Source: Synechococcus sp.
GTDB lineage: Bacteria; Cyanobacteriota; Cyanobacteriia; PCC-6307; Cyanobiaceae
Direction of reading: 5' to 3'
Length of the DNA: 64,000 nt
Assembly (NCBI GenBank): GCA_047285535.1
Contig: JBJBDC010000001.1
Location: 1,728,136 to 1,792,135 of the forward strand
The position numbers were made by a program, and so were the translations under genes. How positions within the stretch are numbered: the stretch's first letter is position 1; the number at the start of each line of letters is the position of its first letter. Of the stretch, positions 1-64,000 are shown piece by piece. The notes beneath the pieces were generated by a model. That model worked only from the letters and a program-made list of their open reading frames with translations, did not search any database and was not told where the DNA came from.

Positions 1-1
1 C

Positions 2-226
2 CATCAAACAAACCTTTTCCCACAAGGGTTGGGGCCACAGAAGCAACCATCAGTCAAAGCAGCAAAAACTGATCCAATTCAAAACGCAAGGCCAAATGAC
101 AGCGAAACAAAAAGAAGTAAGCCCTTACAACTCACGAAAGAAGAAAGTTTTACGCCCAACAGATTCACAACAGAAAAAGAAGTAGGTTTGAGTTTAACGT
201 CTGCACCTTTAGACGGAAGTAATTAG
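2..226 (+). CDS. 3' end of a gene truncated by the window edge (hypothetical)
   Basis: Frame is open from position 2 (HQTNLFPQGLGPQKQ...) to TAG 224-226; hydrophilic, no recognisable motif. Confidence 0.4.
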   Translation, partial: HQTNLFPQGLGPQKQPSVKAAKTDPIQNARPNDSETKRSKPLQLTKEESFTPNRFTTEKEVGLSLTSAPLDGSN

Positions 227-465
227 CGAAGCAATGCGAGGTCTGCTCTACTAATGGTTGTGCTTTCAAAGGCCATGGCAATAATATTTTTCACTCGCTC
301 CTCAGACGAATAACAAAGATCATTAATAAAGTCTCCAATGGCTAGACAAAAAGAATCAGCTGTGTGTTCATCGCTAAAGAGATTGTGGAAGCTGATAATC
401 AGCAATCTCACTTCACCACTGCTAATCCAAGGGTGAAAGCGCCTTAGTTGATTTACACTGTCCAT
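223..465 (-). CDS. hypothetical protein (~80 aa)
   Basis: ORF from ATG 465 (MDSVNQLRRFHPW...); its stop overlaps the convergent gene's stop; no family recognised. Confidence 0.4.
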   Translation of the reverse strand: MDSVNQLRRFHPWISSGEVRLLIISFHNLFSDEHTADSFCLAIGDFINDLCYSSEERVKNIIAMAFESTTISRADLALLR

Positions 466-1170
466 TTGAAAACTACGCAAGTTAACGAAATAAAGCGAAG
501 GTCTACTTGATGTCTTTAATAGGTTGAGTCAAGGTGTACAAAAACACTTTTAATCCCAAACAATCACCCAGGCTTGCTATTGGATTCAAACTGCGTTAAC
601 CGTACAATACAGTCTTGATTTAAGAACACTGGGCTACAGTTGAACCTCATGGACACTAAGGGAAGGATCCCTTGACATCGATCAGAAGAGTCAGCAAGCC
701 CTGCCTAAAAGAGTTGAGCTGCATGGACCATTACATTGTCAGATGGAAATAACGATGTGGGCTTTTCCTACACAATCCAGCAAATAACCGCCTGAGCTGG
801 ACTACAACAAGCCCAAAACAGAGAGTTACTTGATGACGAGCAGTGGAACCTAATGCATCCAACAGATTAACAAACAAGCCTCAAGACAGGATTAAAGTTT
901 TCACCGTTCGGCTTTCCATTCACCGATCTAACAATCACGCATTCGACCTCCATTGGCATGGGTTATCGCTGTGTACTGCACCTAAATCTTTAGAGGCGCT
1001 GTCAATCAACAATCAATCAATTAAGGACCACTAGCCAGAGCAGGACATGAATTCATCCAAGAGGACGCAACGAATCTTTCACATCATCCTTTTTAAATGT
1101 TGACGACTACTGCTGTCATCAACATCATTGTCAGTGGTTGATGAGTAGGCATAGCAAGCGCAAGTCCTTC

Positions 1171-1409
1171 TCACACGTGAGGGAAGTTCGTCAGTTCATC
1201 CCAGTGACCCCAGTGGATCAACCCTTGATCAACGCCTGAAGACTGGAACATCCCATGGAGCTGGGATCACATTCCTCACCTTCAAACACATGGCCTGAGC
1301 AATCGACCATGCATCATCACGCCTCCAGTCATCCTTGACTGCATGCTCGAGGTCTTCTCCGTCTCGGATGATCACGAGGTCACCCGGTCTCAACGCTCAA
1401 GCTAATGAA
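1171..1409 (-). pseudogene. frameshifted DUF3104-family remnant
   Basis: Pieces across shifting minus-strand frames read FISLSV / RPGDLVII...DAWSIAQAM / VFEGEECDP / GMFQSSGVDQGLIHWGHWDELTNF*, colinear with the recalled DUF3104 pattern FLxVxxGDxVIV..WWMAxV..EGGxRDP...FQVADVDxGxIxWVNADxVT. Confidence 0.6.
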
Positions 1410-1479
1410 GGCGTTGATCTTCTCGCTGAGCTCCAAGCCAACGGGAAAGCGCTGCAAGGCAAAATCAGTCAGCAGGATT

Positions 1480-1513
1480 GCAAGAGCAAGAGCAAGAGCA
1501 AGAGCAAGAGCAA
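1480..1513. repeat. hexanucleotide microsatellite (GCAAGA)5 plus GCAA
   Basis: Read directly: g caagag caagag caagag caagag caagag caa. Confidence 0.95.
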
Positions 1514-1560
1514 TGATGAACACGATGACAGGAATCAACACCATTGCAGGACCCTTGCCA

Positions 1561-1860
1561 GCGCTCAACACTCCATGGGCAACACCAAAGCAAACTCCAG
1601 CTGTGACGGGATAGAGAAGACAGCAGCAAAGGCAGCAGCCTGATCCAGCACAAGGTTCTGGCGATCGACAATCAGCTGTTGATCACCGATCACAGCCATG
1701 GGACAGCAACTGCTGTCTACACCACTTGTGAAACAGGGCTTGCGATTCACGGAACGAACAGCGCAAGGGACTTCACCCTGGAAGTGGATCAGATTTGGCG
1801 ATGCCTTTCTGGGTAGTCATGGCACGGATCCGCCACAGCCTTGAAAGGCAGTGTTTCAAG
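1561..1860 (+). pseudogene. frameshifted C-terminal remnant of a phospholipase D-like (HKD; ComA-type) protein
   Basis: 1640-1798 reads LIQHKVLAIDNQLLITDHSHGTATAVYTTCETGLAIHGTNSARDFTLEVDQIW, a gapless match to the recalled cyanobacterial PLD domain LHHKFAVIDNxxVITGSFNWSxxAxxxNDETLLVIxSxxLAxHFTREMDRLW. Flanking frames give NTPWATP upstream and DAFLG / MARIRHSLERQ downstream. Confidence 0.65.
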
Positions 1861-2222
1861 TTCAAGATTTGGGGTGAAATGAAGACAACCGATGAGAACA
1901 ATATTGAGCTTGAGAAGTTAACGAGCTCAAAGGAAGATATGCAATCAGTGCAATAATTCCGATTATCTTGAAAAATTAAATAGTAAGCCTTAGCGTCGCA
2001 GGTGTCACACGTAACACTCGAGATCCATCAAAACACCAACCAGCACAGGTATCCCCTGCAAAGGGAGAGCAATGGATTGGCCCTAAAGCGCAAGACTTGG
2101 GTTGAATACGCAACGTCCGCTCCGAAGCTCTCACTATCAAATCAAACAATCCATGATTGAAGAGTGCGTTTGCCACCTCAGGGTAATCGCATTGGGGAGG
2201 ACAAGGCATTGTCTTCCCCTCC

Positions 2223-2259
2223 AAAAGGAAAGAGAGGGCTAGCGCCCTCTCTCGTTTTT
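2223..2259 (-). terminator. intrinsic terminator of the peroxidase gene (possibly bidirectional)
   Basis: Hairpin AGAGAGGGC-tagc-GCCCTCTCT (2231-2252) with T-rich tails on both strands, ~40 nt after the stop at 2294. Confidence 0.8.
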
Positions 2260-2293
2260 AAAAATAGTCCAGCACTTTTAGGAAATCAATCGG

Positions 2294-5200
2294 CTAGATA
2301 ACAACGAAACCCCCTTGGCCTATTTCAGCATCGTCAATTGACGCTGATGTGTTGTGGGCAAACAGATTGTTTGCCCTCCACGGATTAACCGGAGTTTCCT
2401 CCCAGAGGGTGGCAATATTCGCAAAAGCAGCACCAACACGCTCATAGATTGCATTATTAGGTTCTAAAATATATGGATTACCTGGATCAATATTGGCATT
2501 AATACGCACCTCACCTAGACCTGGTACAAAACCATTTAAGTAATCAACGTTGTTAATGGAATCAGGATCAAATGGTTGTTCTTCGGTATAGATACCTGTA
2601 ATAGCATCTGTTAAAGAAAGTTTTGATTTCTCTTGCTCCAGCTCCAGCTCCTCCGGAGTTTTAGCGTTAAATTTCACTGTGGTCTTAAAGACATCTTCCG
2701 AAAATCCAGAGTCAATGTAGTTACCAGAGGTGGACCTTGTGGAATTTCTGGCGATAACATCTTCCAACGGACTCAAAGTGTGATTCCAAACGCCTCCTCC
2801 GAGACCATCCAAACTGTTGAGGTAATAAGCAGAATCACCATCCTGGAATCGATCAAGCTGCTCCCATACAATCGCACTGGCGAGATCGCCCAGGAGATGA
2901 TCACCTGAAGGCGCTTCAGCCAACATGAAATTCCATACATCAACATTCCCTAAACCATTATTCCCTAATGAAGAGGAGTCCTCCTCAATTTTTGCATTTG
3001 CAGCTTCTACACGAGCTTCAACCGTGTCTCCTGCCAAGGAATCATCGTAGATACCCATGAAGCCTGCTAAAAGCTCATTCTTTTCTTTAAGCGTATTACC
3101 ACGCAATCTTGATCCAAAATCGTTCCAATCCTTAAAGGGCCTTAGAGCCTTATTACCAACAAAACCATAATCCAAGCCAGTATCATCATCAGTACCATAC
3201 ACGCCATCTGGGCCAAGGATTCCATGGGTTACATCACTACCATTCTTTAGATTTAATGGTTTATATCCTGCCAACAAATTGCCCTCAGAATCTACTTGGA
3301 GATCACCATTTTCATCAAGACCAGACAACGACTTCAAGAGATCTTGTGCATTAGCTTGGCCCGTTTCTCTTGTCCTAAGGATATTAGCCGATTTCAGGTC
3401 TAATTTATTAGCAAGTAGATTACTCCTTACTACTTCGGAAACTCTTTCATTAACTTCTGCTGCTGTTACTTGCGTCATTCCATTAATAATGCCTGAGAAA
3501 CCAAAGGACTGGGCGTATTGAGGTGCAAGGAAAAGGTCAAAAAGATCACTACCAACGGTTAACAATTCCTGAATCTGAGAGTGACCATACCTATAACCAC
3601 CATTCGAAAATTCTTCAGCAACGGAAGGATCTACCAAAGGATTGTAACCATCCCACCCATGATCTCCAATTTTGGCGATATCTCCAACAAGCGATGGAGC
3701 GAACTGCTCATAGAGAATTTTCTGGTATGTCATCTCCACCATCCTTCTTGCCATATTGGCAACATCGTCAGTCGTAACACTGTCAAGATCTAAATGATAA
3801 TCTTCATTGAATTCTAGCTTTTCCTCTTGATTATTCTGTAATGCATTAATGGTTGAATTAATCCAATCCACCTGGAAAGAATGTTCTCGAGCCCAGAGTG
3901 TATGGAAGGTGGTTAAGCCTGCATTTTCATTGGCGCGCCAGTCACCACCAACCACATGGGACAGCAAAAGACCAGTTCCCCAATCCTCAGCATTGATTTT
4001 TGGTTGCAAGTTTTCTGACAAATCAATGACGTTGCCATCAAAATCTCTGACTGTTAAATGAGGCATTTCCTCTTTCAAAATAGCAAATGCATCGGCGATA
4101 TTATCGTCATTCTGATCTAATCCACGCATTGCACCTGATGTACGATCAGGTGCAAAGACCCGTGGTGAAATATCACCGATGATTGGATATCCTTCCACAT
4201 CATTAAAGTCAATAAAATTCTCATCTTGCGTAAGCTTGAGCCACAATGGATTTGGCCCAAATCGACCAGTAAAGTATTGATCCTTTGATTCTGCAGCGAA
4301 AATCTTTTTGATACGCTCTGGAGCCACACCATTATTCAGCAATGTGTCTGAATATGTAGGCAGGCTTTGTAATCCATCAGTTCCCACAGCAACCGATGAA
4401 AGCATCTTAGACGTTTTAAGAATATCAGCTGGTTTGGTTCGATCAGCGTCAATGAATAACTGATCCCTTATTGGATCACCGTTTTCATCAACACCTGAAG
4501 AGATTTTGTAATTTTTGATCGTAATACTTTTGCCGTTCTTTTGAACATCTCCCCTAACAATATCCCCAATCTCAACACCATTTGCTTTTTCATTGCGATA
4601 GACATTGCCTAACGGATCCCGATAGACAACAAAATCTCCATCTTCTTCATTATACCGAGCTGATTCCTTCAGGTAATAATTTTGCAGGTCAGTCGCGCCA
4701 TACAATTGATTATTCTGAATCAATGCTTCTGTTCGATTGCGATGAACAATTTTGTTCCGGTTCTCAGCATCTTTCGTGAGTAAAAGCTCTCCTTTAGCTG
4801 TAACACTATTATCGGAATTCACGTTAAACTCATAAAATCCAGCCTCCTTACCACCATTATTTTCTTCGTCAAAATAGGCTACTGTTACTAATTCGCCATC
4901 GTCGTTAACAATATAAAGTTCACCCCTGCCTCCAAGAATTCCTGTTTGTACAGGATTTTCAAATCTATTGGGATCCAATTGGCCTTGAAAATTGCGATTA
5001 AGTGGATCAAATGGATCATTTGGATCGACCTCAGTCGCTAAACCTTGACCAGTTGATGTTCGCGCCAAAAATGACATATTATGATCAGTATATTGACCAA
5101 AAGCCATGTGCAAAATGGAATAATCTAAAGCATTATCGTTAGCAGGAGAAGGCACATCTACACCAAGTATATTACTAATCTTTCTGACATTAGTTAATTC

Positions 5201-6259
5201 ACCAGTTTTTGAGTCAGTTAGAGCATTAAAGGGATCTATGAAAGTAGACACATTATTGACACCATACAAATCTCCTTGATAGCCTTTCGGTCGTCCAACT
5301 TGTTCAACAAGATCACCATCAATTTCAACTTTCCCCCATTCTGCGTCCGAGAGACGAATGAGAGAACTGTCCGATTTACCCCAATTTTCAGAGGCAATAC
5401 CCTGATAATTGGGATCTTCAACATTAAGACCTTTTCCTGTTAAACGACCCCCTTTAAATGTTCTAGATCCAGATCCATCAAAGACAAATTTTCCATCAGG
5501 TGAAGTAACAGGATCTTTAATTGGAGTATCGGGATCTGTATAATCCCCGTATTCGACATAGAAGGGTTTGTCTTGTACGATTTCAATTAATCTTGCAAAC
5601 AATTTCTCCATCCTCGAAGAAATTTTTCCGTCTTCTGGGAAAAATTCACCTAAATCATTGCTATAAATACTGGTACCGAATACCTTTACAGCTGCTTGAC
5701 CTACAAGTGCTGGATCTGTAGTTACTTGATCTTCAGTTTCTGCAGTTGCTTCAGGTTTTTGATATGCTGCAGGTACTATATATGCTTCAAGTGTTTGATC
5801 TCCTGCAGATACTTCATCTGCTTTAAATGTTTGACCGTCTTTAGGTGTTTCAGATGATTCATCTGCATCCTGAGTCTCAATGAATTTTTCATTATTTTTA
5901 AGAAACTTCCGAAGCGCTTTTCGATCTTTTTTATCACTCAAATCAATGTCGGAATTTTCTTCCAAATACGAAAGACCATAAGAATATTGATCTTCAAAAC
6001 CCCACTGAACTAAATACTTGTTGAGTTGTGAATTCTCAAAACTTTCTTTCCCTTTTGTAGACGAAGTTTCTTCCTTGGCGTAGTCCTCAAAGTCGATCGA
6101 CTCGTTTTTAATAACACCTTTTAACCACCTTTTATTTTGCTTGGTCGTTAAATCGAAAGTCCCTAGCTGACTAAGATAAAGACCTACATACTCAAAGTTG
6201 CCCTCAAAACCCCATTTTCCGAGCAGCTTATTCAACAGAATGGTGTTTGAAAATGCCAT
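2294..6259 (-). CDS. large animal-type heme peroxidase (peroxidase-cyclooxygenase superfamily), 1321 aa
   Basis: Motifs in canonical order: FGQYTDHN (distal His393), GDWRANE (Arg775/Glu778), HTLWAREH, YQKILYEQF, YNPLVDPSVAEEF..YRYGHS (proximal His893), DLKSANILRTRETG, VDVWNFMLAE, QLDRFQDGD. Confidence 0.92.
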   Translation of the reverse strand: MAFSNTILLNKLLGKWGFEGNFEYVGLYLSQLGTFDLTTKQNKRWLKGVIKNESIDFEDYAKEETSSTKGKESFENSQLNKYLVQWGFEDQYSYGLSYLEENSDIDLSDKKDRKALRKFLKNNEKFIETQDADESSETPKDGQTFKADEVSAGDQTLEAYIVPAAYQKPEATAETEDQVTTDPALVGQAAVKVFGTSIYSNDLGEFFPEDGKISSRMEKLFARLIEIVQDKPFYVEYGDYTDPDTPIKDPVTSPDGKFVFDGSGSRTFKGGRLTGKGLNVEDPNYQGIASENWGKSDSSLIRLSDAEWGKVEIDGDLVEQVGRPKGYQGDLYGVNNVSTFIDPFNALTDSKTGELTNVRKISNILGVDVPSPANDNALDYSILHMAFGQYTDHNMSFLARTSTGQGLATEVDPNDPFDPLNRNFQGQLDPNRFENPVQTGILGGRGELYIVNDDGELVTVAYFDEENNGGKEAGFYEFNVNSDNSVTAKGELLLTKDAENRNKIVHRNRTEALIQNNQLYGATDLQNYYLKESARYNEEDGDFVVYRDPLGNVYRNEKANGVEIGDIVRGDVQKNGKSITIKNYKISSGVDENGDPIRDQLFIDADRTKPADILKTSKMLSSVAVGTDGLQSLPTYSDTLLNNGVAPERIKKIFAAESKDQYFTGRFGPNPLWLKLTQDENFIDFNDVEGYPIIGDISPRVFAPDRTSGAMRGLDQNDDNIADAFAILKEEMPHLTVRDFDGNVIDLSENLQPKINAEDWGTGLLLSHVVGGDWRANENAGLTTFHTLWAREHSFQVDWINSTINALQNNQEEKLEFNEDYHLDLDSVTTDDVANMARRMVEMTYQKILYEQFAPSLVGDIAKIGDHGWDGYNPLVDPSVAEEFSNGGYRYGHSQIQELLTVGSDLFDLFLAPQYAQSFGFSGIINGMTQVTAAEVNERVSEVVRSNLLANKLDLKSANILRTRETGQANAQDLLKSLSGLDENGDLQVDSEGNLLAGYKPLNLKNGSDVTHGILGPDGVYGTDDDTGLDYGFVGNKALRPFKDWNDFGSRLRGNTLKEKNELLAGFMGIYDDSLAGDTVEARVEAANAKIEEDSSSLGNNGLGNVDVWNFMLAEAPSGDHLLGDLASAIVWEQLDRFQDGDSAYYLNSLDGLGGGVWNHTLSPLEDVIARNSTRSTSGNYIDSGFSEDVFKTTVKFNAKTPEELELEQEKSKLSLTDAITGIYTEEQPFDPDSINNVDYLNGFVPGLGEVRINANIDPGNPYILEPNNAIYERVGAAFANIATLWEETPVNPWRANNLFAHNTSASIDDAEIGQGGFVVI

Positions 6260-6742
6260 GACGATTTTAAAGGAGAATGAAAACGAGAGAATGAAAATCA
6301 GGTGATATTAAAGACAAAAAGGACGCAAACGCAAACAGAGAAATTGCAACCAATCTTGTCGATATAAAAAACTGAATGCAATTAAAAAAATGCATCAGAA
6401 AATCATGCCAAAAGGAAAGAGCATTAAAATCTGAATCCCAATGAAGACTGGGATACACCAATTAAAGCAATTACAAATCGAACATTGCGATGAACGCAAT
6501 CCTCAGAGCTCAATTTATAATTAAACAAATTTGATTTAGTCACAAGCACGTAAACATGCCGTGAGCTCATACATCTTTGTCCTAAAAAATTGCAACCAGC
6601 AATTACTCAGACAGCAAGCAATGATACAAGCCGTACTCAGAAGCTAATCAATAAAATCCTAACAAAAGTTTTAGCCTTCTTGGATAGAAGACACTGAAAA
6701 CATTCAGAATTAAATTGAATAGCGACACACAGCTCAAACGAA

Positions 6743-7032
6743 TGTGCAGGATATGCACAAGCCTCAGACGTTTAACCTGCAGGAGCAAATCAATGGCAAA
6801 ATTTTTTAAGCAAGAGTCAACCTCAGCATGACTCTAAAAGGATGTTCCAATGTTCAATAGGTCAAATCAAAAACAACGCCTTATTTGTTGACCTGGAAAA
6901 GTCAACAGAGTTGCCATCAGTCGGCAAATTCTATCCCTCAAATCCTCAGGAAGGATAACCACTTGCATTAAAAAACAAGTGCTTGGCGTGCCATAAAATG
7001 AACAATTGTGCATCCTATGCACAAGCCTCAGA
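6743..7032. repeat. two dispersed copies of a palindromic motif TGTGCA-N5-TGCACAAGCCTCAGA
   Basis: 6743 tgtgcaggatatgcacaagcctcaga; 7007 tgtgcatcctatgcacaagcctcaga; 17 identical nt, 264 bp apart. Confidence 0.85.
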
Positions 7033-7771
7033 AGTTCAATTCATGCAAAAAATGATTCAACGGCTATTTGGGCATAGGCAGTGAAGTAATTAATGTGTTT
7101 CTAACGTAGCCATGGAGGGTGACCATCGCGGGCAAGACCCCCAGTTATTACCAAATATTTACAATCTCGTAATCTTTGGCCATTGACATGCTTGTCAATG
7201 GTGAAACCGTTCAGAACGCTGAATCGTCACTCTCAATCCATGCACCGATCAGCTCTGCGCTTGTGCTCACAACCAGATCATCAAAGGGTCCAGGTGCATG
7301 GTTTCAGACATGCTCTTCATTCCCTCATCGCAACGGTCCTTGCTAAGCCGCCTTTTTTGCGGAGCTTCCCTCAAGATTCGTCTCCTGATCAAGGTCTTGA
7401 AGAAAGGATGCCTCTCAAAAGCCATGCCTCACGTGACCCTCCACCCCCTTCGGTCCTTCAGAGATTGGAACTTGTTCAGTGGCTGACTCGGCAACAAGCA
7501 GCACAAGTGTTCAGGTGTTGTGATCTTTTGCTCATACCAACAAAGAAGTCTGACTGACACACCCTTCAGCCCTCCTTGCTAGGGCCTCCACGGTTGACAC
7601 CGATCAGATCGAGAAGGGTGCGGGGCCAAGGCTCTCGGCAGAGATGAACTCACTGTTCGCGCGCGAGCAGATCCCTTGCGGAACTGGAAATTGACACGCA
7701 GCCACCTTGGCTAAAAAAACGCATCTCAACAAGCACTGCCTGCACTGCCATTCTCAGGTCAGAATGATGGA

Positions 7772-8182
7772 ATGACTTCTTTGCTGCCCTTTCGGCTATC
7801 GCCACTCCTGCTGGGCTTAGCGATGGCGGCTCCATGCGCTGTTCGCGCGCAATTGAAATACGTGCCTTTCCCTAGCAAAAGTGAATTGAGGTCCCTGCAG
7901 CTGCTCGCCTACGCCTGCTCTAGAGAAAACACTGCTGACAGCTGTGAACGCACGCGTGAGATTGCCAATCCGCTCATGGATCACCCCAGGCTGCCAGCGT
8001 CCTGCAAAGATACGGTCTGGGAGCTGCTTCAAGAGGCCAAAGCGGCCACAACCAATAGCTTTCAACGACGAGACGATATTGATCGCCCAGCCCGCAGGCT
8101 CACCGTCGTGTGCGCCGAACCTGAGCAACCAAAAGAGCAAAACAAACCCCCTTCCGGGCCTCCAACTCCTAGTCAAACGTAA
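7772..8182 (+). CDS. conserved exported hypothetical protein (4 Cys in the mature part)
   Basis: Signal-peptide-like N-terminus ending AVRA; LAYACSREN...C..MDHPRLP..CKD pattern typical of picocyanobacterial core hypotheticals. Confidence 0.8.
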   Translation: MTSLLPFRLSPLLLGLAMAAPCAVRAQLKYVPFPSKSELRSLQLLAYACSRENTADSCERTREIANPLMDHPRLPASCKDTVWELLQEAKAATTNSFQRRDDIDRPARRLTVVCAEPEQPKEQNKPPSGPPTPSQT

Positions 8183-8408
8183 ATTGCTTTCCAGGCATCA
8201 GCCGACTGAGCTCCTGCCTGATTTCCTGCATGAGCTGCGTGCTGATCAGTGGATGCGTCCGAAGCTCATTCACAAGCTCGTGCACATTGGCAGCCGTGAG
8301 CCCTTGGCTTGAAACCATGGTCTCCAATCGCTTCTTAAATGCCAGGAGAACCAGCTTTTGCTCTTCGCTCAAAGGTTGATCACTGGGGTGCCCGATCTTC
8401 ATGACCAT
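8169..8408 (-). CDS. hypothetical helical protein
   Basis: ORF MVMKIGHPSDQPLSEEQ...FTFD; start uncertain (track extends to 8480). Confidence 0.6.
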   Translation of the reverse strand: MVMKIGHPSDQPLSEEQKLVLLAFKKRLETMVSSQGLTAANVHELVNELRTHPLISTQLMQEIRQELSRLMPGKQFTFD

Positions 8409-8512
8409 GGCGGGAGACCTTGCGACGAGATGGGTGAATTTAAGGTAGCTCTGACATTTAGTGTGCCCTAGGGCCATCAAGGCCCCTGATCAGGTTTAGG
8501 TTTTGAGATTGA

Positions 8513-10183
<1,671 letters not shown>

Positions 10184-10200
10184 TGGAACACATGCGTGGG

Positions 10201-10515
10201 TTATCGCTTCGGTGATCCACGCCGAATTCTCTTGGCCTTGGGATGGCGATACACGGGATCCACAGCTTCCTCTTGGAGCTGACGGGTGGTCTCAATCGCA
10301 AATCCAGCAAGTCCTGTGGAGGCAATGACCATTAGATAAAACAATCGCATCCGGCGAACATCGAGCTCAGCGGGAGTGTTTTCAATTAAAACTTTCAAGA
10401 AATAAGCAAGGGCGCAGCCGATCATGAGGCCAACCGCAATCGCAGCCAACACTCTTGAACCGCTGAACGATTGAGTGGGTGATGTCTTCTTGGGGGATGG
10501 TGAATGTGATCCCAT
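10201..10515 (-). CDS. hypothetical two-TM membrane protein
   Basis: Two hydrophobic segments; its ATG overlaps the RND permease stop. Confidence 0.75.
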   Translation of the reverse strand: MGSHSPSPKKTSPTQSFSGSRVLAAIAVGLMIGCALAYFLKVLIENTPAELDVRRMRLFYLMVIASTGLAGFAIETTRQLQEEAVDPVYRHPKAKRIRRGSPKR

Positions 10516-13500
10516 CAGTTCAGTTGCGGATCAGTGGAGGGTTTGGCATCAGCCTGACCAAGCAGTGACTTCATCACCACATAAAAGACGGGAACAACCA
10601 ACGTGGACAGGAAAGTCGCCACTAACAAACCACCAAAGACCACCAAACCAAGAGAAGACTGACTTTGAGCACCGGCGCCAGTGGCCAGCATCAAGGGCAA
10701 AAATCCCGTTAAGGAAGAAATCGCTGTCATCAAAATCGGACGAAGACGAGACTGGGCTGCAAAACGAGCGGCATCGAGAGCTGATGCCCCATCGCCCATC
10801 TTCTGGTTTGCCAGGTCAACAATCAAAATGGCGTTGCCTCCGGCCAGACCGATCAGCATCACCAAACCCACCTGAGCGTAAATATTGAGCACCTGACCAG
10901 CAGCTGCAAGGAACACAAGAGCACCAAGGAGTGCCGTGGGCACCGTGAGCAAGATGATGATCGGATCGGTGTAACTCTCGTATTGAGCGGATAAAACCAG
11001 GAACACAGCCAGAATGCCAAGAGCGAAGATCACCACCGCAAGAGAGCCAGCTTTCACCTCCTCACGGGAGATACCAGTCCAGTCGAAATCAAGATTGGGG
11101 AAATTACCATTGGTGAAGATCGCCTTCATCGCAGTGATCGCCTGACCGGAACTCTTGCCTTCAGCCGGGGAACCCTCAATTTTGATTGAGCGATAGAGGT
11201 TGAAGTGAGGAATCACGCTCGGACCAGTTGTGGGCGTCACCGTGAAGAACTCCGCTAAAGGGATCTGCTCTCCTTTCGCGTTTTTGACGTAGATGGAAGA
11301 GAGCTGTTCGGAGCTGGCTCGACTGGAGTCATCAGACTGCACATAGACCCGACGCACTTTTCCTTCCTGGAAGGTGTCATTGACGTAACTGCCTCCGAAG
11401 TTGATGCTGAAGATCTGCATCGCAGACCCGAAGTCGACGCCGAGGGAAGCCATCTTTTCGCGATCAACCTTGACCTCCACCTGAGGCGCCTCGGGGGTGA
11501 ACAAAGTGCGCACACGACTGAGGAATGGATTGGCGTTACCGGCCTGGACAATCTGCCCAGCAAAACCAAAAAACTGATTGAGGCCAAAGGCACCGCTGCT
11601 CTGGTCCAGCAGCTGGAATTCAAAACCACCCCCAGCGCCGTATCCCGGTATGGCAGGAGGTTCAACGACAAACACCCTGCCGCCATCCACAGCCTTGAGC
11701 AGCTTTTGATTGAGTCTCTCCACAATGGCGGCCATGGTGTGTTCACTGCCCTGGCGCTCATCCCAGTGCTTGGTGCCGAAGAAGAACAAACCCTTATTGG
11801 GGGCATTGCCATCAAGACTGGCTCCGCTGAACAAGGCTGCGGACTGGATGTCGTCTTCGCTGCGCAAAATCTCTGCCACTTGGCGGTTGATCGTGAGAGT
11901 GGTTTCGTTAGACACACCATCGGGAGCTTGCACGACCCCAATCGCATACCCCTGGTCTTCAATCGGAACAAAGCCACCGGGAATGCGAGTAAAGGCAAAA
12001 CCAGTGAGCAAAATGCCTGCGGCCAGGGCTGCCATCACAATGGGTCGCGCCTTGAGCACCTGATCAAGAAGTTTCGAATAACGCTTCTCAAACCCTGCGT
12101 AAAAGCGATTGAAGTGAGTGAAGATCTCCGGAACAAACCAGCCGATACCAAGACCGATCGCCGTAAACAAAATGACAGGGATGAGATTGGTGACTCCAAC
12201 AAGGATCAACCCCACCACAGCACCTCCAACAGCACCAGGCATCCTCAAGGGAATCGATGAGATCTTCATGGCAACGAAACCAATCAAGGCCCCGATCACA
12301 GCGGGAACAAGCACCAGCGCGGCACCATCACCAGCACTCATCAAGCCGTAGGCAAAACCAAGACAAAGACCGGCTGTTGCATATTGCTGCTTACTCAACT
12401 CCTTGGTGTCTCGCTCAAGCAGCAACGCAGCCAGCATTGGCGAAAAGGTGAGAGCGTTGAAGGTGGAGATACCAATAGAGAAGAGGATCGTTGCGGCGAA
12501 CTGCTTATAAATCGTGCCTGTAGCACCAGGGAAAAACAGCACTGGCAGGAACACCGCCATTTTCACCAACGAAGTGGCGATCACGGCGCTGAACAACTCA
12601 TCCATGGTGGCCATGGCCGCTTGAACGGACGTGAGCCCCTCAGCTTTTTTGGCTGACGTGTCTTCAACAACGGTGATGGCATCATCCACCACAAGACCGG
12701 TGGCGAGCACCAGACCAAACAAGGTGAGCTGGTTGAGCGAGAAGCCAAAGACCAAGACCAAAGCAAAGGTTCCAATCAGTGCCACAGGAATGGCGATGGC
12801 CGGGACAAGAGTGGCCTTCCAGTTCTGCAGGAACAGGAAGAGAATGAGCACCACAAGAATCACGGCATCCCGTAGGGAATTGGTCACGCCCTTAATCGAC
12901 TGATTAATAAAGTCAGTCGTGTCGTAGATGACCTGAGTTTCCAACCCAACAGGGAGGGTCTGCTCGAACTTTTCGATCACCTCTTTCACACCATCAGACA
13001 CTTGAATGGCGTTACTACCAGACAACTGATAAACCGCGACACCCACGGAAGGAGTGCCTTTGAGGTCAATCGCGTCAACGCCATAGGCCTCTCCTCCCAA
13101 GCTGACTCGACCGACGTCGCGGAGTTTGATCAGACCACCGTCATCTGTCGTTTTTAAAACAATATTCTCGAACTCCTGCTCAGTCGTCAGACGACCCTGC
13201 AATTGAACAGTGAAGGTAAATTCCTGTCCTTTGGGAGCAGGCGAGCCTCCCACCTTGCCTGCAGGCACCAGACGGTTCTGACTATTGAGCTGATTCACCA
13301 CATCAGCGGAGGTCAGTCCATAGGCAGCGAGCTTGTCCGGATCCAACCAGAGGCGGAACGCCACCTTCCGATTACCAAAATAAGTAACCTCTCCGACCCC
13401 TGGAACACGCTTGATGTTGTCGGTGAGATTCTTGTCTAAATAACCGCTGATTGTCTCAACGCTGTATTCCGTCTTGGAGGGATCGGAATTGACGAAGTTG

Positions 13501-13925
13501 TAGACAAGCAGAATGGAGTTAGAGGCCTTGTTGACGGTGACACCGGCCTTTCTCACCTCCTCAGGCAGCTGAGGCTCCGCCAGGGAAACGCGGTTCTGCA
13601 CGTTCACCTGATTGATATTGCCATCGGTGCCACTGTTGAACGACACAGAGATCGAACTCACCCCATCCGAAGAGCTACTTGAGGTAATGAAATCCATATC
13701 CTCAACACCATTAATCTGCTGTTCGAGCACGGACGTAACACCCTGCTCTACAGAAACAGCATCAGCCCCTACATAGGTGGACTGCACTTTGACTGTCGGA
13801 GGAGCAATATCAGGGAGATTTTCAATCGGCAAAATGGGGATTGAAATCAATCCCACAATCACAATCAGAAGGCTGCAAACGGTACTGAGGACCGGCCGCG
13901 TGATGAAATTATTAGAGGCAGACAT
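10515..13925 (-). CDS. RND efflux transporter permease (HAE1/AcrB family)
   Basis: FITRPV N-terminus, PDIAPPTV, GLVVDDAI, RLRPILMT, LVVPVFY. Confidence 0.96.
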   Translation of the reverse strand: MSASNNFITRPVLSTVCSLLIVIVGLISIPILPIENLPDIAPPTVKVQSTYVGADAVSVEQGVTSVLEQQINGVEDMDFITSSSSSDGVSSISVSFNSGTDGNINQVNVQNRVSLAEPQLPEEVRKAGVTVNKASNSILLVYNFVNSDPSKTEYSVETISGYLDKNLTDNIKRVPGVGEVTYFGNRKVAFRLWLDPDKLAAYGLTSADVVNQLNSQNRLVPAGKVGGSPAPKGQEFTFTVQLQGRLTTEQEFENIVLKTTDDGGLIKLRDVGRVSLGGEAYGVDAIDLKGTPSVGVAVYQLSGSNAIQVSDGVKEVIEKFEQTLPVGLETQVIYDTTDFINQSIKGVTNSLRDAVILVVLILFLFLQNWKATLVPAIAIPVALIGTFALVLVFGFSLNQLTLFGLVLATGLVVDDAITVVEDTSAKKAEGLTSVQAAMATMDELFSAVIATSLVKMAVFLPVLFFPGATGTIYKQFAATILFSIGISTFNALTFSPMLAALLLERDTKELSKQQYATAGLCLGFAYGLMSAGDGAALVLVPAVIGALIGFVAMKISSIPLRMPGAVGGAVVGLILVGVTNLIPVILFTAIGLGIGWFVPEIFTHFNRFYAGFEKRYSKLLDQVLKARPIVMAALAAGILLTGFAFTRIPGGFVPIEDQGYAIGVVQAPDGVSNETTLTINRQVAEILRSEDDIQSAALFSGASLDGNAPNKGLFFFGTKHWDERQGSEHTMAAIVERLNQKLLKAVDGGRVFVVEPPAIPGYGAGGGFEFQLLDQSSGAFGLNQFFGFAGQIVQAGNANPFLSRVRTLFTPEAPQVEVKVDREKMASLGVDFGSAMQIFSINFGGSYVNDTFQEGKVRRVYVQSDDSSRASSEQLSSIYVKNAKGEQIPLAEFFTVTPTTGPSVIPHFNLYRSIKIEGSPAEGKSSGQAITAMKAIFTNGNFPNLDFDWTGISREEVKAGSLAVVIFALGILAVFLVLSAQYESYTDPIIILLTVPTALLGALVFLAAAGQVLNIYAQVGLVMLIGLAGGNAILIVDLANQKMGDGASALDAARFAAQSRLRPILMTAISSLTGFLPLMLATGAGAQSQSSLGLVVFGGLLVATFLSTLVVPVFYVVMKSLLGQADAKPSTDPQLN

Positions 13926-13934
13926 GTCTCAGCC

Positions 13935-15074
13935 TCAATTCTTGGCCGCAGCAGGTTGATCCCCTGCCCGCTGTGTTTTCAGCTGAATCGGCATCCCATG
14001 CTTGAGATTCAGGAGGTTGGTGGTAATGACCTTTTGGTTGAGCTTCAGTCCTTTAGAGACTGGATAGCGATTGTTTTGCAGAACGCCAATGACCACTGGT
14101 GTTTGCAATGCAAAAAGCGTGTTTGCGGGTAATACACCTTTCTTGATACCCAAACTCAGTCGCTCGATATCAGCTTTACCTGGGTTGGCTTTCAACTCAT
14201 CAAAGTTGCCAATGCGAAAGACGAAGCTCTGACCGGAGGTTTGAGTCACCGCGGCAAAGGGAACTGACAATTGCTGGGTCGTTTTCAATTGAACACGGGT
14301 CCTAAGCCTCTGACCACTACGGAGTAGACCATCATTGTTTTCAAACAGTGCTTTCACGAGCAACCCCTGTGTTTGGGGATTCACTTGGGGATCAATCGAC
14401 TCAATTTTGCTAATTGCCAGTGGCTTTGAATGACCTGGTGCAGTCAGAATCACAGGCTGTCCAAGGGCGAGCCGATCTCCATAGACTGAAGGAACTTCAA
14501 CCAGAGCTTCAAGGGTGTTGTTCTGAACAACACTCGTAAATGGCTGATTTTGCTGGACTACATCGCCGACCTTGACTCGTACATTCGCCACTGTGCCGTT
14601 GATCGGCGAACGCAAATTGCTGTAGCTCAACGTGGCCTCGAGGGACTTCACATTTTCAAGAGCCGCGAGGTAGCGCGTTCGATAAGAGTCGCGCTGACGA
14701 AGCGAGGCAGCACCCACTTTGGCTAGATATTCTTCCCTCTGCCAATCGATCTTTGCAGTGGCCGTCTTCGCCCGTTGCTCGGCTAATGCTGCTCGTTGCT
14801 GGGCCTGATCAAGAACGACCAATAACTGACCAGGACTGATCTGATCACCCTGCCTCATATTCAACTGGGTAACTCGACCAGACGTTTGAGCAGCCAACTC
14901 AACCAGCTCATAAGCCTCGAGGGTGCTCACGGTATCGATATCGTCCGTAAAGGGAGCTTCTAGAACCGACGCCTGCTGCACAGGTAGGGCTGGCCTCTTT
15001 TCAGCGGAGCCTCCACAAGCACTCACTGAAATTGCTGTCAACAGCACTGACAGCAATGATCTAAATCGCAGCAC
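13935..15074 (-). CDS. RND efflux periplasmic adaptor (MFP) lipoprotein
   Basis: Lipobox VSAC, SPINGTV..VKVGD lipoyl-like motif, IDPQVNPQT; directly upstream of the permease. Confidence 0.93.
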   Translation of the reverse strand: MLRFRSLLSVLLTAISVSACGGSAEKRPALPVQQASVLEAPFTDDIDTVSTLEAYELVELAAQTSGRVTQLNMRQGDQISPGQLLVVLDQAQQRAALAEQRAKTATAKIDWQREEYLAKVGAASLRQRDSYRTRYLAALENVKSLEATLSYSNLRSPINGTVANVRVKVGDVVQQNQPFTSVVQNNTLEALVEVPSVYGDRLALGQPVILTAPGHSKPLAISKIESIDPQVNPQTQGLLVKALFENNDGLLRSGQRLRTRVQLKTTQQLSVPFAAVTQTSGQSFVFRIGNFDELKANPGKADIERLSLGIKKGVLPANTLFALQTPVVIGVLQNNRYPVSKGLKLNQKVITTNLLNLKHGMPIQLKTQRAGDQPAAAKN

Positions 15075-15163
15075 AAATCCTGTGACGAACGGACAGATTA
15101 TGGATGAATTTCATCCAAATTTCGGTTCCAATCAGGCGAGAATTGAAACATTATGACCATCTT

Positions 15164-17368
15164 ATGGAGATGGGTCGGTTGGCAGATGATCTCTTCAGCC
15201 ACCACGGGAACCAACTGAGACGTCGTCAAGCGCCATTAGCTGACCGTCTTAGGCCGACAACGCTGGATGAATTTGCGGGCCAAGGGGCAATCCTCGCCGA
15301 AGGACGATTACTGCGTCGAGCAATTGCGGCAGACCGCGTTGGAAACCTGATCCTGCATGGCCCTCCTGGGGTCGGCAAGACAACCCTGGCCAGGATTATT
15401 GCGACCCACACAAGAGCTCACTTCAGCAGCCTGAATGCTGTTCTGGCGGGTGTTAAGGATCTACGGGAGCAAGTGGACTCAGCCAGGGAACGCTTGGAGA
15501 GACATGGCTTGCGCACCATTCTGTTCATTGATGAAGTGCACCGCTTCAACAGCGCTCAACAAGATGCGCTGTTGCCATGGGTGGAGAACGGCACGCTCAC
15601 CCTGATCGGAGCAACCACTGAGAACCCTTACTTCGAAGTCAATAAAGCTCTCGTGAGTCGTTCGAGGTTGTTTCGTCTTCAGAGTCTTGAAGCCAACGAT
15701 CTACGCCATTTGCTTCACAGAGCCCTTAGCGACAAAGAGCGTGGGTATGGCAATCGTGCTGTGACGATCACTCCAGACGCCGAGGACCACATGGTGGACG
15801 TCGCTAACGGGGACGCGCGCAGCCTTCTCAATGCCCTGGAACTGGCGGTGGAAAGCACATCGGCAACCAATCCAGAAGACAGGATTGAGATTGATTTGGC
15901 CATTGCCGAGGAATCCATTCAAGAGCGTGCGGTGCTCTACGACAAACAGGGCGACGCACACTTCGACACGATTAGCGCTTTCATCAAATCCCTACGGGGC
16001 TCCGATGCCGATGCCGCCCTGTTTTGGCTGGCGCGCATGCTGGAAGCCGGAGAGAACCCAAGGTTCATCTTTCGACGGATGTTGATTTCAGCCGGCGAAG
16101 ATATCGGTTTGGCAGACCCCCAGGCTGTTGTGGTGGTTGAAGCCTGTGCCGCGGCCTTCGAGCGTATCGGCCTTCCGGAAGGGCTTTACCCGCTCGCACA
16201 GGCAGCTCTCTACTTGGCCTGTGCCGAAAAAAGCAACAGCACGATGGGACTCTTTGAAGCCATCCAGCGGGTACGCAGTACTCAGCATCAGGATGTGCCG
16301 AGTCATCTCCGTGATGCGCATCGCGATGGTGAAGCCTTCGGAGACGGGCAGGGCTATCGCTACCCACACGCCTACAGAGAACACTGGGTTGCACAGCAAT
16401 ACCTACCCGATGCCCTGCAGGGGGAGGTCTTCTGGACACCCAGCAAACAGGGCTGGGAAGGACAAAGGCAAGAACGAATGCTCGTTCGTCGAGCAGCTCA
16501 GCTCGCAGTCGCCGCAGAGGCTGCCCATATGCACCCCCTACTACTCAGCAGTGGACCTGACCTACCCGAAATGGAACGCTGGCTCCACCGTCAGCTCTTA
16601 CAACACGACGAGCGCTTGCAAGAACTGCAACGACGACTCTGGGCAGGAGTGAACTTTCAACGCACAGACCGGGTGCTTGTGATTGGGGGGCGGTCCCTTC
16701 TCTGGGCCTTGGGTCCACTGCATGCGGTGAGGGACGGTGGCGTCACAATCCTGTGCTCCACAGATCATGAGACAACTCGACTGCAAGCACAGGTGGATGT
16801 CCTGGATCCACTTCATCGCCCCACACTCCTAAGAGGAGGCGTGGCGGCCCTAACAGCTCTTCCCCAAGACTTGAAATTCGAAGTCGTTGGAGGGCGATTA
16901 AGCACGGATGACCGAGGCCTCATTGCATCTCCTGAACTTTGGAATCTGCTGCAATCGAAACTCACACCAGCTTCAAAGCTGAACTTTCTACTCAGCCATA
17001 CAAAGGTCGGTCCTGCAGCAGCCCTTCTTGAAGAATGCTCACTCTCAACTGGAGACCTATCAGAGCTGATTGAGCAGGAGGAGCAATGGCTCCAAACTCA
17101 GCAACTCAATCCGCTGGTACTCACAGAGCTCGAACGGCTCTCAAAACCGGTGTCGACTGAGATTTGGGAAGAATCTCTCTCACTACCCATTGATGAGCGC
17201 CTCGAGAAACGCTGGCTGGGGGACAACCGTCCTTATCGAGCACTGATCAATCACTGCCAACAACCTGAAACGGTACTCAGCACACTTCAGCAGCTTTTAA
17301 AAACAAACTGGGGTGTCGCCCTTCCACAGCGAGTGATCCATCAACGCCTCTCGTGCCAGAAACAATAA
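15164..17368 (+). CDS. rarA: replication-associated recombination protein A (MgsA/RarA AAA+ ATPase) with C-terminal extension
   Basis: PLADRLRP, GPPGVGKTT, LFIDEVHRF, GATTENP, ISAFIKSLRGSD, EDIGLADP; start uncertain. Confidence 0.92.
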   Translation: MEMGRLADDLFSHHGNQLRRRQAPLADRLRPTTLDEFAGQGAILAEGRLLRRAIAADRVGNLILHGPPGVGKTTLARIIATHTRAHFSSLNAVLAGVKDLREQVDSARERLERHGLRTILFIDEVHRFNSAQQDALLPWVENGTLTLIGATTENPYFEVNKALVSRSRLFRLQSLEANDLRHLLHRALSDKERGYGNRAVTITPDAEDHMVDVANGDARSLLNALELAVESTSATNPEDRIEIDLAIAEESIQERAVLYDKQGDAHFDTISAFIKSLRGSDADAALFWLARMLEAGENPRFIFRRMLISAGEDIGLADPQAVVVVEACAAAFERIGLPEGLYPLAQAALYLACAEKSNSTMGLFEAIQRVRSTQHQDVPSHLRDAHRDGEAFGDGQGYRYPHAYREHWVAQQYLPDALQGEVFWTPSKQGWEGQRQERMLVRRAAQLAVAAEAAHMHPLLLSSGPDLPEMERWLHRQLLQHDERLQELQRRLWAGVNFQRTDRVLVIGGRSLLWALGPLHAVRDGGVTILCSTDHETTRLQAQVDVLDPLHRPTLLRGGVAALTALPQDLKFEVVGGRLSTDDRGLIASPELWNLLQSKLTPASKLNFLLSHTKVGPAAALLEECSLSTGDLSELIEQEEQWLQTQQLNPLVLTELERLSKPVSTEIWEESLSLPIDERLEKRWLGDNRPYRALINHCQQPETVLSTLQQLLKTNWGVALPQRVIHQRLSCQKQ

Positions 17369-17393
17369 AAAAGCCCTGGCAAAGCCAGGGCTT
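17366..17393 (-). terminator. intrinsic terminator
   Basis: AAGCCCTGGC-aaa-GCCAGGGCTT with an A-tract on the left (U-tract on the minus strand), downstream of 17419..18051. Confidence 0.85.
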
Positions 17394-17418
17394 GAAATGG
17401 CCAAAGCCATTATCTGGA

Positions 17419-18051
17419 TCACCAGAGGCCGCGCACAGGAGCTGGGTCAGCGGCGCGAGGAGCTGGAGCTGCAGGAAGAATCTGTCTGGCCTGAATGCAG
17501 GCAGGCAGGAAGACGTACCAAGACATCAAAGATGTGGCTTGGGCTCCATCGAGACCTTCCTTACAGACGTTCTGTGAACCATCAGAGGCTCCGTTGTCAG
17601 CAAGAGCGAAGTCAACAGGGAGAGCATTCAAGATGCCAGCAGAGGAGATTTGACCATCTGCAGCGTCCATGATGATGGCGGAGCGAAGAGCAACCACTGA
17701 GGTCTCTTGCTTCTTCCAATAGGGGTAGTAGCTCGTGGTCTGATCCTGCAAGAAGGCAACGCCATCGTCTGAATACAGGAAGCGGGACACTCCAACGAGA
17801 TCAACTTCGTAGGACTTGGTCATGCCTTGCTGAATTTCATCAGCAGTCCAACCGGAATTATTGATTCCACCTTGAAGACCGCGATCGGTGATCTCACCGT
17901 CAGCGAAGAAGGTCTTGAATGCTGCTGACTTGGTGGACCAAACAGCACCACCGGTTTTCCAGCGCACAGGGCGCTCGGCTGCTTCGGCGGCAACAGCCAG
18001 AGTTGTGAGAGAAGCGGCGGCGAGGACGCCAGCTGCAAGACGGGTGAACAC
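17419..18051 (-). CDS. exported protein, DUF1400-like, with Pro-rich tail ending PVRGLW
   Basis: Signal peptide ending AAEA; SRFLYSxxG and ALRSAII.DA.DG..S..G.L..LP pattern. Confidence 0.75.
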   Translation of the reverse strand: MFTRLAAGVLAAASLTTLAVAAEAAERPVRWKTGGAVWSTKSAAFKTFFADGEITDRGLQGGINNSGWTADEIQQGMTKSYEVDLVGVSRFLYSDDGVAFLQDQTTSYYPYWKKQETSVVALRSAIIMDAADGQISSAGILNALPVDFALADNGASDGSQNVCKEGLDGAQATSLMSWYVFLPACIQARQILPAAPAPRAADPAPVRGLW

Positions 18052-18217
18052 GGACGGTGGAGATATAGACGTCCATTAAAACTTAGACGTTGAAAAATGA
18101 AATGCCAACAAAAATCGTGGGTCCAGTACAAGGAAGTGTCCAAACTGAGCACAATTCGAACCAACCAAAACGAGTCTCACGAATCTCAAATAACCTGAGA
18201 AGAACCAGCCTCCTATT

Positions 18218-18727
18218 TCAATTCTCTGAGATATTCCATGACGTCCAACCTTCAGGACAAACGGAAAACGTCTGCTCCTTTGGGAGAGTAGCCAGGCCTC
18301 TGCACTGAAGTCTCACAAGCTTTTCTCCATTGAAATACACGACGGCAAGGTAACTTTCATCACCTCGTTTTGGAGTCAGCCATAAACGGGTGCTGCTGAC
18401 ATTCGTTTCCAGGTGAACATTCAAGCTCTCGTCGCTGCTCAAACCAAGATCCCTCAGCGATGAGGCGAATTGTCCCCAATAAAAACTGGCAAGCTGGCCG
18501 CGCACAAAGGCTCTGAGTAACTCTTTTGCTTGGCGACGCTGATTCAATGTTGCTTCTTGGTCATCAAGCTGCTGAATGAATTGCCCATCGGAAGACTGAA
18601 CCACTTCGATGGGAGCGGAGAACGGCTTGTGACTGAGAGCGACTACACCAAAGCATGCCAAAACGGTGGCAGCTGCAACCGTGGGGAAAGATCGCATCCA
18701 AGCCTGAGTCACACCAACCGGGAGCAA
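18218..18727 (-). CDS. hypothetical protein with type IV pilin G/H-like segment
   Basis: N-terminal TM, then AKELL..FVRGQ..FYWGQFASSLRDLGL...YLAVV...C...C; probable start ATG ~18697. Confidence 0.6.
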   Translation of the reverse strand: MLPVGVTQAWMRSFPTVAAATVLACFGVVALSHKPFSAPIEVVQSSDGQFIQQLDDQEATLNQRRQAKELLRAFVRGQLASFYWGQFASSLRDLGLSSDESLNVHLETNVSSTRLWLTPKRGDESYLAVVYFNGEKLVRLQCRGLATLPKEQTFSVCPEGWTSWNISEN

Positions 18728-18743
18728 GATCCCAAATCCACTC

Positions 18744-19388
18744 TCAACCTAGGCAAACCCTTCCACCATTCAACAGCTGTTCAGAAGCTGACACGATCGC
18801 CAAGGCCCAGGGGCCTATTTGGCGAGATTGGGCGAAAACCTCAACGCCGCTACCCCGGTGGCATGCACTCTGGCCATCAGCAGAGACGCTCCAATGCGAC
18901 AAATCTCGAGCCAATGATCCGTTGTGCCACTTGATCGCAGCTTCTTTGATCAACCAGTACTCCAGCACGGCCTGTTGCAAGTCATCTCGATCAAGCGCCA
19001 TGAGATGCTCCTGTTCAGCCAGTGAGTAATAGCGGCTCATCAATGCTTGAGCCGCAAACTGACGGTCCAAACGCTCCAGGTCGACCCCAATGGGTTCCGA
19101 CGACCATGCCATCAATGCAAATCCAGCACTGTGACTGAGACTGAGACAACCCCACCCTGAGGGCAAAGACGGCGGAGAGCCTGGCGGGGCATGCAAGGGG
19201 ATCTCCAAAGCCTCCAACCCCCATAAATCGCCCAAGCACAAGCGCATCCAGGAACGGGAGCCAAGAAAACGCTGCTGGCGCAACTGGCCCAAGCGGCTAG
19301 CCCATGTTTGTTCCAATGCGGTGACGCATGGTTGCGTTGAAGAAACAGGGCCAAGCCACAACACAGGTACGCTTCCGCTCTGGTTCAA
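18744..19388 (-). CDS. 4'-phosphopantetheinyl transferase (Sfp/HetI type)
   Basis: SLSHS, IGVDLE, WLIKEAAIK motifs; start uncertain. Confidence 0.9.
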   Translation of the reverse strand: MNQSGSVPVLWLGPVSSTQPCVTALEQTWASRLGQLRQQRFLGSRSWMRLCLGDLWGLEALEIPLHAPPGSPPSLPSGWGCLSLSHSAGFALMAWSSEPIGVDLERLDRQFAAQALMSRYYSLAEQEHLMALDRDDLQQAVLEYWLIKEAAIKWHNGSLARDLSHWSVSADGQSACHRGSGVEVFAQSRQIGPWALAIVSASEQLLNGGRVCLG

Positions 19389-19398
19389 GACTTCCTCC

Positions 19399-19866
19399 AT
19401 GACCTTGCAGATCGGCGATCTCGCGCCTGATTTCACCCTTCCTGACCAAAATGGAGAGCCATTGCAACTGGCCTCATTCAGGGGACAGCGCGTAGTGATC
19501 TACTTCTATCCCAAGGATGCCACCCCTGGCTGCACGAAAGAAGCCTGCAACTTCCGAGATCGTTGGTCACTGTTTCAGCAGCATGGAATCCAAGTGTTAG
19601 GGATTAGCAAGGACAACGCTTCATCCCATACGCGCTTCATCGCCAAGCAAGAGCTTCCATTCATCCTGTTAACGGATGAAGAGCCCTGCCCAGTCGCTAG
19701 CACCTATGACAGTTACGGCCTGAAGAAGTTCATGGGCCGTGAATTCATGGGGATGATGCGACACACCTTTGTCGTGGATGCGGAAGGACGCTTGGAATTG
19801 ATTTACAGAAAAGTGAAAGCAGAGTCCATGGCCGACCAGATCCTCAGCGATTTAGGACTCAGCTGA
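19399..19866 (+). CDS. bcp: peroxiredoxin Q / bacterioferritin comigratory protein
   Basis: GDLAPDFTL, YFYPKDATPGCTKEACNFRD. Confidence 0.96.
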   Translation: MTLQIGDLAPDFTLPDQNGEPLQLASFRGQRVVIYFYPKDATPGCTKEACNFRDRWSLFQQHGIQVLGISKDNASSHTRFIAKQELPFILLTDEEPCPVASTYDSYGLKKFMGREFMGMMRHTFVVDAEGRLELIYRKVKAESMADQILSDLGLS

Positions 19867-20557
19867 TCAGCTCCACCATCGCCTCCATCACCAAATCCGG
19901 TTGATGCTGCACCTCCACTGGCAACCGCTCCTGAAGTCTCGGGAGCAGTTGAGGTGCATCCCCTCCACAAAGCCATATCGGCCAAGAGCATTGAGCCTGG
20001 GCTTGGGTAATCAGACCTACTAGGCTTTCCATGGCTCCACAACGCATCGCAGCAGACGTCTCGAAAGGGAAGTACTCCACCATTTCGAGTTCAGATTCGA
20101 GTGGAGATGGTGGTTCAAGGCCTGCGGCACCTGAAGCCATGGCTCGCAATTGCAGTCCATAGCCAGCCGCCAGCAACCCACCAGAGAATCGTCCGTTTTG
20201 AGAGATTCTGGTCAGGCTTAAAACAGTGCCTGCATCCACAACCATGACTCCACTTCGATTCCCACTGGCCTGCCAAGCTCCCCATCCAGCCAGGACTCGA
20301 TCAATTCCCACCCAATCAGGGATGCCCTGAAGAGGAATGTCAGCCAAGCTCAACCGTCGACTTGACGGCAAAGAAGGATGGGCAGGTACAGGACCCACTG
20401 CAGCCCAAGCAAGAAGATCAAATGGTGCATCGAAGGCCCCAGGAACAGCTTGCTCATGCCTATACATCCAGTGAGCACGACCCTTTTGCTCTGCCCAGTG
20501 CCAGCGACTGTTCCCAATCAGCAAGCAACGGGAAGGGATGCCAGCGCTAGATGCCAT
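19859..20557 (-). CDS. coaX: type III pantothenate kinase
   Basis: LLIGNSR, GIDR, VVDAGT..S, GGL, GGDA, LVMEAM. Confidence 0.9.
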   Translation of the reverse strand: MASSAGIPSRCLLIGNSRWHWAEQKGRAHWMYRHEQAVPGAFDAPFDLLAWAAVGPVPAHPSLPSSRRLSLADIPLQGIPDWVGIDRVLAGWGAWQASGNRSGVMVVDAGTVLSLTRISQNGRFSGGLLAAGYGLQLRAMASGAAGLEPPSPLESELEMVEYFPFETSAAMRCGAMESLVGLITQAQAQCSWPIWLCGGDAPQLLPRLQERLPVEVQHQPDLVMEAMVELIS

Positions 20558-21356
20558 CACCCATGACACCTGGCAGGTGAATGCCACATTCCTGCTTGAG
20601 GCCGGCGAAGCGCGTATCTCGCCCCTCTGACTCCAGCCCATCAGGGCCACTGGAATGCCAGTCTCCAACTGTGGAGTAGCCCTTCTCAAACAGTGGATGT
20701 TGAGGCAGGTCATTCTCCTGCATGTAATAGAAGACATCCCGGGAGGTCCACTCCAACAACGGCCTCAAAGACGAGCGTCCCCGGATGGGGTCAAGCGCAG
20801 TCATGCTGCGGCGATGATCCGTCTGTCCCCGGCGCACGCCACTGGCCCAACAGCTCACCTGAAGTTGGTGCATGGCCTCTTCCAAAGGCTCGACCTTGCG
20901 GACTTTTAGATAAAGCTCCATATCGTCGATCTTTCCTGATTCCCAGAGCCGGCCATAAAGGGCTTCCATCCTTGCTGCAGACATGGAGGATTGAGCGATA
21001 TGGAGATCCAGCTCGAAGCGTTGGCAGAGCTGCTCGGCATAGCGATAGGTCTCAGGGGGGAGATACCCCGTGTCAACCCAAATCACCGGAATATCGCGGC
21101 CTTGATCCATCCCGCTCAATAAGTGGAGCAAGACAGCTGATTGGATTCCAAAGCTTGTGGTGAGTGCAAAACCCGATCCAAAGTGTTCATAGGCCCAGAG
21201 AAGCCTTCCGCGCGCATCGAGCGGCTCCAAACATTGACGTGCGCGTTGAAGTTCGCCGTCATCAGCCTTGAGGCTTCCAGCAACAAGCGACTGATTTTTG
21301 GAGGTGGAGACATCCCTCATCTCGTTATTCTCCAACGCCGAGGTACTTGAGGTCAT
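20547..21356 (-). CDS. cysH: phosphoadenylyl-sulfate reductase
   Basis: TTSFGIQS, DTGYL, RKVEP, HPLFEKGYSTVGD, ECGIH; lacks the CC/CxxC iron-sulfur ligands. Confidence 0.95.
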   Translation of the reverse strand: MTSSTSALENNEMRDVSTSKNQSLVAGSLKADDGELQRARQCLEPLDARGRLLWAYEHFGSGFALTTSFGIQSAVLLHLLSGMDQGRDIPVIWVDTGYLPPETYRYAEQLCQRFELDLHIAQSSMSAARMEALYGRLWESGKIDDMELYLKVRKVEPLEEAMHQLQVSCWASGVRRGQTDHRRSMTALDPIRGRSSLRPLLEWTSRDVFYYMQENDLPQHPLFEKGYSTVGDWHSSGPDGLESEGRDTRFAGLKQECGIHLPGVMGDGI

Positions 21357-21404
21357 GTCTATGGTTTCAAAAAACCGACTGAAGCCCGGACTTCTGACCC
21401 CACC

Positions 21405-22553
21405 ATGCACAACGATCCAATCATTGTTGTGGGAGGTGGGTTTGCAGGACTCACAACAGCACTCTCGCTCAGCAGGCAAAGGCCACGTCCACCTCTGTTG
21501 TTGATCGAACCAAGACATCAATTTCTATTTCTCCCTCTTCTTTACGAACTTCTCAGCGGTGAAATGAAAAGCTGGGAAGTCGCGCCTAGCTACGACAGCC
21601 TTCTGCAGGGGCGTGGCATTCCCCGCTTGGATGACCGCGTGACGTCGATTAACACCTCGGAGCGACGACTCCAGACCAGCCGAGGCCAATCATTCTCCTA
21701 CAGCCAACTGGTGCTCGCCACCGGCTCTGAGCCCGATGATTTTGGGATCCCTGGAGTCAAAAACCATGCCATGAAGTTCCATTCCCTGGAGGATTTACCC
21801 CTCCTCAAGGAACGAGTTCAAAGTCTCCGCAATCGCGCAGCAAGCGAAGGGGCGTTGGTCATCGTGGGAGCGGGAGCAACCGGCGTAGAACTGGCTTGCA
21901 AACTCAGCGACATGCTTGACAGTGCAGCCAGCATTCACCTCATCGAATTAGGAGATAGCGTTCTGCCACGGTCCCGAGCCTTCAACCGAGAACAGGCACA
22001 ACGAGCGCTGGCTGAACGTGGGGTTCAGCTTCATCTCAAGACTCGGGTGACATCCGTATCAGCCAACGCGATTCAACTGATGCGAAACGATCGACCCCAA
22101 TCCATCAACCATGATGGTTTGATCTGGACTGCAGGAACCAAACCTGTGCTGCCCACCCTTTTGCCAACCCCAAAACAACAACGTGGACTGCTCAGCGTTG
22201 ACGAAGGGTTGCAACTAACAACAAACCCGAATGTGGTAGCCCTCGGGGATGTGGCCTATCACAACGATGAAGACTCTCCATGGCCCCGTTCAGCTCAGTC
22301 AGCACTGCAACAAGGAGAAGCAGCGGCTCGAACCATACAAGCCATCCGCAGACAAAGGGCTGTACCCAGGTTTCACTTCCAAGATCTTGGCGAGATGCTG
22401 AGCCTAGGCATTGGAGACGCCTCCATTACAGGCATGGGACTCACACTCGCCGGTCCTCTGGCTTATCGATTGCGACGACTCACTTACCTTGCACGCATGC
22501 CAGGACTCTCTCTGAGCTTGAAGTCTGCAGGCGCCTGGTTGGTTGATTCTTGA
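21405..22553 (+). CDS. type II NADH dehydrogenase-like NAD(P)/FAD oxidoreductase
   Basis: VVGGGFAG, FLPLLYE, VGAGATGVELA, ALGD, SAQSALQQG. Confidence 0.9.
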   Translation: MHNDPIIVVGGGFAGLTTALSLSRQRPRPPLLLIEPRHQFLFLPLLYELLSGEMKSWEVAPSYDSLLQGRGIPRLDDRVTSINTSERRLQTSRGQSFSYSQLVLATGSEPDDFGIPGVKNHAMKFHSLEDLPLLKERVQSLRNRAASEGALVIVGAGATGVELACKLSDMLDSAASIHLIELGDSVLPRSRAFNREQAQRALAERGVQLHLKTRVTSVSANAIQLMRNDRPQSINHDGLIWTAGTKPVLPTLLPTPKQQRGLLSVDEGLQLTTNPNVVALGDVAYHNDEDSPWPRSAQSALQQGEAAARTIQAIRRQRAVPRFHFQDLGEMLSLGIGDASITGMGLTLAGPLAYRLRRLTYLARMPGLSLSLKSAGAWLVDS

Positions 22554-24271
22554 AGCAGGCTCACTTAGCAGGCCGAACCAACGGCCTTCGTCCATCACAG
22601 CTCCGTCAACTCGAGCGTCTCAGTCAGAGGAGGCACCCTGGACTCAGTGGAGCCGATGAACTCACGCTGAAACGCCTCTCTGAGCTGGTCATCGATCTCG
22701 ATCAACCGTTGCATTTGATTGTGGATGAACGCGGGCTCTGCCGTCTGCTCTGGGTCGGATCACTGAGCGAATCGGAAAAACTACGCCTCCGTCTACCTGG
22801 CGGGCCACGACGGATGAACCGACGCTGGCGATTGATCAGCAGCCTGCAAGGCAAGGCGGGAATCGATCTCCAGCCCGATGGCCGAGATGCCGTCGTCGCT
22901 CTCGATCTCCAGCCCGAAACATGGCTCCGCTTTCAGGCGGCTCCTTCCACGGGTGGCGGACACCTGGCCTCTCTGTGGCAGCCAGATCCTGCTATTGATT
23001 CCGGCTGGCATCAAGCCATAATCGGCAGCCTTCAGGAGCTTTGCGAACGTCCTGTCCAAACAGCAACCAAAGAGATTATTGATGTTGCACAACCGTCAAC
23101 GCCTCCTGAAGACCCTTCCGATCATTCGGAAGCAAAGGAGCGGGTTTTGCTTCTTATTCTCATCGATACTGACAAACAGCGCAGTGAAAGGGACTTAGCT
23201 GAATTAGAGGGACTCGTGCGCAGCGCAGATGCATTGCCGGTAGCTGTCTGCAGGCAACGACAAGGACAATCCAACCCTCAGACGCTCTGGGGCAAAGGAA
23301 AATTACAAGAAGCAGCTCTTGAAGCCAGACGTCATCGCGCAACCCTCGTCATCACAGACAGAGAGCTTTCCCCTGTTCAAGCTCGCAATCTGGAGCGATT
23401 ACTTGACTGCCCGGTCATGGATCGCAGTGAGCTCATTCTTGATATTTTTGCCCAGCGAGCCGCTAGTGCGGCAGGACGACTACAAGTCGAACTCGCTCAA
23501 TTGCGCTATCGCCTACCGAGGCTGAAAGGCCGCGGCCTCAGTCTCTCTCGACAAGGTGGAGGGATTGGAACGCGTGGCCCTGGGGAGACCCAACTTGAGA
23601 AAGACCGTCGTGCCATCAGCCGTCGCATCGAACATCTATCACAATCACTGCGCCAGCTAGGAGCCCATCGCGCAAGATTGCGTGACCGCAGAGAAGATCT
23701 ACCTCGCGTCACACTTGTCGGTTATACCAACGCGGGGAAATCGTCTCTTCTCAATGCCCTCTGCTGTCGCAATCCAGGGCATGCGGTTCTGGCGGAAAAC
23801 AAGTTGTTCGCGACCCTCGATCCCACTACCCGAAGACTCTGCTTCCCCCAGACATCAGCGGCACCGAACGAAGTGCTTCTAACAGACACAGTGGGATTCA
23901 TTCGTGAGCTACCAAAACCTCTTCTCGAGGCCTTCAGGGCCACGTTGGAGGAGACGCGTGATGCTGATCTGTTGCTTTTAGTCGTCGATCTGGCTGACCC
24001 CGACTGGCAGGCTCAGCTGGAGGCGGTGCACCACCTCTTGGATGACCTGAGCTGCGACCAACTGCGAAAAGTGGTAGCCAATCAAATTGACCGTTGCACG
24101 GCTACGGCGATCGACGCGATTCAGGCCATCGAGCCAGATGTGATCTATCTCTCTGCTACAGAAGGTACGGGACTGAGAGGTCTGCGAAACTGGCTGGAAA
24201 AGCAGTTCTGGGACAGCGCTATAACACCTGAAAATCCCAGCGCAGCACAGTCAACTCCAGGCCATAGTTGA
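22550..24271 (+). CDS. hflX: GTPase HflX (with cyanobacterial N-terminal extension)
   Basis: LILDIFAQRA, GGGIGTRGPGETQLE, GYTNAGKS, LFATLDPT, DTVGFI. Confidence 0.96.
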   Translation: MKQAHLAGRTNGLRPSQLRQLERLSQRRHPGLSGADELTLKRLSELVIDLDQPLHLIVDERGLCRLLWVGSLSESEKLRLRLPGGPRRMNRRWRLISSLQGKAGIDLQPDGRDAVVALDLQPETWLRFQAAPSTGGGHLASLWQPDPAIDSGWHQAIIGSLQELCERPVQTATKEIIDVAQPSTPPEDPSDHSEAKERVLLLILIDTDKQRSERDLAELEGLVRSADALPVAVCRQRQGQSNPQTLWGKGKLQEAALEARRHRATLVITDRELSPVQARNLERLLDCPVMDRSELILDIFAQRAASAAGRLQVELAQLRYRLPRLKGRGLSLSRQGGGIGTRGPGETQLEKDRRAISRRIEHLSQSLRQLGAHRARLRDRREDLPRVTLVGYTNAGKSSLLNALCCRNPGHAVLAENKLFATLDPTTRRLCFPQTSAAPNEVLLTDTVGFIRELPKPLLEAFRATLEETRDADLLLLVVDLADPDWQAQLEAVHHLLDDLSCDQLRKVVANQIDRCTATAIDAIQAIEPDVIYLSATEGTGLRGLRNWLEKQFWDSAITPENPSAAQSTPGHS

Positions 24272-24279
24272 ACTTAACC

Positions 24280-24738
24280 ATGGCTGAACCCACCCCAGCT
24301 CTTAAGCATGGCGAAGCCCTCACCTTGGCCTTGAAGTTGGATAACACTGATGCGATTTACCCGAAACTCACAACAGTGCCAACGGATTTTCTTGAGCAGA
24401 TCACAGGTGCCACTACACCCCATCTGCCTCTTGGCGAGTTCGTGAATTCAAACCTGTTCAAGCTGATGGTTTTAGGCGCCGTTTGTGTGGCCCTCGTGAT
24501 TCCTGTCGCCTCTCCAATCGCCCTCTTGCTGGGAGGGTTAGCGATCGTTTGTTTACTGGCTGTCATATGCGGAGAGAGTCAGTCCTTCCAGATCCTGCAA
24601 GAGAACGAAACCAACCCAATGGTGTTGGGTCCAGTGAGAGATCTTGTTAGGGATACCACGCTCTATGGAGACGGCCTGACCTTCGTGGTGACGACCATGG
24701 TTCCTGCATTCATGCTCTTGCAACAGGGAGGCGTTTGA
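24280..24738 (+). pseudogene. internally deleted, diverged SLC13 (Na+/sulfate symporter-like) permease remnant with intact reading frame
   Basis: The first ~70 aa match the recalled start and the last ~80 aa (SQSF....TNxMVxGP....D...YG.GLT) the recalled end of the ~600-aa picocyanobacterial SLC13 permease normally found before ktrB. Confidence 0.75.
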
Positions 24739-24743
24739 GAGCG

Positions 24744-26147
24744 ATGCCCATTCCCTCCGCCATCTATCGCACCCAGGCTTGGTACCGCCGCCTCACCGTT
24801 CCCCAGTTCACGGTTGTTACGGGGTTGCTCGTGATCGCAGCAGGAACCATGCTCCTGGTCTCCCCCATGTGCTCAAGCCAGAAGGTGGGCCTGTGGGAAG
24901 CACTGTTCACAGCCACATCGGCAGTCACCGTCACTGGACTTTCCATCATCGACGTCCGCCAAGATCTGACACTCCCCGGGCAGATCGTGCTGGCCATGAT
25001 GATCATGGTGGGAGGCCTTGGATTAATGGCTGTCACTACGTTTTTACAGGGGTTTGTGGTTCGGGGGACCGCTCTCCGGCGTCGCCTAGATCGTGGCCAA
25101 ACCCTTGATGAATTTGGGGTCGGAGGCGTGGGCAAAACCTTCCAAGGGATTGCTGTCACCGCTGCAGTGTTGATCCTGATTGGGGCCTTTCTTCTCTATT
25201 CCTTCGGGTTTACAGATATTGCCCCGGGAGGCGACCGTCTATGGGCTGCCCTGTTTCACAGTATCTCTGCTTACAACAACGCAGGCTTCGGGCTATGGAA
25301 TGACAGCCTTGAGAATTACCGCACCAACAACACTGTTAATGCGGTAATCATGATTCTGGTGGTGCTTGGTGGTCTGGGCTGGCGGGTCACCCATGACCTT
25401 TGGATCAATCGGCAAAGGCTGAAACGGCGTCATCTCAGCCTTCACACTCGGTTGGTTCTGCGCACTTCTGGTCTCCTCATCCTGACTGGGACCTTGGGCT
25501 TAATGCTGACGGAATCTCTTTCCATGGGCCATGTCCTGACAGGTCTGGGGTGGGGAGAGCGGTTAATGAGCGCTCTGTTTGAGTCCGTCAGTGCACGCAC
25601 CGCCGGATTCACCACCGTGCCTCTCTCTTCGCAGAGCATTTCCGATTCCGGCCTTTTACTTGTGATGACCCTGATGTTCATCGGAGCCAGTCCAGGCGGT
25701 ACGGGAGGTGGAATTAAAACCACAACTGTGGCTGCCCTGATGGCCGCGACCCGCTCCACCCTGCGTGGTCACGATGATGTCGTCATTCGGCATCGACAGA
25801 TTTCAGACAAAGTCGTGCTGCGCGCTTTGAGTATCACAGTTGCATCCCTGCTGTTCGTCCTGGGTATGGCCCTCCTTCTGGCGTTGAGCAGCAATCTCAG
25901 CGGAGAAGAACCCTTCACATTCTTAGAGCTTGTCTTTACATGTGTTTCCGCATTTGCCACCGTTGGATTAGATCTAGGCGTCACACGACAACTTGCTCCC
26001 TTTGGACAATTGGTCCTTGTAATGGGAATGTTTGTAGGGCGACTTGGGATTCTTTTGCTTTTGAGCGCCATCTGGGAAAGTTTTAATCGCGGCCATCTGC
26101 AGCGCCAGAATCGAGTTGGTTATCCCCGCGAGGATCTCTATGTCTAA
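24744..26147 (+). CDS. ktrB: Trk/Ktr K+ uptake membrane subunit
   Basis: ALFTATSAVTVTGL, FHSISAYNNAGF, RTAGF, MFIGASPGGTGGGIK, SAFATVGL. Confidence 0.95.
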   Translation: MPIPSAIYRTQAWYRRLTVPQFTVVTGLLVIAAGTMLLVSPMCSSQKVGLWEALFTATSAVTVTGLSIIDVRQDLTLPGQIVLAMMIMVGGLGLMAVTTFLQGFVVRGTALRRRLDRGQTLDEFGVGGVGKTFQGIAVTAAVLILIGAFLLYSFGFTDIAPGGDRLWAALFHSISAYNNAGFGLWNDSLENYRTNNTVNAVIMILVVLGGLGWRVTHDLWINRQRLKRRHLSLHTRLVLRTSGLLILTGTLGLMLTESLSMGHVLTGLGWGERLMSALFESVSARTAGFTTVPLSSQSISDSGLLLVMTLMFIGASPGGTGGGIKTTTVAALMAATRSTLRGHDDVVIRHRQISDKVVLRALSITVASLLFVLGMALLLALSSNLSGEEPFTFLELVFTCVSAFATVGLDLGVTRQLAPFGQLVLVMGMFVGRLGILLLLSAIWESFNRGHLQRQNRVGYPREDLYV

Positions 26148-26171
26148 TCACCGATTTCTGGGAGCAGCGCA

Positions 26172-26876
26172 GTGAGGGAGTGGTGGCATTGGGCCCAGTC
26201 CCACCAAGCTGAAACGTCTAGTTTTGGGATTGTGGGATTAGGCCGTTTTGGGAGCGCCGTCTGCAAGCAACTGATGCAAAACGGCGCTGAGGTTCTTGCT
26301 GTTGACCGTTCGTCCAAAGCGATCGATGAACTCCGACAACTCGAGCCAACGATTGAAGCCCGAATTGTGGATTGCACAGACGAGGAAGCGCTTCGAGAAG
26401 CTGGAATCCTGGATATGGAAACTGTGGTCGTTGCCATCAGCGAACCCATCGAAGCCAGCATCACGGCCACTCTTATTGCCAAAGACAGTCCCGGGACCCA
26501 AGTTCGTCATGTGATTGCAAGAGCGACCAGCGATTTGCACGAAAAAATGCTCAAACGGGTGGGTGCCGATCGGGTGGTCTTCCCTTCGCGCATGCAGGGT
26601 GAACGTCTGGGAGTCGAATTGGTGCGACCCAATCTGATGGAGCGACTTGAACTCGACAAACACCACTCGATTGAAGAGATCAAGGTGCCAAGCCGGTTCG
26701 TGGGGCGCTCGCTTCGAGATTTAAACCTGCGCAAGAATTACCGGGTGAATGTTCTGGCAGCAGGTCCGGCAAAAGAACTCACGGTCAACCCGCCTGCATC
26801 CCATGTTTTGGAAGACGGCCATGTCCTCGTGGTGATGGGCCTAACCGACGCTCTTCAAGAATTACCGAAAACCTGA
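26172..26876 (+). CDS. ktrA: Trk/Ktr K+ uptake NAD-binding RCK subunit
   Basis: IVGLGRFG, GADRVVFP, C-terminal RCK_C domain. Confidence 0.95.
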   Translation: MREWWHWAQSHQAETSSFGIVGLGRFGSAVCKQLMQNGAEVLAVDRSSKAIDELRQLEPTIEARIVDCTDEEALREAGILDMETVVVAISEPIEASITATLIAKDSPGTQVRHVIARATSDLHEKMLKRVGADRVVFPSRMQGERLGVELVRPNLMERLELDKHHSIEEIKVPSRFVGRSLRDLNLRKNYRVNVLAAGPAKELTVNPPASHVLEDGHVLVVMGLTDALQELPKT

Positions 26877-26879
26877 ACC

Positions 26880-28034
26880 ATGCGCGTTCTAGGGCTGATG
26901 AGCGGTACCAGCGCCGATGGCGTGGATGCTGTACTTGTCGAGCTATCGGGGTCGGCGGCACAGCCACGTTGGACACTGATGAAGTCGGCCTCCTTGGACT
27001 ATCCAGAATCGACAAGACAACTGATTTTGGACGTAGGCCAAGGAGAGGCAAAAACGGCTTCCTCTCTCCTCTCCCTATCCGAAATCATCACCAAGACCCA
27101 GGCCGCAGCCGCCCTTCGATGCGACCCAGAAGGGCAGGCCCAACTGGTGGGATGTCATGGCCAGACCATTTGGCATCGTCCGCCCGAACCGCTCCCGGGC
27201 GGCCACATCCGCCCGGGAGCGAGCTGGCAGATGTTGCAGGCACCCCTGCTTGCACAAATACTGAAATGCCCTGTGGTCTCAGACTTTCGAGCGGCGGATC
27301 TGGCCTTGGGAGGGCAGGGCGCACCGCTTGTTCCCAAGGCTGATGCGGCCCTACTGGGACGAACCAAAGGATGGAGAGCACTCTTGAACTTAGGTGGAAT
27401 CGCCAATCTCACCCTCATCCCCCCGACCACTGGTCCAGATCGTCATCAACCTGTGAGGGGGTGGGACTGCGGGCCTGCGAACAGCTTGATCGACCTCGCG
27501 ATAGAACAGTTCAGTGGGGGGAAAGAAACATGCGACCAAGGCGGCCGTCTAGCGGCTAAGGGCCACTGCGATGAAGGCCTGATTCTCCACTGGCTCGATG
27601 AGCCCTACCTCAAGCAAAGTCCTCCTAAATCAACAGGCCGTGAGTTGTTCGGACGATCTGACCTAACAAGACGCCTTGAGGACATGAAAGGGCAACAGGT
27701 TATGGATCAGATCGCCACACTCACAGCCTTCTCTGCCGCAGTGGTGGCACAGGATTTGCAACAGCTTTCAAGCCGGGGCCACCCTCTCCCAATCGAGCTG
27801 TTGGTCGCCGGAGGTGGTAGCCAAAATCTCACGTTGATGCGAGAACTCACCCGTCGCTGCCGTGGCCTAAGAATTCGTCGTAGCGAAGAGCTTCAACTTC
27901 CCAGCCAAAGTCGAGAAGCCTTGGTCTTTGCTCTCTTGGCATGGTGGCATCAGCTCGGGTATCCGGGGAATGCTCCTGCGATCACCGGAGCGCAGCATGA
28001 AGCTGTCTTAGGAGTACGCGTCAATCCTGCCTGA
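26880..28034 (+). CDS. anmK: anhydro-N-acetylmuramic acid kinase
   Basis: GLMSGTSADGVD, HGQTIWH, DFRAADLALGGQGAPL, NLGGIAN, DCGPAN, PPKSTGRE. Confidence 0.96.
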   Translation: MRVLGLMSGTSADGVDAVLVELSGSAAQPRWTLMKSASLDYPESTRQLILDVGQGEAKTASSLLSLSEIITKTQAAAALRCDPEGQAQLVGCHGQTIWHRPPEPLPGGHIRPGASWQMLQAPLLAQILKCPVVSDFRAADLALGGQGAPLVPKADAALLGRTKGWRALLNLGGIANLTLIPPTTGPDRHQPVRGWDCGPANSLIDLAIEQFSGGKETCDQGGRLAAKGHCDEGLILHWLDEPYLKQSPPKSTGRELFGRSDLTRRLEDMKGQQVMDQIATLTAFSAAVVAQDLQQLSSRGHPLPIELLVAGGGSQNLTLMRELTRRCRGLRIRRSEELQLPSQSREALVFALLAWWHQLGYPGNAPAITGAQHEAVLGVRVNPA

Positions 28035-28069
28035 AGACACAACAGCAGCCTTCCTCAAAGGGAGCAAAG

Positions 28070-28384
28070 TCAGTTCGTCGGACGCTGCAGCCTGATTCGA
28101 CGCGGTACTCCTCGAAGGCGACGCGTTTGCTTTGATTCCAGAGCGTTGCGCAGCTGCTCTGTTGAAGATTGAGGCGCTTGCTTGGGTGGAACTACCTCCT
28201 GCCGGTCAGCTCCCTGTTCGTAACGCTGAACCCCTTGCTGAATCAAGACCTTGGCCATGTTGCTGACCGTTCGAGATTCACACTCAGCCAATGCAGCCAG
28301 ACGAAGGCAAAGATCTTCGGGGAGCACCACCTGAATTCGAGGTGATTTTGGCTTCCCACTGGATGACTTTTGGCGAGTGGCCAC
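28070..28384 (-). CDS. ribbon-helix-helix (CopG-like) DNA-binding protein
   Basis: RIQVVLPEDL..RL..LA..ESRTVSNMAKVLI. Confidence 0.8.
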   Translation of the reverse strand: MATRQKSSSGKPKSPRIQVVLPEDLCLRLAALAECESRTVSNMAKVLIQQGVQRYEQGADRQEVVPPKQAPQSSTEQLRNALESKQTRRLRGVPRRIRLQRPTN

Positions 28385-28521
28385 GACCCAGGAAGAGGCA
28401 GAGCTACTTAAAAGTGTACAGAGATGCGCAAGGGTAGTATCCAGCAGTATGCTGTAGTCACAGATCGGATCTTTGAGTCCTCTCCAGTCCAGGCCCTCGG
28501 CCGACCCATCCCAGGAGTGCC

Positions 28522-28869
28522 ATGCCCCATTCCCAAAGCCCGGACATCAGCTCACCCAAGCTCCCCAATCCAACCAGGACGACTCCTCGCACAAGCAATC
28601 AACTCAACCCCAAGCGCCGAAAGAACCGCCGCCCCCGCAGAACTCCTGAAAACAGCGAAGTCGTGGTGTCCGCAGTAATCAGCACCTATCTGCTCACTCA
28701 TCTTCATCACGTGCTCCAACGAGCTGAATACAACGCTGTTCAAGATGGTCGTCGTTCGCAAGCCGCGAATTACGCCCAGCTACGCAAAGTGCTTTGCATG
28801 GATGCGAGAAGCATGGAAGAGGCTTCAGCGTCTGGCCTCAAGGCAACTGAGCTCGATCAGGCGGCTTAG
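28522..28869 (+). CDS. conserved hypothetical protein
   Basis: Basic N-terminal region then SAVISTYLLTHLHHVLQRAEY...AANYAQLRKVLC.DAR, typical of picocyanobacterial core hypotheticals. Confidence 0.8.
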   Translation: MPHSQSPDISSPKLPNPTRTTPRTSNQLNPKRRKNRRPRRTPENSEVVVSAVISTYLLTHLHHVLQRAEYNAVQDGRRSQAANYAQLRKVLCMDARSMEEASASGLKATELDQAA

Positions 28870-28926
28870 CGAAGGGATGGCAGTTTGTGACCGCGTGAAT
28901 AGGGTTTCAGCAGAAGCCTCCCGGCC

Positions 28927-29154
28927 ATGTCAAATGCTGCTGAGCTTTACGCACGCATTGAAAACGATCAAGACCTCAGCAAGGGGTTATTTCGACAAGC
29001 ACTTCAAAATCCTTCTGGAGCCCTTGACTCAATCTGCGACATTGGCAAACAATTCGACCTACCAGTCACGCCTCAAGAGGTAAAGGATTACCTCAACAGC
29101 CTCGATGACGAGATTTCAAAGCAATGGCTCATCAAAGCGAGGGGTGGTCTGTAA
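28927..29154 (+). CDS. small protein resembling a Nif11-type leader
   Basis: 75 aa, helical, ends ...LDDE...ARGGL. Confidence 0.7.
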   Translation: MSNAAELYARIENDQDLSKGLFRQALQNPSGALDSICDIGKQFDLPVTPQEVKDYLNSLDDEISKQWLIKARGGL

Positions 29155-29317
29155 GCGATGGTGCATCCTTCGTTTCGAGGATGGAAACACGGGCTGGCTT
29201 TGGAGTGGAACGTTCTCGGACCCCTCCACCTCCTGCCCAACTGAAGAACAACCAATAACTGATCACAGCAAGACCGGCTGCCACCACGAGGGCCATGACT
29301 TGCTCCAGTCTTCGCAT
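29132..29317 (-). CDS. small single-TM hypothetical protein
   Basis: MRRLEQVMALVVAAGLAVISYWLFFSWAGGGG. Confidence 0.6.
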   Translation of the reverse strand: MRRLEQVMALVVAAGLAVISYWLFFSWAGGGGVRERSTPKPARVSILETKDAPSLTDHPSL

Positions 29318-29390
29318 TTGACTGCTCCCAGCTCCATTAGTCTGCCTGCGACCCCGACACGTGATGATGGGCTTTAGACGCCCCTACTCC

Positions 29391-31115
29391 GTGCTGCGAC
29401 TTGAGCGAGTCGGCAAGATTTATCCAACCGGTGAGGTTTTGAGGGATGTGACCTGGGAGGTCAAGGCAGGGGACCGCATCGGCCTTGTCGGCGTGAATGG
29501 AGCAGGAAAGTCAACCCAGCTCAGGCTCATTGCTGGCATGGAAGATGCCAGCAGCGGGCAAATCGTCAGACAAGGTGAGCCAAGAATCGCTTACCTGCAG
29601 CAGGAATTTGATGTTGATCCGAATCGCACCGTACGAGAAGAGCTGTTTCAGGCCTTTGGTGAGGCCGCCATTGTGCTTGGCCAGCAAAAACAAGTGGAAT
29701 TAGCCATGGGCTCTGAGCGCGCGGCTGCGGATCCGGCTCATCTTGATGCGCTCATCCAGGAACTAGGACAACTGCAGAACCGATTCGAAGGACTGCATGG
29801 CTACGAGCTCGATGCACGCATCGAGAAATTATTACCAACGATTGGTTTCAAACTGGAGGATGCCGAACGCCTGGTCTCGGACTATTCAGGCGGCTGGCAG
29901 ATGCGTCTTGCTCTAGGAAAAATCCTCCTGCAAGAGCCTGATCTACTGCTGTTGGACGAGCCCACGAACCATCTCGACGTTGAGACTATTCAATGGTTGG
30001 AGGGTTATCTCATCGAACAAAAGGCCGCACTGGTTGTGATCAGCCATGACCGCACTTTCCTGGATCGAGTCTGCAACCAGATTGTGAGCACAGAACGAGG
30101 CGTGTCCAAGGCCTACTTGGGAAATTACACCTCACATCTTGAGCAAAAAGCACTCGAGCAAGAAGCCTCACGAGCAGCATTCGACCGCCAACAAAAAGAG
30201 ATCGCAACCCAGCAGGCCTATATCGATCGATTCCGTGCCAGTGCCACGCGCAGCACCCAGGCCAAAAGCAGGGAGAAGCAGCTGGACAAAGTGGAACGAG
30301 TTGATGCACCAGTTGAGTCTGTCAGTGGACCCAGGTTTCGCTTCCCGCCGGCACCGAGATCGGGAGCCCAGGTCGCTGTTATCGACAACCTGACCCACAG
30401 CTACGGAGAGAACATTCTGTTCATGGACGCTGGGCTCGAAGTCCAAAGAGGTGATCGGATTGCTTTTGTCGGCCCGAACGGAGCCGGAAAATCAACCCTG
30501 CTCCGATTGATCATGGGAGCAGAAACTCCAGACGAAGGTTCCGCCAGGCTTGGCGAACACAACATCATCGCTAGCTATTTCGAACAAAACCAGGCAGAAG
30601 CCCTTGATCTCAATAAGACGGTGATTGAGACCATGTTTGAAGCAGTTCCTGATTGGACACAAACTCAAGTGCGCTCTCTGTTAGGAAATTTCTGCTTGAG
30701 CAACGACAGCGTCTTCAAGGATGTAGGCAAACTCAGCGGAGGGGAAAAAGCACGCCTTGCTCTTGCTCTCATGTTACTCACTCCCTGCAATTTGTTGGTA
30801 CTCGATGAACCCACAAACCATCTCGATATTCCTGCCAAACAGATGCTGGAAGATGCCCTTTGCGACTACGAAGGCGCAGCTCTGCTGGTCTCTCATGACC
30901 GTTACTTCATCTCACGCGTAGCCAACAGAATCGTTGAAATCAGAGATGGCGAACTCATCAATTATCAAGGTAATTATGCTTACTACCAAGACAAGAAAGC
31001 TGAAGAAAAAGCCGAAGCAGAAGCCAAGCGACTGATGGCCGAAAAGGAGGCCAAGCGCAAAGCAAACAACCTCAAGCAAAAACAGAGAGCTGCCCGAAAA
31101 AAGAATGCTGCGTAG
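29391..31115 (+). CDS. ABC-F family ATPase
   Basis: Two NBDs (GVNGAGKST, GPNGAGKST), SGGWQMR, SGGEKAR, LDEPTNHLD twice; no TM segments. Confidence 0.95.
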   Translation: MLRLERVGKIYPTGEVLRDVTWEVKAGDRIGLVGVNGAGKSTQLRLIAGMEDASSGQIVRQGEPRIAYLQQEFDVDPNRTVREELFQAFGEAAIVLGQQKQVELAMGSERAAADPAHLDALIQELGQLQNRFEGLHGYELDARIEKLLPTIGFKLEDAERLVSDYSGGWQMRLALGKILLQEPDLLLLDEPTNHLDVETIQWLEGYLIEQKAALVVISHDRTFLDRVCNQIVSTERGVSKAYLGNYTSHLEQKALEQEASRAAFDRQQKEIATQQAYIDRFRASATRSTQAKSREKQLDKVERVDAPVESVSGPRFRFPPAPRSGAQVAVIDNLTHSYGENILFMDAGLEVQRGDRIAFVGPNGAGKSTLLRLIMGAETPDEGSARLGEHNIIASYFEQNQAEALDLNKTVIETMFEAVPDWTQTQVRSLLGNFCLSNDSVFKDVGKLSGGEKARLALALMLLTPCNLLVLDEPTNHLDIPAKQMLEDALCDYEGAALLVSHDRYFISRVANRIVEIRDGELINYQGNYAYYQDKKAEEKAEAEAKRLMAEKEAKRKANNLKQKQRAARKKNAA

Positions 31116-31232
31116 CAGACCTTCTCCGCAGCAGCAAGACGAAACTTCACACTTGATTAGGCAGGAAAACTCATTTCCCTTTACCCCTAAAGACGGTGTG
31201 GATAAGCTGACAAAGTTGATCCCCGGCAGCCC

Positions 31233-31418
31233 TTGAAAAATACTCAAACGCTTCATACCTCCGTCACGAGTACTTCATCCAACAGCACTCTCAGCACTGA
31301 ACATGATCAGACCTGGGATGCAGTTGAAACCTATTTCGAATGCATTACAACTTGCTCACTCGACGATGGAGAATGCATCACACGTTGCGTAGAGCAACTT
31401 AAAGATACAGACGGCTAA
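31233..31418 (+). CDS. small four-Cys conserved hypothetical protein
   Basis: TWDAVETYFECITTCSLDDGECITRCVEQL; start uncertain. Confidence 0.75.
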   Translation: MKNTQTLHTSVTSTSSNSTLSTEHDQTWDAVETYFECITTCSLDDGECITRCVEQLKDTDG

Positions 31419-31436
31419 ATAACAATAATAGAGGCC

Positions 31437-32558
31437 TTAATTGCGTAGAGACATCATCTCAACGGGCGTAATTGAGCGCCCAATACGTTTGCCAGCTCGA
31501 ATGACATCGAGAGTCAAAGGGCGACCAACTCCATGACGATCAATGGCAGAGACAACTTCTGCCGGATTCCGAACTGGTTGCCCACCAATTGAGACGATCA
31601 CATCATCAACTCGCAAGTCTCCGCGATCCGCAGGACCACCTTCAACGACAGATCGAATCACGGCTCCAGGAGGGGCATCAGATCCTGGCCTTGGAGCTGG
31701 CACTGTGGAGAGCCCGACTCCAACCATTGGGTGACTTGCCCTCCCCTGACTGACAAGTTGGCTAGCGATTGATCGCGCCCTATTGATTGGGATCGCAAAA
31801 CCGAGGCCAGCGCCGGGACCTGATCGAACAAGCGTATTAATGCCAATCACATCGCCATTGGCATTTAACAAAGGTCCACCTGAATTACCAGGATTAATGG
31901 CTGCGTCTGTCTGAATCAGGTCGAGACGCTTTCCCGAAATTCCTAGTTGAGACACATTGCGATTGAGATTGCTAACAATCCCCAGGGTCACCGTGTTTTC
32001 AAGCCCAAAGGGATTGCCAACAGCAATGGCCCAATCCCCCACCTGGAGACGATCTGAATTTCCCAAAGGGGCAGTGGGCCATGGCCCACTGGTCTCCAAC
32101 TGCACGACAGCCAAGTCGGTAACCGAATCCTGTCCAATCACGCGACCAGCAACCCGTCGACCATCAGGTAGTCCCACCATCACTCGATCCGTGTTCTCCA
32201 CCACATGAGCATTGGTGAGAACAAAACCTTTCTGATCGAAAATCACACCACTACCCATGCCGCGTTCTTGACGCGGGCGCGGAGCCGTCTGACCTTGCAT
32301 CCCAAAAAACCGGCGAAAGAATGGGTCCGCCATCAATCCCTGAGGGAGGCCGGGCATCGCAACTGAACGAACATTGCGAACCGTTTCGAGCGTGACAACG
32401 GCTGGGCCACTTCGTGCGACTGCTTGAGCAACGAATGACTTTGGGGCTAAGACCTGCGAGCCCGTTGCGGCGAAGACTGGAGGTGGTTGAACCACCAGTC
32501 CTGGCAGCAGCAACGCACCACTGAAAACCATCGAAAGCAGAGGGTTGGACACCGCCAT
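31437..32558 (-). CDS. HtrA/DegP-family serine protease with PDZ domain
   Basis: [32 protein letters not shown]-terminal PDZ. Confidence 0.96.
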
Positions 32559-32742
32559 AGCCGCGATTTCGTCAACGTTCGAACATGGTGACCGTAGGCA
32601 GTTGAGCCTTATGAAACAGCACAACTTTCCACGATTTCATGACCAGATGCGACCAGAGCTCGCCCTTGCAAACCCTTTTTCCCAAAAAGAGTGATGATGG
32701 GGAGAAGCGTTTGTCCCATTTACGAGTTCTGCGGAAATCACC

Positions 32743-33000
32743 ATGCTCAGCAGCTTGTTTCCTCTTGTATATGGACTGATCTTCATCGCCCTGCTTTGGC
32801 AAGCCTTTCGTGTCATGGGACGAGGCTTCAGCGCTGCAGGACAACCACTCAGCAAACATGAAAACGATCGTACCGGTCGTCAAACGATCCATCCGGAGCT
32901 TCTGGATGGCGACGGACGCCTCACCGAAGAGGATCTTTTAACGGTCCGTTTCAGCAGTGATGGTGAGCTTCCAAATCCACCCTCGAAGCCCAGTGAATAA
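32743..33000 (+). CDS. DUF2973 family protein
   Basis: N-terminal TM, then HPELLDGDGRLTEEDLLTVRF. Confidence 0.85.
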   Translation: MLSSLFPLVYGLIFIALLWQAFRVMGRGFSAAGQPLSKHENDRTGRQTIHPELLDGDGRLTEEDLLTVRFSSDGELPNPPSKPSE

Positions 33001-33058
33001 GGTTGGGTCATTGGCAACTGCTTGAGTTGTCCGATTGACTCATAGGGGGGACTCTTAG

Positions 33059-33442
33059 TTGGACCAACGAACACGGATTGTGGCTGCGGTAATCAAATCC
33101 GTGAAACTGCCGCCCCGCTTTCGCTTAAGACTTTTGAAAGAAGATCCTGTCCGGCTTGAACTCAGCCTGACACCGGCCTATGGCAAAGATCCCATTCAGG
33201 TTGGCCTGGTGGAATCGTTGGACCTGGTGGCGCGTCGTGATCGAGAAGGCCGCATCCCACGAGACCTTCAAGGAACCTGGGACTGGACAGTACGCCACGG
33301 TGATGTCAGCACTGGCGGATGGAACCCCTACCTCAAGGAAGCTCTGCAAACCATGTTCGAAACAGGGCTTCCTGCCATCGTTTATGAAGAGCTCACGGGA
33401 GATGAGTACCACCCGGTAGACGGAGCACGTCACATTCGCTGA
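33059..33442 (+). CDS. conserved cyanobacterial hypothetical protein
   Basis: VSTGGWNPYLKEALQTMFETGLPAIVYEELTG..YHPVDG; TTG start. Confidence 0.85.
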   Translation: MDQRTRIVAAVIKSVKLPPRFRLRLLKEDPVRLELSLTPAYGKDPIQVGLVESLDLVARRDREGRIPRDLQGTWDWTVRHGDVSTGGWNPYLKEALQTMFETGLPAIVYEELTGDEYHPVDGARHIR

Positions 33443-33541
33443 CGCCTTGCCTCAACAAGTTGTGAAGCACTGCGAACAGGACGTGAAAATTTTGGATGAG
33501 CTCGACTACAACGAATTCAGCCCGGCCTTAAGTTTTTCTTC

Positions 33542-33646
33542 ATGGCCTCTTCTTCTATTCGTTTTGGTCCCCTGGTTCGCCTCTTGGCAGCCTTCGGAGC
33601 TCTCAGCAGCATTTTGCTGGTTGGGATGATCAATTTTTTCAGCTGA
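33542..33646 (+). CDS. 34-aa single-TM microprotein (not in ORF track)
   Basis: MASSSIRFGPLVRLLAAFGALSSILLVGMINFFS*, ending 13 nt before hrpB. Confidence 0.55.
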   Translation: MASSSIRFGPLVRLLAAFGALSSILLVGMINFFS

Positions 33647-33659
33647 AGGTCAAGAGGCA

Positions 33660-36245
33660 TTGGGTTGGTTCCCGATTGATCCCTTGCTTCCAAGGCTTCG
33701 AGCCTGCCTCGTTCCAGGGGCAACAGTTTTACTTCAATCCCCTCCTGGCGCTGGCAAAACAACAAGAGTGCCCTTGGCATTCCTTGGAGAAATTGCAGAG
33801 ATAGAGCCCCTACCAGGCCGCACTCTCATGCTGGAGCCCCGGCGACTCGCCGCGAGAGCAGCAGCACACAGGATTGCGAGCAGCCTGAATGAACCGGTTG
33901 GGGAGCGTGTGGGCTATTCCGTTCGATACGAGCAAAATCGCTCCTCACGCACCCGTCTGGAAGCGATGACGGATGGATTATTTCTCCGTCGACTTCACAG
34001 CGATCCAGAACTCAAAGGAATCAGCTGTGTAGTTTTTGATGAATTCCATGAGCGCAGTCGAAATAGTGAATTAGCGCTTGCCCTCGTTCGGGAAGTACAG
34101 GAGGTTTTAAGACCCGATCTTTGTCTGTTGCTGATGTCAGCAACATTGGATCTCAACAAGCTGCAAGTCCAATTGCCCCATGCGCAGGTTCTTACCAGCG
34201 AGGGGAAAGCCTTCCCTGTCGAGACAGCACACCTCTCTCCAAGACCGAATGAACCGATAGAAATCCTTGTTTTACGAGCCATTGAACGGGAAATAACCAC
34301 CCTGATCAGCACAAGTGACAGCAAAGAAGATCCCTTCACCGTGTTGGTTTTCCTTCCTGGCGTGCGAGAGATCGATCGTTGCAGAAGACATTTACTGAAT
34401 TCAGCCCTACTGAGCGAATGGGACGTCATCGGACTGCACGGCAAGCAATCACTCGCTGAGCAAGGGCGTGCACTGAAGCCTTGCCATCCCGATCGGGATG
34501 GAAGGGTCGTTCTGGCGACTTCTATCGCCGAAAGTTCACTCACTCTCGAAGGCGTTCGCCTCGTCATCGATTGCGGGCTCACTCGGCACACCCACTACGA
34601 CCCTGGAACCGGAATGGAGGGACTGATCACCGTGCCAGCAAGTCAGGCCAGTGCTGATCAGCGACGAGGGCGTGCAGGACGACAAACCGCCGGACGTTGC
34701 ATCAGGCTCTGGTCACCTGCGGAACAACTACGACGCCCAGCCCATGACATCCCCGAGTTGCAGCGAGCTGACCCTCAACCCACAGTTCTCAATCTCGCAC
34801 TTTGGGGTGCCGGTTTAGGGGAAACATTGCCATGGCTCGAACCACCTCCAAAGGCAGCACTCCAGACAGGCCTTAGGCAATTGATTGAAATCGGAGCCCT
34901 CAATCCACAAGGCCAGCCAACGCATCTAGGACATCAATTAGCTCAATTTGGAGCCCATCCACGCTTGGGGTTGCTTCTTCTAAAAGCTCGTGTTTTGGGG
35001 CGATCGCAATTAGGGGCAGATCTTGCCGCCATTTTGAATGAACGCGATCTACTCAGCCACCACAACCACGGATGTGACCTGTGGGCTCGCATGCTCTTAC
35101 TTCGTGACAGCCGGAACTCTGCACCGTTCCAAAGCGATCATGCCGCAGCTGATCGCCTTAAAACGGTGCTCCAACAGAGCCGTCGATGGTGCCAACAACT
35201 GGGTCAATTCGATCTTGGAGATGAAACCGAAGAGAACGAGAATGAAACGTCAGACGAACTGATAGCCGCGCAACTGATTGCGGCGGCCTTTCCGGAATGG
35301 CTGGCCATGGCTCGACCAGAACAGCACGGACATTTTTTGCTTCGTCAAGGCCGTGGTGCGGTTTTGCACAGTCGCGATCCCTTGGTAGGGGCAGAAGCCC
35401 TTGCTGTAGCCCAGCTTGATCTCGGTGACACAAGAGCCAAGATCCGACTAGCGCTTCCTCTCCCGTTGCAATGGGTCAGAGACCTTGCAGATCAGAACGG
35501 TCACTGGGAAGAGCGTGTGTTTTGGGACGAACAAAGCAAACGGATCCGGGCCGAACGCGTTCTGCAACTTGGTGCCTTGGAACTCGAGCGATTCCCCCAG
35601 CAACAGGCTTCTTCCGAACAAATTCGGGATGTCTTAGTCCAGCAATTGAGCAAGAAAGGTCTGTCAGCACTTCCTTGGGGCAAACGCTCAGAGCAACTTC
35701 GCTGTCGCCTGGCTTTGGCCCATCACTATCTGCGGGCGCCTTGGCCATCACGAACCTGGCAACACCTCGAACAGCAACCAGCCGCCTGGATTGGCGATTC
35801 TCTTTTGGGCTGCAAAGGTTGGCAAGACCTCAATGAAGACATGCTTGTGGAAGCACTTTGGGGGGATCTCGATTGGTCACACAGGCAGCGACTCGATGAG
35901 CTCCTGCCACCAAAAATTCTGATCCCCTCAGGCCGACATGCAGTGTTGGACTATCAAGATGATGACGTTGTGCTGTCAGTCAAGCTGCAGGAAATGTTTG
36001 GCTGCCTTCAAGGGCCTACCGTCCTGAATGGCGAACTCTGCATCACTCTGGAATTGCTCTCCCCCGCAGGTCGCCCCCTGCAACGGACCCGAGACCTAGG
36101 AGGGTTCTGGCAAGGCAGCTATCAACAGGTCAGAAAAGAGATGCGTGGGCGCTATCCGAAGCACCCATGGCCTGAGAATCCAGCAAAGGCTGAACCCACC
36201 ACCAGAACAAAGGCCGGGAAGCCAACCATTTGGGGGCACCAATAG
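33660..36245 (+). CDS. hrpB: ATP-dependent helicase HrpB
   Basis: PPGAGKTT, EPRRLAAR, DEFHER, MSAT, QRRGRAGR, LLSPAGRPLQ.T.DL..FW.GSY, GRYPKHPWP. Confidence 0.96.
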   Translation: MGWFPIDPLLPRLRACLVPGATVLLQSPPGAGKTTRVPLAFLGEIAEIEPLPGRTLMLEPRRLAARAAAHRIASSLNEPVGERVGYSVRYEQNRSSRTRLEAMTDGLFLRRLHSDPELKGISCVVFDEFHERSRNSELALALVREVQEVLRPDLCLLLMSATLDLNKLQVQLPHAQVLTSEGKAFPVETAHLSPRPNEPIEILVLRAIEREITTLISTSDSKEDPFTVLVFLPGVREIDRCRRHLLNSALLSEWDVIGLHGKQSLAEQGRALKPCHPDRDGRVVLATSIAESSLTLEGVRLVIDCGLTRHTHYDPGTGMEGLITVPASQASADQRRGRAGRQTAGRCIRLWSPAEQLRRPAHDIPELQRADPQPTVLNLALWGAGLGETLPWLEPPPKAALQTGLRQLIEIGALNPQGQPTHLGHQLAQFGAHPRLGLLLLKARVLGRSQLGADLAAILNERDLLSHHNHGCDLWARMLLLRDSRNSAPFQSDHAAADRLKTVLQQSRRWCQQLGQFDLGDETEENENETSDELIAAQLIAAAFPEWLAMARPEQHGHFLLRQGRGAVLHSRDPLVGAEALAVAQLDLGDTRAKIRLALPLPLQWVRDLADQNGHWEERVFWDEQSKRIRAERVLQLGALELERFPQQQASSEQIRDVLVQQLSKKGLSALPWGKRSEQLRCRLALAHHYLRAPWPSRTWQHLEQQPAAWIGDSLLGCKGWQDLNEDMLVEALWGDLDWSHRQRLDELLPPKILIPSGRHAVLDYQDDDVVLSVKLQEMFGCLQGPTVLNGELCITLELLSPAGRPLQRTRDLGGFWQGSYQQVRKEMRGRYPKHPWPENPAKAEPTTRTKAGKPTIWGHQ

Positions 36246-36312
36246 ACGTATCCAAAAAGACAGACGCAAGCACGAATCGCTTTGTTAAGATATGTGTGTC
36301 TTGGAGATTCAC

Positions 36313-36456
36313 ATGTCTGACAACGCACCCCGATTCGGTTTCGTCAACTTTGCAGAGACCTGGAATGGTCGTCTTGCAATGCTCGGCTTCATCATTGGCC
36401 TGGGCACTGAGCTGTTGACAGGCCAAGGCATCCTGACCCAGGTAGGCCTCGGTTGA
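36313..36456 (+). CDS. hli: high-light inducible protein (47 aa; not in ORF track)
   Basis: MSDNAPRFGFVNFAETWNGRLAMLGFIIGLGTELLTGQGILTQVGLG*; ExxNGRxAM chlorophyll-binding motif; GGAG RBS. Confidence 0.95.
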   Translation: MSDNAPRFGFVNFAETWNGRLAMLGFIIGLGTELLTGQGILTQVGLG

Positions 36457-36485
36457 TTGAGTAAACGTTGAGTTTTTCTCTCAAC

Positions 36486-36522
36486 AAAAAGATCCACCAT
36501 CCATCTGGTGGATCTTTTTTTT
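36486..36522 (+). terminator. intrinsic terminator after hli (bidirectional shape)
   Basis: AAAAAGATCCACCA-tccatc-TGGTGGATCTTTTTTTT. Confidence 0.9.
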
Positions 36523-36571
36523 AGTTGGTATCGCTCATTGCGCCACACTGTATAGATTCGCGTTAGTAGCA

Positions 36572-36748
36572 ATGCTTCCCTTCTTTGCTAAAAATCGACG
36601 CGATGGAGCCCGGCTACTAAGCAGCATGCTCGTCTTCCTAGCCATCGGGATGACACAGATTCACCAACTATGGGGTCAAATCCTGGCCATCATCTCAGGT
36701 TTAGTAAGTATTTACTGGGGATTGGCATACCGACGTCTTGAGCGCTGA
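36572..36748 (+). CDS. 58-aa two-TM membrane protein (not in ORF track)
   Basis: MLPFFAKNRRDGARLLSSMLVFLAIGMTQIHQLWGQILAIISGLVSIYWGLAYRRLER*; overlaps the xseA start. Confidence 0.75.
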   Translation: MLPFFAKNRRDGARLLSSMLVFLAIGMTQIHQLWGQILAIISGLVSIYWGLAYRRLER

Positions 36749-37910
36749 ATCTTTTCCGACTTACTCGGTCCGTGAACTCAACAACGCCATAGGGGTTTTG
36801 CTGGAGAGAGGTTTTGCACCTCGGTTTCTGGTGCAAGCAACAGCATCTAGACCACAGGTCAAGAAAGGCCATCTTTGGCTCACCTTGAGCGATGGAGAGG
36901 CAAGCATCACAGCTGTTGCCTGGGCCTCAAAATTAAAACAATTGGACTTTGTTCCTGCTGACGGGGACGGAGTCACAGTCATTGGCAAGCTCAATTTCTG
37001 GGAAGCAAGAGCCAGCCTTGCAGTCCAAGTTTTGGATCTAAGGCCAAGCCTTTCCACAGTATTAAGGCGATTCGAAACGGTAAAGGCTCAACTACTTGGG
37101 GAAGGCCTGATCGATTCCAGCAGACGACGCAAGCTGCCGTCATACCCAAAACGCATCGCAGTGTTAACCAGCATTCCAAGTTCTGCACTTGCCGACATGC
37201 TGCGAACAGCAAAAGAACGCTGGCCATTGAGCACTCTTCTCATCGTGCCAATTCCAGTACAGGGAGATGTGGCTCCCATCATCTGCAACGTTCTCAGCCG
37301 CCTCGCCGAAGATCATCAGCAACTCGATCTTGACGCGATTGCGATCGCCAGAGGAGGAGGAAGTCGAGAAGATTTAATGGTCTTCGACGATGCAGATGTG
37401 TGCCGAAAGCTGGCCACATTGCCCATTCCCGTCGTGACAGGAATAGGCCATGAAGACGACCTTACAGTTGCTGATCTCGTGGCAGACCATCGTGCCGCAA
37501 CCCCAACAGCAGCCATGGTCACATTGCTACCGAATCGAGAATCAGCACAACAAATCATCAGTCAAAGACGCACCCGTCTGGCCGAATACAAACGATGGCG
37601 CTTAGAAAAAACACGATCACAACTCCAAGAACGAGAACAGCTCTTGCATGACTTACGGCCAGATATGACCTTGACTCGCCGACGGGATCAGTGGAAACAA
37701 CGTGAGCAGCTCTTGCAAGCTCTCTCTCCAGAACGTTGGCTCAACAGGGGCTTTGCCATGATCAGCTCAATCAACGGACAAACTCTTCAAAGCGTGCGGG
37801 AGATCACACTGAATGATGATGTACACATCCGCCTAAAGGATGGAGTCATCCATGCCGTCACAAAACACATCAAACCAAACGAAACAACCAATCCACAAGC
37901 TTTCCACTAA
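36738..37910 (+). CDS. xseA: exodeoxyribonuclease VII large subunit
   Basis: SVRELN, ARGGGSREDL, VVTGIGHE.D....D.VAD.RA.TPTAA. Confidence 0.95.
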   Translation: MSAESFPTYSVRELNNAIGVLLERGFAPRFLVQATASRPQVKKGHLWLTLSDGEASITAVAWASKLKQLDFVPADGDGVTVIGKLNFWEARASLAVQVLDLRPSLSTVLRRFETVKAQLLGEGLIDSSRRRKLPSYPKRIAVLTSIPSSALADMLRTAKERWPLSTLLIVPIPVQGDVAPIICNVLSRLAEDHQQLDLDAIAIARGGGSREDLMVFDDADVCRKLATLPIPVVTGIGHEDDLTVADLVADHRAATPTAAMVTLLPNRESAQQIISQRRTRLAEYKRWRLEKTRSQLQEREQLLHDLRPDMTLTRRRDQWKQREQLLQALSPERWLNRGFAMISSINGQTLQSVREITLNDDVHIRLKDGVIHAVTKHIKPNETTNPQAFH

Positions 37911-37915
37911 CTGAC

Positions 37916-38194
37916 ATGCCACGCAAAAAGCCTGAGACCGCCACGAACTCTGAACAAGAGAACTGGAAAAATGACGCATCCAAGCTCAGTTACGAAGAAG
38001 CTCTACAAGCTCTTGATGTGCTTCTTGGACAGCTTCAAGAGGATTCAACACCCTTGGCAGATCTTCAACGTAGCCATATACGGGCATCAATTTATCTAGA
38101 CAGATGCAACTTCCTTCTCAGTCAAGCTGAGCAATCTGTCATGCAGCTTGATCCAGACACCATGAAAGAAAGAGTCTATGATGGAAACAAATAG
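37916..38194 (+). CDS. xseB: exodeoxyribonuclease VII small subunit
   Basis: LSYEEALQALD..L.QL....L...C..LL.QAEQ; follows xseA. Confidence 0.9.
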   Translation: MPRKKPETATNSEQENWKNDASKLSYEEALQALDVLLGQLQEDSTPLADLQRSHIRASIYLDRCNFLLSQAEQSVMQLDPDTMKERVYDGNK

Positions 38195-38579
38195 GAATCA
38201 ATCACGTCAGTGGCTTTACCTCTTATTGGCTGTACTTGGAGGCATTCTTCCCTGGCAAGCCAATCTGGAGTTCATACAAGCCAATCACAATGTTGGATTC
38301 AACATCATGACTTTCATTCATGATGCCAATATCAATGCAGCATCACGATCTCTCAGCAGGGATCTTTTGATTGCAGCTTCGGCATTCAGCATTTGGATGA
38401 TCTCAGAAGGGAAAAGACTTGAAATCAAAGGTTGGTGGATAACCTTAATCCTGAGCATCAGTATTTCATTTGCTTGCGGAGGTCCACTCTTTCTATTCTT
38501 ACGAGAGCGTAAATTAATTGCACTAAGTCAACAACAAGAGGCAGAAAAACCGCTCAAGGATCAACATCCTCTGCCTTAA
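38178..38579 (+). CDS. DUF2834 family membrane protein
   Basis: YLLLA..G..LPW.AN..F, NAASRS...DL, ISFACG.PLFLFLRE. Confidence 0.85.
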   Translation: MMETNRNQSRQWLYLLLAVLGGILPWQANLEFIQANHNVGFNIMTFIHDANINAASRSLSRDLLIAASAFSIWMISEGKRLEIKGWWITLILSISISFACGGPLFLFLRERKLIALSQQQEAEKPLKDQHPLP

Positions 38580-38904
38580 CGTCAATCGTGACATCACTGG
38601 CACGCAAAGAATCGTCGACAGCCTGAGCCGAATTGTTACCGCTGTGCTTTGGAGGCAACGGAGATCCACACATAGGGCAAGTGTCATCAGCACTCATTGT
38701 GCTGGTGCCGCAAGCATCACAAGTTCTCACTCGGCTCTGTAAGACCTTCCAACCGATCCAGCCCACCCCTCCAAGAATGAAGGGGAGGAACAGAAGGGTC
38801 AAGAGAAGACCACCAGCCAAATCCAACAAGACACGGCCTACAGCTGTTGGCAAAAGCAACAGCCCGAGGAGAACCAACCAAAGGAGCGGAGGAATGCGTC
38901 CCAT
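38554..38904 (-). CDS. membrane protein with zinc-ribbon-like CxxC...CxxC
   Basis: Two TM segments, CDACG and CPMCG, C-terminal VTIDV. Confidence 0.8.
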   Translation of the reverse strand: MGRIPPLLWLVLLGLLLLPTAVGRVLLDLAGGLLLTLLFLPFILGGVGWIGWKVLQSRVRTCDACGTSTMSADDTCPMCGSPLPPKHSGNNSAQAVDDSLRASDVTIDVKAEDVDP

Positions 38905-38955
38905 CAATGAACAGTCCAACCGAACAGCGATCTCATAATCGCCAATTTTCTGCAA

Positions 38956-39888
38956 TTAGTCACGATGAGAGACATTTGGATGATTACTATTTCTTGCATA
39001 AGACTTAGCCAACTCAACACTCCAACATTGACCGAAATAAATCACAACACCCACCATCCAGACCCATAAGGTCAGGACAAGAACACTTCCGATCACTCCA
39101 TAGGCCTGAAAACGAGCTCCCAAAGAAAGAATGCTACGACTAACCGCAAGATTAAGGATGGTCAGGAGAAAACCAATCAATAACGAACCTGGTATTAACG
39201 GCATAAAAGGAACTCTACGGCTCGGAAGAAGCGACTGAAGGAATAAAGCCATGCCCGAAAAACCAAGGAATGGAACCATCAAGGTTCCAAATTGCAAGAC
39301 AGGGATATGAGACAAAAGGCCGCCAAGCCACGGACTAGATGCAGACAACTCACTCAATACAGCGGTGGGGATCATGCGAATATTGGCACTAAGTTGATCA
39401 AGGACAACCAACAACCCTATTAATATCACAACAAAAAAAGCCTCTAACCGGATACGAATAAACTGTGCAGCTTGAAGACGAAAAGTAAGGTCGCAGCGTT
39501 GTGGAGCAATCACATCCTCCCAAAGCCTTTCCGAGCCACGCTGCAATGTTAGATAAACATTGCCGGCAGTGACCAACAAAACGCCAATACCTAGAAGCCC
39601 AGCTCCAAACCTCTGCTGAACCAACTGGATCAATGTTTTTTGTACAATCAACACAGCAGATGGAGGTAAGACACCACTTGCAAAAGCAATGATTTGACGC
39701 TCTAAATCATCCTGACGTCCAAGAAACCACGAGGCAACCGACAAGGAAATCAACAGAATTGGGAAAATCGACTGCAGGGTGTAGTAAGCAAAGGCAGCAC
39801 TCAGATCGACACAATCACACCTCGACCAACGAAGATAAGCACACCAGAGAGATCGAACTAGCCGCCGAAGCGCCAGTTTTTTAGCCAT
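38956..39888 (-). CDS. YihY/virulence factor BrkB family membrane protein
   Basis: SAAFAYYTLQSIFP, YGVIGSVLVLTLWVW...YFG. Confidence 0.9.
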   Translation of the reverse strand: MAKKLALRRLVRSLWCAYLRWSRCDCVDLSAAFAYYTLQSIFPILLISLSVASWFLGRQDDLERQIIAFASGVLPPSAVLIVQKTLIQLVQQRFGAGLLGIGVLLVTAGNVYLTLQRGSERLWEDVIAPQRCDLTFRLQAAQFIRIRLEAFFVVILIGLLVVLDQLSANIRMIPTAVLSELSASSPWLGGLLSHIPVLQFGTLMVPFLGFSGMALFLQSLLPSRRVPFMPLIPGSLLIGFLLTILNLAVSRSILSLGARFQAYGVIGSVLVLTLWVWMVGVVIYFGQCWSVELAKSYARNSNHPNVSHRD

Positions 39889-39936
39889 GGATTCTGATGG
39901 GCCTATAGAGACATAAACTACCGTGCAGCAGGGCAC

Positions 39937-39967
39937 AAAAAAAGCCATCCCTTCAAGGGATGGCTTT
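39937..39967 (-). terminator. rRNA operon terminator
   Basis: A-tract then AAAGCCATCCC-ttcaa-GGGATGGCTTT, just downstream of 5S. Confidence 0.85.
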
Positions 39968-39987
39968 CTTCGTTGAAAATGTTTTTA

Positions 39988-40104
39988 CCTGGCATCGAGC
40001 TATTTTCTCAGGGGGCTACCCCCCAAATATCGTCGCCGCTGCTGCGTTTCACAACCGAGTTCGAGATGGATCGGAGTGGGTCCACAGCGCTATGGACACC
40101 AGGA
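39988..40104 (-). rRNA. rrf: 5S rRNA
   Basis: Reverse complement TCCTGGTGTCCATAGCGC...CCGATCCATCTCGAACTCGGTTGTGAAAC...GATGCCAGG. Confidence 0.96.
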
Positions 40105-40220
40105 TAGACATTTCCCAAGGGTTGACCCCTGAGAACTGCATAGCTGCATTCAATTCACTTGCGTTCCTTGTTTGCGATCTGGATCAAATAAAGTCTTTTC
40201 AAAGGCAAGAACCAAATGTT

Positions 40221-43084
<2,864 letters not shown>

Positions 43085-43514
43085 AATGTATCTCCAACAC
43101 GCTTGCTGTTGTTGAAACAGATTCTTTTAACTTCTAACTTAGAACTTCTAACTTAGAAGTTAAAATCAAACTCTCAAATGCTCGACACATTTGAAAGAAC
43201 GTGATGGAGTCTCGGCTCTTGCTCGTAGAATTAACATCATTCCATCAAGAATTAACCCTCAAGAATGATGCATCTATGAGATGCTTTATTCTTTCCAGAC
43301 TTACTATGCAGTTGTCAAGGTTCGGCTAGACATCAAATCAATGCATTGATCTCTCAATCCATTCATTGAGCCCAGCGTCCTATCAATTAAATCTTGGGTT
43401 CACTCCCATTCTTTAAAATGACAAGAAGCTAGGATCATCTAGCGGACAAATCTAAATCACAATCCATACGAGCTCATACTCCACTCTTGGGAGATGGGGA
43501 TTCATTTCGGTCAG

Positions 43515-43587
43515 TGGAGGTTAGGAGACTCGAACTCCTGACATCCTGCTTGCAAAGCAGGCGCTCTACCAACTGAGCTAAACCCCC
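43515..43587 (-). tRNA. tRNA-Ala(TGC)
   Basis: GGGGGTTTAGCTCAGTTGGTAGAGCGCCTGCTTTGCAAGCAGGATGTCAGGAGTTCGAGTCTCCTAACCTCCA. Confidence 0.97.
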
Positions 43588-43595
43588 AACACCGA

Positions 43596-43669
<74 letters not shown>

Positions 43670-43855
43670 AGGAGTCTCATCCCTTATGGGGTGTGACCTA
43701 GACAAAGTTTAGGAACTAAAGATCTCCACCAAGCCAATCCCTATCTCTAGACATCTCTTGGCTTCAAAATTGAGGTACCGATCGACCTAAGGTGACAGGA
43801 TTTTGGCCTAAGAATCAAGTACTCAGACATCAAAATCGGTTGTTTGTCTCCCTGT

Positions 43856-45337
<1,482 letters not shown>

Positions 45338-45779
45338 GTAGATCAATCCCTTTTGGTTCTCACCTCAGATTGATTTGCTTCACCCACATCAAAGCACTGG
45401 CGTACTTCATGCAGTTGTTGCCTCCTTCCTCTGACAGAAGGGTTCAAAGAGTGCAAAATCAGAATTTCTTCCTCCTTCGACTTTCCGGGATCTCAGATCC
45501 GGTCGTTGCTCCACATTGCGCACACCGACAACTCAAGACTTCGTGAAAACTCTCGAGCTGCAAGCACAATGCTTCTCTGCAACTAAATAATTGTTGACGG
45601 GACCTCACACCTTTATCGCACTATCATTTAGCTCGCACTTAAATCTTTCGACTTAAGTTCAAACTAAACGCGATAAAAGCGTCAGTTCCTAAACTTTTCA
45701 ATTGTCCAGGTTCTGCCTTCGCGTTCCCTTGCAGAAACGGTTGGCCTGCGGTTTCGCAACCGCCTTTGAAACTTACAAC

Positions 45780-45918
45780 ATCGTGGGATCGCTCCCCCAA
45801 TCCTGCAAGCCCCTCAGAACACTTCAAGCTCTCGCTTGTCATGATCCTCGGCTGCGCTTCGGAGCATTGCCCCCCCGCGCAGTCCAAAACCATAACTCAA
45901 TGACTGCTCCCTTCGCAA
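45780..45918 (-). promoter_or_regulatory. candidate tandem rRNA promoters
   Basis: Minus strand TTGCGA-N18-TATGGT (45918-45889) and TTGCAG-N17-CACGAT (45808-45780); imperfect sigma70 matches in the expected place. Confidence 0.4.
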
Positions 45919-45941
45919 CTATCTCGCCATAGAAAGGACAC

Positions 45942-46742
45942 TCAACCCTGAAGGAGAGCCTCTCCCCAGGGGGCCAGGCGATTCAACTGCTTTTGGGAAC
46001 CAGCAGCAAGTACAGGGAAACCAACATCTGAAAGATCACAACCGGGATCCAGATCAGCTGGGTTCTTTTCCAGCCAAAGCAGTGGGCAACCTAATTCAGT
46101 CAACACAAGCCAGGCAGCGGCCACATCCCAAATTTTGGGAGTTGCCTCTAACGCAGCTGAGGTTTGCCCCATGGCAACACTCACCAAATTAAGACTGGCA
46201 ACGCCCAAAAGACGAATCTTTCCAGGAAACGATTGATCCGGCCTCTTCTGAAGGACACGAATCGATCGGCTACACAGCGAGACACAGGCACTTTGAGCAG
46301 CGAGTCTGGTTTGAGGTGTCAGACGTTTTTGATTCCGCCAAGCCCCTTGTTCACGGATAGCGACGATTCTCTGATTCAATGAAGGGATATCGAGAAATGC
46401 CTCTGAAGGTTCGCCATTGACGAACCGTGCGATTGAGATGGCCCAATAAGGAATGCCAGCAGCAAAGTTAGTTGTGCCATCGAGTGGGTCAACAACCCAG
46501 AAGGCAGACGTTGAGGGGCATACCTGACTGCCCTCTTCGCTTAGCACGCCTTCATCGGGAGTAATCTCGGCTAACCCCTGAACAAACGCAGCATCACTCC
46601 ATTGATCACAAGCAGTGATCAAACTTCCATCAGGCTTGACATCAGACACAATATGACCAAAGTCATTGCGCTGATGTTCAGCAACTCGATCGAGTAAAAG
46701 GTGGACTCGATGCAGTTGCTGAGCACTAAGCGGGGCAGACAC
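45942..46742 (-). CDS. inositol monophosphatase family protein
   Basis: LSEE, WVVDPLDGTTNF, IWDVAAA. Confidence 0.93.
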   Translation of the reverse strand: MSAPLSAQQLHRVHLLLDRVAEHQRNDFGHIVSDVKPDGSLITACDQWSDAAFVQGLAEITPDEGVLSEEGSQVCPSTSAFWVVDPLDGTTNFAAGIPYWAISIARFVNGEPSEAFLDIPSLNQRIVAIREQGAWRNQKRLTPQTRLAAQSACVSLCSRSIRVLQKRPDQSFPGKIRLLGVASLNLVSVAMGQTSAALEATPKIWDVAAAWLVLTELGCPLLWLEKNPADLDPGCDLSDVGFPVLAAGSQKQLNRLAPWGEALLQG

Positions 46743-46747
46743 CCTAA

Positions 46748-48487
46748 TCAGCTCGGTAAATTAGACAACATTGATTCACAGGCTGGCAAATTAGGGATTG
46801 GCTCAATTGGAATATCTATATCGCCAGCATTTGTGTCATTCGTGGCCGGCAAGTTCACATCTGAGCAGGAGGCCACCTGATCAAGCCCGGTTCTGCGACG
46901 CAAATTTGCCAGGCTTGTATTGTAAATCTCTACTGCATTTGAATATTTAACTTCTGCCTGTGTTAGATCACGCTGCGAGTCAACAACTTCTCGCTGGGTT
47001 GTAACACCTGCTTGAAAGCGAAGACGAGCCAATCTTAAAGTTTCAGCAGTGTACAAAACCTCATTAGATGCAGTGTATATATTTTGAGAGGCTGCACGAA
47101 GAGAATAAAAACTTTCTTCTACATCTTTACGAATCCTGTCGCGTGTCTCAGCGAAAGTAAACGTTTTCTCCTCAGCTGCCTGTTTGCTCCTTCTGTAATT
47201 TGCACGGGCACGTCCTCCATCAAAAATAGCCCATGAGGCCTTCAACCCCACAGCATTATTGACTGTCCAGTTATAATCAGCCATGTCGATTGACCCAGTT
47301 TGATTTGTTTGACCTTGAGTCTTACTCGTATTGAAGTTATTGAAAATAGTTAGCACTGGCTGGATAGCTGCGAGAGCAGCATTAGCACTGCTGTTGTTGA
47401 TCGAGATATCCAGAATCACCTGGTCAAGCTCCTCTCGAAATGAGTAAGCCGCAATAATGCTTTCTTGAAGGGAAGGCTGCCAAACTCCCAGTACCCGGGC
47501 TGGAGTTGCTGCGGTTGGCGTTACATCTTGTGGAAGGTCAAGCAATTGGGCCAGAGATCTCCGAGCTTGAGATTGATCACGCAGACCATCGGTAAGACGT
47601 TGGCGATCTCTGGCTAATTGGGATTGAGCTTCTAACACATCCAGCTTGGTTGAGACTCCAGCCTGGTAGCGGGCACCAGCATCACGCAGGCTGACCAGCG
47701 AAGCACGAACACTCTGTTGTCCGATGCGTACTCCCTCGTCACTACGCTGAAGCCTGAAATAGGCAGTCGCAGCATTCAGCCTGAGGTCTCTTAAGGCAAT
47801 TAAATAAGCAAGACTTTGTCTTTCAAATCGATCACGCGCTGCAGCTATCTGTGGGACACGTTTGGGATCGATCAGATTCCAGTTCACTGAAGCTTGAAAC
47901 GCAGCAGACCAGGTTGTTGTGTAAGTGTTTGGTTGCCTCTCCGGTTCCCCAGTATCAGGGTTGAGCACCCTGCGCCCCGTTTCATCAATTGTTGGTGTTG
48001 CGAATTTAGGATTTCGATATTGTTCACCATCCAAGTATTGAGGCAATCCAGATGCTTGCAGGTTGACGGTGGGATACCACAGAGAAATCTCAGCTAGCAG
48101 TTGTGATTTGAATTGATCAACCTGACTAGCAGCGGCTTTCAGGGTTGGACTGTTGACCTCAGCAAGACGCTCAACCTCAGCGAGAGTTAAAGGACGAAGT
48201 TCACGAATGGTGACCTGGGACGGAAGATCAGGTAAGGCAAGACTGTCAGGAGATGCAAGAGCATCCAAATCCTCTGGGAGCGTTGTGGCCGCCGGTGGCA
48301 GAACAGATGGATCAGCCTTCGGACGAGATCCTTTTAATTCGATGGCATTAGGAAGGGTCGACTGATCCATTAGTAAGGATTCAGAAGAAGAACTATCTGC
48401 CTCAACATCCTGAGCGAGTGCAGCCGATGCAGCGAAGACAGGCAAACAACCTGCGATCAGAACAAAACGAGCAGCTGTCCGGAGCAC
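46748..48487 (-). CDS. tolC: TolC family outer membrane efflux protein
   Basis: Signal peptide, two OEP repeats (RYQAGV and RFQAGV), IFDGG. Confidence 0.9.
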   Translation of the reverse strand: MLRTAARFVLIAGCLPVFAASAALAQDVEADSSSSESLLMDQSTLPNAIELKGSRPKADPSVLPPAATTLPEDLDALASPDSLALPDLPSQVTIRELRPLTLAEVERLAEVNSPTLKAAASQVDQFKSQLLAEISLWYPTVNLQASGLPQYLDGEQYRNPKFATPTIDETGRRVLNPDTGEPERQPNTYTTTWSAAFQASVNWNLIDPKRVPQIAAARDRFERQSLAYLIALRDLRLNAATAYFRLQRSDEGVRIGQQSVRASLVSLRDAGARYQAGVSTKLDVLEAQSQLARDRQRLTDGLRDQSQARRSLAQLLDLPQDVTPTAATPARVLGVWQPSLQESIIAAYSFREELDQVILDISINNSSANAALAAIQPVLTIFNNFNTSKTQGQTNQTGSIDMADYNWTVNNAVGLKASWAIFDGGRARANYRRSKQAAEEKTFTFAETRDRIRKDVEESFYSLRAASQNIYTASNEVLYTAETLRLARLRFQAGVTTQREVVDSQRDLTQAEVKYSNAVEIYNTSLANLRRRTGLDQVASCSDVNLPATNDTNAGDIDIPIEPIPNLPACESMLSNLPS

Positions 48488-48511
48488 ATTAATACTGGAA
48501 CTCTGCGGAGC

Positions 48512-49924
48512 TTAATTGCTTTTTTCGATAGAGCCCAGCACAGAGGCCACGATTTCAGCTGCTCCATCCACGATTCGGATCGGCACTGAAAGATTCGCCT
48601 GCAATTGATCCAACGTCATGTCGTCCAAAAACACTGGATCACCGTGGCGAAGCATGACAGATGGGAGCAGAAGCTGATCGCCCAGGTCTTGATCCCTAAG
48701 TCCATCAAGCAAATCTTGTCCGGTCAGCAATCCAGTCACAACCTGGTCTTGCCCCCAATAGGGACTAGGAAGGCCATGCAAGATCAAGTGGACTCCATCA
48801 ACCGCATTGAGCCTTCTCAGCACTGGCTCCAAAGCATTCTCAACCAAGCGTCCAACCACCCAGCTGCTTTTCAGAGGTCTTTCCACACTCTTAGGGAGAT
48901 CGGTTGTTACCTCGTCCAAAGCAGCAAGAAATGCCCTAATGCTGCCCACTCCATTTTCCTGCTGAGGAAAATCCTCATAGTTTGCGCGTGGAGGCAAGTT
49001 CAAGCCAGCAATGAGATACCACTCATCTGACAGCCAGGCAAAGCGACTTTCAAACCGGACCTGAAACTCCTTCTGCAGAGGTTCCACCGCTGCAATGACT
49101 TTTCTGGCGTCGTCGGGATTGACCGCACGCAAGCCATCAGTTGCCAACCTAAAACGGGTGAGACCAACAGGAACAACGGCAACAGAAAGCACCGCCGGCC
49201 ATTCCCCTCCAGCAAATTCAGCCAGATCACGAATGGTGCGCAACAACGCTTCGCCATCATTCTGATCAGGGCAAACAACCACCTGAGCGTGAATCTGGAG
49301 ATCCCGTTGAGAGAACCAGTCCAGTTGCTTCAACAGTTGTCCACCTCTTGGATTTTTCAAAAGACTCGATCGCAGAGCAGGATCAGTGGCATGGACTGAA
49401 ACAAACAATGGCGACAAACGTTGTTGTTCGATCCTGTGCCAATCGGAATCACTGAGGTTTGTGAGTGTGAGATAGGAGCCGTACAGAAAACTCAATCGAT
49501 AGTCATCATCCTTGAGATAAAGACTGCTGCGATGACCGGATGGTTGTTGGTCGATGAAGCAGAACGCACAGCGATTACTGCACTGCCGCAATCCATCGAA
49601 CAACGCTTCTGTGAACGCCAGTCCCAGGCCTTCATCTTCATCCTTTTCCAGATCGACTTGATGGAGATCTCCTTTTGCATCCCGAACCTCTAAATGCAAT
49701 TCCTCTTCAACAATGAGATACCGATAATCAATGAGATCTCGAGGACGAACGCCATTGATACTCAACAGCTGATCTCCGGGCTCAAAGCCAAGTTCTTCTC
49801 CTATCGATCCGGGCTGGACTGATGCCACAACTGCCGGTGCAGGCTGATGCAATCCAGACCCCTGATCAAGAGCCGCATCAGTCACACCGGCAGAAGGTTC
49901 ATTCCACACAGCGCTGACAGCCAA
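48512..49924 (-). CDS. PDZ plus radical SAM protein (TIGR03279-like)
   Basis: N-terminal PDZ, CSNRCAFC, LYLKDDDYRLSFLYGSYLTLTN, QQENGVG. Confidence 0.92.
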   Translation of the reverse strand: MAVSAVWNEPSAGVTDAALDQGSGLHQPAPAVVASVQPGSIGEELGFEPGDQLLSINGVRPRDLIDYRYLIVEEELHLEVRDAKGDLHQVDLEKDEDEGLGLAFTEALFDGLRQCSNRCAFCFIDQQPSGHRSSLYLKDDDYRLSFLYGSYLTLTNLSDSDWHRIEQQRLSPLFVSVHATDPALRSSLLKNPRGGQLLKQLDWFSQRDLQIHAQVVVCPDQNDGEALLRTIRDLAEFAGGEWPAVLSVAVVPVGLTRFRLATDGLRAVNPDDARKVIAAVEPLQKEFQVRFESRFAWLSDEWYLIAGLNLPPRANYEDFPQQENGVGSIRAFLAALDEVTTDLPKSVERPLKSSWVVGRLVENALEPVLRRLNAVDGVHLILHGLPSPYWGQDQVVTGLLTGQDLLDGLRDQDLGDQLLLPSVMLRHGDPVFLDDMTLDQLQANLSVPIRIVDGAAEIVASVLGSIEKSN

Positions 49925-49930
49925 GTGCGT

Positions 49931-50782
49931 TCAGTCTGATGCCGCACCGAACCACCACACCAGAAGAAGCACCCCAAAAAGCAACCGATACACCACAAAA
50001 ATCCAGGTGCTATGGCTCTGGAGATATTTGATCAGCCAGTCGATGGCCAGCCAAGAGACCACAGCTGCAGAACAGATCCCGACTAAAACAGGCAAAATCC
50101 CACCCACGCTTGGCTCTGAAAAAGCATCTTTTAATTCCACCAATCCTGCGATTGTGATGGCAGGAATCCCTAACAAAAAGGAAAACCGAGCTGCATCAGC
50201 TCGCTTCCAACCATCAAACAGTGATGCTGTCAGCGTGCTACCTGAGCGTGAGACACCCGGGATCAAAGCCAACATCTGGGCCAGACCAACCACCAGCCCA
50301 TCGCGTCCTTGCACATGGTTCAGCTGCTTCAGTCGAGGACCGAACCGCTCAGCCAATCCTAGTAATAGTGCCATCACAATCGACACAACAGCAATGGCAG
50401 GAACACTGCGCAGAGGGGAGGTTGCATAGCCTGGCCAGAACAATTTGATGCAAAGACCGGCAATCACAATCGGAACAGTGCCGATCGCCATGGCAATGCC
50501 AAGCCGCGCATCAGGTTCCCTCCATTGACCGCGCCTTAACGCGCCAATGATGCCTTTGAGTACGCCTGTCAAATCAGCGCGGAAGTAGGCAATAACGGCA
50601 ACAATGCTGCCGAGCTGGATCACGGCGGTCACCGAGATTCCAGGGTCCCCCCATCCTGCAAGAACTGGAACCACCTTCAGGTGAGCCGTGCTGCTAATTG
50701 GCAAAAATTCCGTAAGCCCTTGCACGACGCCAAGCACAAAATCACGCCAGCAAGCTTCAAGCAGTCCGGGATCCGTGGTCAA
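49931..50782 (-). CDS. uppP: undecaprenyl-diphosphate phosphatase
   Basis: QGLTEFLPISSTAH, PGVSRSGST, AARFSFLL. Confidence 0.96.
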   Translation of the reverse strand: MTTDPGLLEACWRDFVLGVVQGLTEFLPISSTAHLKVVPVLAGWGDPGISVTAVIQLGSIVAVIAYFRADLTGVLKGIIGALRRGQWREPDARLGIAMAIGTVPIVIAGLCIKLFWPGYATSPLRSVPAIAVVSIVMALLLGLAERFGPRLKQLNHVQGRDGLVVGLAQMLALIPGVSRSGSTLTASLFDGWKRADAARFSFLLGIPAITIAGLVELKDAFSEPSVGGILPVLVGICSAAVVSWLAIDWLIKYLQSHSTWIFVVYRLLFGVLLLVWWFGAASD

Positions 50783-50954
50783 AGCGCTCTTTCAAATCAG
50801 TGCACTACGACTATGCGTCACTGGCTTCCTGCAGCAAATCCCGAACTTGCGGTCAAATCTTCTAATGTTTGGACTCTTTTTTCAAAATTCTGAGGGCATC
50901 CTTTTGCTGAGTGGTCTGATCCAGATTCCAACATCGGAGAAGCAGACCCTTGTG

Positions 50955-51650
50955 ATGTCCCGGGCTCCTGCGATCTCCTTCACTCGTTCGTTGTCCTTCT
51001 GGGCTTCGGCATTGGTTGTTCTGCCGGTCTTTCTCCAGGCGCCCTGGGTTCGCTTTCATCCCTTTAGCTCCTGTCTTTTCACCGCAGTGCTTTTGGCAGC
51101 AGGCATTTCTGCGGTCCAAATGGGCAATAAATCATGGAAGCAGGGGGGTGCTCTCCTTGTTGGATTCAGCGGAAGCTGGCTGGCGGGAACGCTGTTCTGG
51201 GGATGGCTGCGTATGCATCCTTTATGGCATCTACCTGTGGAATCGATTGCATTACCACTTGCCATCGGAGGGCTCGGCAGCCGTTGGAAACTGAGTTGTG
51301 CCTTTTACCTCGCTTCACTACTGGGCACCGCCATCACAGATTTCACAATGGCTCTTACTGGGGTGATGTCGTTCTGGCCCAAGGTTGTACAAGCCACATC
51401 GAATGACGCCCCACTCCTTCTTCATGAGGCGGCAAAGGTTGTGTTGCAACCATTTTCGGTCGTTCTTTTGCTCTCAGCCACAGGAGTCATCTTTTGGATC
51501 GTGAAACAGTTACAGACTCAAGCGATCCGCAGAAATGAACACAGTGAGGCGTGGAGCGTCGCCGCTTCTGTGCTGTCAACAACGCTTCTGATCGACGCCC
51601 TCTTTCTGGCGCTCTCCCTCTCAGTGCCAAACCTGACCGGTCTGATCTGA
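50955..51650 (+). CDS. DUF3120 family membrane protein
   Basis: LVVLPVFLQAPWVR, WGWLR.HP.WHLPVE; start may lie slightly upstream. Confidence 0.85.
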   Translation: MSRAPAISFTRSLSFWASALVVLPVFLQAPWVRFHPFSSCLFTAVLLAAGISAVQMGNKSWKQGGALLVGFSGSWLAGTLFWGWLRMHPLWHLPVESIALPLAIGGLGSRWKLSCAFYLASLLGTAITDFTMALTGVMSFWPKVVQATSNDAPLLLHEAAKVVLQPFSVVLLLSATGVIFWIVKQLQTQAIRRNEHSEAWSVAASVLSTTLLIDALFLALSLSVPNLTGLI

Positions 51651-51762
51651 AACGAACTGCAAACGCCTGGCAGTGCTAATGGAGCAAAAGGGATCTGCAC
51701 TTGTAAGGTTTCCATACCGGCGCTGCCGGAAGTCAAGTTCCGAATCCCAACGGAGAGTTCAG

Positions 51763-52140
51763 ATGAAGCGCCTGCTGTCCTGGCTGACGGGCATGGTTGT
51801 GATCGGTGGCCTATTGATGGGCCTTCTCGTTCCCCCCAATGTTTCTGCCGCTGAGATTAGAAATGTCGCAGACGACAAAATCGCCGAACGCGGCGACAAA
51901 GTTGATTTAAACAATTCCTCTGTCCGTCGCTTCCAGCAATTCCCTGGCATGTATCCCACTTTTGCTGGGAAAATCGTTCTCGGAGGTCCCTATGAGAAAG
52001 TCGATGACGTGCTGAACCTCGATCTTTCTGAACGTCAAAAAGAATTGTTCGCGAAATATCGCGACAATTTCGTGGTCACAGCACCATCCATTGCCCTGAA
52101 CGAGGGGTTCGACCGTATTAATGACGGTCAATACCGTTGA
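51763..52140 (+). CDS. psbU: photosystem II extrinsic 12 kDa protein
   Basis: KVDLNN....F...PGMYPT.A.KIV..GPY..V.DVL, DRINDGQYR; GGAG RBS. Confidence 0.97.
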   Translation: MKRLLSWLTGMVVIGGLLMGLLVPPNVSAAEIRNVADDKIAERGDKVDLNNSSVRRFQQFPGMYPTFAGKIVLGGPYEKVDDVLNLDLSERQKELFAKYRDNFVVTAPSIALNEGFDRINDGQYR

Positions 52141-52156
52141 CCTTGATCCAAGCTTG

Positions 52157-52184
52157 AACCGCCCAAATTACTGGCGGTTTTTTT
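52157..52184 (+). terminator. intrinsic terminator after psbU
   Basis: AACCGCC-loop-GGCGGTT followed by a T-run. Confidence 0.75.
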
Positions 52185-52211
52185 GCACCCATGGGCCTCC
52201 ACGCAACCTCG

Positions 52212-53876
52212 ATGGATCGAATTGCGCCGGGCCCATGGGATGTGATCGTCATCGGCGCAGGTGCAGCAGGGTTAATGACCTGTTTGGAACTTCCAGCTGA
52301 TCTGCGAGTCCTTCTTCTGAACCGAAACACAAGCAGAAGATCCTCAAGTCGCTGGGCTCAAGGGGGAATTGCAGCGGTAACCCGCTCCAATGACAATGCT
52401 CAGAGCCATGCTGATGACACAGTGAGCGCTGGAGCTGGTCTCTGCGATGGAGATGCAGTTCGCCTTCTAGTTGATCAAGCTCCCCAAAGCGTGCTGAGAC
52501 TTCAAGAGCTCGGCATGGAATTTGATCGCAACCAAGACGGAACACTTGCAACCACACTCGAAGCTGCCCACAGTCATCGAAGGGTGCTCCACGTCCAAGA
52601 CCGAACCGGCAAAGCCTTGGTGGATGTGCTACGGGAACGGGTCGATGCTCGACCTGGATTGCAGCATCGCCGAGGAGTGCGCGTTACCCAGTTATGGGTG
52701 AGACACAATCGCTGCTGTGGTGTGCAGGTTCTCGAAGGACCGTGGCTGCACTGGATTCCTGCCCGTGCTGTGGTGCTCGCCACCGGAGGAGGAGGCCACC
52801 TCTATACCAATACCACCAACCCCGCGCAGGCCTGCGGCGAGGGTGTCGCACTGGCCTGGCAAGCCGGAGCCGCCATCGAAGATCTGGAATTCGTGCAGTT
52901 CCATCCCACAGCACTCAAGGTTGAACATGCGCCTTGCTTCTTAATCTCAGAGGCGGTCCGGGGTGAGGGCGCTCGACTTGTCGACGCCTCAGGAACAAGT
53001 CCTGTCAGGGAACTGCCAGGACAGGACTTAGCCCCGAGAGATCAAGTCAGTCGTGCTTTGGTTCGTCAAATGCAGAGCCAAGGGGTCGCTCATATGGGTC
53101 TCGATCTCAGCGCAATCTCTGCTGAAAAGTTGATACGGCGGTTCCCCACCATTCTTGAACGCTGCCACGGCTACGGAATCGACCCACAAAAGCAACCAAT
53201 TCCGGTGGCTCCAGCAGCTCATTACTGGATGGGCGGTGTGGCCACCGACTTACAAGCTGCCACCAGCCTTCCTGGGCTCTATGCCGTCGGCGAAGTGGCC
53301 TGCACTGGAGTGCATGGTGCCAATCGTCTGGCCAGCAACTCCCTGATGGAATGCCTTGTCTTCGCGAGGCAACTGCGTGAGATCGACCTCGGGGTCGATG
53401 CCCTCTCGATTGACACCAGCAGGACAGAAGAAATCACTGAACTGAAGCCCCATCTAGAGCATGCTCGAAGTGCCTTCAGCAAGCAGGATCTAACCACCTC
53501 TATTCAATGGCTGAGATCGGAATGTTGGCGAGTGGCAGGCGTCGACCGCTCGGCCCATGGCATGAGGGAAGTGTTGAACACACTTCAAAAAACAATACCC
53601 AGCCTTGAATCGATGACTCAGCTGAGGATGATGCAAGGCCAACAAGCGGATCAGAGCATGCTCCTCGATGAAATCAGTCGCGCAGAGCTCAACCTGATGC
53701 TGGACCTCCATCATCGCCAACAATCCTGTTCCTTATTACTAAAAGCCTGCTTGTTTCGAACCGAGAGTAGGGGCGGTCATTTTCGCAATGACAACCCTGC
53801 TTCGATGCCTCAATGGTGCCGTCATAGCCGCCAGTTGAAAGGTCAAACGATCGGGACCAGAGCCGTAACCCCCTAA
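52212..53876 (+). CDS. nadB: L-aspartate oxidase
   Basis: IGAGAAG, WAQGGIAA, EAAHS, EFVQFHPT, LISEAVRGEG, GVHGANRLASNSL, ESRGGH. Confidence 0.96.
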   Translation: MDRIAPGPWDVIVIGAGAAGLMTCLELPADLRVLLLNRNTSRRSSSRWAQGGIAAVTRSNDNAQSHADDTVSAGAGLCDGDAVRLLVDQAPQSVLRLQELGMEFDRNQDGTLATTLEAAHSHRRVLHVQDRTGKALVDVLRERVDARPGLQHRRGVRVTQLWVRHNRCCGVQVLEGPWLHWIPARAVVLATGGGGHLYTNTTNPAQACGEGVALAWQAGAAIEDLEFVQFHPTALKVEHAPCFLISEAVRGEGARLVDASGTSPVRELPGQDLAPRDQVSRALVRQMQSQGVAHMGLDLSAISAEKLIRRFPTILERCHGYGIDPQKQPIPVAPAAHYWMGGVATDLQAATSLPGLYAVGEVACTGVHGANRLASNSLMECLVFARQLREIDLGVDALSIDTSRTEEITELKPHLEHARSAFSKQDLTTSIQWLRSECWRVAGVDRSAHGMREVLNTLQKTIPSLESMTQLRMMQGQQADQSMLLDEISRAELNLMLDLHHRQQSCSLLLKACLFRTESRGGHFRNDNPASMPQWCRHSRQLKGQTIGTRAVTP

Positions 53877-53898
53877 AACAACCGTTGTTGTGTGTCGT

Positions 53899-54840
53899 TC
53901 AGAAGTCCTGCGGGCCCTTGTATCCCGATAAACGGGCGAGATCCTTGAGTTGTTTCACTCCAGAATCGAGTTCACCATTGATTTCCCAGCTCGGGAAACC
54001 CTCAATGCCTTTGCTCTGGCAAAGCTCGGCCTCGTTGTTCTGCCCTGTGGGAGCGCATTCCACAACCTTGAGGGTTTTCGCAGCTTCTTTGCCAAACATC
54101 TCTTTCTGTTCATGGCAATGAGGACACCAATAGGCGCTGTACATCACAGCCCCAGACGCCGTGAGATGGTCAGCAAGAGCGGTTTTGGCTGGATTGCTCG
54201 TTGATGTGACTAGGGGAGGAGCACCTGGGCCTGTCGCAACCAGATCTGGACGTGCTGGATCGAGCACTGAGGCCCAAATCAACCCTCCGAGCAGCACCGC
54301 AATGGCAATGAGACATCCCCGAAACAGCAGTTGAGGAGGATCGTCCCAGCCACCTCCAAAGCATGACAACACCAGCAAGAGTAGGGAGATTACGGCCGAA
54401 AGAACGCAGAAGAAACAGAAGGCCTGGATCTTGAACACCATCAGCCCCAGAAGCACAAGGCTGAACACAGCCATTGCAAGCGAGACAGTGAACAGGCCCC
54501 ACCAAGTGCGTCGCGATAATTCAGCCTTGTTCTCTGACAACCCAGGAAGCAAGGGCAAGATCGCCATCACCACCACCGCGAGATACGCAAGCAGTCCAGC
54601 CAAGGACAACGGGATACTGAAGCCATCACCCTGAAACAACGTGCCCCAAGGGCTGTTCAAAACTTTGTCGCAGCCTCCTTCACCGATGGGACAGCTGAGC
54701 GAACTCCAAATCTCCCAACGCTTAAGGGTGATTGAACCTGTGTCGATCACTCCGACCGTGGCCAAAACGGCCATCACAATTCGAACCCATTTCGACCCCT
54801 GGTCCTGCCGGCGTCGGCTGATAAGACGCGTAGTCGACAT
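53899..54840 (-). CDS. vitamin K epoxide reductase-thioredoxin fusion (disulfide formation)
   Basis: C.....C..VL.SPW, FCFFC, C-terminal WCPHC thioredoxin domain. Confidence 0.94.
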   Translation of the reverse strand: MSTTRLISRRRQDQGSKWVRIVMAVLATVGVIDTGSITLKRWEIWSSLSCPIGEGGCDKVLNSPWGTLFQGDGFSIPLSLAGLLAYLAVVVMAILPLLPGLSENKAELSRRTWWGLFTVSLAMAVFSLVLLGLMVFKIQAFCFFCVLSAVISLLLLVLSCFGGGWDDPPQLLFRGCLIAIAVLLGGLIWASVLDPARPDLVATGPGAPPLVTSTSNPAKTALADHLTASGAVMYSAYWCPHCHEQKEMFGKEAAKTLKVVECAPTGQNNEAELCQSKGIEGFPSWEINGELDSGVKQLKDLARLSGYKGPQDF

Positions 54841-54952
54841 CAAGACTGATCAATTACTCACAATTTTGACAGCAAAGCGTGAGCGATACAGCGCTCATGG
54901 TTGTGACTATCCGTTCATCCAATCCTAAAGTGATGGATTGAAGAGTCATGCC

Positions 54953-56350
54953 ATGGCCGGAGACTCCAGAACGGGCAACATCCTCTCGGAACGGCCAACG
55001 GTGGCCTTTGCCCATCTTGGCTGCGAAAAGAATCGCGTCGATACAGAACACATGCTCGGACTTCTCGCTGAAGCGGGCTACGGGGTCAGTAGCAATGAAA
55101 ATGACGCCAATCTTGTGGTCGTCAACACCTGCAGCTTCATTCAAGACGCCCGCGAAGAGTCGGTACGAACCCTTGTAGAACTTGCCGAGCAAGGCAAGGA
55201 ACTCATCATTGCCGGATGCTTGGCCCAGCATTTTCAAGAAGAACTACTGGAGTCACTACCCGAAGCCAGAGCGATCGTGGGCACTGGCGATTATCAGCAC
55301 ATTGTGGAGGTGTTGAAACAGGTGGAAGCTGGCGAACGTGTGAATCGCGTAAGCCAGACGCCTTCCTTTGTCGCTGACGAAAACCTGCCGCGCTACCGAA
55401 CCACCGGCGAAGCGGTTGCCTATTTGAAAGTGGCAGAAGGCTGCGACTACCGCTGCGCGTTTTGCATCATTCCGCATTTAAGGGGGAATCAACGCTCAAG
55501 AAGCATCGAATCGATCGTTGCTGAAGCCCATCAGTTGGCTGAACAAGGGGTGCAGGAACTCATCCTCATTAGTCAGATCACCACCAACTACGGCCTCGAT
55601 CTCTATGGCAAGCCCCGCCTTGCTGCCCTTCTCGAGGCACTCGGTGAGGTGGAGATCCCTTGGATCCGAGTCCACTACGCCTATCCGACAGGGCTCACCC
55701 CAGAAGTGCTGGCGGCCTATCGAGACGTGCCCAACGTGTTGCCTTATCTCGATCTACCACTTCAGCACAGCCATCCTGAGGTCTTACGAGCCATGAACCG
55801 CCCTTGGCAGACCGATTTAAATGAACGACTGCTGGATCAAATTCGCAACCAACTGCCCGAGGCCATTCTGCGAACCACTTTGATCGTTGGCTTCCCAGGA
55901 GAAACGGAAGCTCATTTTGAACATTTAGTGGGTTTCTTAGAACGCCAGCGCTTTGACCATGTGGGGATTTTCACTTTCTCTCCAGAAGATGGCACTGCTG
56001 CGGCAACATTGCCTAATTCAGTCAAAGACGACATTGCCCTTGCCCGTAAAGATAGGTTGATGACTCTTCAACAACCCATTTCCGCAGCTTGTAATGCCAG
56101 CTGGATCGGGCGGACCGTAGATGTTTTGGTGGAGCAACACAACCCCTCCAACGGTGAGATGATTGGTCGTTGCGCCCGTTTTGCACCAGAGGTCGATGGA
56201 GAGGTGCTAGTCCAACCAGGAGATCAGGGACTCCAGGTCAATCCTGGAACGATGGTTCCCGTGCAGATCACTGGAGCTGACATCTACGACCTCAGTGGCA
56301 GGATCGTTAGTGCTTCCCACATGGTTGCAGCAGCTCGTGGTCGTACGTGA
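54953..56350 (+). CDS. rimO: ribosomal protein S12 methylthiotransferase
   Basis: [35 protein letters not shown] domain. Confidence 0.96.
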
Positions 56351-57576
56351 ACAGAAGCCCAAGCTGGCATCAACGACAACGCACCATTTTTCTGATTGCC
56401 TCGGGCTTAAGCACAGCGGGTTCGTTCGCTGGGCTAACCGCCAAGGGATGGATTTTGATGAGCGGCACCCACAATGCCCTGTTACTCGCCCTTCATTTCG
56501 CTGCGCTCTCCCTTCCGACCCTGTTGGTGAGTGGTCCGGCTGGAGTTCGGACGGATCGAATCGGCTGCGAACAGGTGCTGATTCAAGCCCAGTGGGCATT
56601 ACTCGGAGCAGGACTTCTTGGTGCCATGTCCATTCCTCTCTTGGACGGCAATGGCCAGGTTGCCATGCTTCTCGCCAGCACACTGCTGATGGGCGTTGCT
56701 GGTGCCTACGAGCAAACCGCCCGCAATAAATACTGCGCTTTGCTGGTGGAGGAAACCCAGAAATTAGCGCCTTACCTCACCAGTTTTTCTGTTGTTTTTA
56801 ATGTTGGAAAACTTGTTGGCCCACCCCTAGGGGGCTGGCTGGTGGCGTTGACTGGCCCGGAAACGGCTCTCAGCCTCGATGCCCTCACCTATCTGCTCCC
56901 GATTACCAGCGTGATCTGGTTGTTAAAACCAAATAGAACGATTGAGCAACTGAGCATCAAAACCAATGCCGCCACATTGAGCTCAGCATGGAAGGAAAGC
57001 GGACCGATCCTCAGGCATGTGCTCAAGTTCACCGGCTTGATCTGTGTGGTCGGATTCTTTCATCCAGGTCTGGCACCACTGATGGCCGCCGACACCCTCG
57101 GACCAGACCCTAGAGATCTTGGACTGTTTACAAGCGTTCTGGCCGCAGGAAGCATTTGCGGGGGAATTGTGCTTCAACGGAATAGCCACTCATTTAGTCG
57201 TAGGCCTGGCCTCACTCTGGGCTGTTTCTCATTGATTACGGCTGTTGCGCAACTTGGAATGGCAACCACCAAAATTATTCCGTTGGTGTTGCCAATGGTT
57301 TGGCTCATTGGAGCTGGGACTGCTGGTCTACTGAGCAGCGCCAATTTGATTACCCAAGTTGGTTCCAAGCAAGTGATCAGAGGCCGTATGGCCGGATTGA
57401 GCCAAATCGCTTTTCTTGGTGGAGGTGGCTTGAGTGGTCTGATTGCAGCTCAGCTCACCATTTCGCTTGGCCTGCAAGCTACGTTTGCGGTCATGGGTGG
57501 GATTGGCCTTGTTCTATCCGGGTGGGAAATCTGGCATCGCGGTGACCTGCAGATGAAGGAGATCAAATCAGCTTGA
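56347..57576 (+). CDS. MFS transporter
   Basis: About 12 hydrophobic segments, G...DRIG and RGR motifs; GTGA overlap with rimO. Confidence 0.9.
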
Positions 57577-57655
57577 TACCACGCAGCAGAGCACTCAGAC
57601 TGAACGCTGCGACCAATCCTGCTCCCACGAGACTGAGATAGATGACGATGCCCAT
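57563..57655 (-). CDS. petL: cytochrome b6f subunit PetL (30 aa; not in ORF track)
   Basis: [30 protein letters not shown]: a single TM with the characteristic IKLI end. Confidence 0.88.
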   Translation of the reverse strand: MGIVIYLSLVGAGLVAAFSLSALLRGIKLI

Positions 57656-57809
57656 AACAAACAGAGATGGAAGGAACTATTAGATCAGAAAGGCTGCCTA
57701 GATACCGAAGAACGCGCTTAAGCTTGTGCGCATCGACACTTATGGACAAGTCCGGTCTGCATTGATGGTCGGCCGCCATCCTCACAAGCACTGCCACTCC
57801 GATCGAACA

Positions 57810-59384
57810 ATGCGCACTCTCTTTATCTATCCCCAGTTCCCCAAGACCTTCTGGAGTTACGAGAAAATCCTGGAACTGGTCAATCGGAAGGTGTTGCTCC
57901 CGCCGTTAGGCCTGGTCACTGTTGCTGCCCTGCTCCCCCAGGACTGGGAGATGAAGCTGGTGGATCGAAACGTACGTGAACTGACAGAAGCTGAATGGGA
58001 CTGGGCAGAGCTTGTAGTGATTTCAGGAATGATCGTCCAAAAGGACGATATGAAACAGCAGATCAGCGAAGCAAAACGCCGAGGACTGCCTGTGGCGGTC
58101 GGAGGTCCCTACGCCAGTTCCACGCCGGATGCCCCTGAAATTGCTGACGCAGATTTCAAAATATTGGATGAGGGAGAGATCACCCTGCCTTTGTTTGTCG
58201 AAGCCATCCAAAGAGGTGATCGAAGTGGACGATTTAGCGCCGAAGGAGACAAGCCTGATGTGACCTCCACTCCGATTCCCCGCTTTGACCTACTTCAGCT
58301 CGATGCGTATGACTCGATGAGCGTGCAGTTTTCGCGTGGATGTCCTTTCAACTGCGAATTTTGCGACATCATCGTCCTCTACGGACGCAAACCACGCACG
58401 AAAACCCCAGAACAACTGATAGCAGAATTGCAGTCTCTCTACGACCTTGGGTGGAGACGTTCAATCTTTCTGGTGGATGACAATTTCATTGGCAATAAAC
58501 GCAATGCCAAGCTTTTACTTCCGCAGATCCAAGAATGGCAACAAGACCGTGGGTATCCATTCAGCTTTGCAACAGAAGCATCAGTAGATTTAGCTGATGA
58601 CGAGGAAATGATGCGAATGATGCATGAGGCTCGCTTTGAAAGTGTTTTTCTCGGAATTGAAACTCCAGACGAAGCAAGTTTAGAAACCTCCAGAAAAATT
58701 CAAAACACTCGCAATCCTCTTGATGCTGCTGTTGACCGCATTACAGCAAATGGCATTCGAGTCATGGCAGGTTTCATCATTGGTTTCGATGGAGAAAAAG
58801 ACGGGGCTGGCTTACGGATTGTTGATTTCGTCACGCGTACAGGAATTCCTGCAGCCATGATGGGCATGCTGCAAGCCCTACCGAATACCGCTCTTTGGCA
58901 TCGCCTTGAAAAAGAAGGGAGGCTCATTCAAGACGAATCCGCCGCCAAAGGAGTCAACCAGACCAATCTGCTTAACTTCAAACCAACCAGGCCAATTCGC
59001 GACATCGCGAATGAATATGTTGATGCATTTTGCGCCCTCTACGAGCCTAATGCTTACATGGATAGGGTGTACACATATTATTTAAAGATGGGAGCTCCTC
59101 GATGGAAAGCCACCAGCAAATTGCCGACTTGGACTGATATCAAAGCACTCTCGATCGTGATCTGGAGACAAGGATTAAAGCGCAATACTCGTTGGCGCTT
59201 TTGGCGTTACCTCTTTGGGATGGCACGCCAGAATCCCGCAATGCTTGAACAATTCATTGTTGTACTTGCACACAACGAACATTTCATGGAATACCGAGCA
59301 ATCGTGCAACGGGAGATTCGTGAACAACTGGAATCATTACCTCCTGAAGAACCCAGAAACGCACGCACTTTGCAAGCTGTTTAG
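57810..59384 (+). CDS. cobalamin-binding radical SAM protein
   Basis: PPLGL.TVAA, GGPY, SRGCPFNCEFC, DDNF, GFIIGFD. Confidence 0.93.
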   Translation: MRTLFIYPQFPKTFWSYEKILELVNRKVLLPPLGLVTVAALLPQDWEMKLVDRNVRELTEAEWDWAELVVISGMIVQKDDMKQQISEAKRRGLPVAVGGPYASSTPDAPEIADADFKILDEGEITLPLFVEAIQRGDRSGRFSAEGDKPDVTSTPIPRFDLLQLDAYDSMSVQFSRGCPFNCEFCDIIVLYGRKPRTKTPEQLIAELQSLYDLGWRRSIFLVDDNFIGNKRNAKLLLPQIQEWQQDRGYPFSFATEASVDLADDEEMMRMMHEARFESVFLGIETPDEASLETSRKIQNTRNPLDAAVDRITANGIRVMAGFIIGFDGEKDGAGLRIVDFVTRTGIPAAMMGMLQALPNTALWHRLEKEGRLIQDESAAKGVNQTNLLNFKPTRPIRDIANEYVDAFCALYEPNAYMDRVYTYYLKMGAPRWKATSKLPTWTDIKALSIVIWRQGLKRNTRWRFWRYLFGMARQNPAMLEQFIVVLAHNEHFMEYRAIVQREIREQLESLPPEEPRNARTLQAV

Positions 59385-59390
59385 GTTGAT

Positions 59391-59798
59391 TTAATCCTGC
59401 TGATATTGCTTTCCATTGCGAAGGCATTGTTCGGCCTTCTGAAGTTCACGTCCCAAATACAAAGCGTGATCCAAACGACTAACGAGCTGGATCCCATCTC
59501 CTTCTACCAAAGCAATACCCACTTCTTTTGCGGTGCGTCCGCGCAAAACAGCCGAAGGCGTGCGAGAACTACTTTGGCGGCAGGCAATCACTGCCCCTGA
59601 TACCGGATCTCTAGCAAGCCCCTTCTCATCAATGGTGTTGCAGTAATGCTCAACAACCAATTCGGCTGAAGCAACATCTACGCGAATGAGAAAATAACCC
59701 AATGGATCAAGAGCTATGGAACGTTGCGACAACTGATCATCCAGCTGAGCACACTCATTAACTCCGAAAGCGGTGGTGATCTGGTTCAATCTGGCCAA
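59391..59798 (-). CDS. DUF4346 family protein
   Basis: LDP.GYF.I, GRTAKE, SRLDHALYLGREL.KAE, Y.QD. Confidence 0.88.
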   Translation of the reverse strand: MARLNQITTAFGVNECAQLDDQLSQRSIALDPLGYFLIRVDVASAELVVEHYCNTIDEKGLARDPVSGAVIACRQSSSRTPSAVLRGRTAKEVGIALVEGDGIQLVSRLDHALYLGRELQKAEQCLRNGKQYQQD

Positions 59799-59813
59799 GA
59801 CTCTCTTCTCAAC

Positions 59814-60992
59814 CTACAGAGAAAGGGAAGGAGTCTCAAATCGGAAAGGGAGCTCTGCGTTGATGGCCTCAATCTCCTCAAGCATCAGTGGATTGACCTT
59901 ATCAAGCCAACCACGAATCAATCCATCCATCTGGGGCTCGTACCAACGATGAAGGCTGGTGATGGGACGGGCCACAAAACCACGCCGACGTTTATGACTC
60001 CCTCCAGCTCCAGGGTCAAAACTCAGCAGGCCTTGCTTGAGAGCCCACTCAATCGGAGCGTAATAGCAAACCTCAAAATGAAGACAATCAATCTCTTCAT
60101 TACTACCCCAGTAACGGCCCCACAGCGACACGCCATCATGAACACAGAGCGACATCGCCACTGGCTCATGAGAGTTGCCACGATGAGCACTAAAGAGAAC
60201 AATCCTGTCACGTAAGGAATCAGTAGCCAAGGCATCGAAAAATGATTCCTCGAGGTATTTGCTGCCCCACATCCCCCATCGAGCACAGTGCTGTTCATAG
60301 AAACCATGCATACATTTCATCAAAGAACGATCGAGTGCATCACCGCAGAGAGGCGTAATCTCAAGACCCGCTTGATGGACAGCCTTTCGTTCACGTTTGA
60401 TGTTGCGGCGCTGATTGGCATTGAAACCGCCCAAGTAATCACTGAAATCAGTCGTTCCATTGGATGTCCATAAACTCTGCTGATTGAGCCAAGAAGCACA
60501 GCCTGCAGCTTCTGCCAAGGGGCGCCAGAGAGGATCAACGTAGAGAAAGTTGCAACTAAGAATGCCGTTATTGCGAGCGAAGGTGTCAATCAACTCCAAC
60601 ATCAGCTGAGTGAATTCCGCAGGATCTTCATCCGCGGCTACATGAAAGCGATAGCCCTGAACCGGACTCACAGGGCTCATACCAATCAACTTTGGGTAAT
60701 AACGGAGACCAAGATCGCCAGCGAGGCGGGCGAAGGCCTGATCAAAGACAAACTCCCCGTAGCTGTGACCCTTGAGATAAAGCGGGGCTAGCGCACAAAG
60801 ATGATCTCCCCGCCACAAGGAAAGATGCAAAGGCTGCCACCCTTGATCGGGCGACACACTCCCAGAATCCTCAAGAGCGGCAAGCCACTGCCAACTGTAA
60901 AAGGGAATGACATCGGGACCCACAAGTTGTCCCCACTGCCGCTCGGGGATCTCCCGAATCGAGCGATGCCAACAAGCCTTCAAAGATGCCAT
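59814..60992 (-). CDS. GNAT/FemAB-like protein (DUF482 family)
   Basis: LE.SGSV..GWQP, YLK.HSYGEFVFD, YYPKL, GRYWG, LHFE.CYY, GAGG.HK..RGF. Confidence 0.9.
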   Translation of the reverse strand: MASLKACWHRSIREIPERQWGQLVGPDVIPFYSWQWLAALEDSGSVSPDQGWQPLHLSLWRGDHLCALAPLYLKGHSYGEFVFDQAFARLAGDLGLRYYPKLIGMSPVSPVQGYRFHVAADEDPAEFTQLMLELIDTFARNNGILSCNFLYVDPLWRPLAEAAGCASWLNQQSLWTSNGTTDFSDYLGGFNANQRRNIKRERKAVHQAGLEITPLCGDALDRSLMKCMHGFYEQHCARWGMWGSKYLEESFFDALATDSLRDRIVLFSAHRGNSHEPVAMSLCVHDGVSLWGRYWGSNEEIDCLHFEVCYYAPIEWALKQGLLSFDPGAGGSHKRRRGFVARPITSLHRWYEPQMDGLIRGWLDKVNPLMLEEIEAINAELPFRFETPSLSL

Positions 60993-61083
60993 AACCGGCG
61001 AAGACAGCGGCGAAGATGCTGACCCTAACCAGCGACAGGCAGCTCGGGCACACTAAGAGGATCTCAACAGTATCCGAGCTGCT

Positions 61084-61527
61084 GTGATCAGATCAATTCC
61101 CCGAGAAAGGCTGAAGCTTCCAGCGCTGTTAGTGCTCAGCTTGATGCTCAGCGGAAGTGTCGCTCAAGCAGGACTGCTGCAGCCATTACTGCAGATGATG
61201 CGTCCAAAACTCGAGAATCAACTGGCTCATTACTGTCAGCGACTCGCAAAAGATGCCCTCCGTGCAGCTGATCTGGGTCTTGAACAATTCAGCAATGTCG
61301 TCCAACAACCTTGCCAGGGGTTAGCCAAGCCAGTCAGCCAATGTCTGATCCGTGAAACCAGCAGCAGTGGCAGGGAACTGGGTGTGCTCAGTGAACTGCT
61401 TTCAGGCCGTATTGGTGACGATGCCAATGTTGTAATCAAACGCTGTCTGGCGTCAATGCTGGGGCTCGGCGAGACTGATCTACAGGATGTCCCCATCTCT
61501 GAACTCTTTCAACGCCTGCGTCTGTAG
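61084..61527 (+). CDS. conserved exported hypothetical protein with Cys residues
   Basis: Signal-like N-terminus, C....PVS.CLI.ET..SGRELGV..EL..G..GDD..VV.KRCL. Confidence 0.75.
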   Translation: MIRSIPRERLKLPALLVLSLMLSGSVAQAGLLQPLLQMMRPKLENQLAHYCQRLAKDALRAADLGLEQFSNVVQQPCQGLAKPVSQCLIRETSSSGRELGVLSELLSGRIGDDANVVIKRCLASMLGLGETDLQDVPISELFQRLRL

Positions 61528-62174
61528 TGAACCACCAACTCATTGCCAGCCAAGGGATCAGCAGCTAAGAGCGTCCACGCATCGGGTTGTGCCATCAAAG
61601 CGGGAAGGCTGCAACCATCTGTCGGAATCCAGCTGAATCGACCTCCAAGCAGACATGGGCTGAAGGTCAACTGCAACTCATCGACCTGGTCGGCTTCCAG
61701 TAAAGACCCGCAGAGGCCAGCACCTCCCAGCAGAGCCAGGCGACGAAAACCACATTCAGCGAGCTCGCCCAAGGTGCTCTCCCAGGATGGGTGCAACGTA
61801 TGAATTTCGGAAAAACCATCAACAGTCTCTCCCTGCGTCGTCACAAGATGACGGGCAATGGGCTGGCGAAAAAAAGGCCACTGCTGGCAAAAATCTCGAC
61901 GTCGACTGACCACCAGAGCTGTGGGCTGCAAGGACCTTCCGTCTTGCTTTCGCTGCATCAAAAGCTGTTCGTTATGAATCAAGCAGGTGCATCGATGTGC
62001 CCGCAGTGTTCCGGCACCGATCAGAACGGCATCTGACCAGGCCAAAGCCTGCTCAAGCACATAACGATCACCTGCACCACCTAGCTGGGCGGCACCTCCT
62101 GACGACGGTGCAAGGCGTCCATCCAAGCTGACTGCAAGCACGAGGCGAACCAAAGACCGCTCCACGTTGAGCAA
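61509..62174 (-). CDS. RibD C-terminal (reductase) domain protein
   Basis: AVSLDGRLA, DAVLIGAGT, LLGGAGL, VDEL.L...P.LLGG. Confidence 0.9.
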   Translation of the reverse strand: MLNVERSLVRLVLAVSLDGRLAPSSGGAAQLGGAGDRYVLEQALAWSDAVLIGAGTLRAHRCTCLIHNEQLLMQRKQDGRSLQPTALVVSRRRDFCQQWPFFRQPIARHLVTTQGETVDGFSEIHTLHPSWESTLGELAECGFRRLALLGGAGLCGSLLEADQVDELQLTFSPCLLGGRFSWIPTDGCSLPALMAQPDAWTLLAADPLAGNELVVHYRRRR

Positions 62175-62177
62175 GCT

Positions 62178-63098
62178 TCAACCATTAACAATCGAATGCA
62201 TCGCTTCAGGCATCGCATTAAGGGCTGGAGTTTCGGCATACACCTCAGCCGCATTATTTGGACTCTCCTGAAGGCGCACTTTGTGCAACTGAGCGCCAAT
62301 GGCGCGAACTGGTGATGTCAGTCGGTCAACAATGTGAAGAGCAATGTTCTCGGCTGTGGGGACACATTCTGAGAAATGCGCCACATCTTTATTCAGGAAG
62401 GTGTGATCAAAAGGCTCAACCACCAAATCGCTCACGAGACGCTGCAGCGCGGCAAGATCACAGACCATGCCTGTCCGCGGATCAATGCTGCCGCGAACAG
62501 TGACATCAACCAAATAATTGTGGCCGTGGCCATGGGGACGGGCACACTTGCCGTAGATCTGCTCATTTTCCTCCTGACTGAGCTCTGGTCTCGCCAGCCG
62601 GTGTGCAGCAGCAAAGTGAGTACGGATGGTGAGATAGGCGTCCATGGATTGTCCGAGATAGTCGGCCCACAGGCCTGAGGATTCATAAAGTCGCAGCGCC
62701 ACAAGCGGGAGCTGATTGGCCAACCGGAGCCAGATGCTCCGAACAAGCGCTTCGGTCGTTGGCAGGCAACCGTCCGAACTGCTGACATCGAATTCTGGCC
62801 AAGCCTCATTGAGGAAGCGAAAATCGAGTTGATCAGTGACCTGAGACCGAATCGCATGCTTCACCTCAGAGAGGTTAAGCACCATGCCATTGGCATCAAG
62901 GCCACCTGCCATCGACACAATCAATTCATAATTGTGCCCATGGCCAGGAGCCATGGAACAGGAACCGAATTGAGCAGCATTGTCGTCTGCATCTAATTCC
63001 GGCAACCAATAACGATGACTAGCACTGAAACAGGCTCGTCTGGTGATGACACAACCACGACCTTGGCCGTGGGGTGCGGTCGTGATGGGATCAGTCAT
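62178..63098 (-). CDS. double-domain 6-carboxytetrahydropterin / 6-pyruvoyltetrahydropterin synthase
   Basis: Two T-fold repeats: FSASH..GHGHNY..PTTE and FAAAH..HGHGHNY..PTAE. Confidence 0.93.
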   Translation of the reverse strand: MTDPITTAPHGQGRGCVITRRACFSASHRYWLPELDADDNAAQFGSCSMAPGHGHNYELIVSMAGGLDANGMVLNLSEVKHAIRSQVTDQLDFRFLNEAWPEFDVSSSDGCLPTTEALVRSIWLRLANQLPLVALRLYESSGLWADYLGQSMDAYLTIRTHFAAAHRLARPELSQEENEQIYGKCARPHGHGHNYLVDVTVRGSIDPRTGMVCDLAALQRLVSDLVVEPFDHTFLNKDVAHFSECVPTAENIALHIVDRLTSPVRAIGAQLHKVRLQESPNNAAEVYAETPALNAMPEAMHSIVNG

Positions 63099-63150
63099 GA
63101 CGCGGTCTGACCGATACTCATCCTAGTGAGTTCTCACACCTGCCGAACGG

Positions 63151-63765
63151 ATGGCTGATGGCGCAACCTCTACACCACACCCCTTGAAGGCTCGCCTTGG
63201 CGGCCGCAACCTTTACCTGATCGGGATGATGGGAAGTGGCAAAAGCAGCACCGGGCGACCTTTAGCCAAGCGTCTGGGTTATGGCTTCGTCGATGCCGAC
63301 GGTGTCCTCGAAGCGCTGGCCAAGCGCCCCATAGCCAAAGTCTTTGAGGCAGACGGCGAACAGAGATTCCGAGCACTCGAAAGTCAGGTGCTGCAAGCCA
63401 TTGGCGAGCGCCATTCACTCGTTGTAGCCACCGGTGGAGGCGTAATCACACGGCCTGAAAACTGGGGCGTACTCCATCAAGGAATCGTGATCTGGCTTGC
63501 CCCAGAACGAGACCAATTATTGGCGCGTCTCACTCTTGATCCAGGCGCAAGACCACTGCTTCAAGATCGTGATCCGGCTACTGCTCTGGATGCACTCCTC
63601 GAAGCTCGCACACCCCTCTATGCCGAGGCCGATTTGCAGGTAGCAGTTAGAGAAGAAACGGTGAATGAAGTAGCAGAAAGGATTCTGGACAAGATCCCTG
63701 GAATTCTCCAACCGCATGAGTTCAGGAAGCAGGATCCAGGCGGACCGCAAACCATTGCAGATTGA
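63151..63765 (+). CDS. aroK: shikimate kinase
   Basis: [26 protein letters not shown]. Confidence 0.96.
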
Positions 63766-63982
63766 AACCCGGAGCCAGTTCGAGATCACAAGCTGTATCC
63801 AACAACCTTGCGGCAGCTGCACCAGGAGTCCCGAAACCTCGCAAATCATTGGGCAGCGCAGACATCGTCGCCAGCTGATCCGTTAGCCATGCCAGGGTGT
63901 CGTCGGAACTGAGCAGTCGCTCTGGCTGGCCTGGCTCAAGAACCACGTAGTGATCACAAGCTCGGATAAGGGGATCAGACAT
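63722..63982 (-). CDS. chlororespiratory reduction protein 7 (CRR7)-like
   Basis: [30 protein letters not shown]. Confidence 0.85.
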
Positions 63983-64000
63983 GACGCGGCCATTGCTGGC

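Follow-up and report, generated by a model that had tools for sequence, protein, structure and literature searches.

The window analysed here, a 64,000-nucleotide stretch of Synechococcus sp. DNA, carries on its minus strand at 2294..6259 a heme peroxidase gene of the An_peroxidase family whose product (P0001) is, with a probability that we put a little above even, an exported heme b enzyme of the LPO/LspPOX kind that would oxidise iodide, thiocyanate and bromide. The reading frame begins with ATG and is unbroken over 3966 nt, giving a protein of 1321 amino acids (146 kDa, pI 4.4), and this start is backed by the aligned N-termini of homologs P0003, P0004, P0006 and P0007 and by fragment P0162, which is 93% identical to residues 1–130. 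The match to Pfam An_peroxidase profile PF03098 (121.6 bits, E 4.7e-35, against a cut-off of 25 bits) is far beyond chance, in agreement with the family assignment of an earlier sequence-only reading, and together with the frame, the composition and the homolog N-termini it marks the gene as complete. PF03098 is the only family that Pfam reports; the protein has a single peroxidase domain, neither RTX repeats nor a Ca-binding domain was found in it by the Pfam search and from its composition, and it contains 0 cysteines where 15 are expected.

The catalytic residues named by that reading (distal Q-x-x-D392-H393, R775-x-x-E778, proximal H893 and the Asn of an NIxRxR motif) are all present. A script search located QYTDH at residues 389–393 (distal Gln Q389, ester Asp D392 and distal His H393; 5081..5095), RANE at 775–778 (catalytic Arg R775 and ester Glu E778; 3926..3937), RYGHS with H893 (R890-Y-G-H893, propionate Arg and proximal His; 3581..3592) and NILRTR at 959–964 (N959-I-L-R962-T-R964, the Asn that hydrogen bonds the proximal His, and propionate Arg; 3368..3385), all on the minus strand and with their window coordinates checked separately. 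When aligned with CyanoPOX, D392/H393 pair with D80/H81, R775/E778 with R199/E202, R890/H893 with R291/H294 and N959/R962 with N376/R379, which are heme-pocket residues defined by crystal structure 8S6C (PMC11776367). Judged by this alignment, no member of the catalytic set is missing from the protein (distal Gln-Asp-His, Arg-x-x-Glu and proximal His-Asn-Arg triad), and its catalytic and heme-ester residues would lie at the crystallographic pocket positions. Q389, D392 and H393 are each found in 23/23 family rows covering the site, R775 and E778 in 26/26 family and 72/72 outgroup rows, and N959 in 26/26 family rows; R890-Y-G-H893 and R962 are invariant in 98/98 rows.

Two inferences drawn earlier from these residues do not hold up as well. 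The Asp/Glu pair had been taken as a mark of halogenation, but it is near-universal in the bacterial outgroup (60/62 and 72/72 aligned sequences), and both LPO heme-ester residues are reported to be conserved in the Mn-oxidising MopA (PMC6247904), so that sequence cannot tell a halide role from a Mn or a generic peroxidase one; the name “haloperoxidase” is supported in part only. CyanoPOX carries the Asp and the Glu, yet its heme is described as non-covalent as purified (PMC11776367), and the pair is necessary but insufficient for covalent heme. “Myeloperoxidase-like” was too strong a term, since the position of the MPO sulfonium Met is N779 (in 26/26 family rows) and other residues stand in place of both acidic ligands at the distal Ca2+ site. 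N394 directly follows H393, where Ca-binding peroxidases have Asp, and the loop remnant N508-R-T-E-A-L-I-Q515-N-N-Q-L-Y-G521 (4697..4738, minus strand) has Q515 in the column of CyanoPOX Asp144 (profile-to-8S6C alignment); CyanoPOX is reported to bind its distal Ca2+ through Asp82 and Asp144 (PMC11776367). Q515 is present in 24/24 family rows, whereas the same column is D in 67/72 and Q in 0/72 outgroup rows. The introduction of PMC11776367 describes the distal Ca2+ site as essential to LPO activity, and with its acidic ligands lost the pocket may therefore behave differently or the enzyme be less active.

The remainder of the chain is unusually elaborate, and its parts, all on the minus strand, are as follows. 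Residues 1–130 (5870..6259) form an N-terminal module in which a ~45-aa unit (L-x-x-W-G-F ... D-L-x-x-K-x-x-R-K-x-L) occurs twice. In alignment A1 the low-GC-clade homologs P0003, P0004, P0006 and P0007 have this module too; it has 0 matches in Pfam and NCBIfam, its best Atlas score of 0.81 is a lead only, and a search of shorter proteins for it gave just two fragments, both from the same gene family. An acidic low-complexity linker whose length differs between homologs (residues 131–185; 5705..5869) separates it from an extension conserved in the family (residues ~186–261; 5476..5704; alignment A1), where model pLDDT climbs to ~85–91 from model residue 31, and the canonical peroxidase domain begins at about residue 262 (profile-to-8S6C alignment). 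Within that domain, beta-rich insertion 1 (residues ~400–505; 4745..5062) widens the interval from the distal His to the Ca-loop motif to 114 residues, vs a median of 52–54 in outgroups, with strands in the full model at pLDDT mostly >90. Insertion 2 (residues ~530–760; 3980..4672), beta-then-alpha, precedes the distal Arg, and the distance from G521 to R775 is 253 residues vs medians of 115 in RTX relatives and 57.5 in others; it is confidently predicted only in the whole-protein model (modelled alone, pLDDT 55.6, pTM 0.30). The His-to-Arg segment is ~200 aa longer than in RTX-repeat relatives, and is already 181–257 residues long in the seven nearest relatives with a spacing value. The substrate channel has probably been remodelled by this longer segment and by the loss of the acidic Ca2+ ligands, and P0001 may therefore have a specificity unlike that of known enzymes. 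Past the peroxidase fold, the tail (residues 1181–1321; 2297..2719; alignment A1) has mostly low pLDDT and no family match in Pfam or NCBIfam; it closes, in both clades, with a conserved W-x-x-x-x-x-[DN]-P-W-[AR]-x-N and then a brief hydrophobic stretch, and is a candidate uncleaved export signal.

The AF2 (AlphaFold) model has pLDDT 85 and pTM 0.90 (93–96 pLDDT in the pocket blocks), and the fold, confidently predicted, superposes on CyanoPOX, DdPoxA, MPO and LPO. Foldseek returned 8s6c at E 2.4e-20 and TMt 0.74, 6erc at TMt 0.78 and MPO/LPO at TMt 0.63–0.72; with the pocket aligned to 8S6C, these values bear out the assignment to the peroxidases of the peroxidase-cyclooxygenase superfamily.

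The subfamily is small, with five cluster representatives among 1.84 billion. A set with one genome for each of 185,579 species contained relatives just 32–35% identical to P0001; of the 13 genome loci that carry relatives, 11 have titles naming Cyanobium, Synechococcaceae, Prochlorococcaceae or cyanobacterium, and in this analysis the subfamily is rare and almost confined to picocyanobacteria. Identity between clades of the family is 31–38%. Outside the family, phmmer scores and both of the trees place it nearest to An_peroxidase proteins that carry RTX (HemolysinCabind) repeats, not to the short CyanoPOX type. Such repeats occur in 12 of the 14 scanned outgroup proteins. P0001 scores 155 bits to the RTX-type P0021 vs 60.5 bits to CyanoPOX, and the family nests with eight sequences, seven of them RTX-positive (SH-aLRT 97). 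The family branches, then, among RTX-repeat, secreted-type bacterial peroxidases. Zero Cys is found in 19/26 family rows and 18/25 RTX relatives, and the linkers of relatives are rich in Ala, Pro, Ser and Thr.

The locus has the properties of an intact single-gene unit, as the earlier reading had it. The gene's GC is 0.402 and its GC3 0.311, vs GC3 of 0.386–0.623 in eight other window genes and GC 0.531 for window positions 8001–64000, and the 500-nt GC profile holds at 0.35–0.45 from ~2250 to 7150. The DNA from 1 to ~1000 is also GC-poor (0.41–0.44), and the anomalous segment may extend past the window start. About 40 nt past the stop codon is a terminator-like hairpin (2230..2253; minus strand, the hairpin forming on both strands) with a 10-bp stem, six of whose pairs are GC, followed by UCCUUUUGG; the 86-nt stretch 2215–2300 that contains it has a folding energy of -28.6 kcal/mol (z -2.16 vs shuffles). 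Upstream is an AT-rich non-coding region of ~900 bp (6260..7180, minus strand; GC 0.35–0.42), the presumed promoter/leader, with a 39-nt hairpin repeat present twice (6737–6775 and 7001–7039) and a third hairpin at 6484–6500; no sigma-70-like site was called on its minus strand, and an Rfam search of 1–9000 at E<=0.1 gave 0 matches. This region and ~2.3 kb downstream hold short ORFs only, with no family matches, and no type I secretion genes adjoin the peroxidase gene. Other window genes are cyanobacterial (PsbU, the TIGR03279 cyano Fe-S protein and HhoA/HtrA). The GC3 outlier, the distant relatives and the host-like GC of homologs in high-GC MAGs are consistent with horizontal acquisition of the gene, a compositional outlier on island-like DNA, which had likewise been proposed.

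The proposed enzyme would be exported without a Sec signal, like its type-I-secreted relatives, and would work at or beyond the cell surface. It is acidic, cysteine-free and without a transmembrane segment, and has both a conserved C-terminal tail and relatives of that kind, among which PehA, an RTX-type peroxidase, is reported to leave by a type I system and remain on the cell surface (PMC9518985). Its N-terminus is not Sec-like and no export signal was recognised; given this and the lack of RTX repeats and adjacent type I secretion genes, export is something that we infer only. H2O2 would convert the ferric heme to compound I. As in LPO and LspPOX, exposure to it may also cause Asp392 and Glu778 to form esters with methyl groups of the heme autocatalytically. 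Since two esters may form and the MPO-type Met is missing, compound I is expected to react rapidly with iodide and thiocyanate, more slowly with bromide and not with chloride, and to oxidise phenolic one-electron donors as well. According to PMC5787809, all superfamily peroxidases oxidise I- and SCN- at high rates, Br- oxidation has been demonstrated with enzymes that have two esters (EPO, LspPOX and hsPxd01), and Cl- oxidation solely with MPO, which has a sulfonium link. Halide oxidation and polymer cross-linking are both putative functions of P0001.

Among other readings, a surface peroxidase for which halides are not physiological, one that scavenges external H2O2 with organic donors (PehA-like “autoprotection”) or that joins tyrosines and phenolics of the cell surface or exopolymer by cross-links, is unlikely though worth serious consideration. 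PehA is described as extracellular, island-encoded and surface-attached, and as raising fitness under oxidative stress (PMC9518985), and the present gene is also island-like and of a secretion-type lineage; aromatic compounds are reported to be readily converted by CyanoPOX (PMC11776367), and the N-terminal repeat module and large inserts could, speculatively, bind polymer. However, Pfam, NCBIfam and Atlas recognised no binding domain in the protein, and genes for a target polymer are absent next to its gene. Such a role is also compatible with halide oxidation rather than exclusive of it. Peroxidasin cross-linking, for example, proceeds via HOBr. Less probable again, yet still a serious contender, is a MopA-like extracellular oxidase that takes Mn(II) to Mn(III) directly or via superoxide, instead of halogenating, and would feed Mn-oxide formation or extracellular reactive-oxygen cycling. 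MopA is described as an N-terminal peroxidase domain with a C-terminal Ca-binding domain, and as having many insertions around its Ca site besides the ester Asp and Glu (PMC6247904); the nearest relatives outside the P0001 family have the same peroxidase-plus-RTX architecture. Three of the six relative loci having >1 kb of downstream DNA (L007, L010 and L011) have a ~1460-aa, CueO-like multicopper oxidase with RTX repeats directly 3' of the peroxidase gene, multicopper oxidases being the second class to which known bacterial Mn oxidases belong (PMC13689576). Against this, the three loci are near-identical and in one subclade, and so count as a single event; no such gene was found beside the P0001 gene, and an NCBIfam scan of 36 more ORFs of the window gave none either; and MopA activity is reported to require Ca2+ (PMC6247904), whereas P0001 lacks an RTX or Ca-binding domain and its family has lost the acidic ligands.

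Two further readings have very little probability. A decaying or non-functional island passenger would fit the atypical composition, absence of linked genes and loss of conserved Ca ligands, but the intact frame, the confidently predicted fold and the invariance of catalytic residues in 23–26 members across such divergent clades make it very improbable; fixation of Q515 in every family row speaks for a remodelled rather than a decaying site. A fatty-acid dioxygenase or cyclooxygenase-type enzyme of oxylipin synthesis is scarcely credible. It belongs to the same superfamily, and alpha-dioxygenase and COX-2 are among the Foldseek and profile matches, but they rank far lower, at E 4.5e-10 to 5.3e-9 and TMt 0.56–0.60 for alpha-DOX, TMt 0.41–0.43 for COX-2, and profile scores of 135 and 97 bits, respectively (partial stretches only), vs 627 for CyanoPOX; the peroxidase-branch distal Arg-x-x-Glu and Asp-His are also invariant in the family. 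In fold the model is closer to halogenating peroxidases (TMt 0.63–0.78).

Several characterised systems stand closest to P0001 as a proposed halide-oxidising peroxidase. Among solved structures, CyanoPOX (Cyanobacterium sp. TDX16, PDB 8S6C) ranks first both in sequence (E 6e-16) and in Foldseek E-value; it has the same pocket residues and a cyanobacterial source, and is reported to have iodide as its best substrate (PMC11776367); it is 528–556 aa long with ~118 residues from distal His to Arg, vs 381 in P0001, which adds the N-terminal module and C-terminal tail. LspPOX (Lyngbya sp. PCC 8106; Family 6, “peroxidockerins”), compared by description, is a cyanobacterial two-ester-capable peroxidase with reported bromide oxidation and autocatalytic heme linkage (PMC5787809; PMC4420034), and its mechanism is a model for what P0001 may do, although the nearest relatives of P0001 bear RTX repeats and P0001 itself has PF03098 alone. 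The long and short “peroxicins” (Family 5) include PehA (Pseudomonas putida) and MopA (Erythrobacter/Aurantimonas), the latter compared by published description and not by sequence; the RTX neighbours of P0001 are unnamed database proteins that we call peroxicins by the architecture described in PMC4420034, and share its cysteine-free acidic composition, whereas P0001 has a further ~100–200 aa insertion. Mammalian LPO and MPO (Family 1) share its fold, distal and proximal residues and two ester-forming residues at ~13% identity in structural alignment; the bacterial protein differs in N779, its Ca ligands, the lack of a signal peptide and, having no cysteines, the lack of disulfides. Marine Synechococcus vanadium bromoperoxidase provides H2O2-dependent halide oxidation in a picocyanobacterium through a protein family and cofactor unrelated to heme An_peroxidase, and would supply the same chemistry as that proposed for P0001.

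The peroxidase gene occupies positions 2294..6259 on the minus strand, starts with ATG and encodes a 1321-aa protein (P0001, the query below), as the sequence-only reading had proposed, and the pocket residues listed in that reading were located by script, and their window coordinates confirmed, in the motifs QYTD392H393, R775ANE778, RYGH893S and N959ILRTR. Its base composition is foreign to its surroundings: the gene has a GC content of 0.402 and a GC3 of 0.311 (eight other window genes have GC3 values of 0.386–0.623), while positions 8001–64000 have a GC content of 0.531. The AT-richer segment in which the gene had been said to lie appears in a 500-nt profile as GC values of 0.35–0.45 between about 2250 and 7150. 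Since GC is low over roughly the first 1000 nt too, the anomalous stretch could continue beyond the window start. The gene does have its own terminator-like element: about 40 nt beyond the stop codon lies a hairpin with a 10-bp stem, 6 of whose pairs are GC, and a U-rich tail (folding energy of the surrounding 86-nt stretch −28.6 kcal/mol, z = −2.16). The gene also stands alone, with about 900 bp upstream that contain no credible ORF and only short ORFs, none with a family match, in positions 1–2290 downstream. The flanking genes, which encode a phosphoglucomutase, an AcrB/HlyD-family RND pair and an MgsA-type ATPase, are all ordinary, and the window is cyanobacterial, encoding PsbU, the cyanobacterial TIGR03279 radical-SAM protein and an HhoA/HhoB/HtrA protease. 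Rfam gave no match in positions 1–9000 at E ≤ 0.1, and the long leader of the gene thus holds no known riboswitch or sRNA.

The query is a member of the peroxidase-cyclooxygenase superfamily. It matches the Pfam An_peroxidase profile PF03098 at 121.6 bits (cut-off 25; E = 4.7e-35), in agreement with the sequence-only reading, in three stretches that are split by insertions. PF03098 was the sole family that Pfam reported at E ≤ 0.1, which sets aside a vanadium haloperoxidase with its vanadate-binding acid-phosphatase-like domain, and NCBIfam gave nothing meaningful (its one match, at E = 0.099, has 11.8 bits where the cut-off is 450). A phmmer search of PDB sequences placed 8S6C first (E = 6e-16, 60.5 bits), which is CyanoPOX of Cyanobacterium sp. 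TDX16 (PMC11776367), followed by myeloperoxidase (MPO; 3.5e-4) and DdPoxA (1e-3). In the phmmer alignment D392/H393/N394 fall on CyanoPOX Asp80/His81/Asp82, R775/E778 on Arg199/Glu202, R890/H893 on Arg291/His294 and N959/R962 on Asn376/Arg379 (crystal residues as given in PMC11776367), so that the residues named in the earlier reading coincide with those of a known heme pocket. The catalytic set of the peroxidase branch (Families 1–3, 5 and 6) is complete, and its members Q389, H393, R775, H893, N959, R890 and R962 are invariant among the query and its 25 close relatives (the family below). With regard to the peroxidockerins (Family 6; LspPOX and DdPoxA), whose long forms carry a dockerin-type module, Pfam reports no domain besides PF03098 in the query; the trees described below include no named Family 6 sequence.

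An AlphaFold2 model of residues 186–1321, built from a 98-row alignment, has a mean pLDDT of 85 and a pTM of 0.90, with the blocks of pocket residues at pLDDT 93–96. Foldseek matched it to 8s6c, 6erc, MPO and lactoperoxidase (LPO) in the PDB with a probability of 1.00 and TMt values of 0.63–0.78 (CyanoPOX E = 2.4e-20 and TMt 0.74; MPO/LPO TMt 0.63–0.72; DUOX next); DdPoxA reaches a TMt of 0.78 although it scores only 19.9 bits against the query by sequence. The predicted fold is the peroxidase fold, mainly alpha-helical, and from the alignments we infer that its heme pocket would lie between the distal and proximal helices.

The 98-row alignment combines the query and its 25 family members with an outgroup of 72 further bacterial An_peroxidase proteins, namely those among the best 150 hits whose length does not exceed about 1300 aa. 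The sequence-only reading had taken D392 and E778 as a heme-ester pair pointing to a candidate haloperoxidase. Both residues are indeed present, and the Asp is found in 23 of 23 family rows and, where the site is covered, in 60 of 62 outgroup rows, the Glu in all 26 family rows and all 72 outgroup rows. The Mn-oxidising enzyme MopA is reported to conserve the Asp and Glu that link the heme in LPO (PMC6247904), and CyanoPOX has both residues and yet holds its heme non-covalently as purified (PMC11776367). The pair thus permits a two-ester heme without specifically predicting halogenation. The label "myeloperoxidase-like" overstates the case, since the Met that follows the ester Glu in MPO and forms its sulfonium link (the MPO chain has E-M at that column) is replaced by Asn (N779 in the query) in 26 of 26 family rows. 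According to PMC5787809, every peroxidase of the superfamily oxidises iodide and thiocyanate fast, bromide oxidation has been shown for EPO, LspPOX and peroxidasin, all two-ester enzymes, and chloride oxidation at reasonable rates has been shown for MPO alone, which has the extra sulfonium link; set against this hierarchy, N779 leads to an LPO/LspPOX-like rather than an MPO-like expectation.

The family departs from the two-ester peroxidases of the LPO/EPO/LspPOX type at the distal Ca2+ site, which in those enzymes includes an Asp beside the distal His and the Asp of a T-x-x-x-D-x-S motif. The loop N-x-T-x-x-x-I-D-x-S-x-x-Y-G maps, in a profile-to-PDB alignment, onto CyanoPOX NQITSWIDASNVYGS, whose calcium ligands there are Thr140, Trp142, Asp144 and Ser146 (PMC11776367), and onto the corresponding MPO loop. 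The loop Asp column (Q515 in the query) is Gln in 24 of 24 family rows and Asp in 67 of 72 outgroup rows, and the position after the distal His (N394) is Asn in 7 and Gly in 16 family rows, against Asp in 32 and Gly in 26 outgroup rows. Both acidic distal Ca2+ ligands are therefore gone in the query; this site is regarded as essential in LPO (PMC11776367).

A second departure is the length of the segment from distal His to distal Arg, 381 residues in the query. Its median is 352 over 23 family rows (range 328–507), compared with 178 over 21 relatives that bear RTX repeats and 131.5 over 40 others. The additional residues are rich in beta structure and are confidently modelled only within the whole protein (the insert alone, residues 395–770 with the 25-row alignment A3, gave pLDDT 55.6 and pTM 0.30), and so we do not call them an autonomous domain. 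Within insertion 1, the low-GC-clade proteins P0003, P0004 and P0005 carry a further insertion of about 100 aa (columns ~550–690 of the family alignment A1), and their spacing from the distal His to Asn508 is 222–228 residues versus 114 in the window protein; this site thus tolerates repeated expansion.

The ends of the query and its composition are also distinctive. It has no cysteine in 1321 residues, where 15 would be expected from the 1.16% Cys of 28 other window proteins, and cysteine is likewise absent from 19 of the 26 family rows and 18 of 25 RTX relatives. Its pI is 4.4, it has no hydrophobic segment (the maximum 19-residue Kyte-Doolittle value is 0.82), and a Sec-like N-terminus is absent. 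The N-terminus carries two repeats of ~45 aa that are common to P0003, P0004, P0006 and P0007 of the low-GC clade, with Ala/Pro/Ser/Thr-rich stretches instead in the relatives from high-GC genomes, and the C-terminal tail ends in a motif of the type [DN]-P-W-[AR]-x-N that is conserved in both clades. An ESM Atlas search with residues 1–130 was uninformative (best score 0.81, under the 0.9 level, with An_peroxidase clusters as the matches), and shorter proteins screened for the N-terminal module by word index gave two matches out of 150 candidates, each a short fragment from the peroxidase family.

The family is rare. Of 8000 candidates scored in a word-index search, 12 proteins reached E ≤ 1e-3, namely the query, seven at 58–76% identity, one at 29% and three of 1886–1903 aa that carry CWB2, RTX and peroxidase domains. 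When 1.84 billion cluster representatives were searched exhaustively with phmmer, 1958 passed E ≤ 1e-3, and only five of these (P0006 and P0013–P0016) reach E ≤ 1.6e-85, followed by a gap to 2.2e-44. A scan of species-representative genomes with two peptide patterns, from whose collection the window's genome and the 58–83% relatives were absent or in which they were missed, yielded 13 loci from 76 pattern matches, all 32–35% identical. Eleven of them are titled Cyanobium, Synechococcus, Synechococcaceae, Prochlorococcaceae or cyanobacterium; the other two, L004 (CALPNT020000097.1) and L006 (CALRQW020000002.1), are MAGs titled Bifidobacterium breve and Asaia bogorensis, and their family members have GC contents of 0.58–0.61 and are nested among cyanobacterial sequences in the tree, so these titles look at odds with an otherwise cyanobacterial distribution.

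FastTree (98 rows, 554 columns) separates the 26 family rows from all others by a branch with a local support of 96. IQ-TREE in quick mode under LG+C20 (87 rows and 530 columns, leaving out the near-duplicate or partial family rows P0005, P0007, P0008, P0013, P0016, L003, L005, L009, L010, L011 and L013) gives the family an SH-aLRT of 100 and a stem of 0.58, and puts it inside a group of support 97 with eight sequences, seven of which are RTX-positive; FastTree agrees, and both trees are midpoint-rooted only. We call these neighbours peroxicin-like (Family 5) from their architecture as described in PMC4420034, the trees holding no PehA, MopA or LspPOX sequence. Pfam found RTX (HemolysinCabind) repeats in 12 of 14 scanned outgroup proteins and PF03098 alone in 6 of 6 scanned family members. 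Bacterial and cyanobacterial members of the superfamily have already been characterised (LspPOX, CyanoPOX, PehA and MopA), and the present family stands apart from these as a rare subfamily whose architecture is its own. Among the literature matches listed, whose coverage excludes subscription papers, none describes this family or a heme haloperoxidase in Synechococcus.

At the high-GC MAG loci the peroxidase gene, with a GC content of 0.58–0.67, is close to its flanks (0.54–0.70), whereas the window gene is at 0.40 in a 0.53 background, which fits a recent import of a low-GC-clade gene into the window genome and agrees with the earlier suggestion of acquisition. The low-GC segment showed no tRNA, integrase or flanking direct repeat that would mark an island, and a repeat scan of the window found only short two-copy families. 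A tblastn search of 50,697 phage records gave no match and a plasmid search gave 32 records from alphaproteobacteria and others, all 25–28% identical over at most a third of the query, so that these records identify no mobile-element source for the gene.

With regard to export, the query has no RTX repeats (no PF00353 match and no GGxGxD motif), and no type I secretion ABC gene adjoins its gene. The nearby HlyD-family gene was considered as a type I partner and rejected because it is paired with AcrB in an RND pump, and an ABC exporter upstream of the L006 homolog was rejected as MsbA-like and under every curated cut-off. A TolC-family outer-membrane channel gene at 46748–48487 on the minus strand has a GC3 of 0.386, low compared with its neighbours; its product would be the outer-membrane exit of the RND pump (10515–15074) or of a type I system, and any tie to the peroxidase would be hypothetical. 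At three of the six loci that have more than 1 kb of downstream DNA (L007, L010 and L011, of Synechococcaceae/Prochlorococcaceae-type MAGs, with chorismate synthase upstream), the peroxidase gene is directly followed on the same strand by a gene for a CueO-like multicopper oxidase of about 1460 aa with RTX repeats (L007:12676–17073, L010:12726–17078 and L011:6365–10744), and the two products may form a secreted oxidase pair. These loci are near-identical and belong to one subclade, and the linkage thus represents one event.

We consider it somewhat probable that the query is an exported heme peroxidase of the cell surface or extracellular space that oxidises iodide, thiocyanate, more slowly bromide, and phenolic donors, and not chloride. 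The analyses above establish its family membership, fold, residue equivalence, lineage, composition and foreign GC. We infer its heme binding, ester formation, substrates and export along the following lines: export would place the enzyme at the surface or outside the cell, D392 and E778 may self-link the heme, H2O2 would produce compound I, and oxidation of these donors would follow. PehA-like protection against H2O2, or cross-linking, in which halide takes no part, is a possible but doubtful reading. Multicopper oxidases and heme peroxidases such as MopA are the two known bacterial classes of Mn oxidase (PMC13689576 and PMC6247904), and the linkage at L007, L010 and L011 therefore raises a MopA-like role in Mn(II) oxidation or superoxide production, or that of an extracellular oxidase in general; this role is nonetheless unlikely for the query, as the linkage counts once, no multicopper oxidase gene lies beside the window peroxidase gene, and NCBIfam found none among 36 further window ORFs.

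Two other readings appear far less probable. We regard a dioxygenase as extremely improbable: the alpha-dioxygenases and cyclooxygenases (Family 4), with which the query might have been expected to cluster had the earlier reading been wrong, were rejected by fold ranking (alpha-DOX E = 4.5e-10 to 5.3e-9 and COX-2 TMt 0.41–0.43, versus E of about 1e-20 for peroxidases) and by the presence of R775, E778 and D392. That the ORF is a decaying passenger gene is very improbable, with its foreign GC on one side and its complete catalytic set on the other. A broader proposal, for now rather doubtful, is that in a rare and mostly picocyanobacterial subfamily a secreted peroxidase of RTX type became an extracellular heme haloperoxidase, remodelled by insertions and lacking both cysteine and the Ca site, which is passed from lineage to lineage as a single-gene island.

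Few phototrophs are as abundant as picocyanobacteria, which produce extracellular reactive oxygen species and are also harmed by them. A secreted heme peroxidase present in some strains only would be a strain-level determinant of H2O2 handling, of halogen chemistry (volatile bromo- and iodocarbons and the redox state of iodine) or of Mn oxidation in the water column. If the haloperoxidase reading is correct, carrier strains would have a vanadium-independent route from photochemical or biological H2O2 to HOBr, HOI or HOSCN, which would influence the release of organohalogens such as bromoform, the speciation of iodine, or the chemical defence of the cells against grazers and bacterial competitors, and the enzyme would parallel, with heme as its cofactor, the vanadium bromoperoxidase that a few Synechococcus strains are reported to have. 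The version linked to a multicopper oxidase in Cyanobium-type genomes would, if the pairing is real, be a two-enzyme extracellular oxidative system acting on Mn or phenolics; a generic peroxidase would be one more accessory-island gene of a well-known superfamily. The family is also a natural experiment, in which every catalytic and ester-forming residue is kept while both acidic distal Ca2+ ligands are replaced and ~200–250 residues are added around the substrate channel, and the absence of cysteine may ease recombinant production of the query.

Several minor features of the local DNA were also seen. The 900-bp leader of the peroxidase gene holds two copies of a 39-nt element (6737–6775 and 7001–7039, 82% identical) that on the minus strand read CTGAGG followed by a hairpin with a 6-bp stem, TGTGCA-N5-TGCACA, whose loop differs between the copies. 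The element has no Rfam match, its pattern is absent elsewhere in the 64 kb (0 expected), and a third CTGAGG-plus-hairpin lies at ~6484–6510 (hairpin 6484–6500); the repeat may be regulatory or terminator-like. In the gene-poor 2.3 kb downstream of the gene, a (GAGCAA)n hexanucleotide run at 1484–1513 encodes (Ala-Leu)n on the minus strand within a 63-aa hydrophobic ORF (1380–1571, minus strand) that has no family match. At the GC-normal edge of the low-GC segment, ORF 7772–8182 (plus strand, 136 aa) has a signal-peptide-like N-terminus with a hydrophobic core and an A-x-A-type site, also with no family match. The only tRNAs in the window, tRNA-Ile(GAT) and tRNA-Ala(TGC), lie 7 nt apart at 43,514–43,670 on the minus strand, an arrangement that suggests an rRNA-operon spacer, and a second GC dip (0.461) is found at 38001–40000 beside a YihY-family gene.
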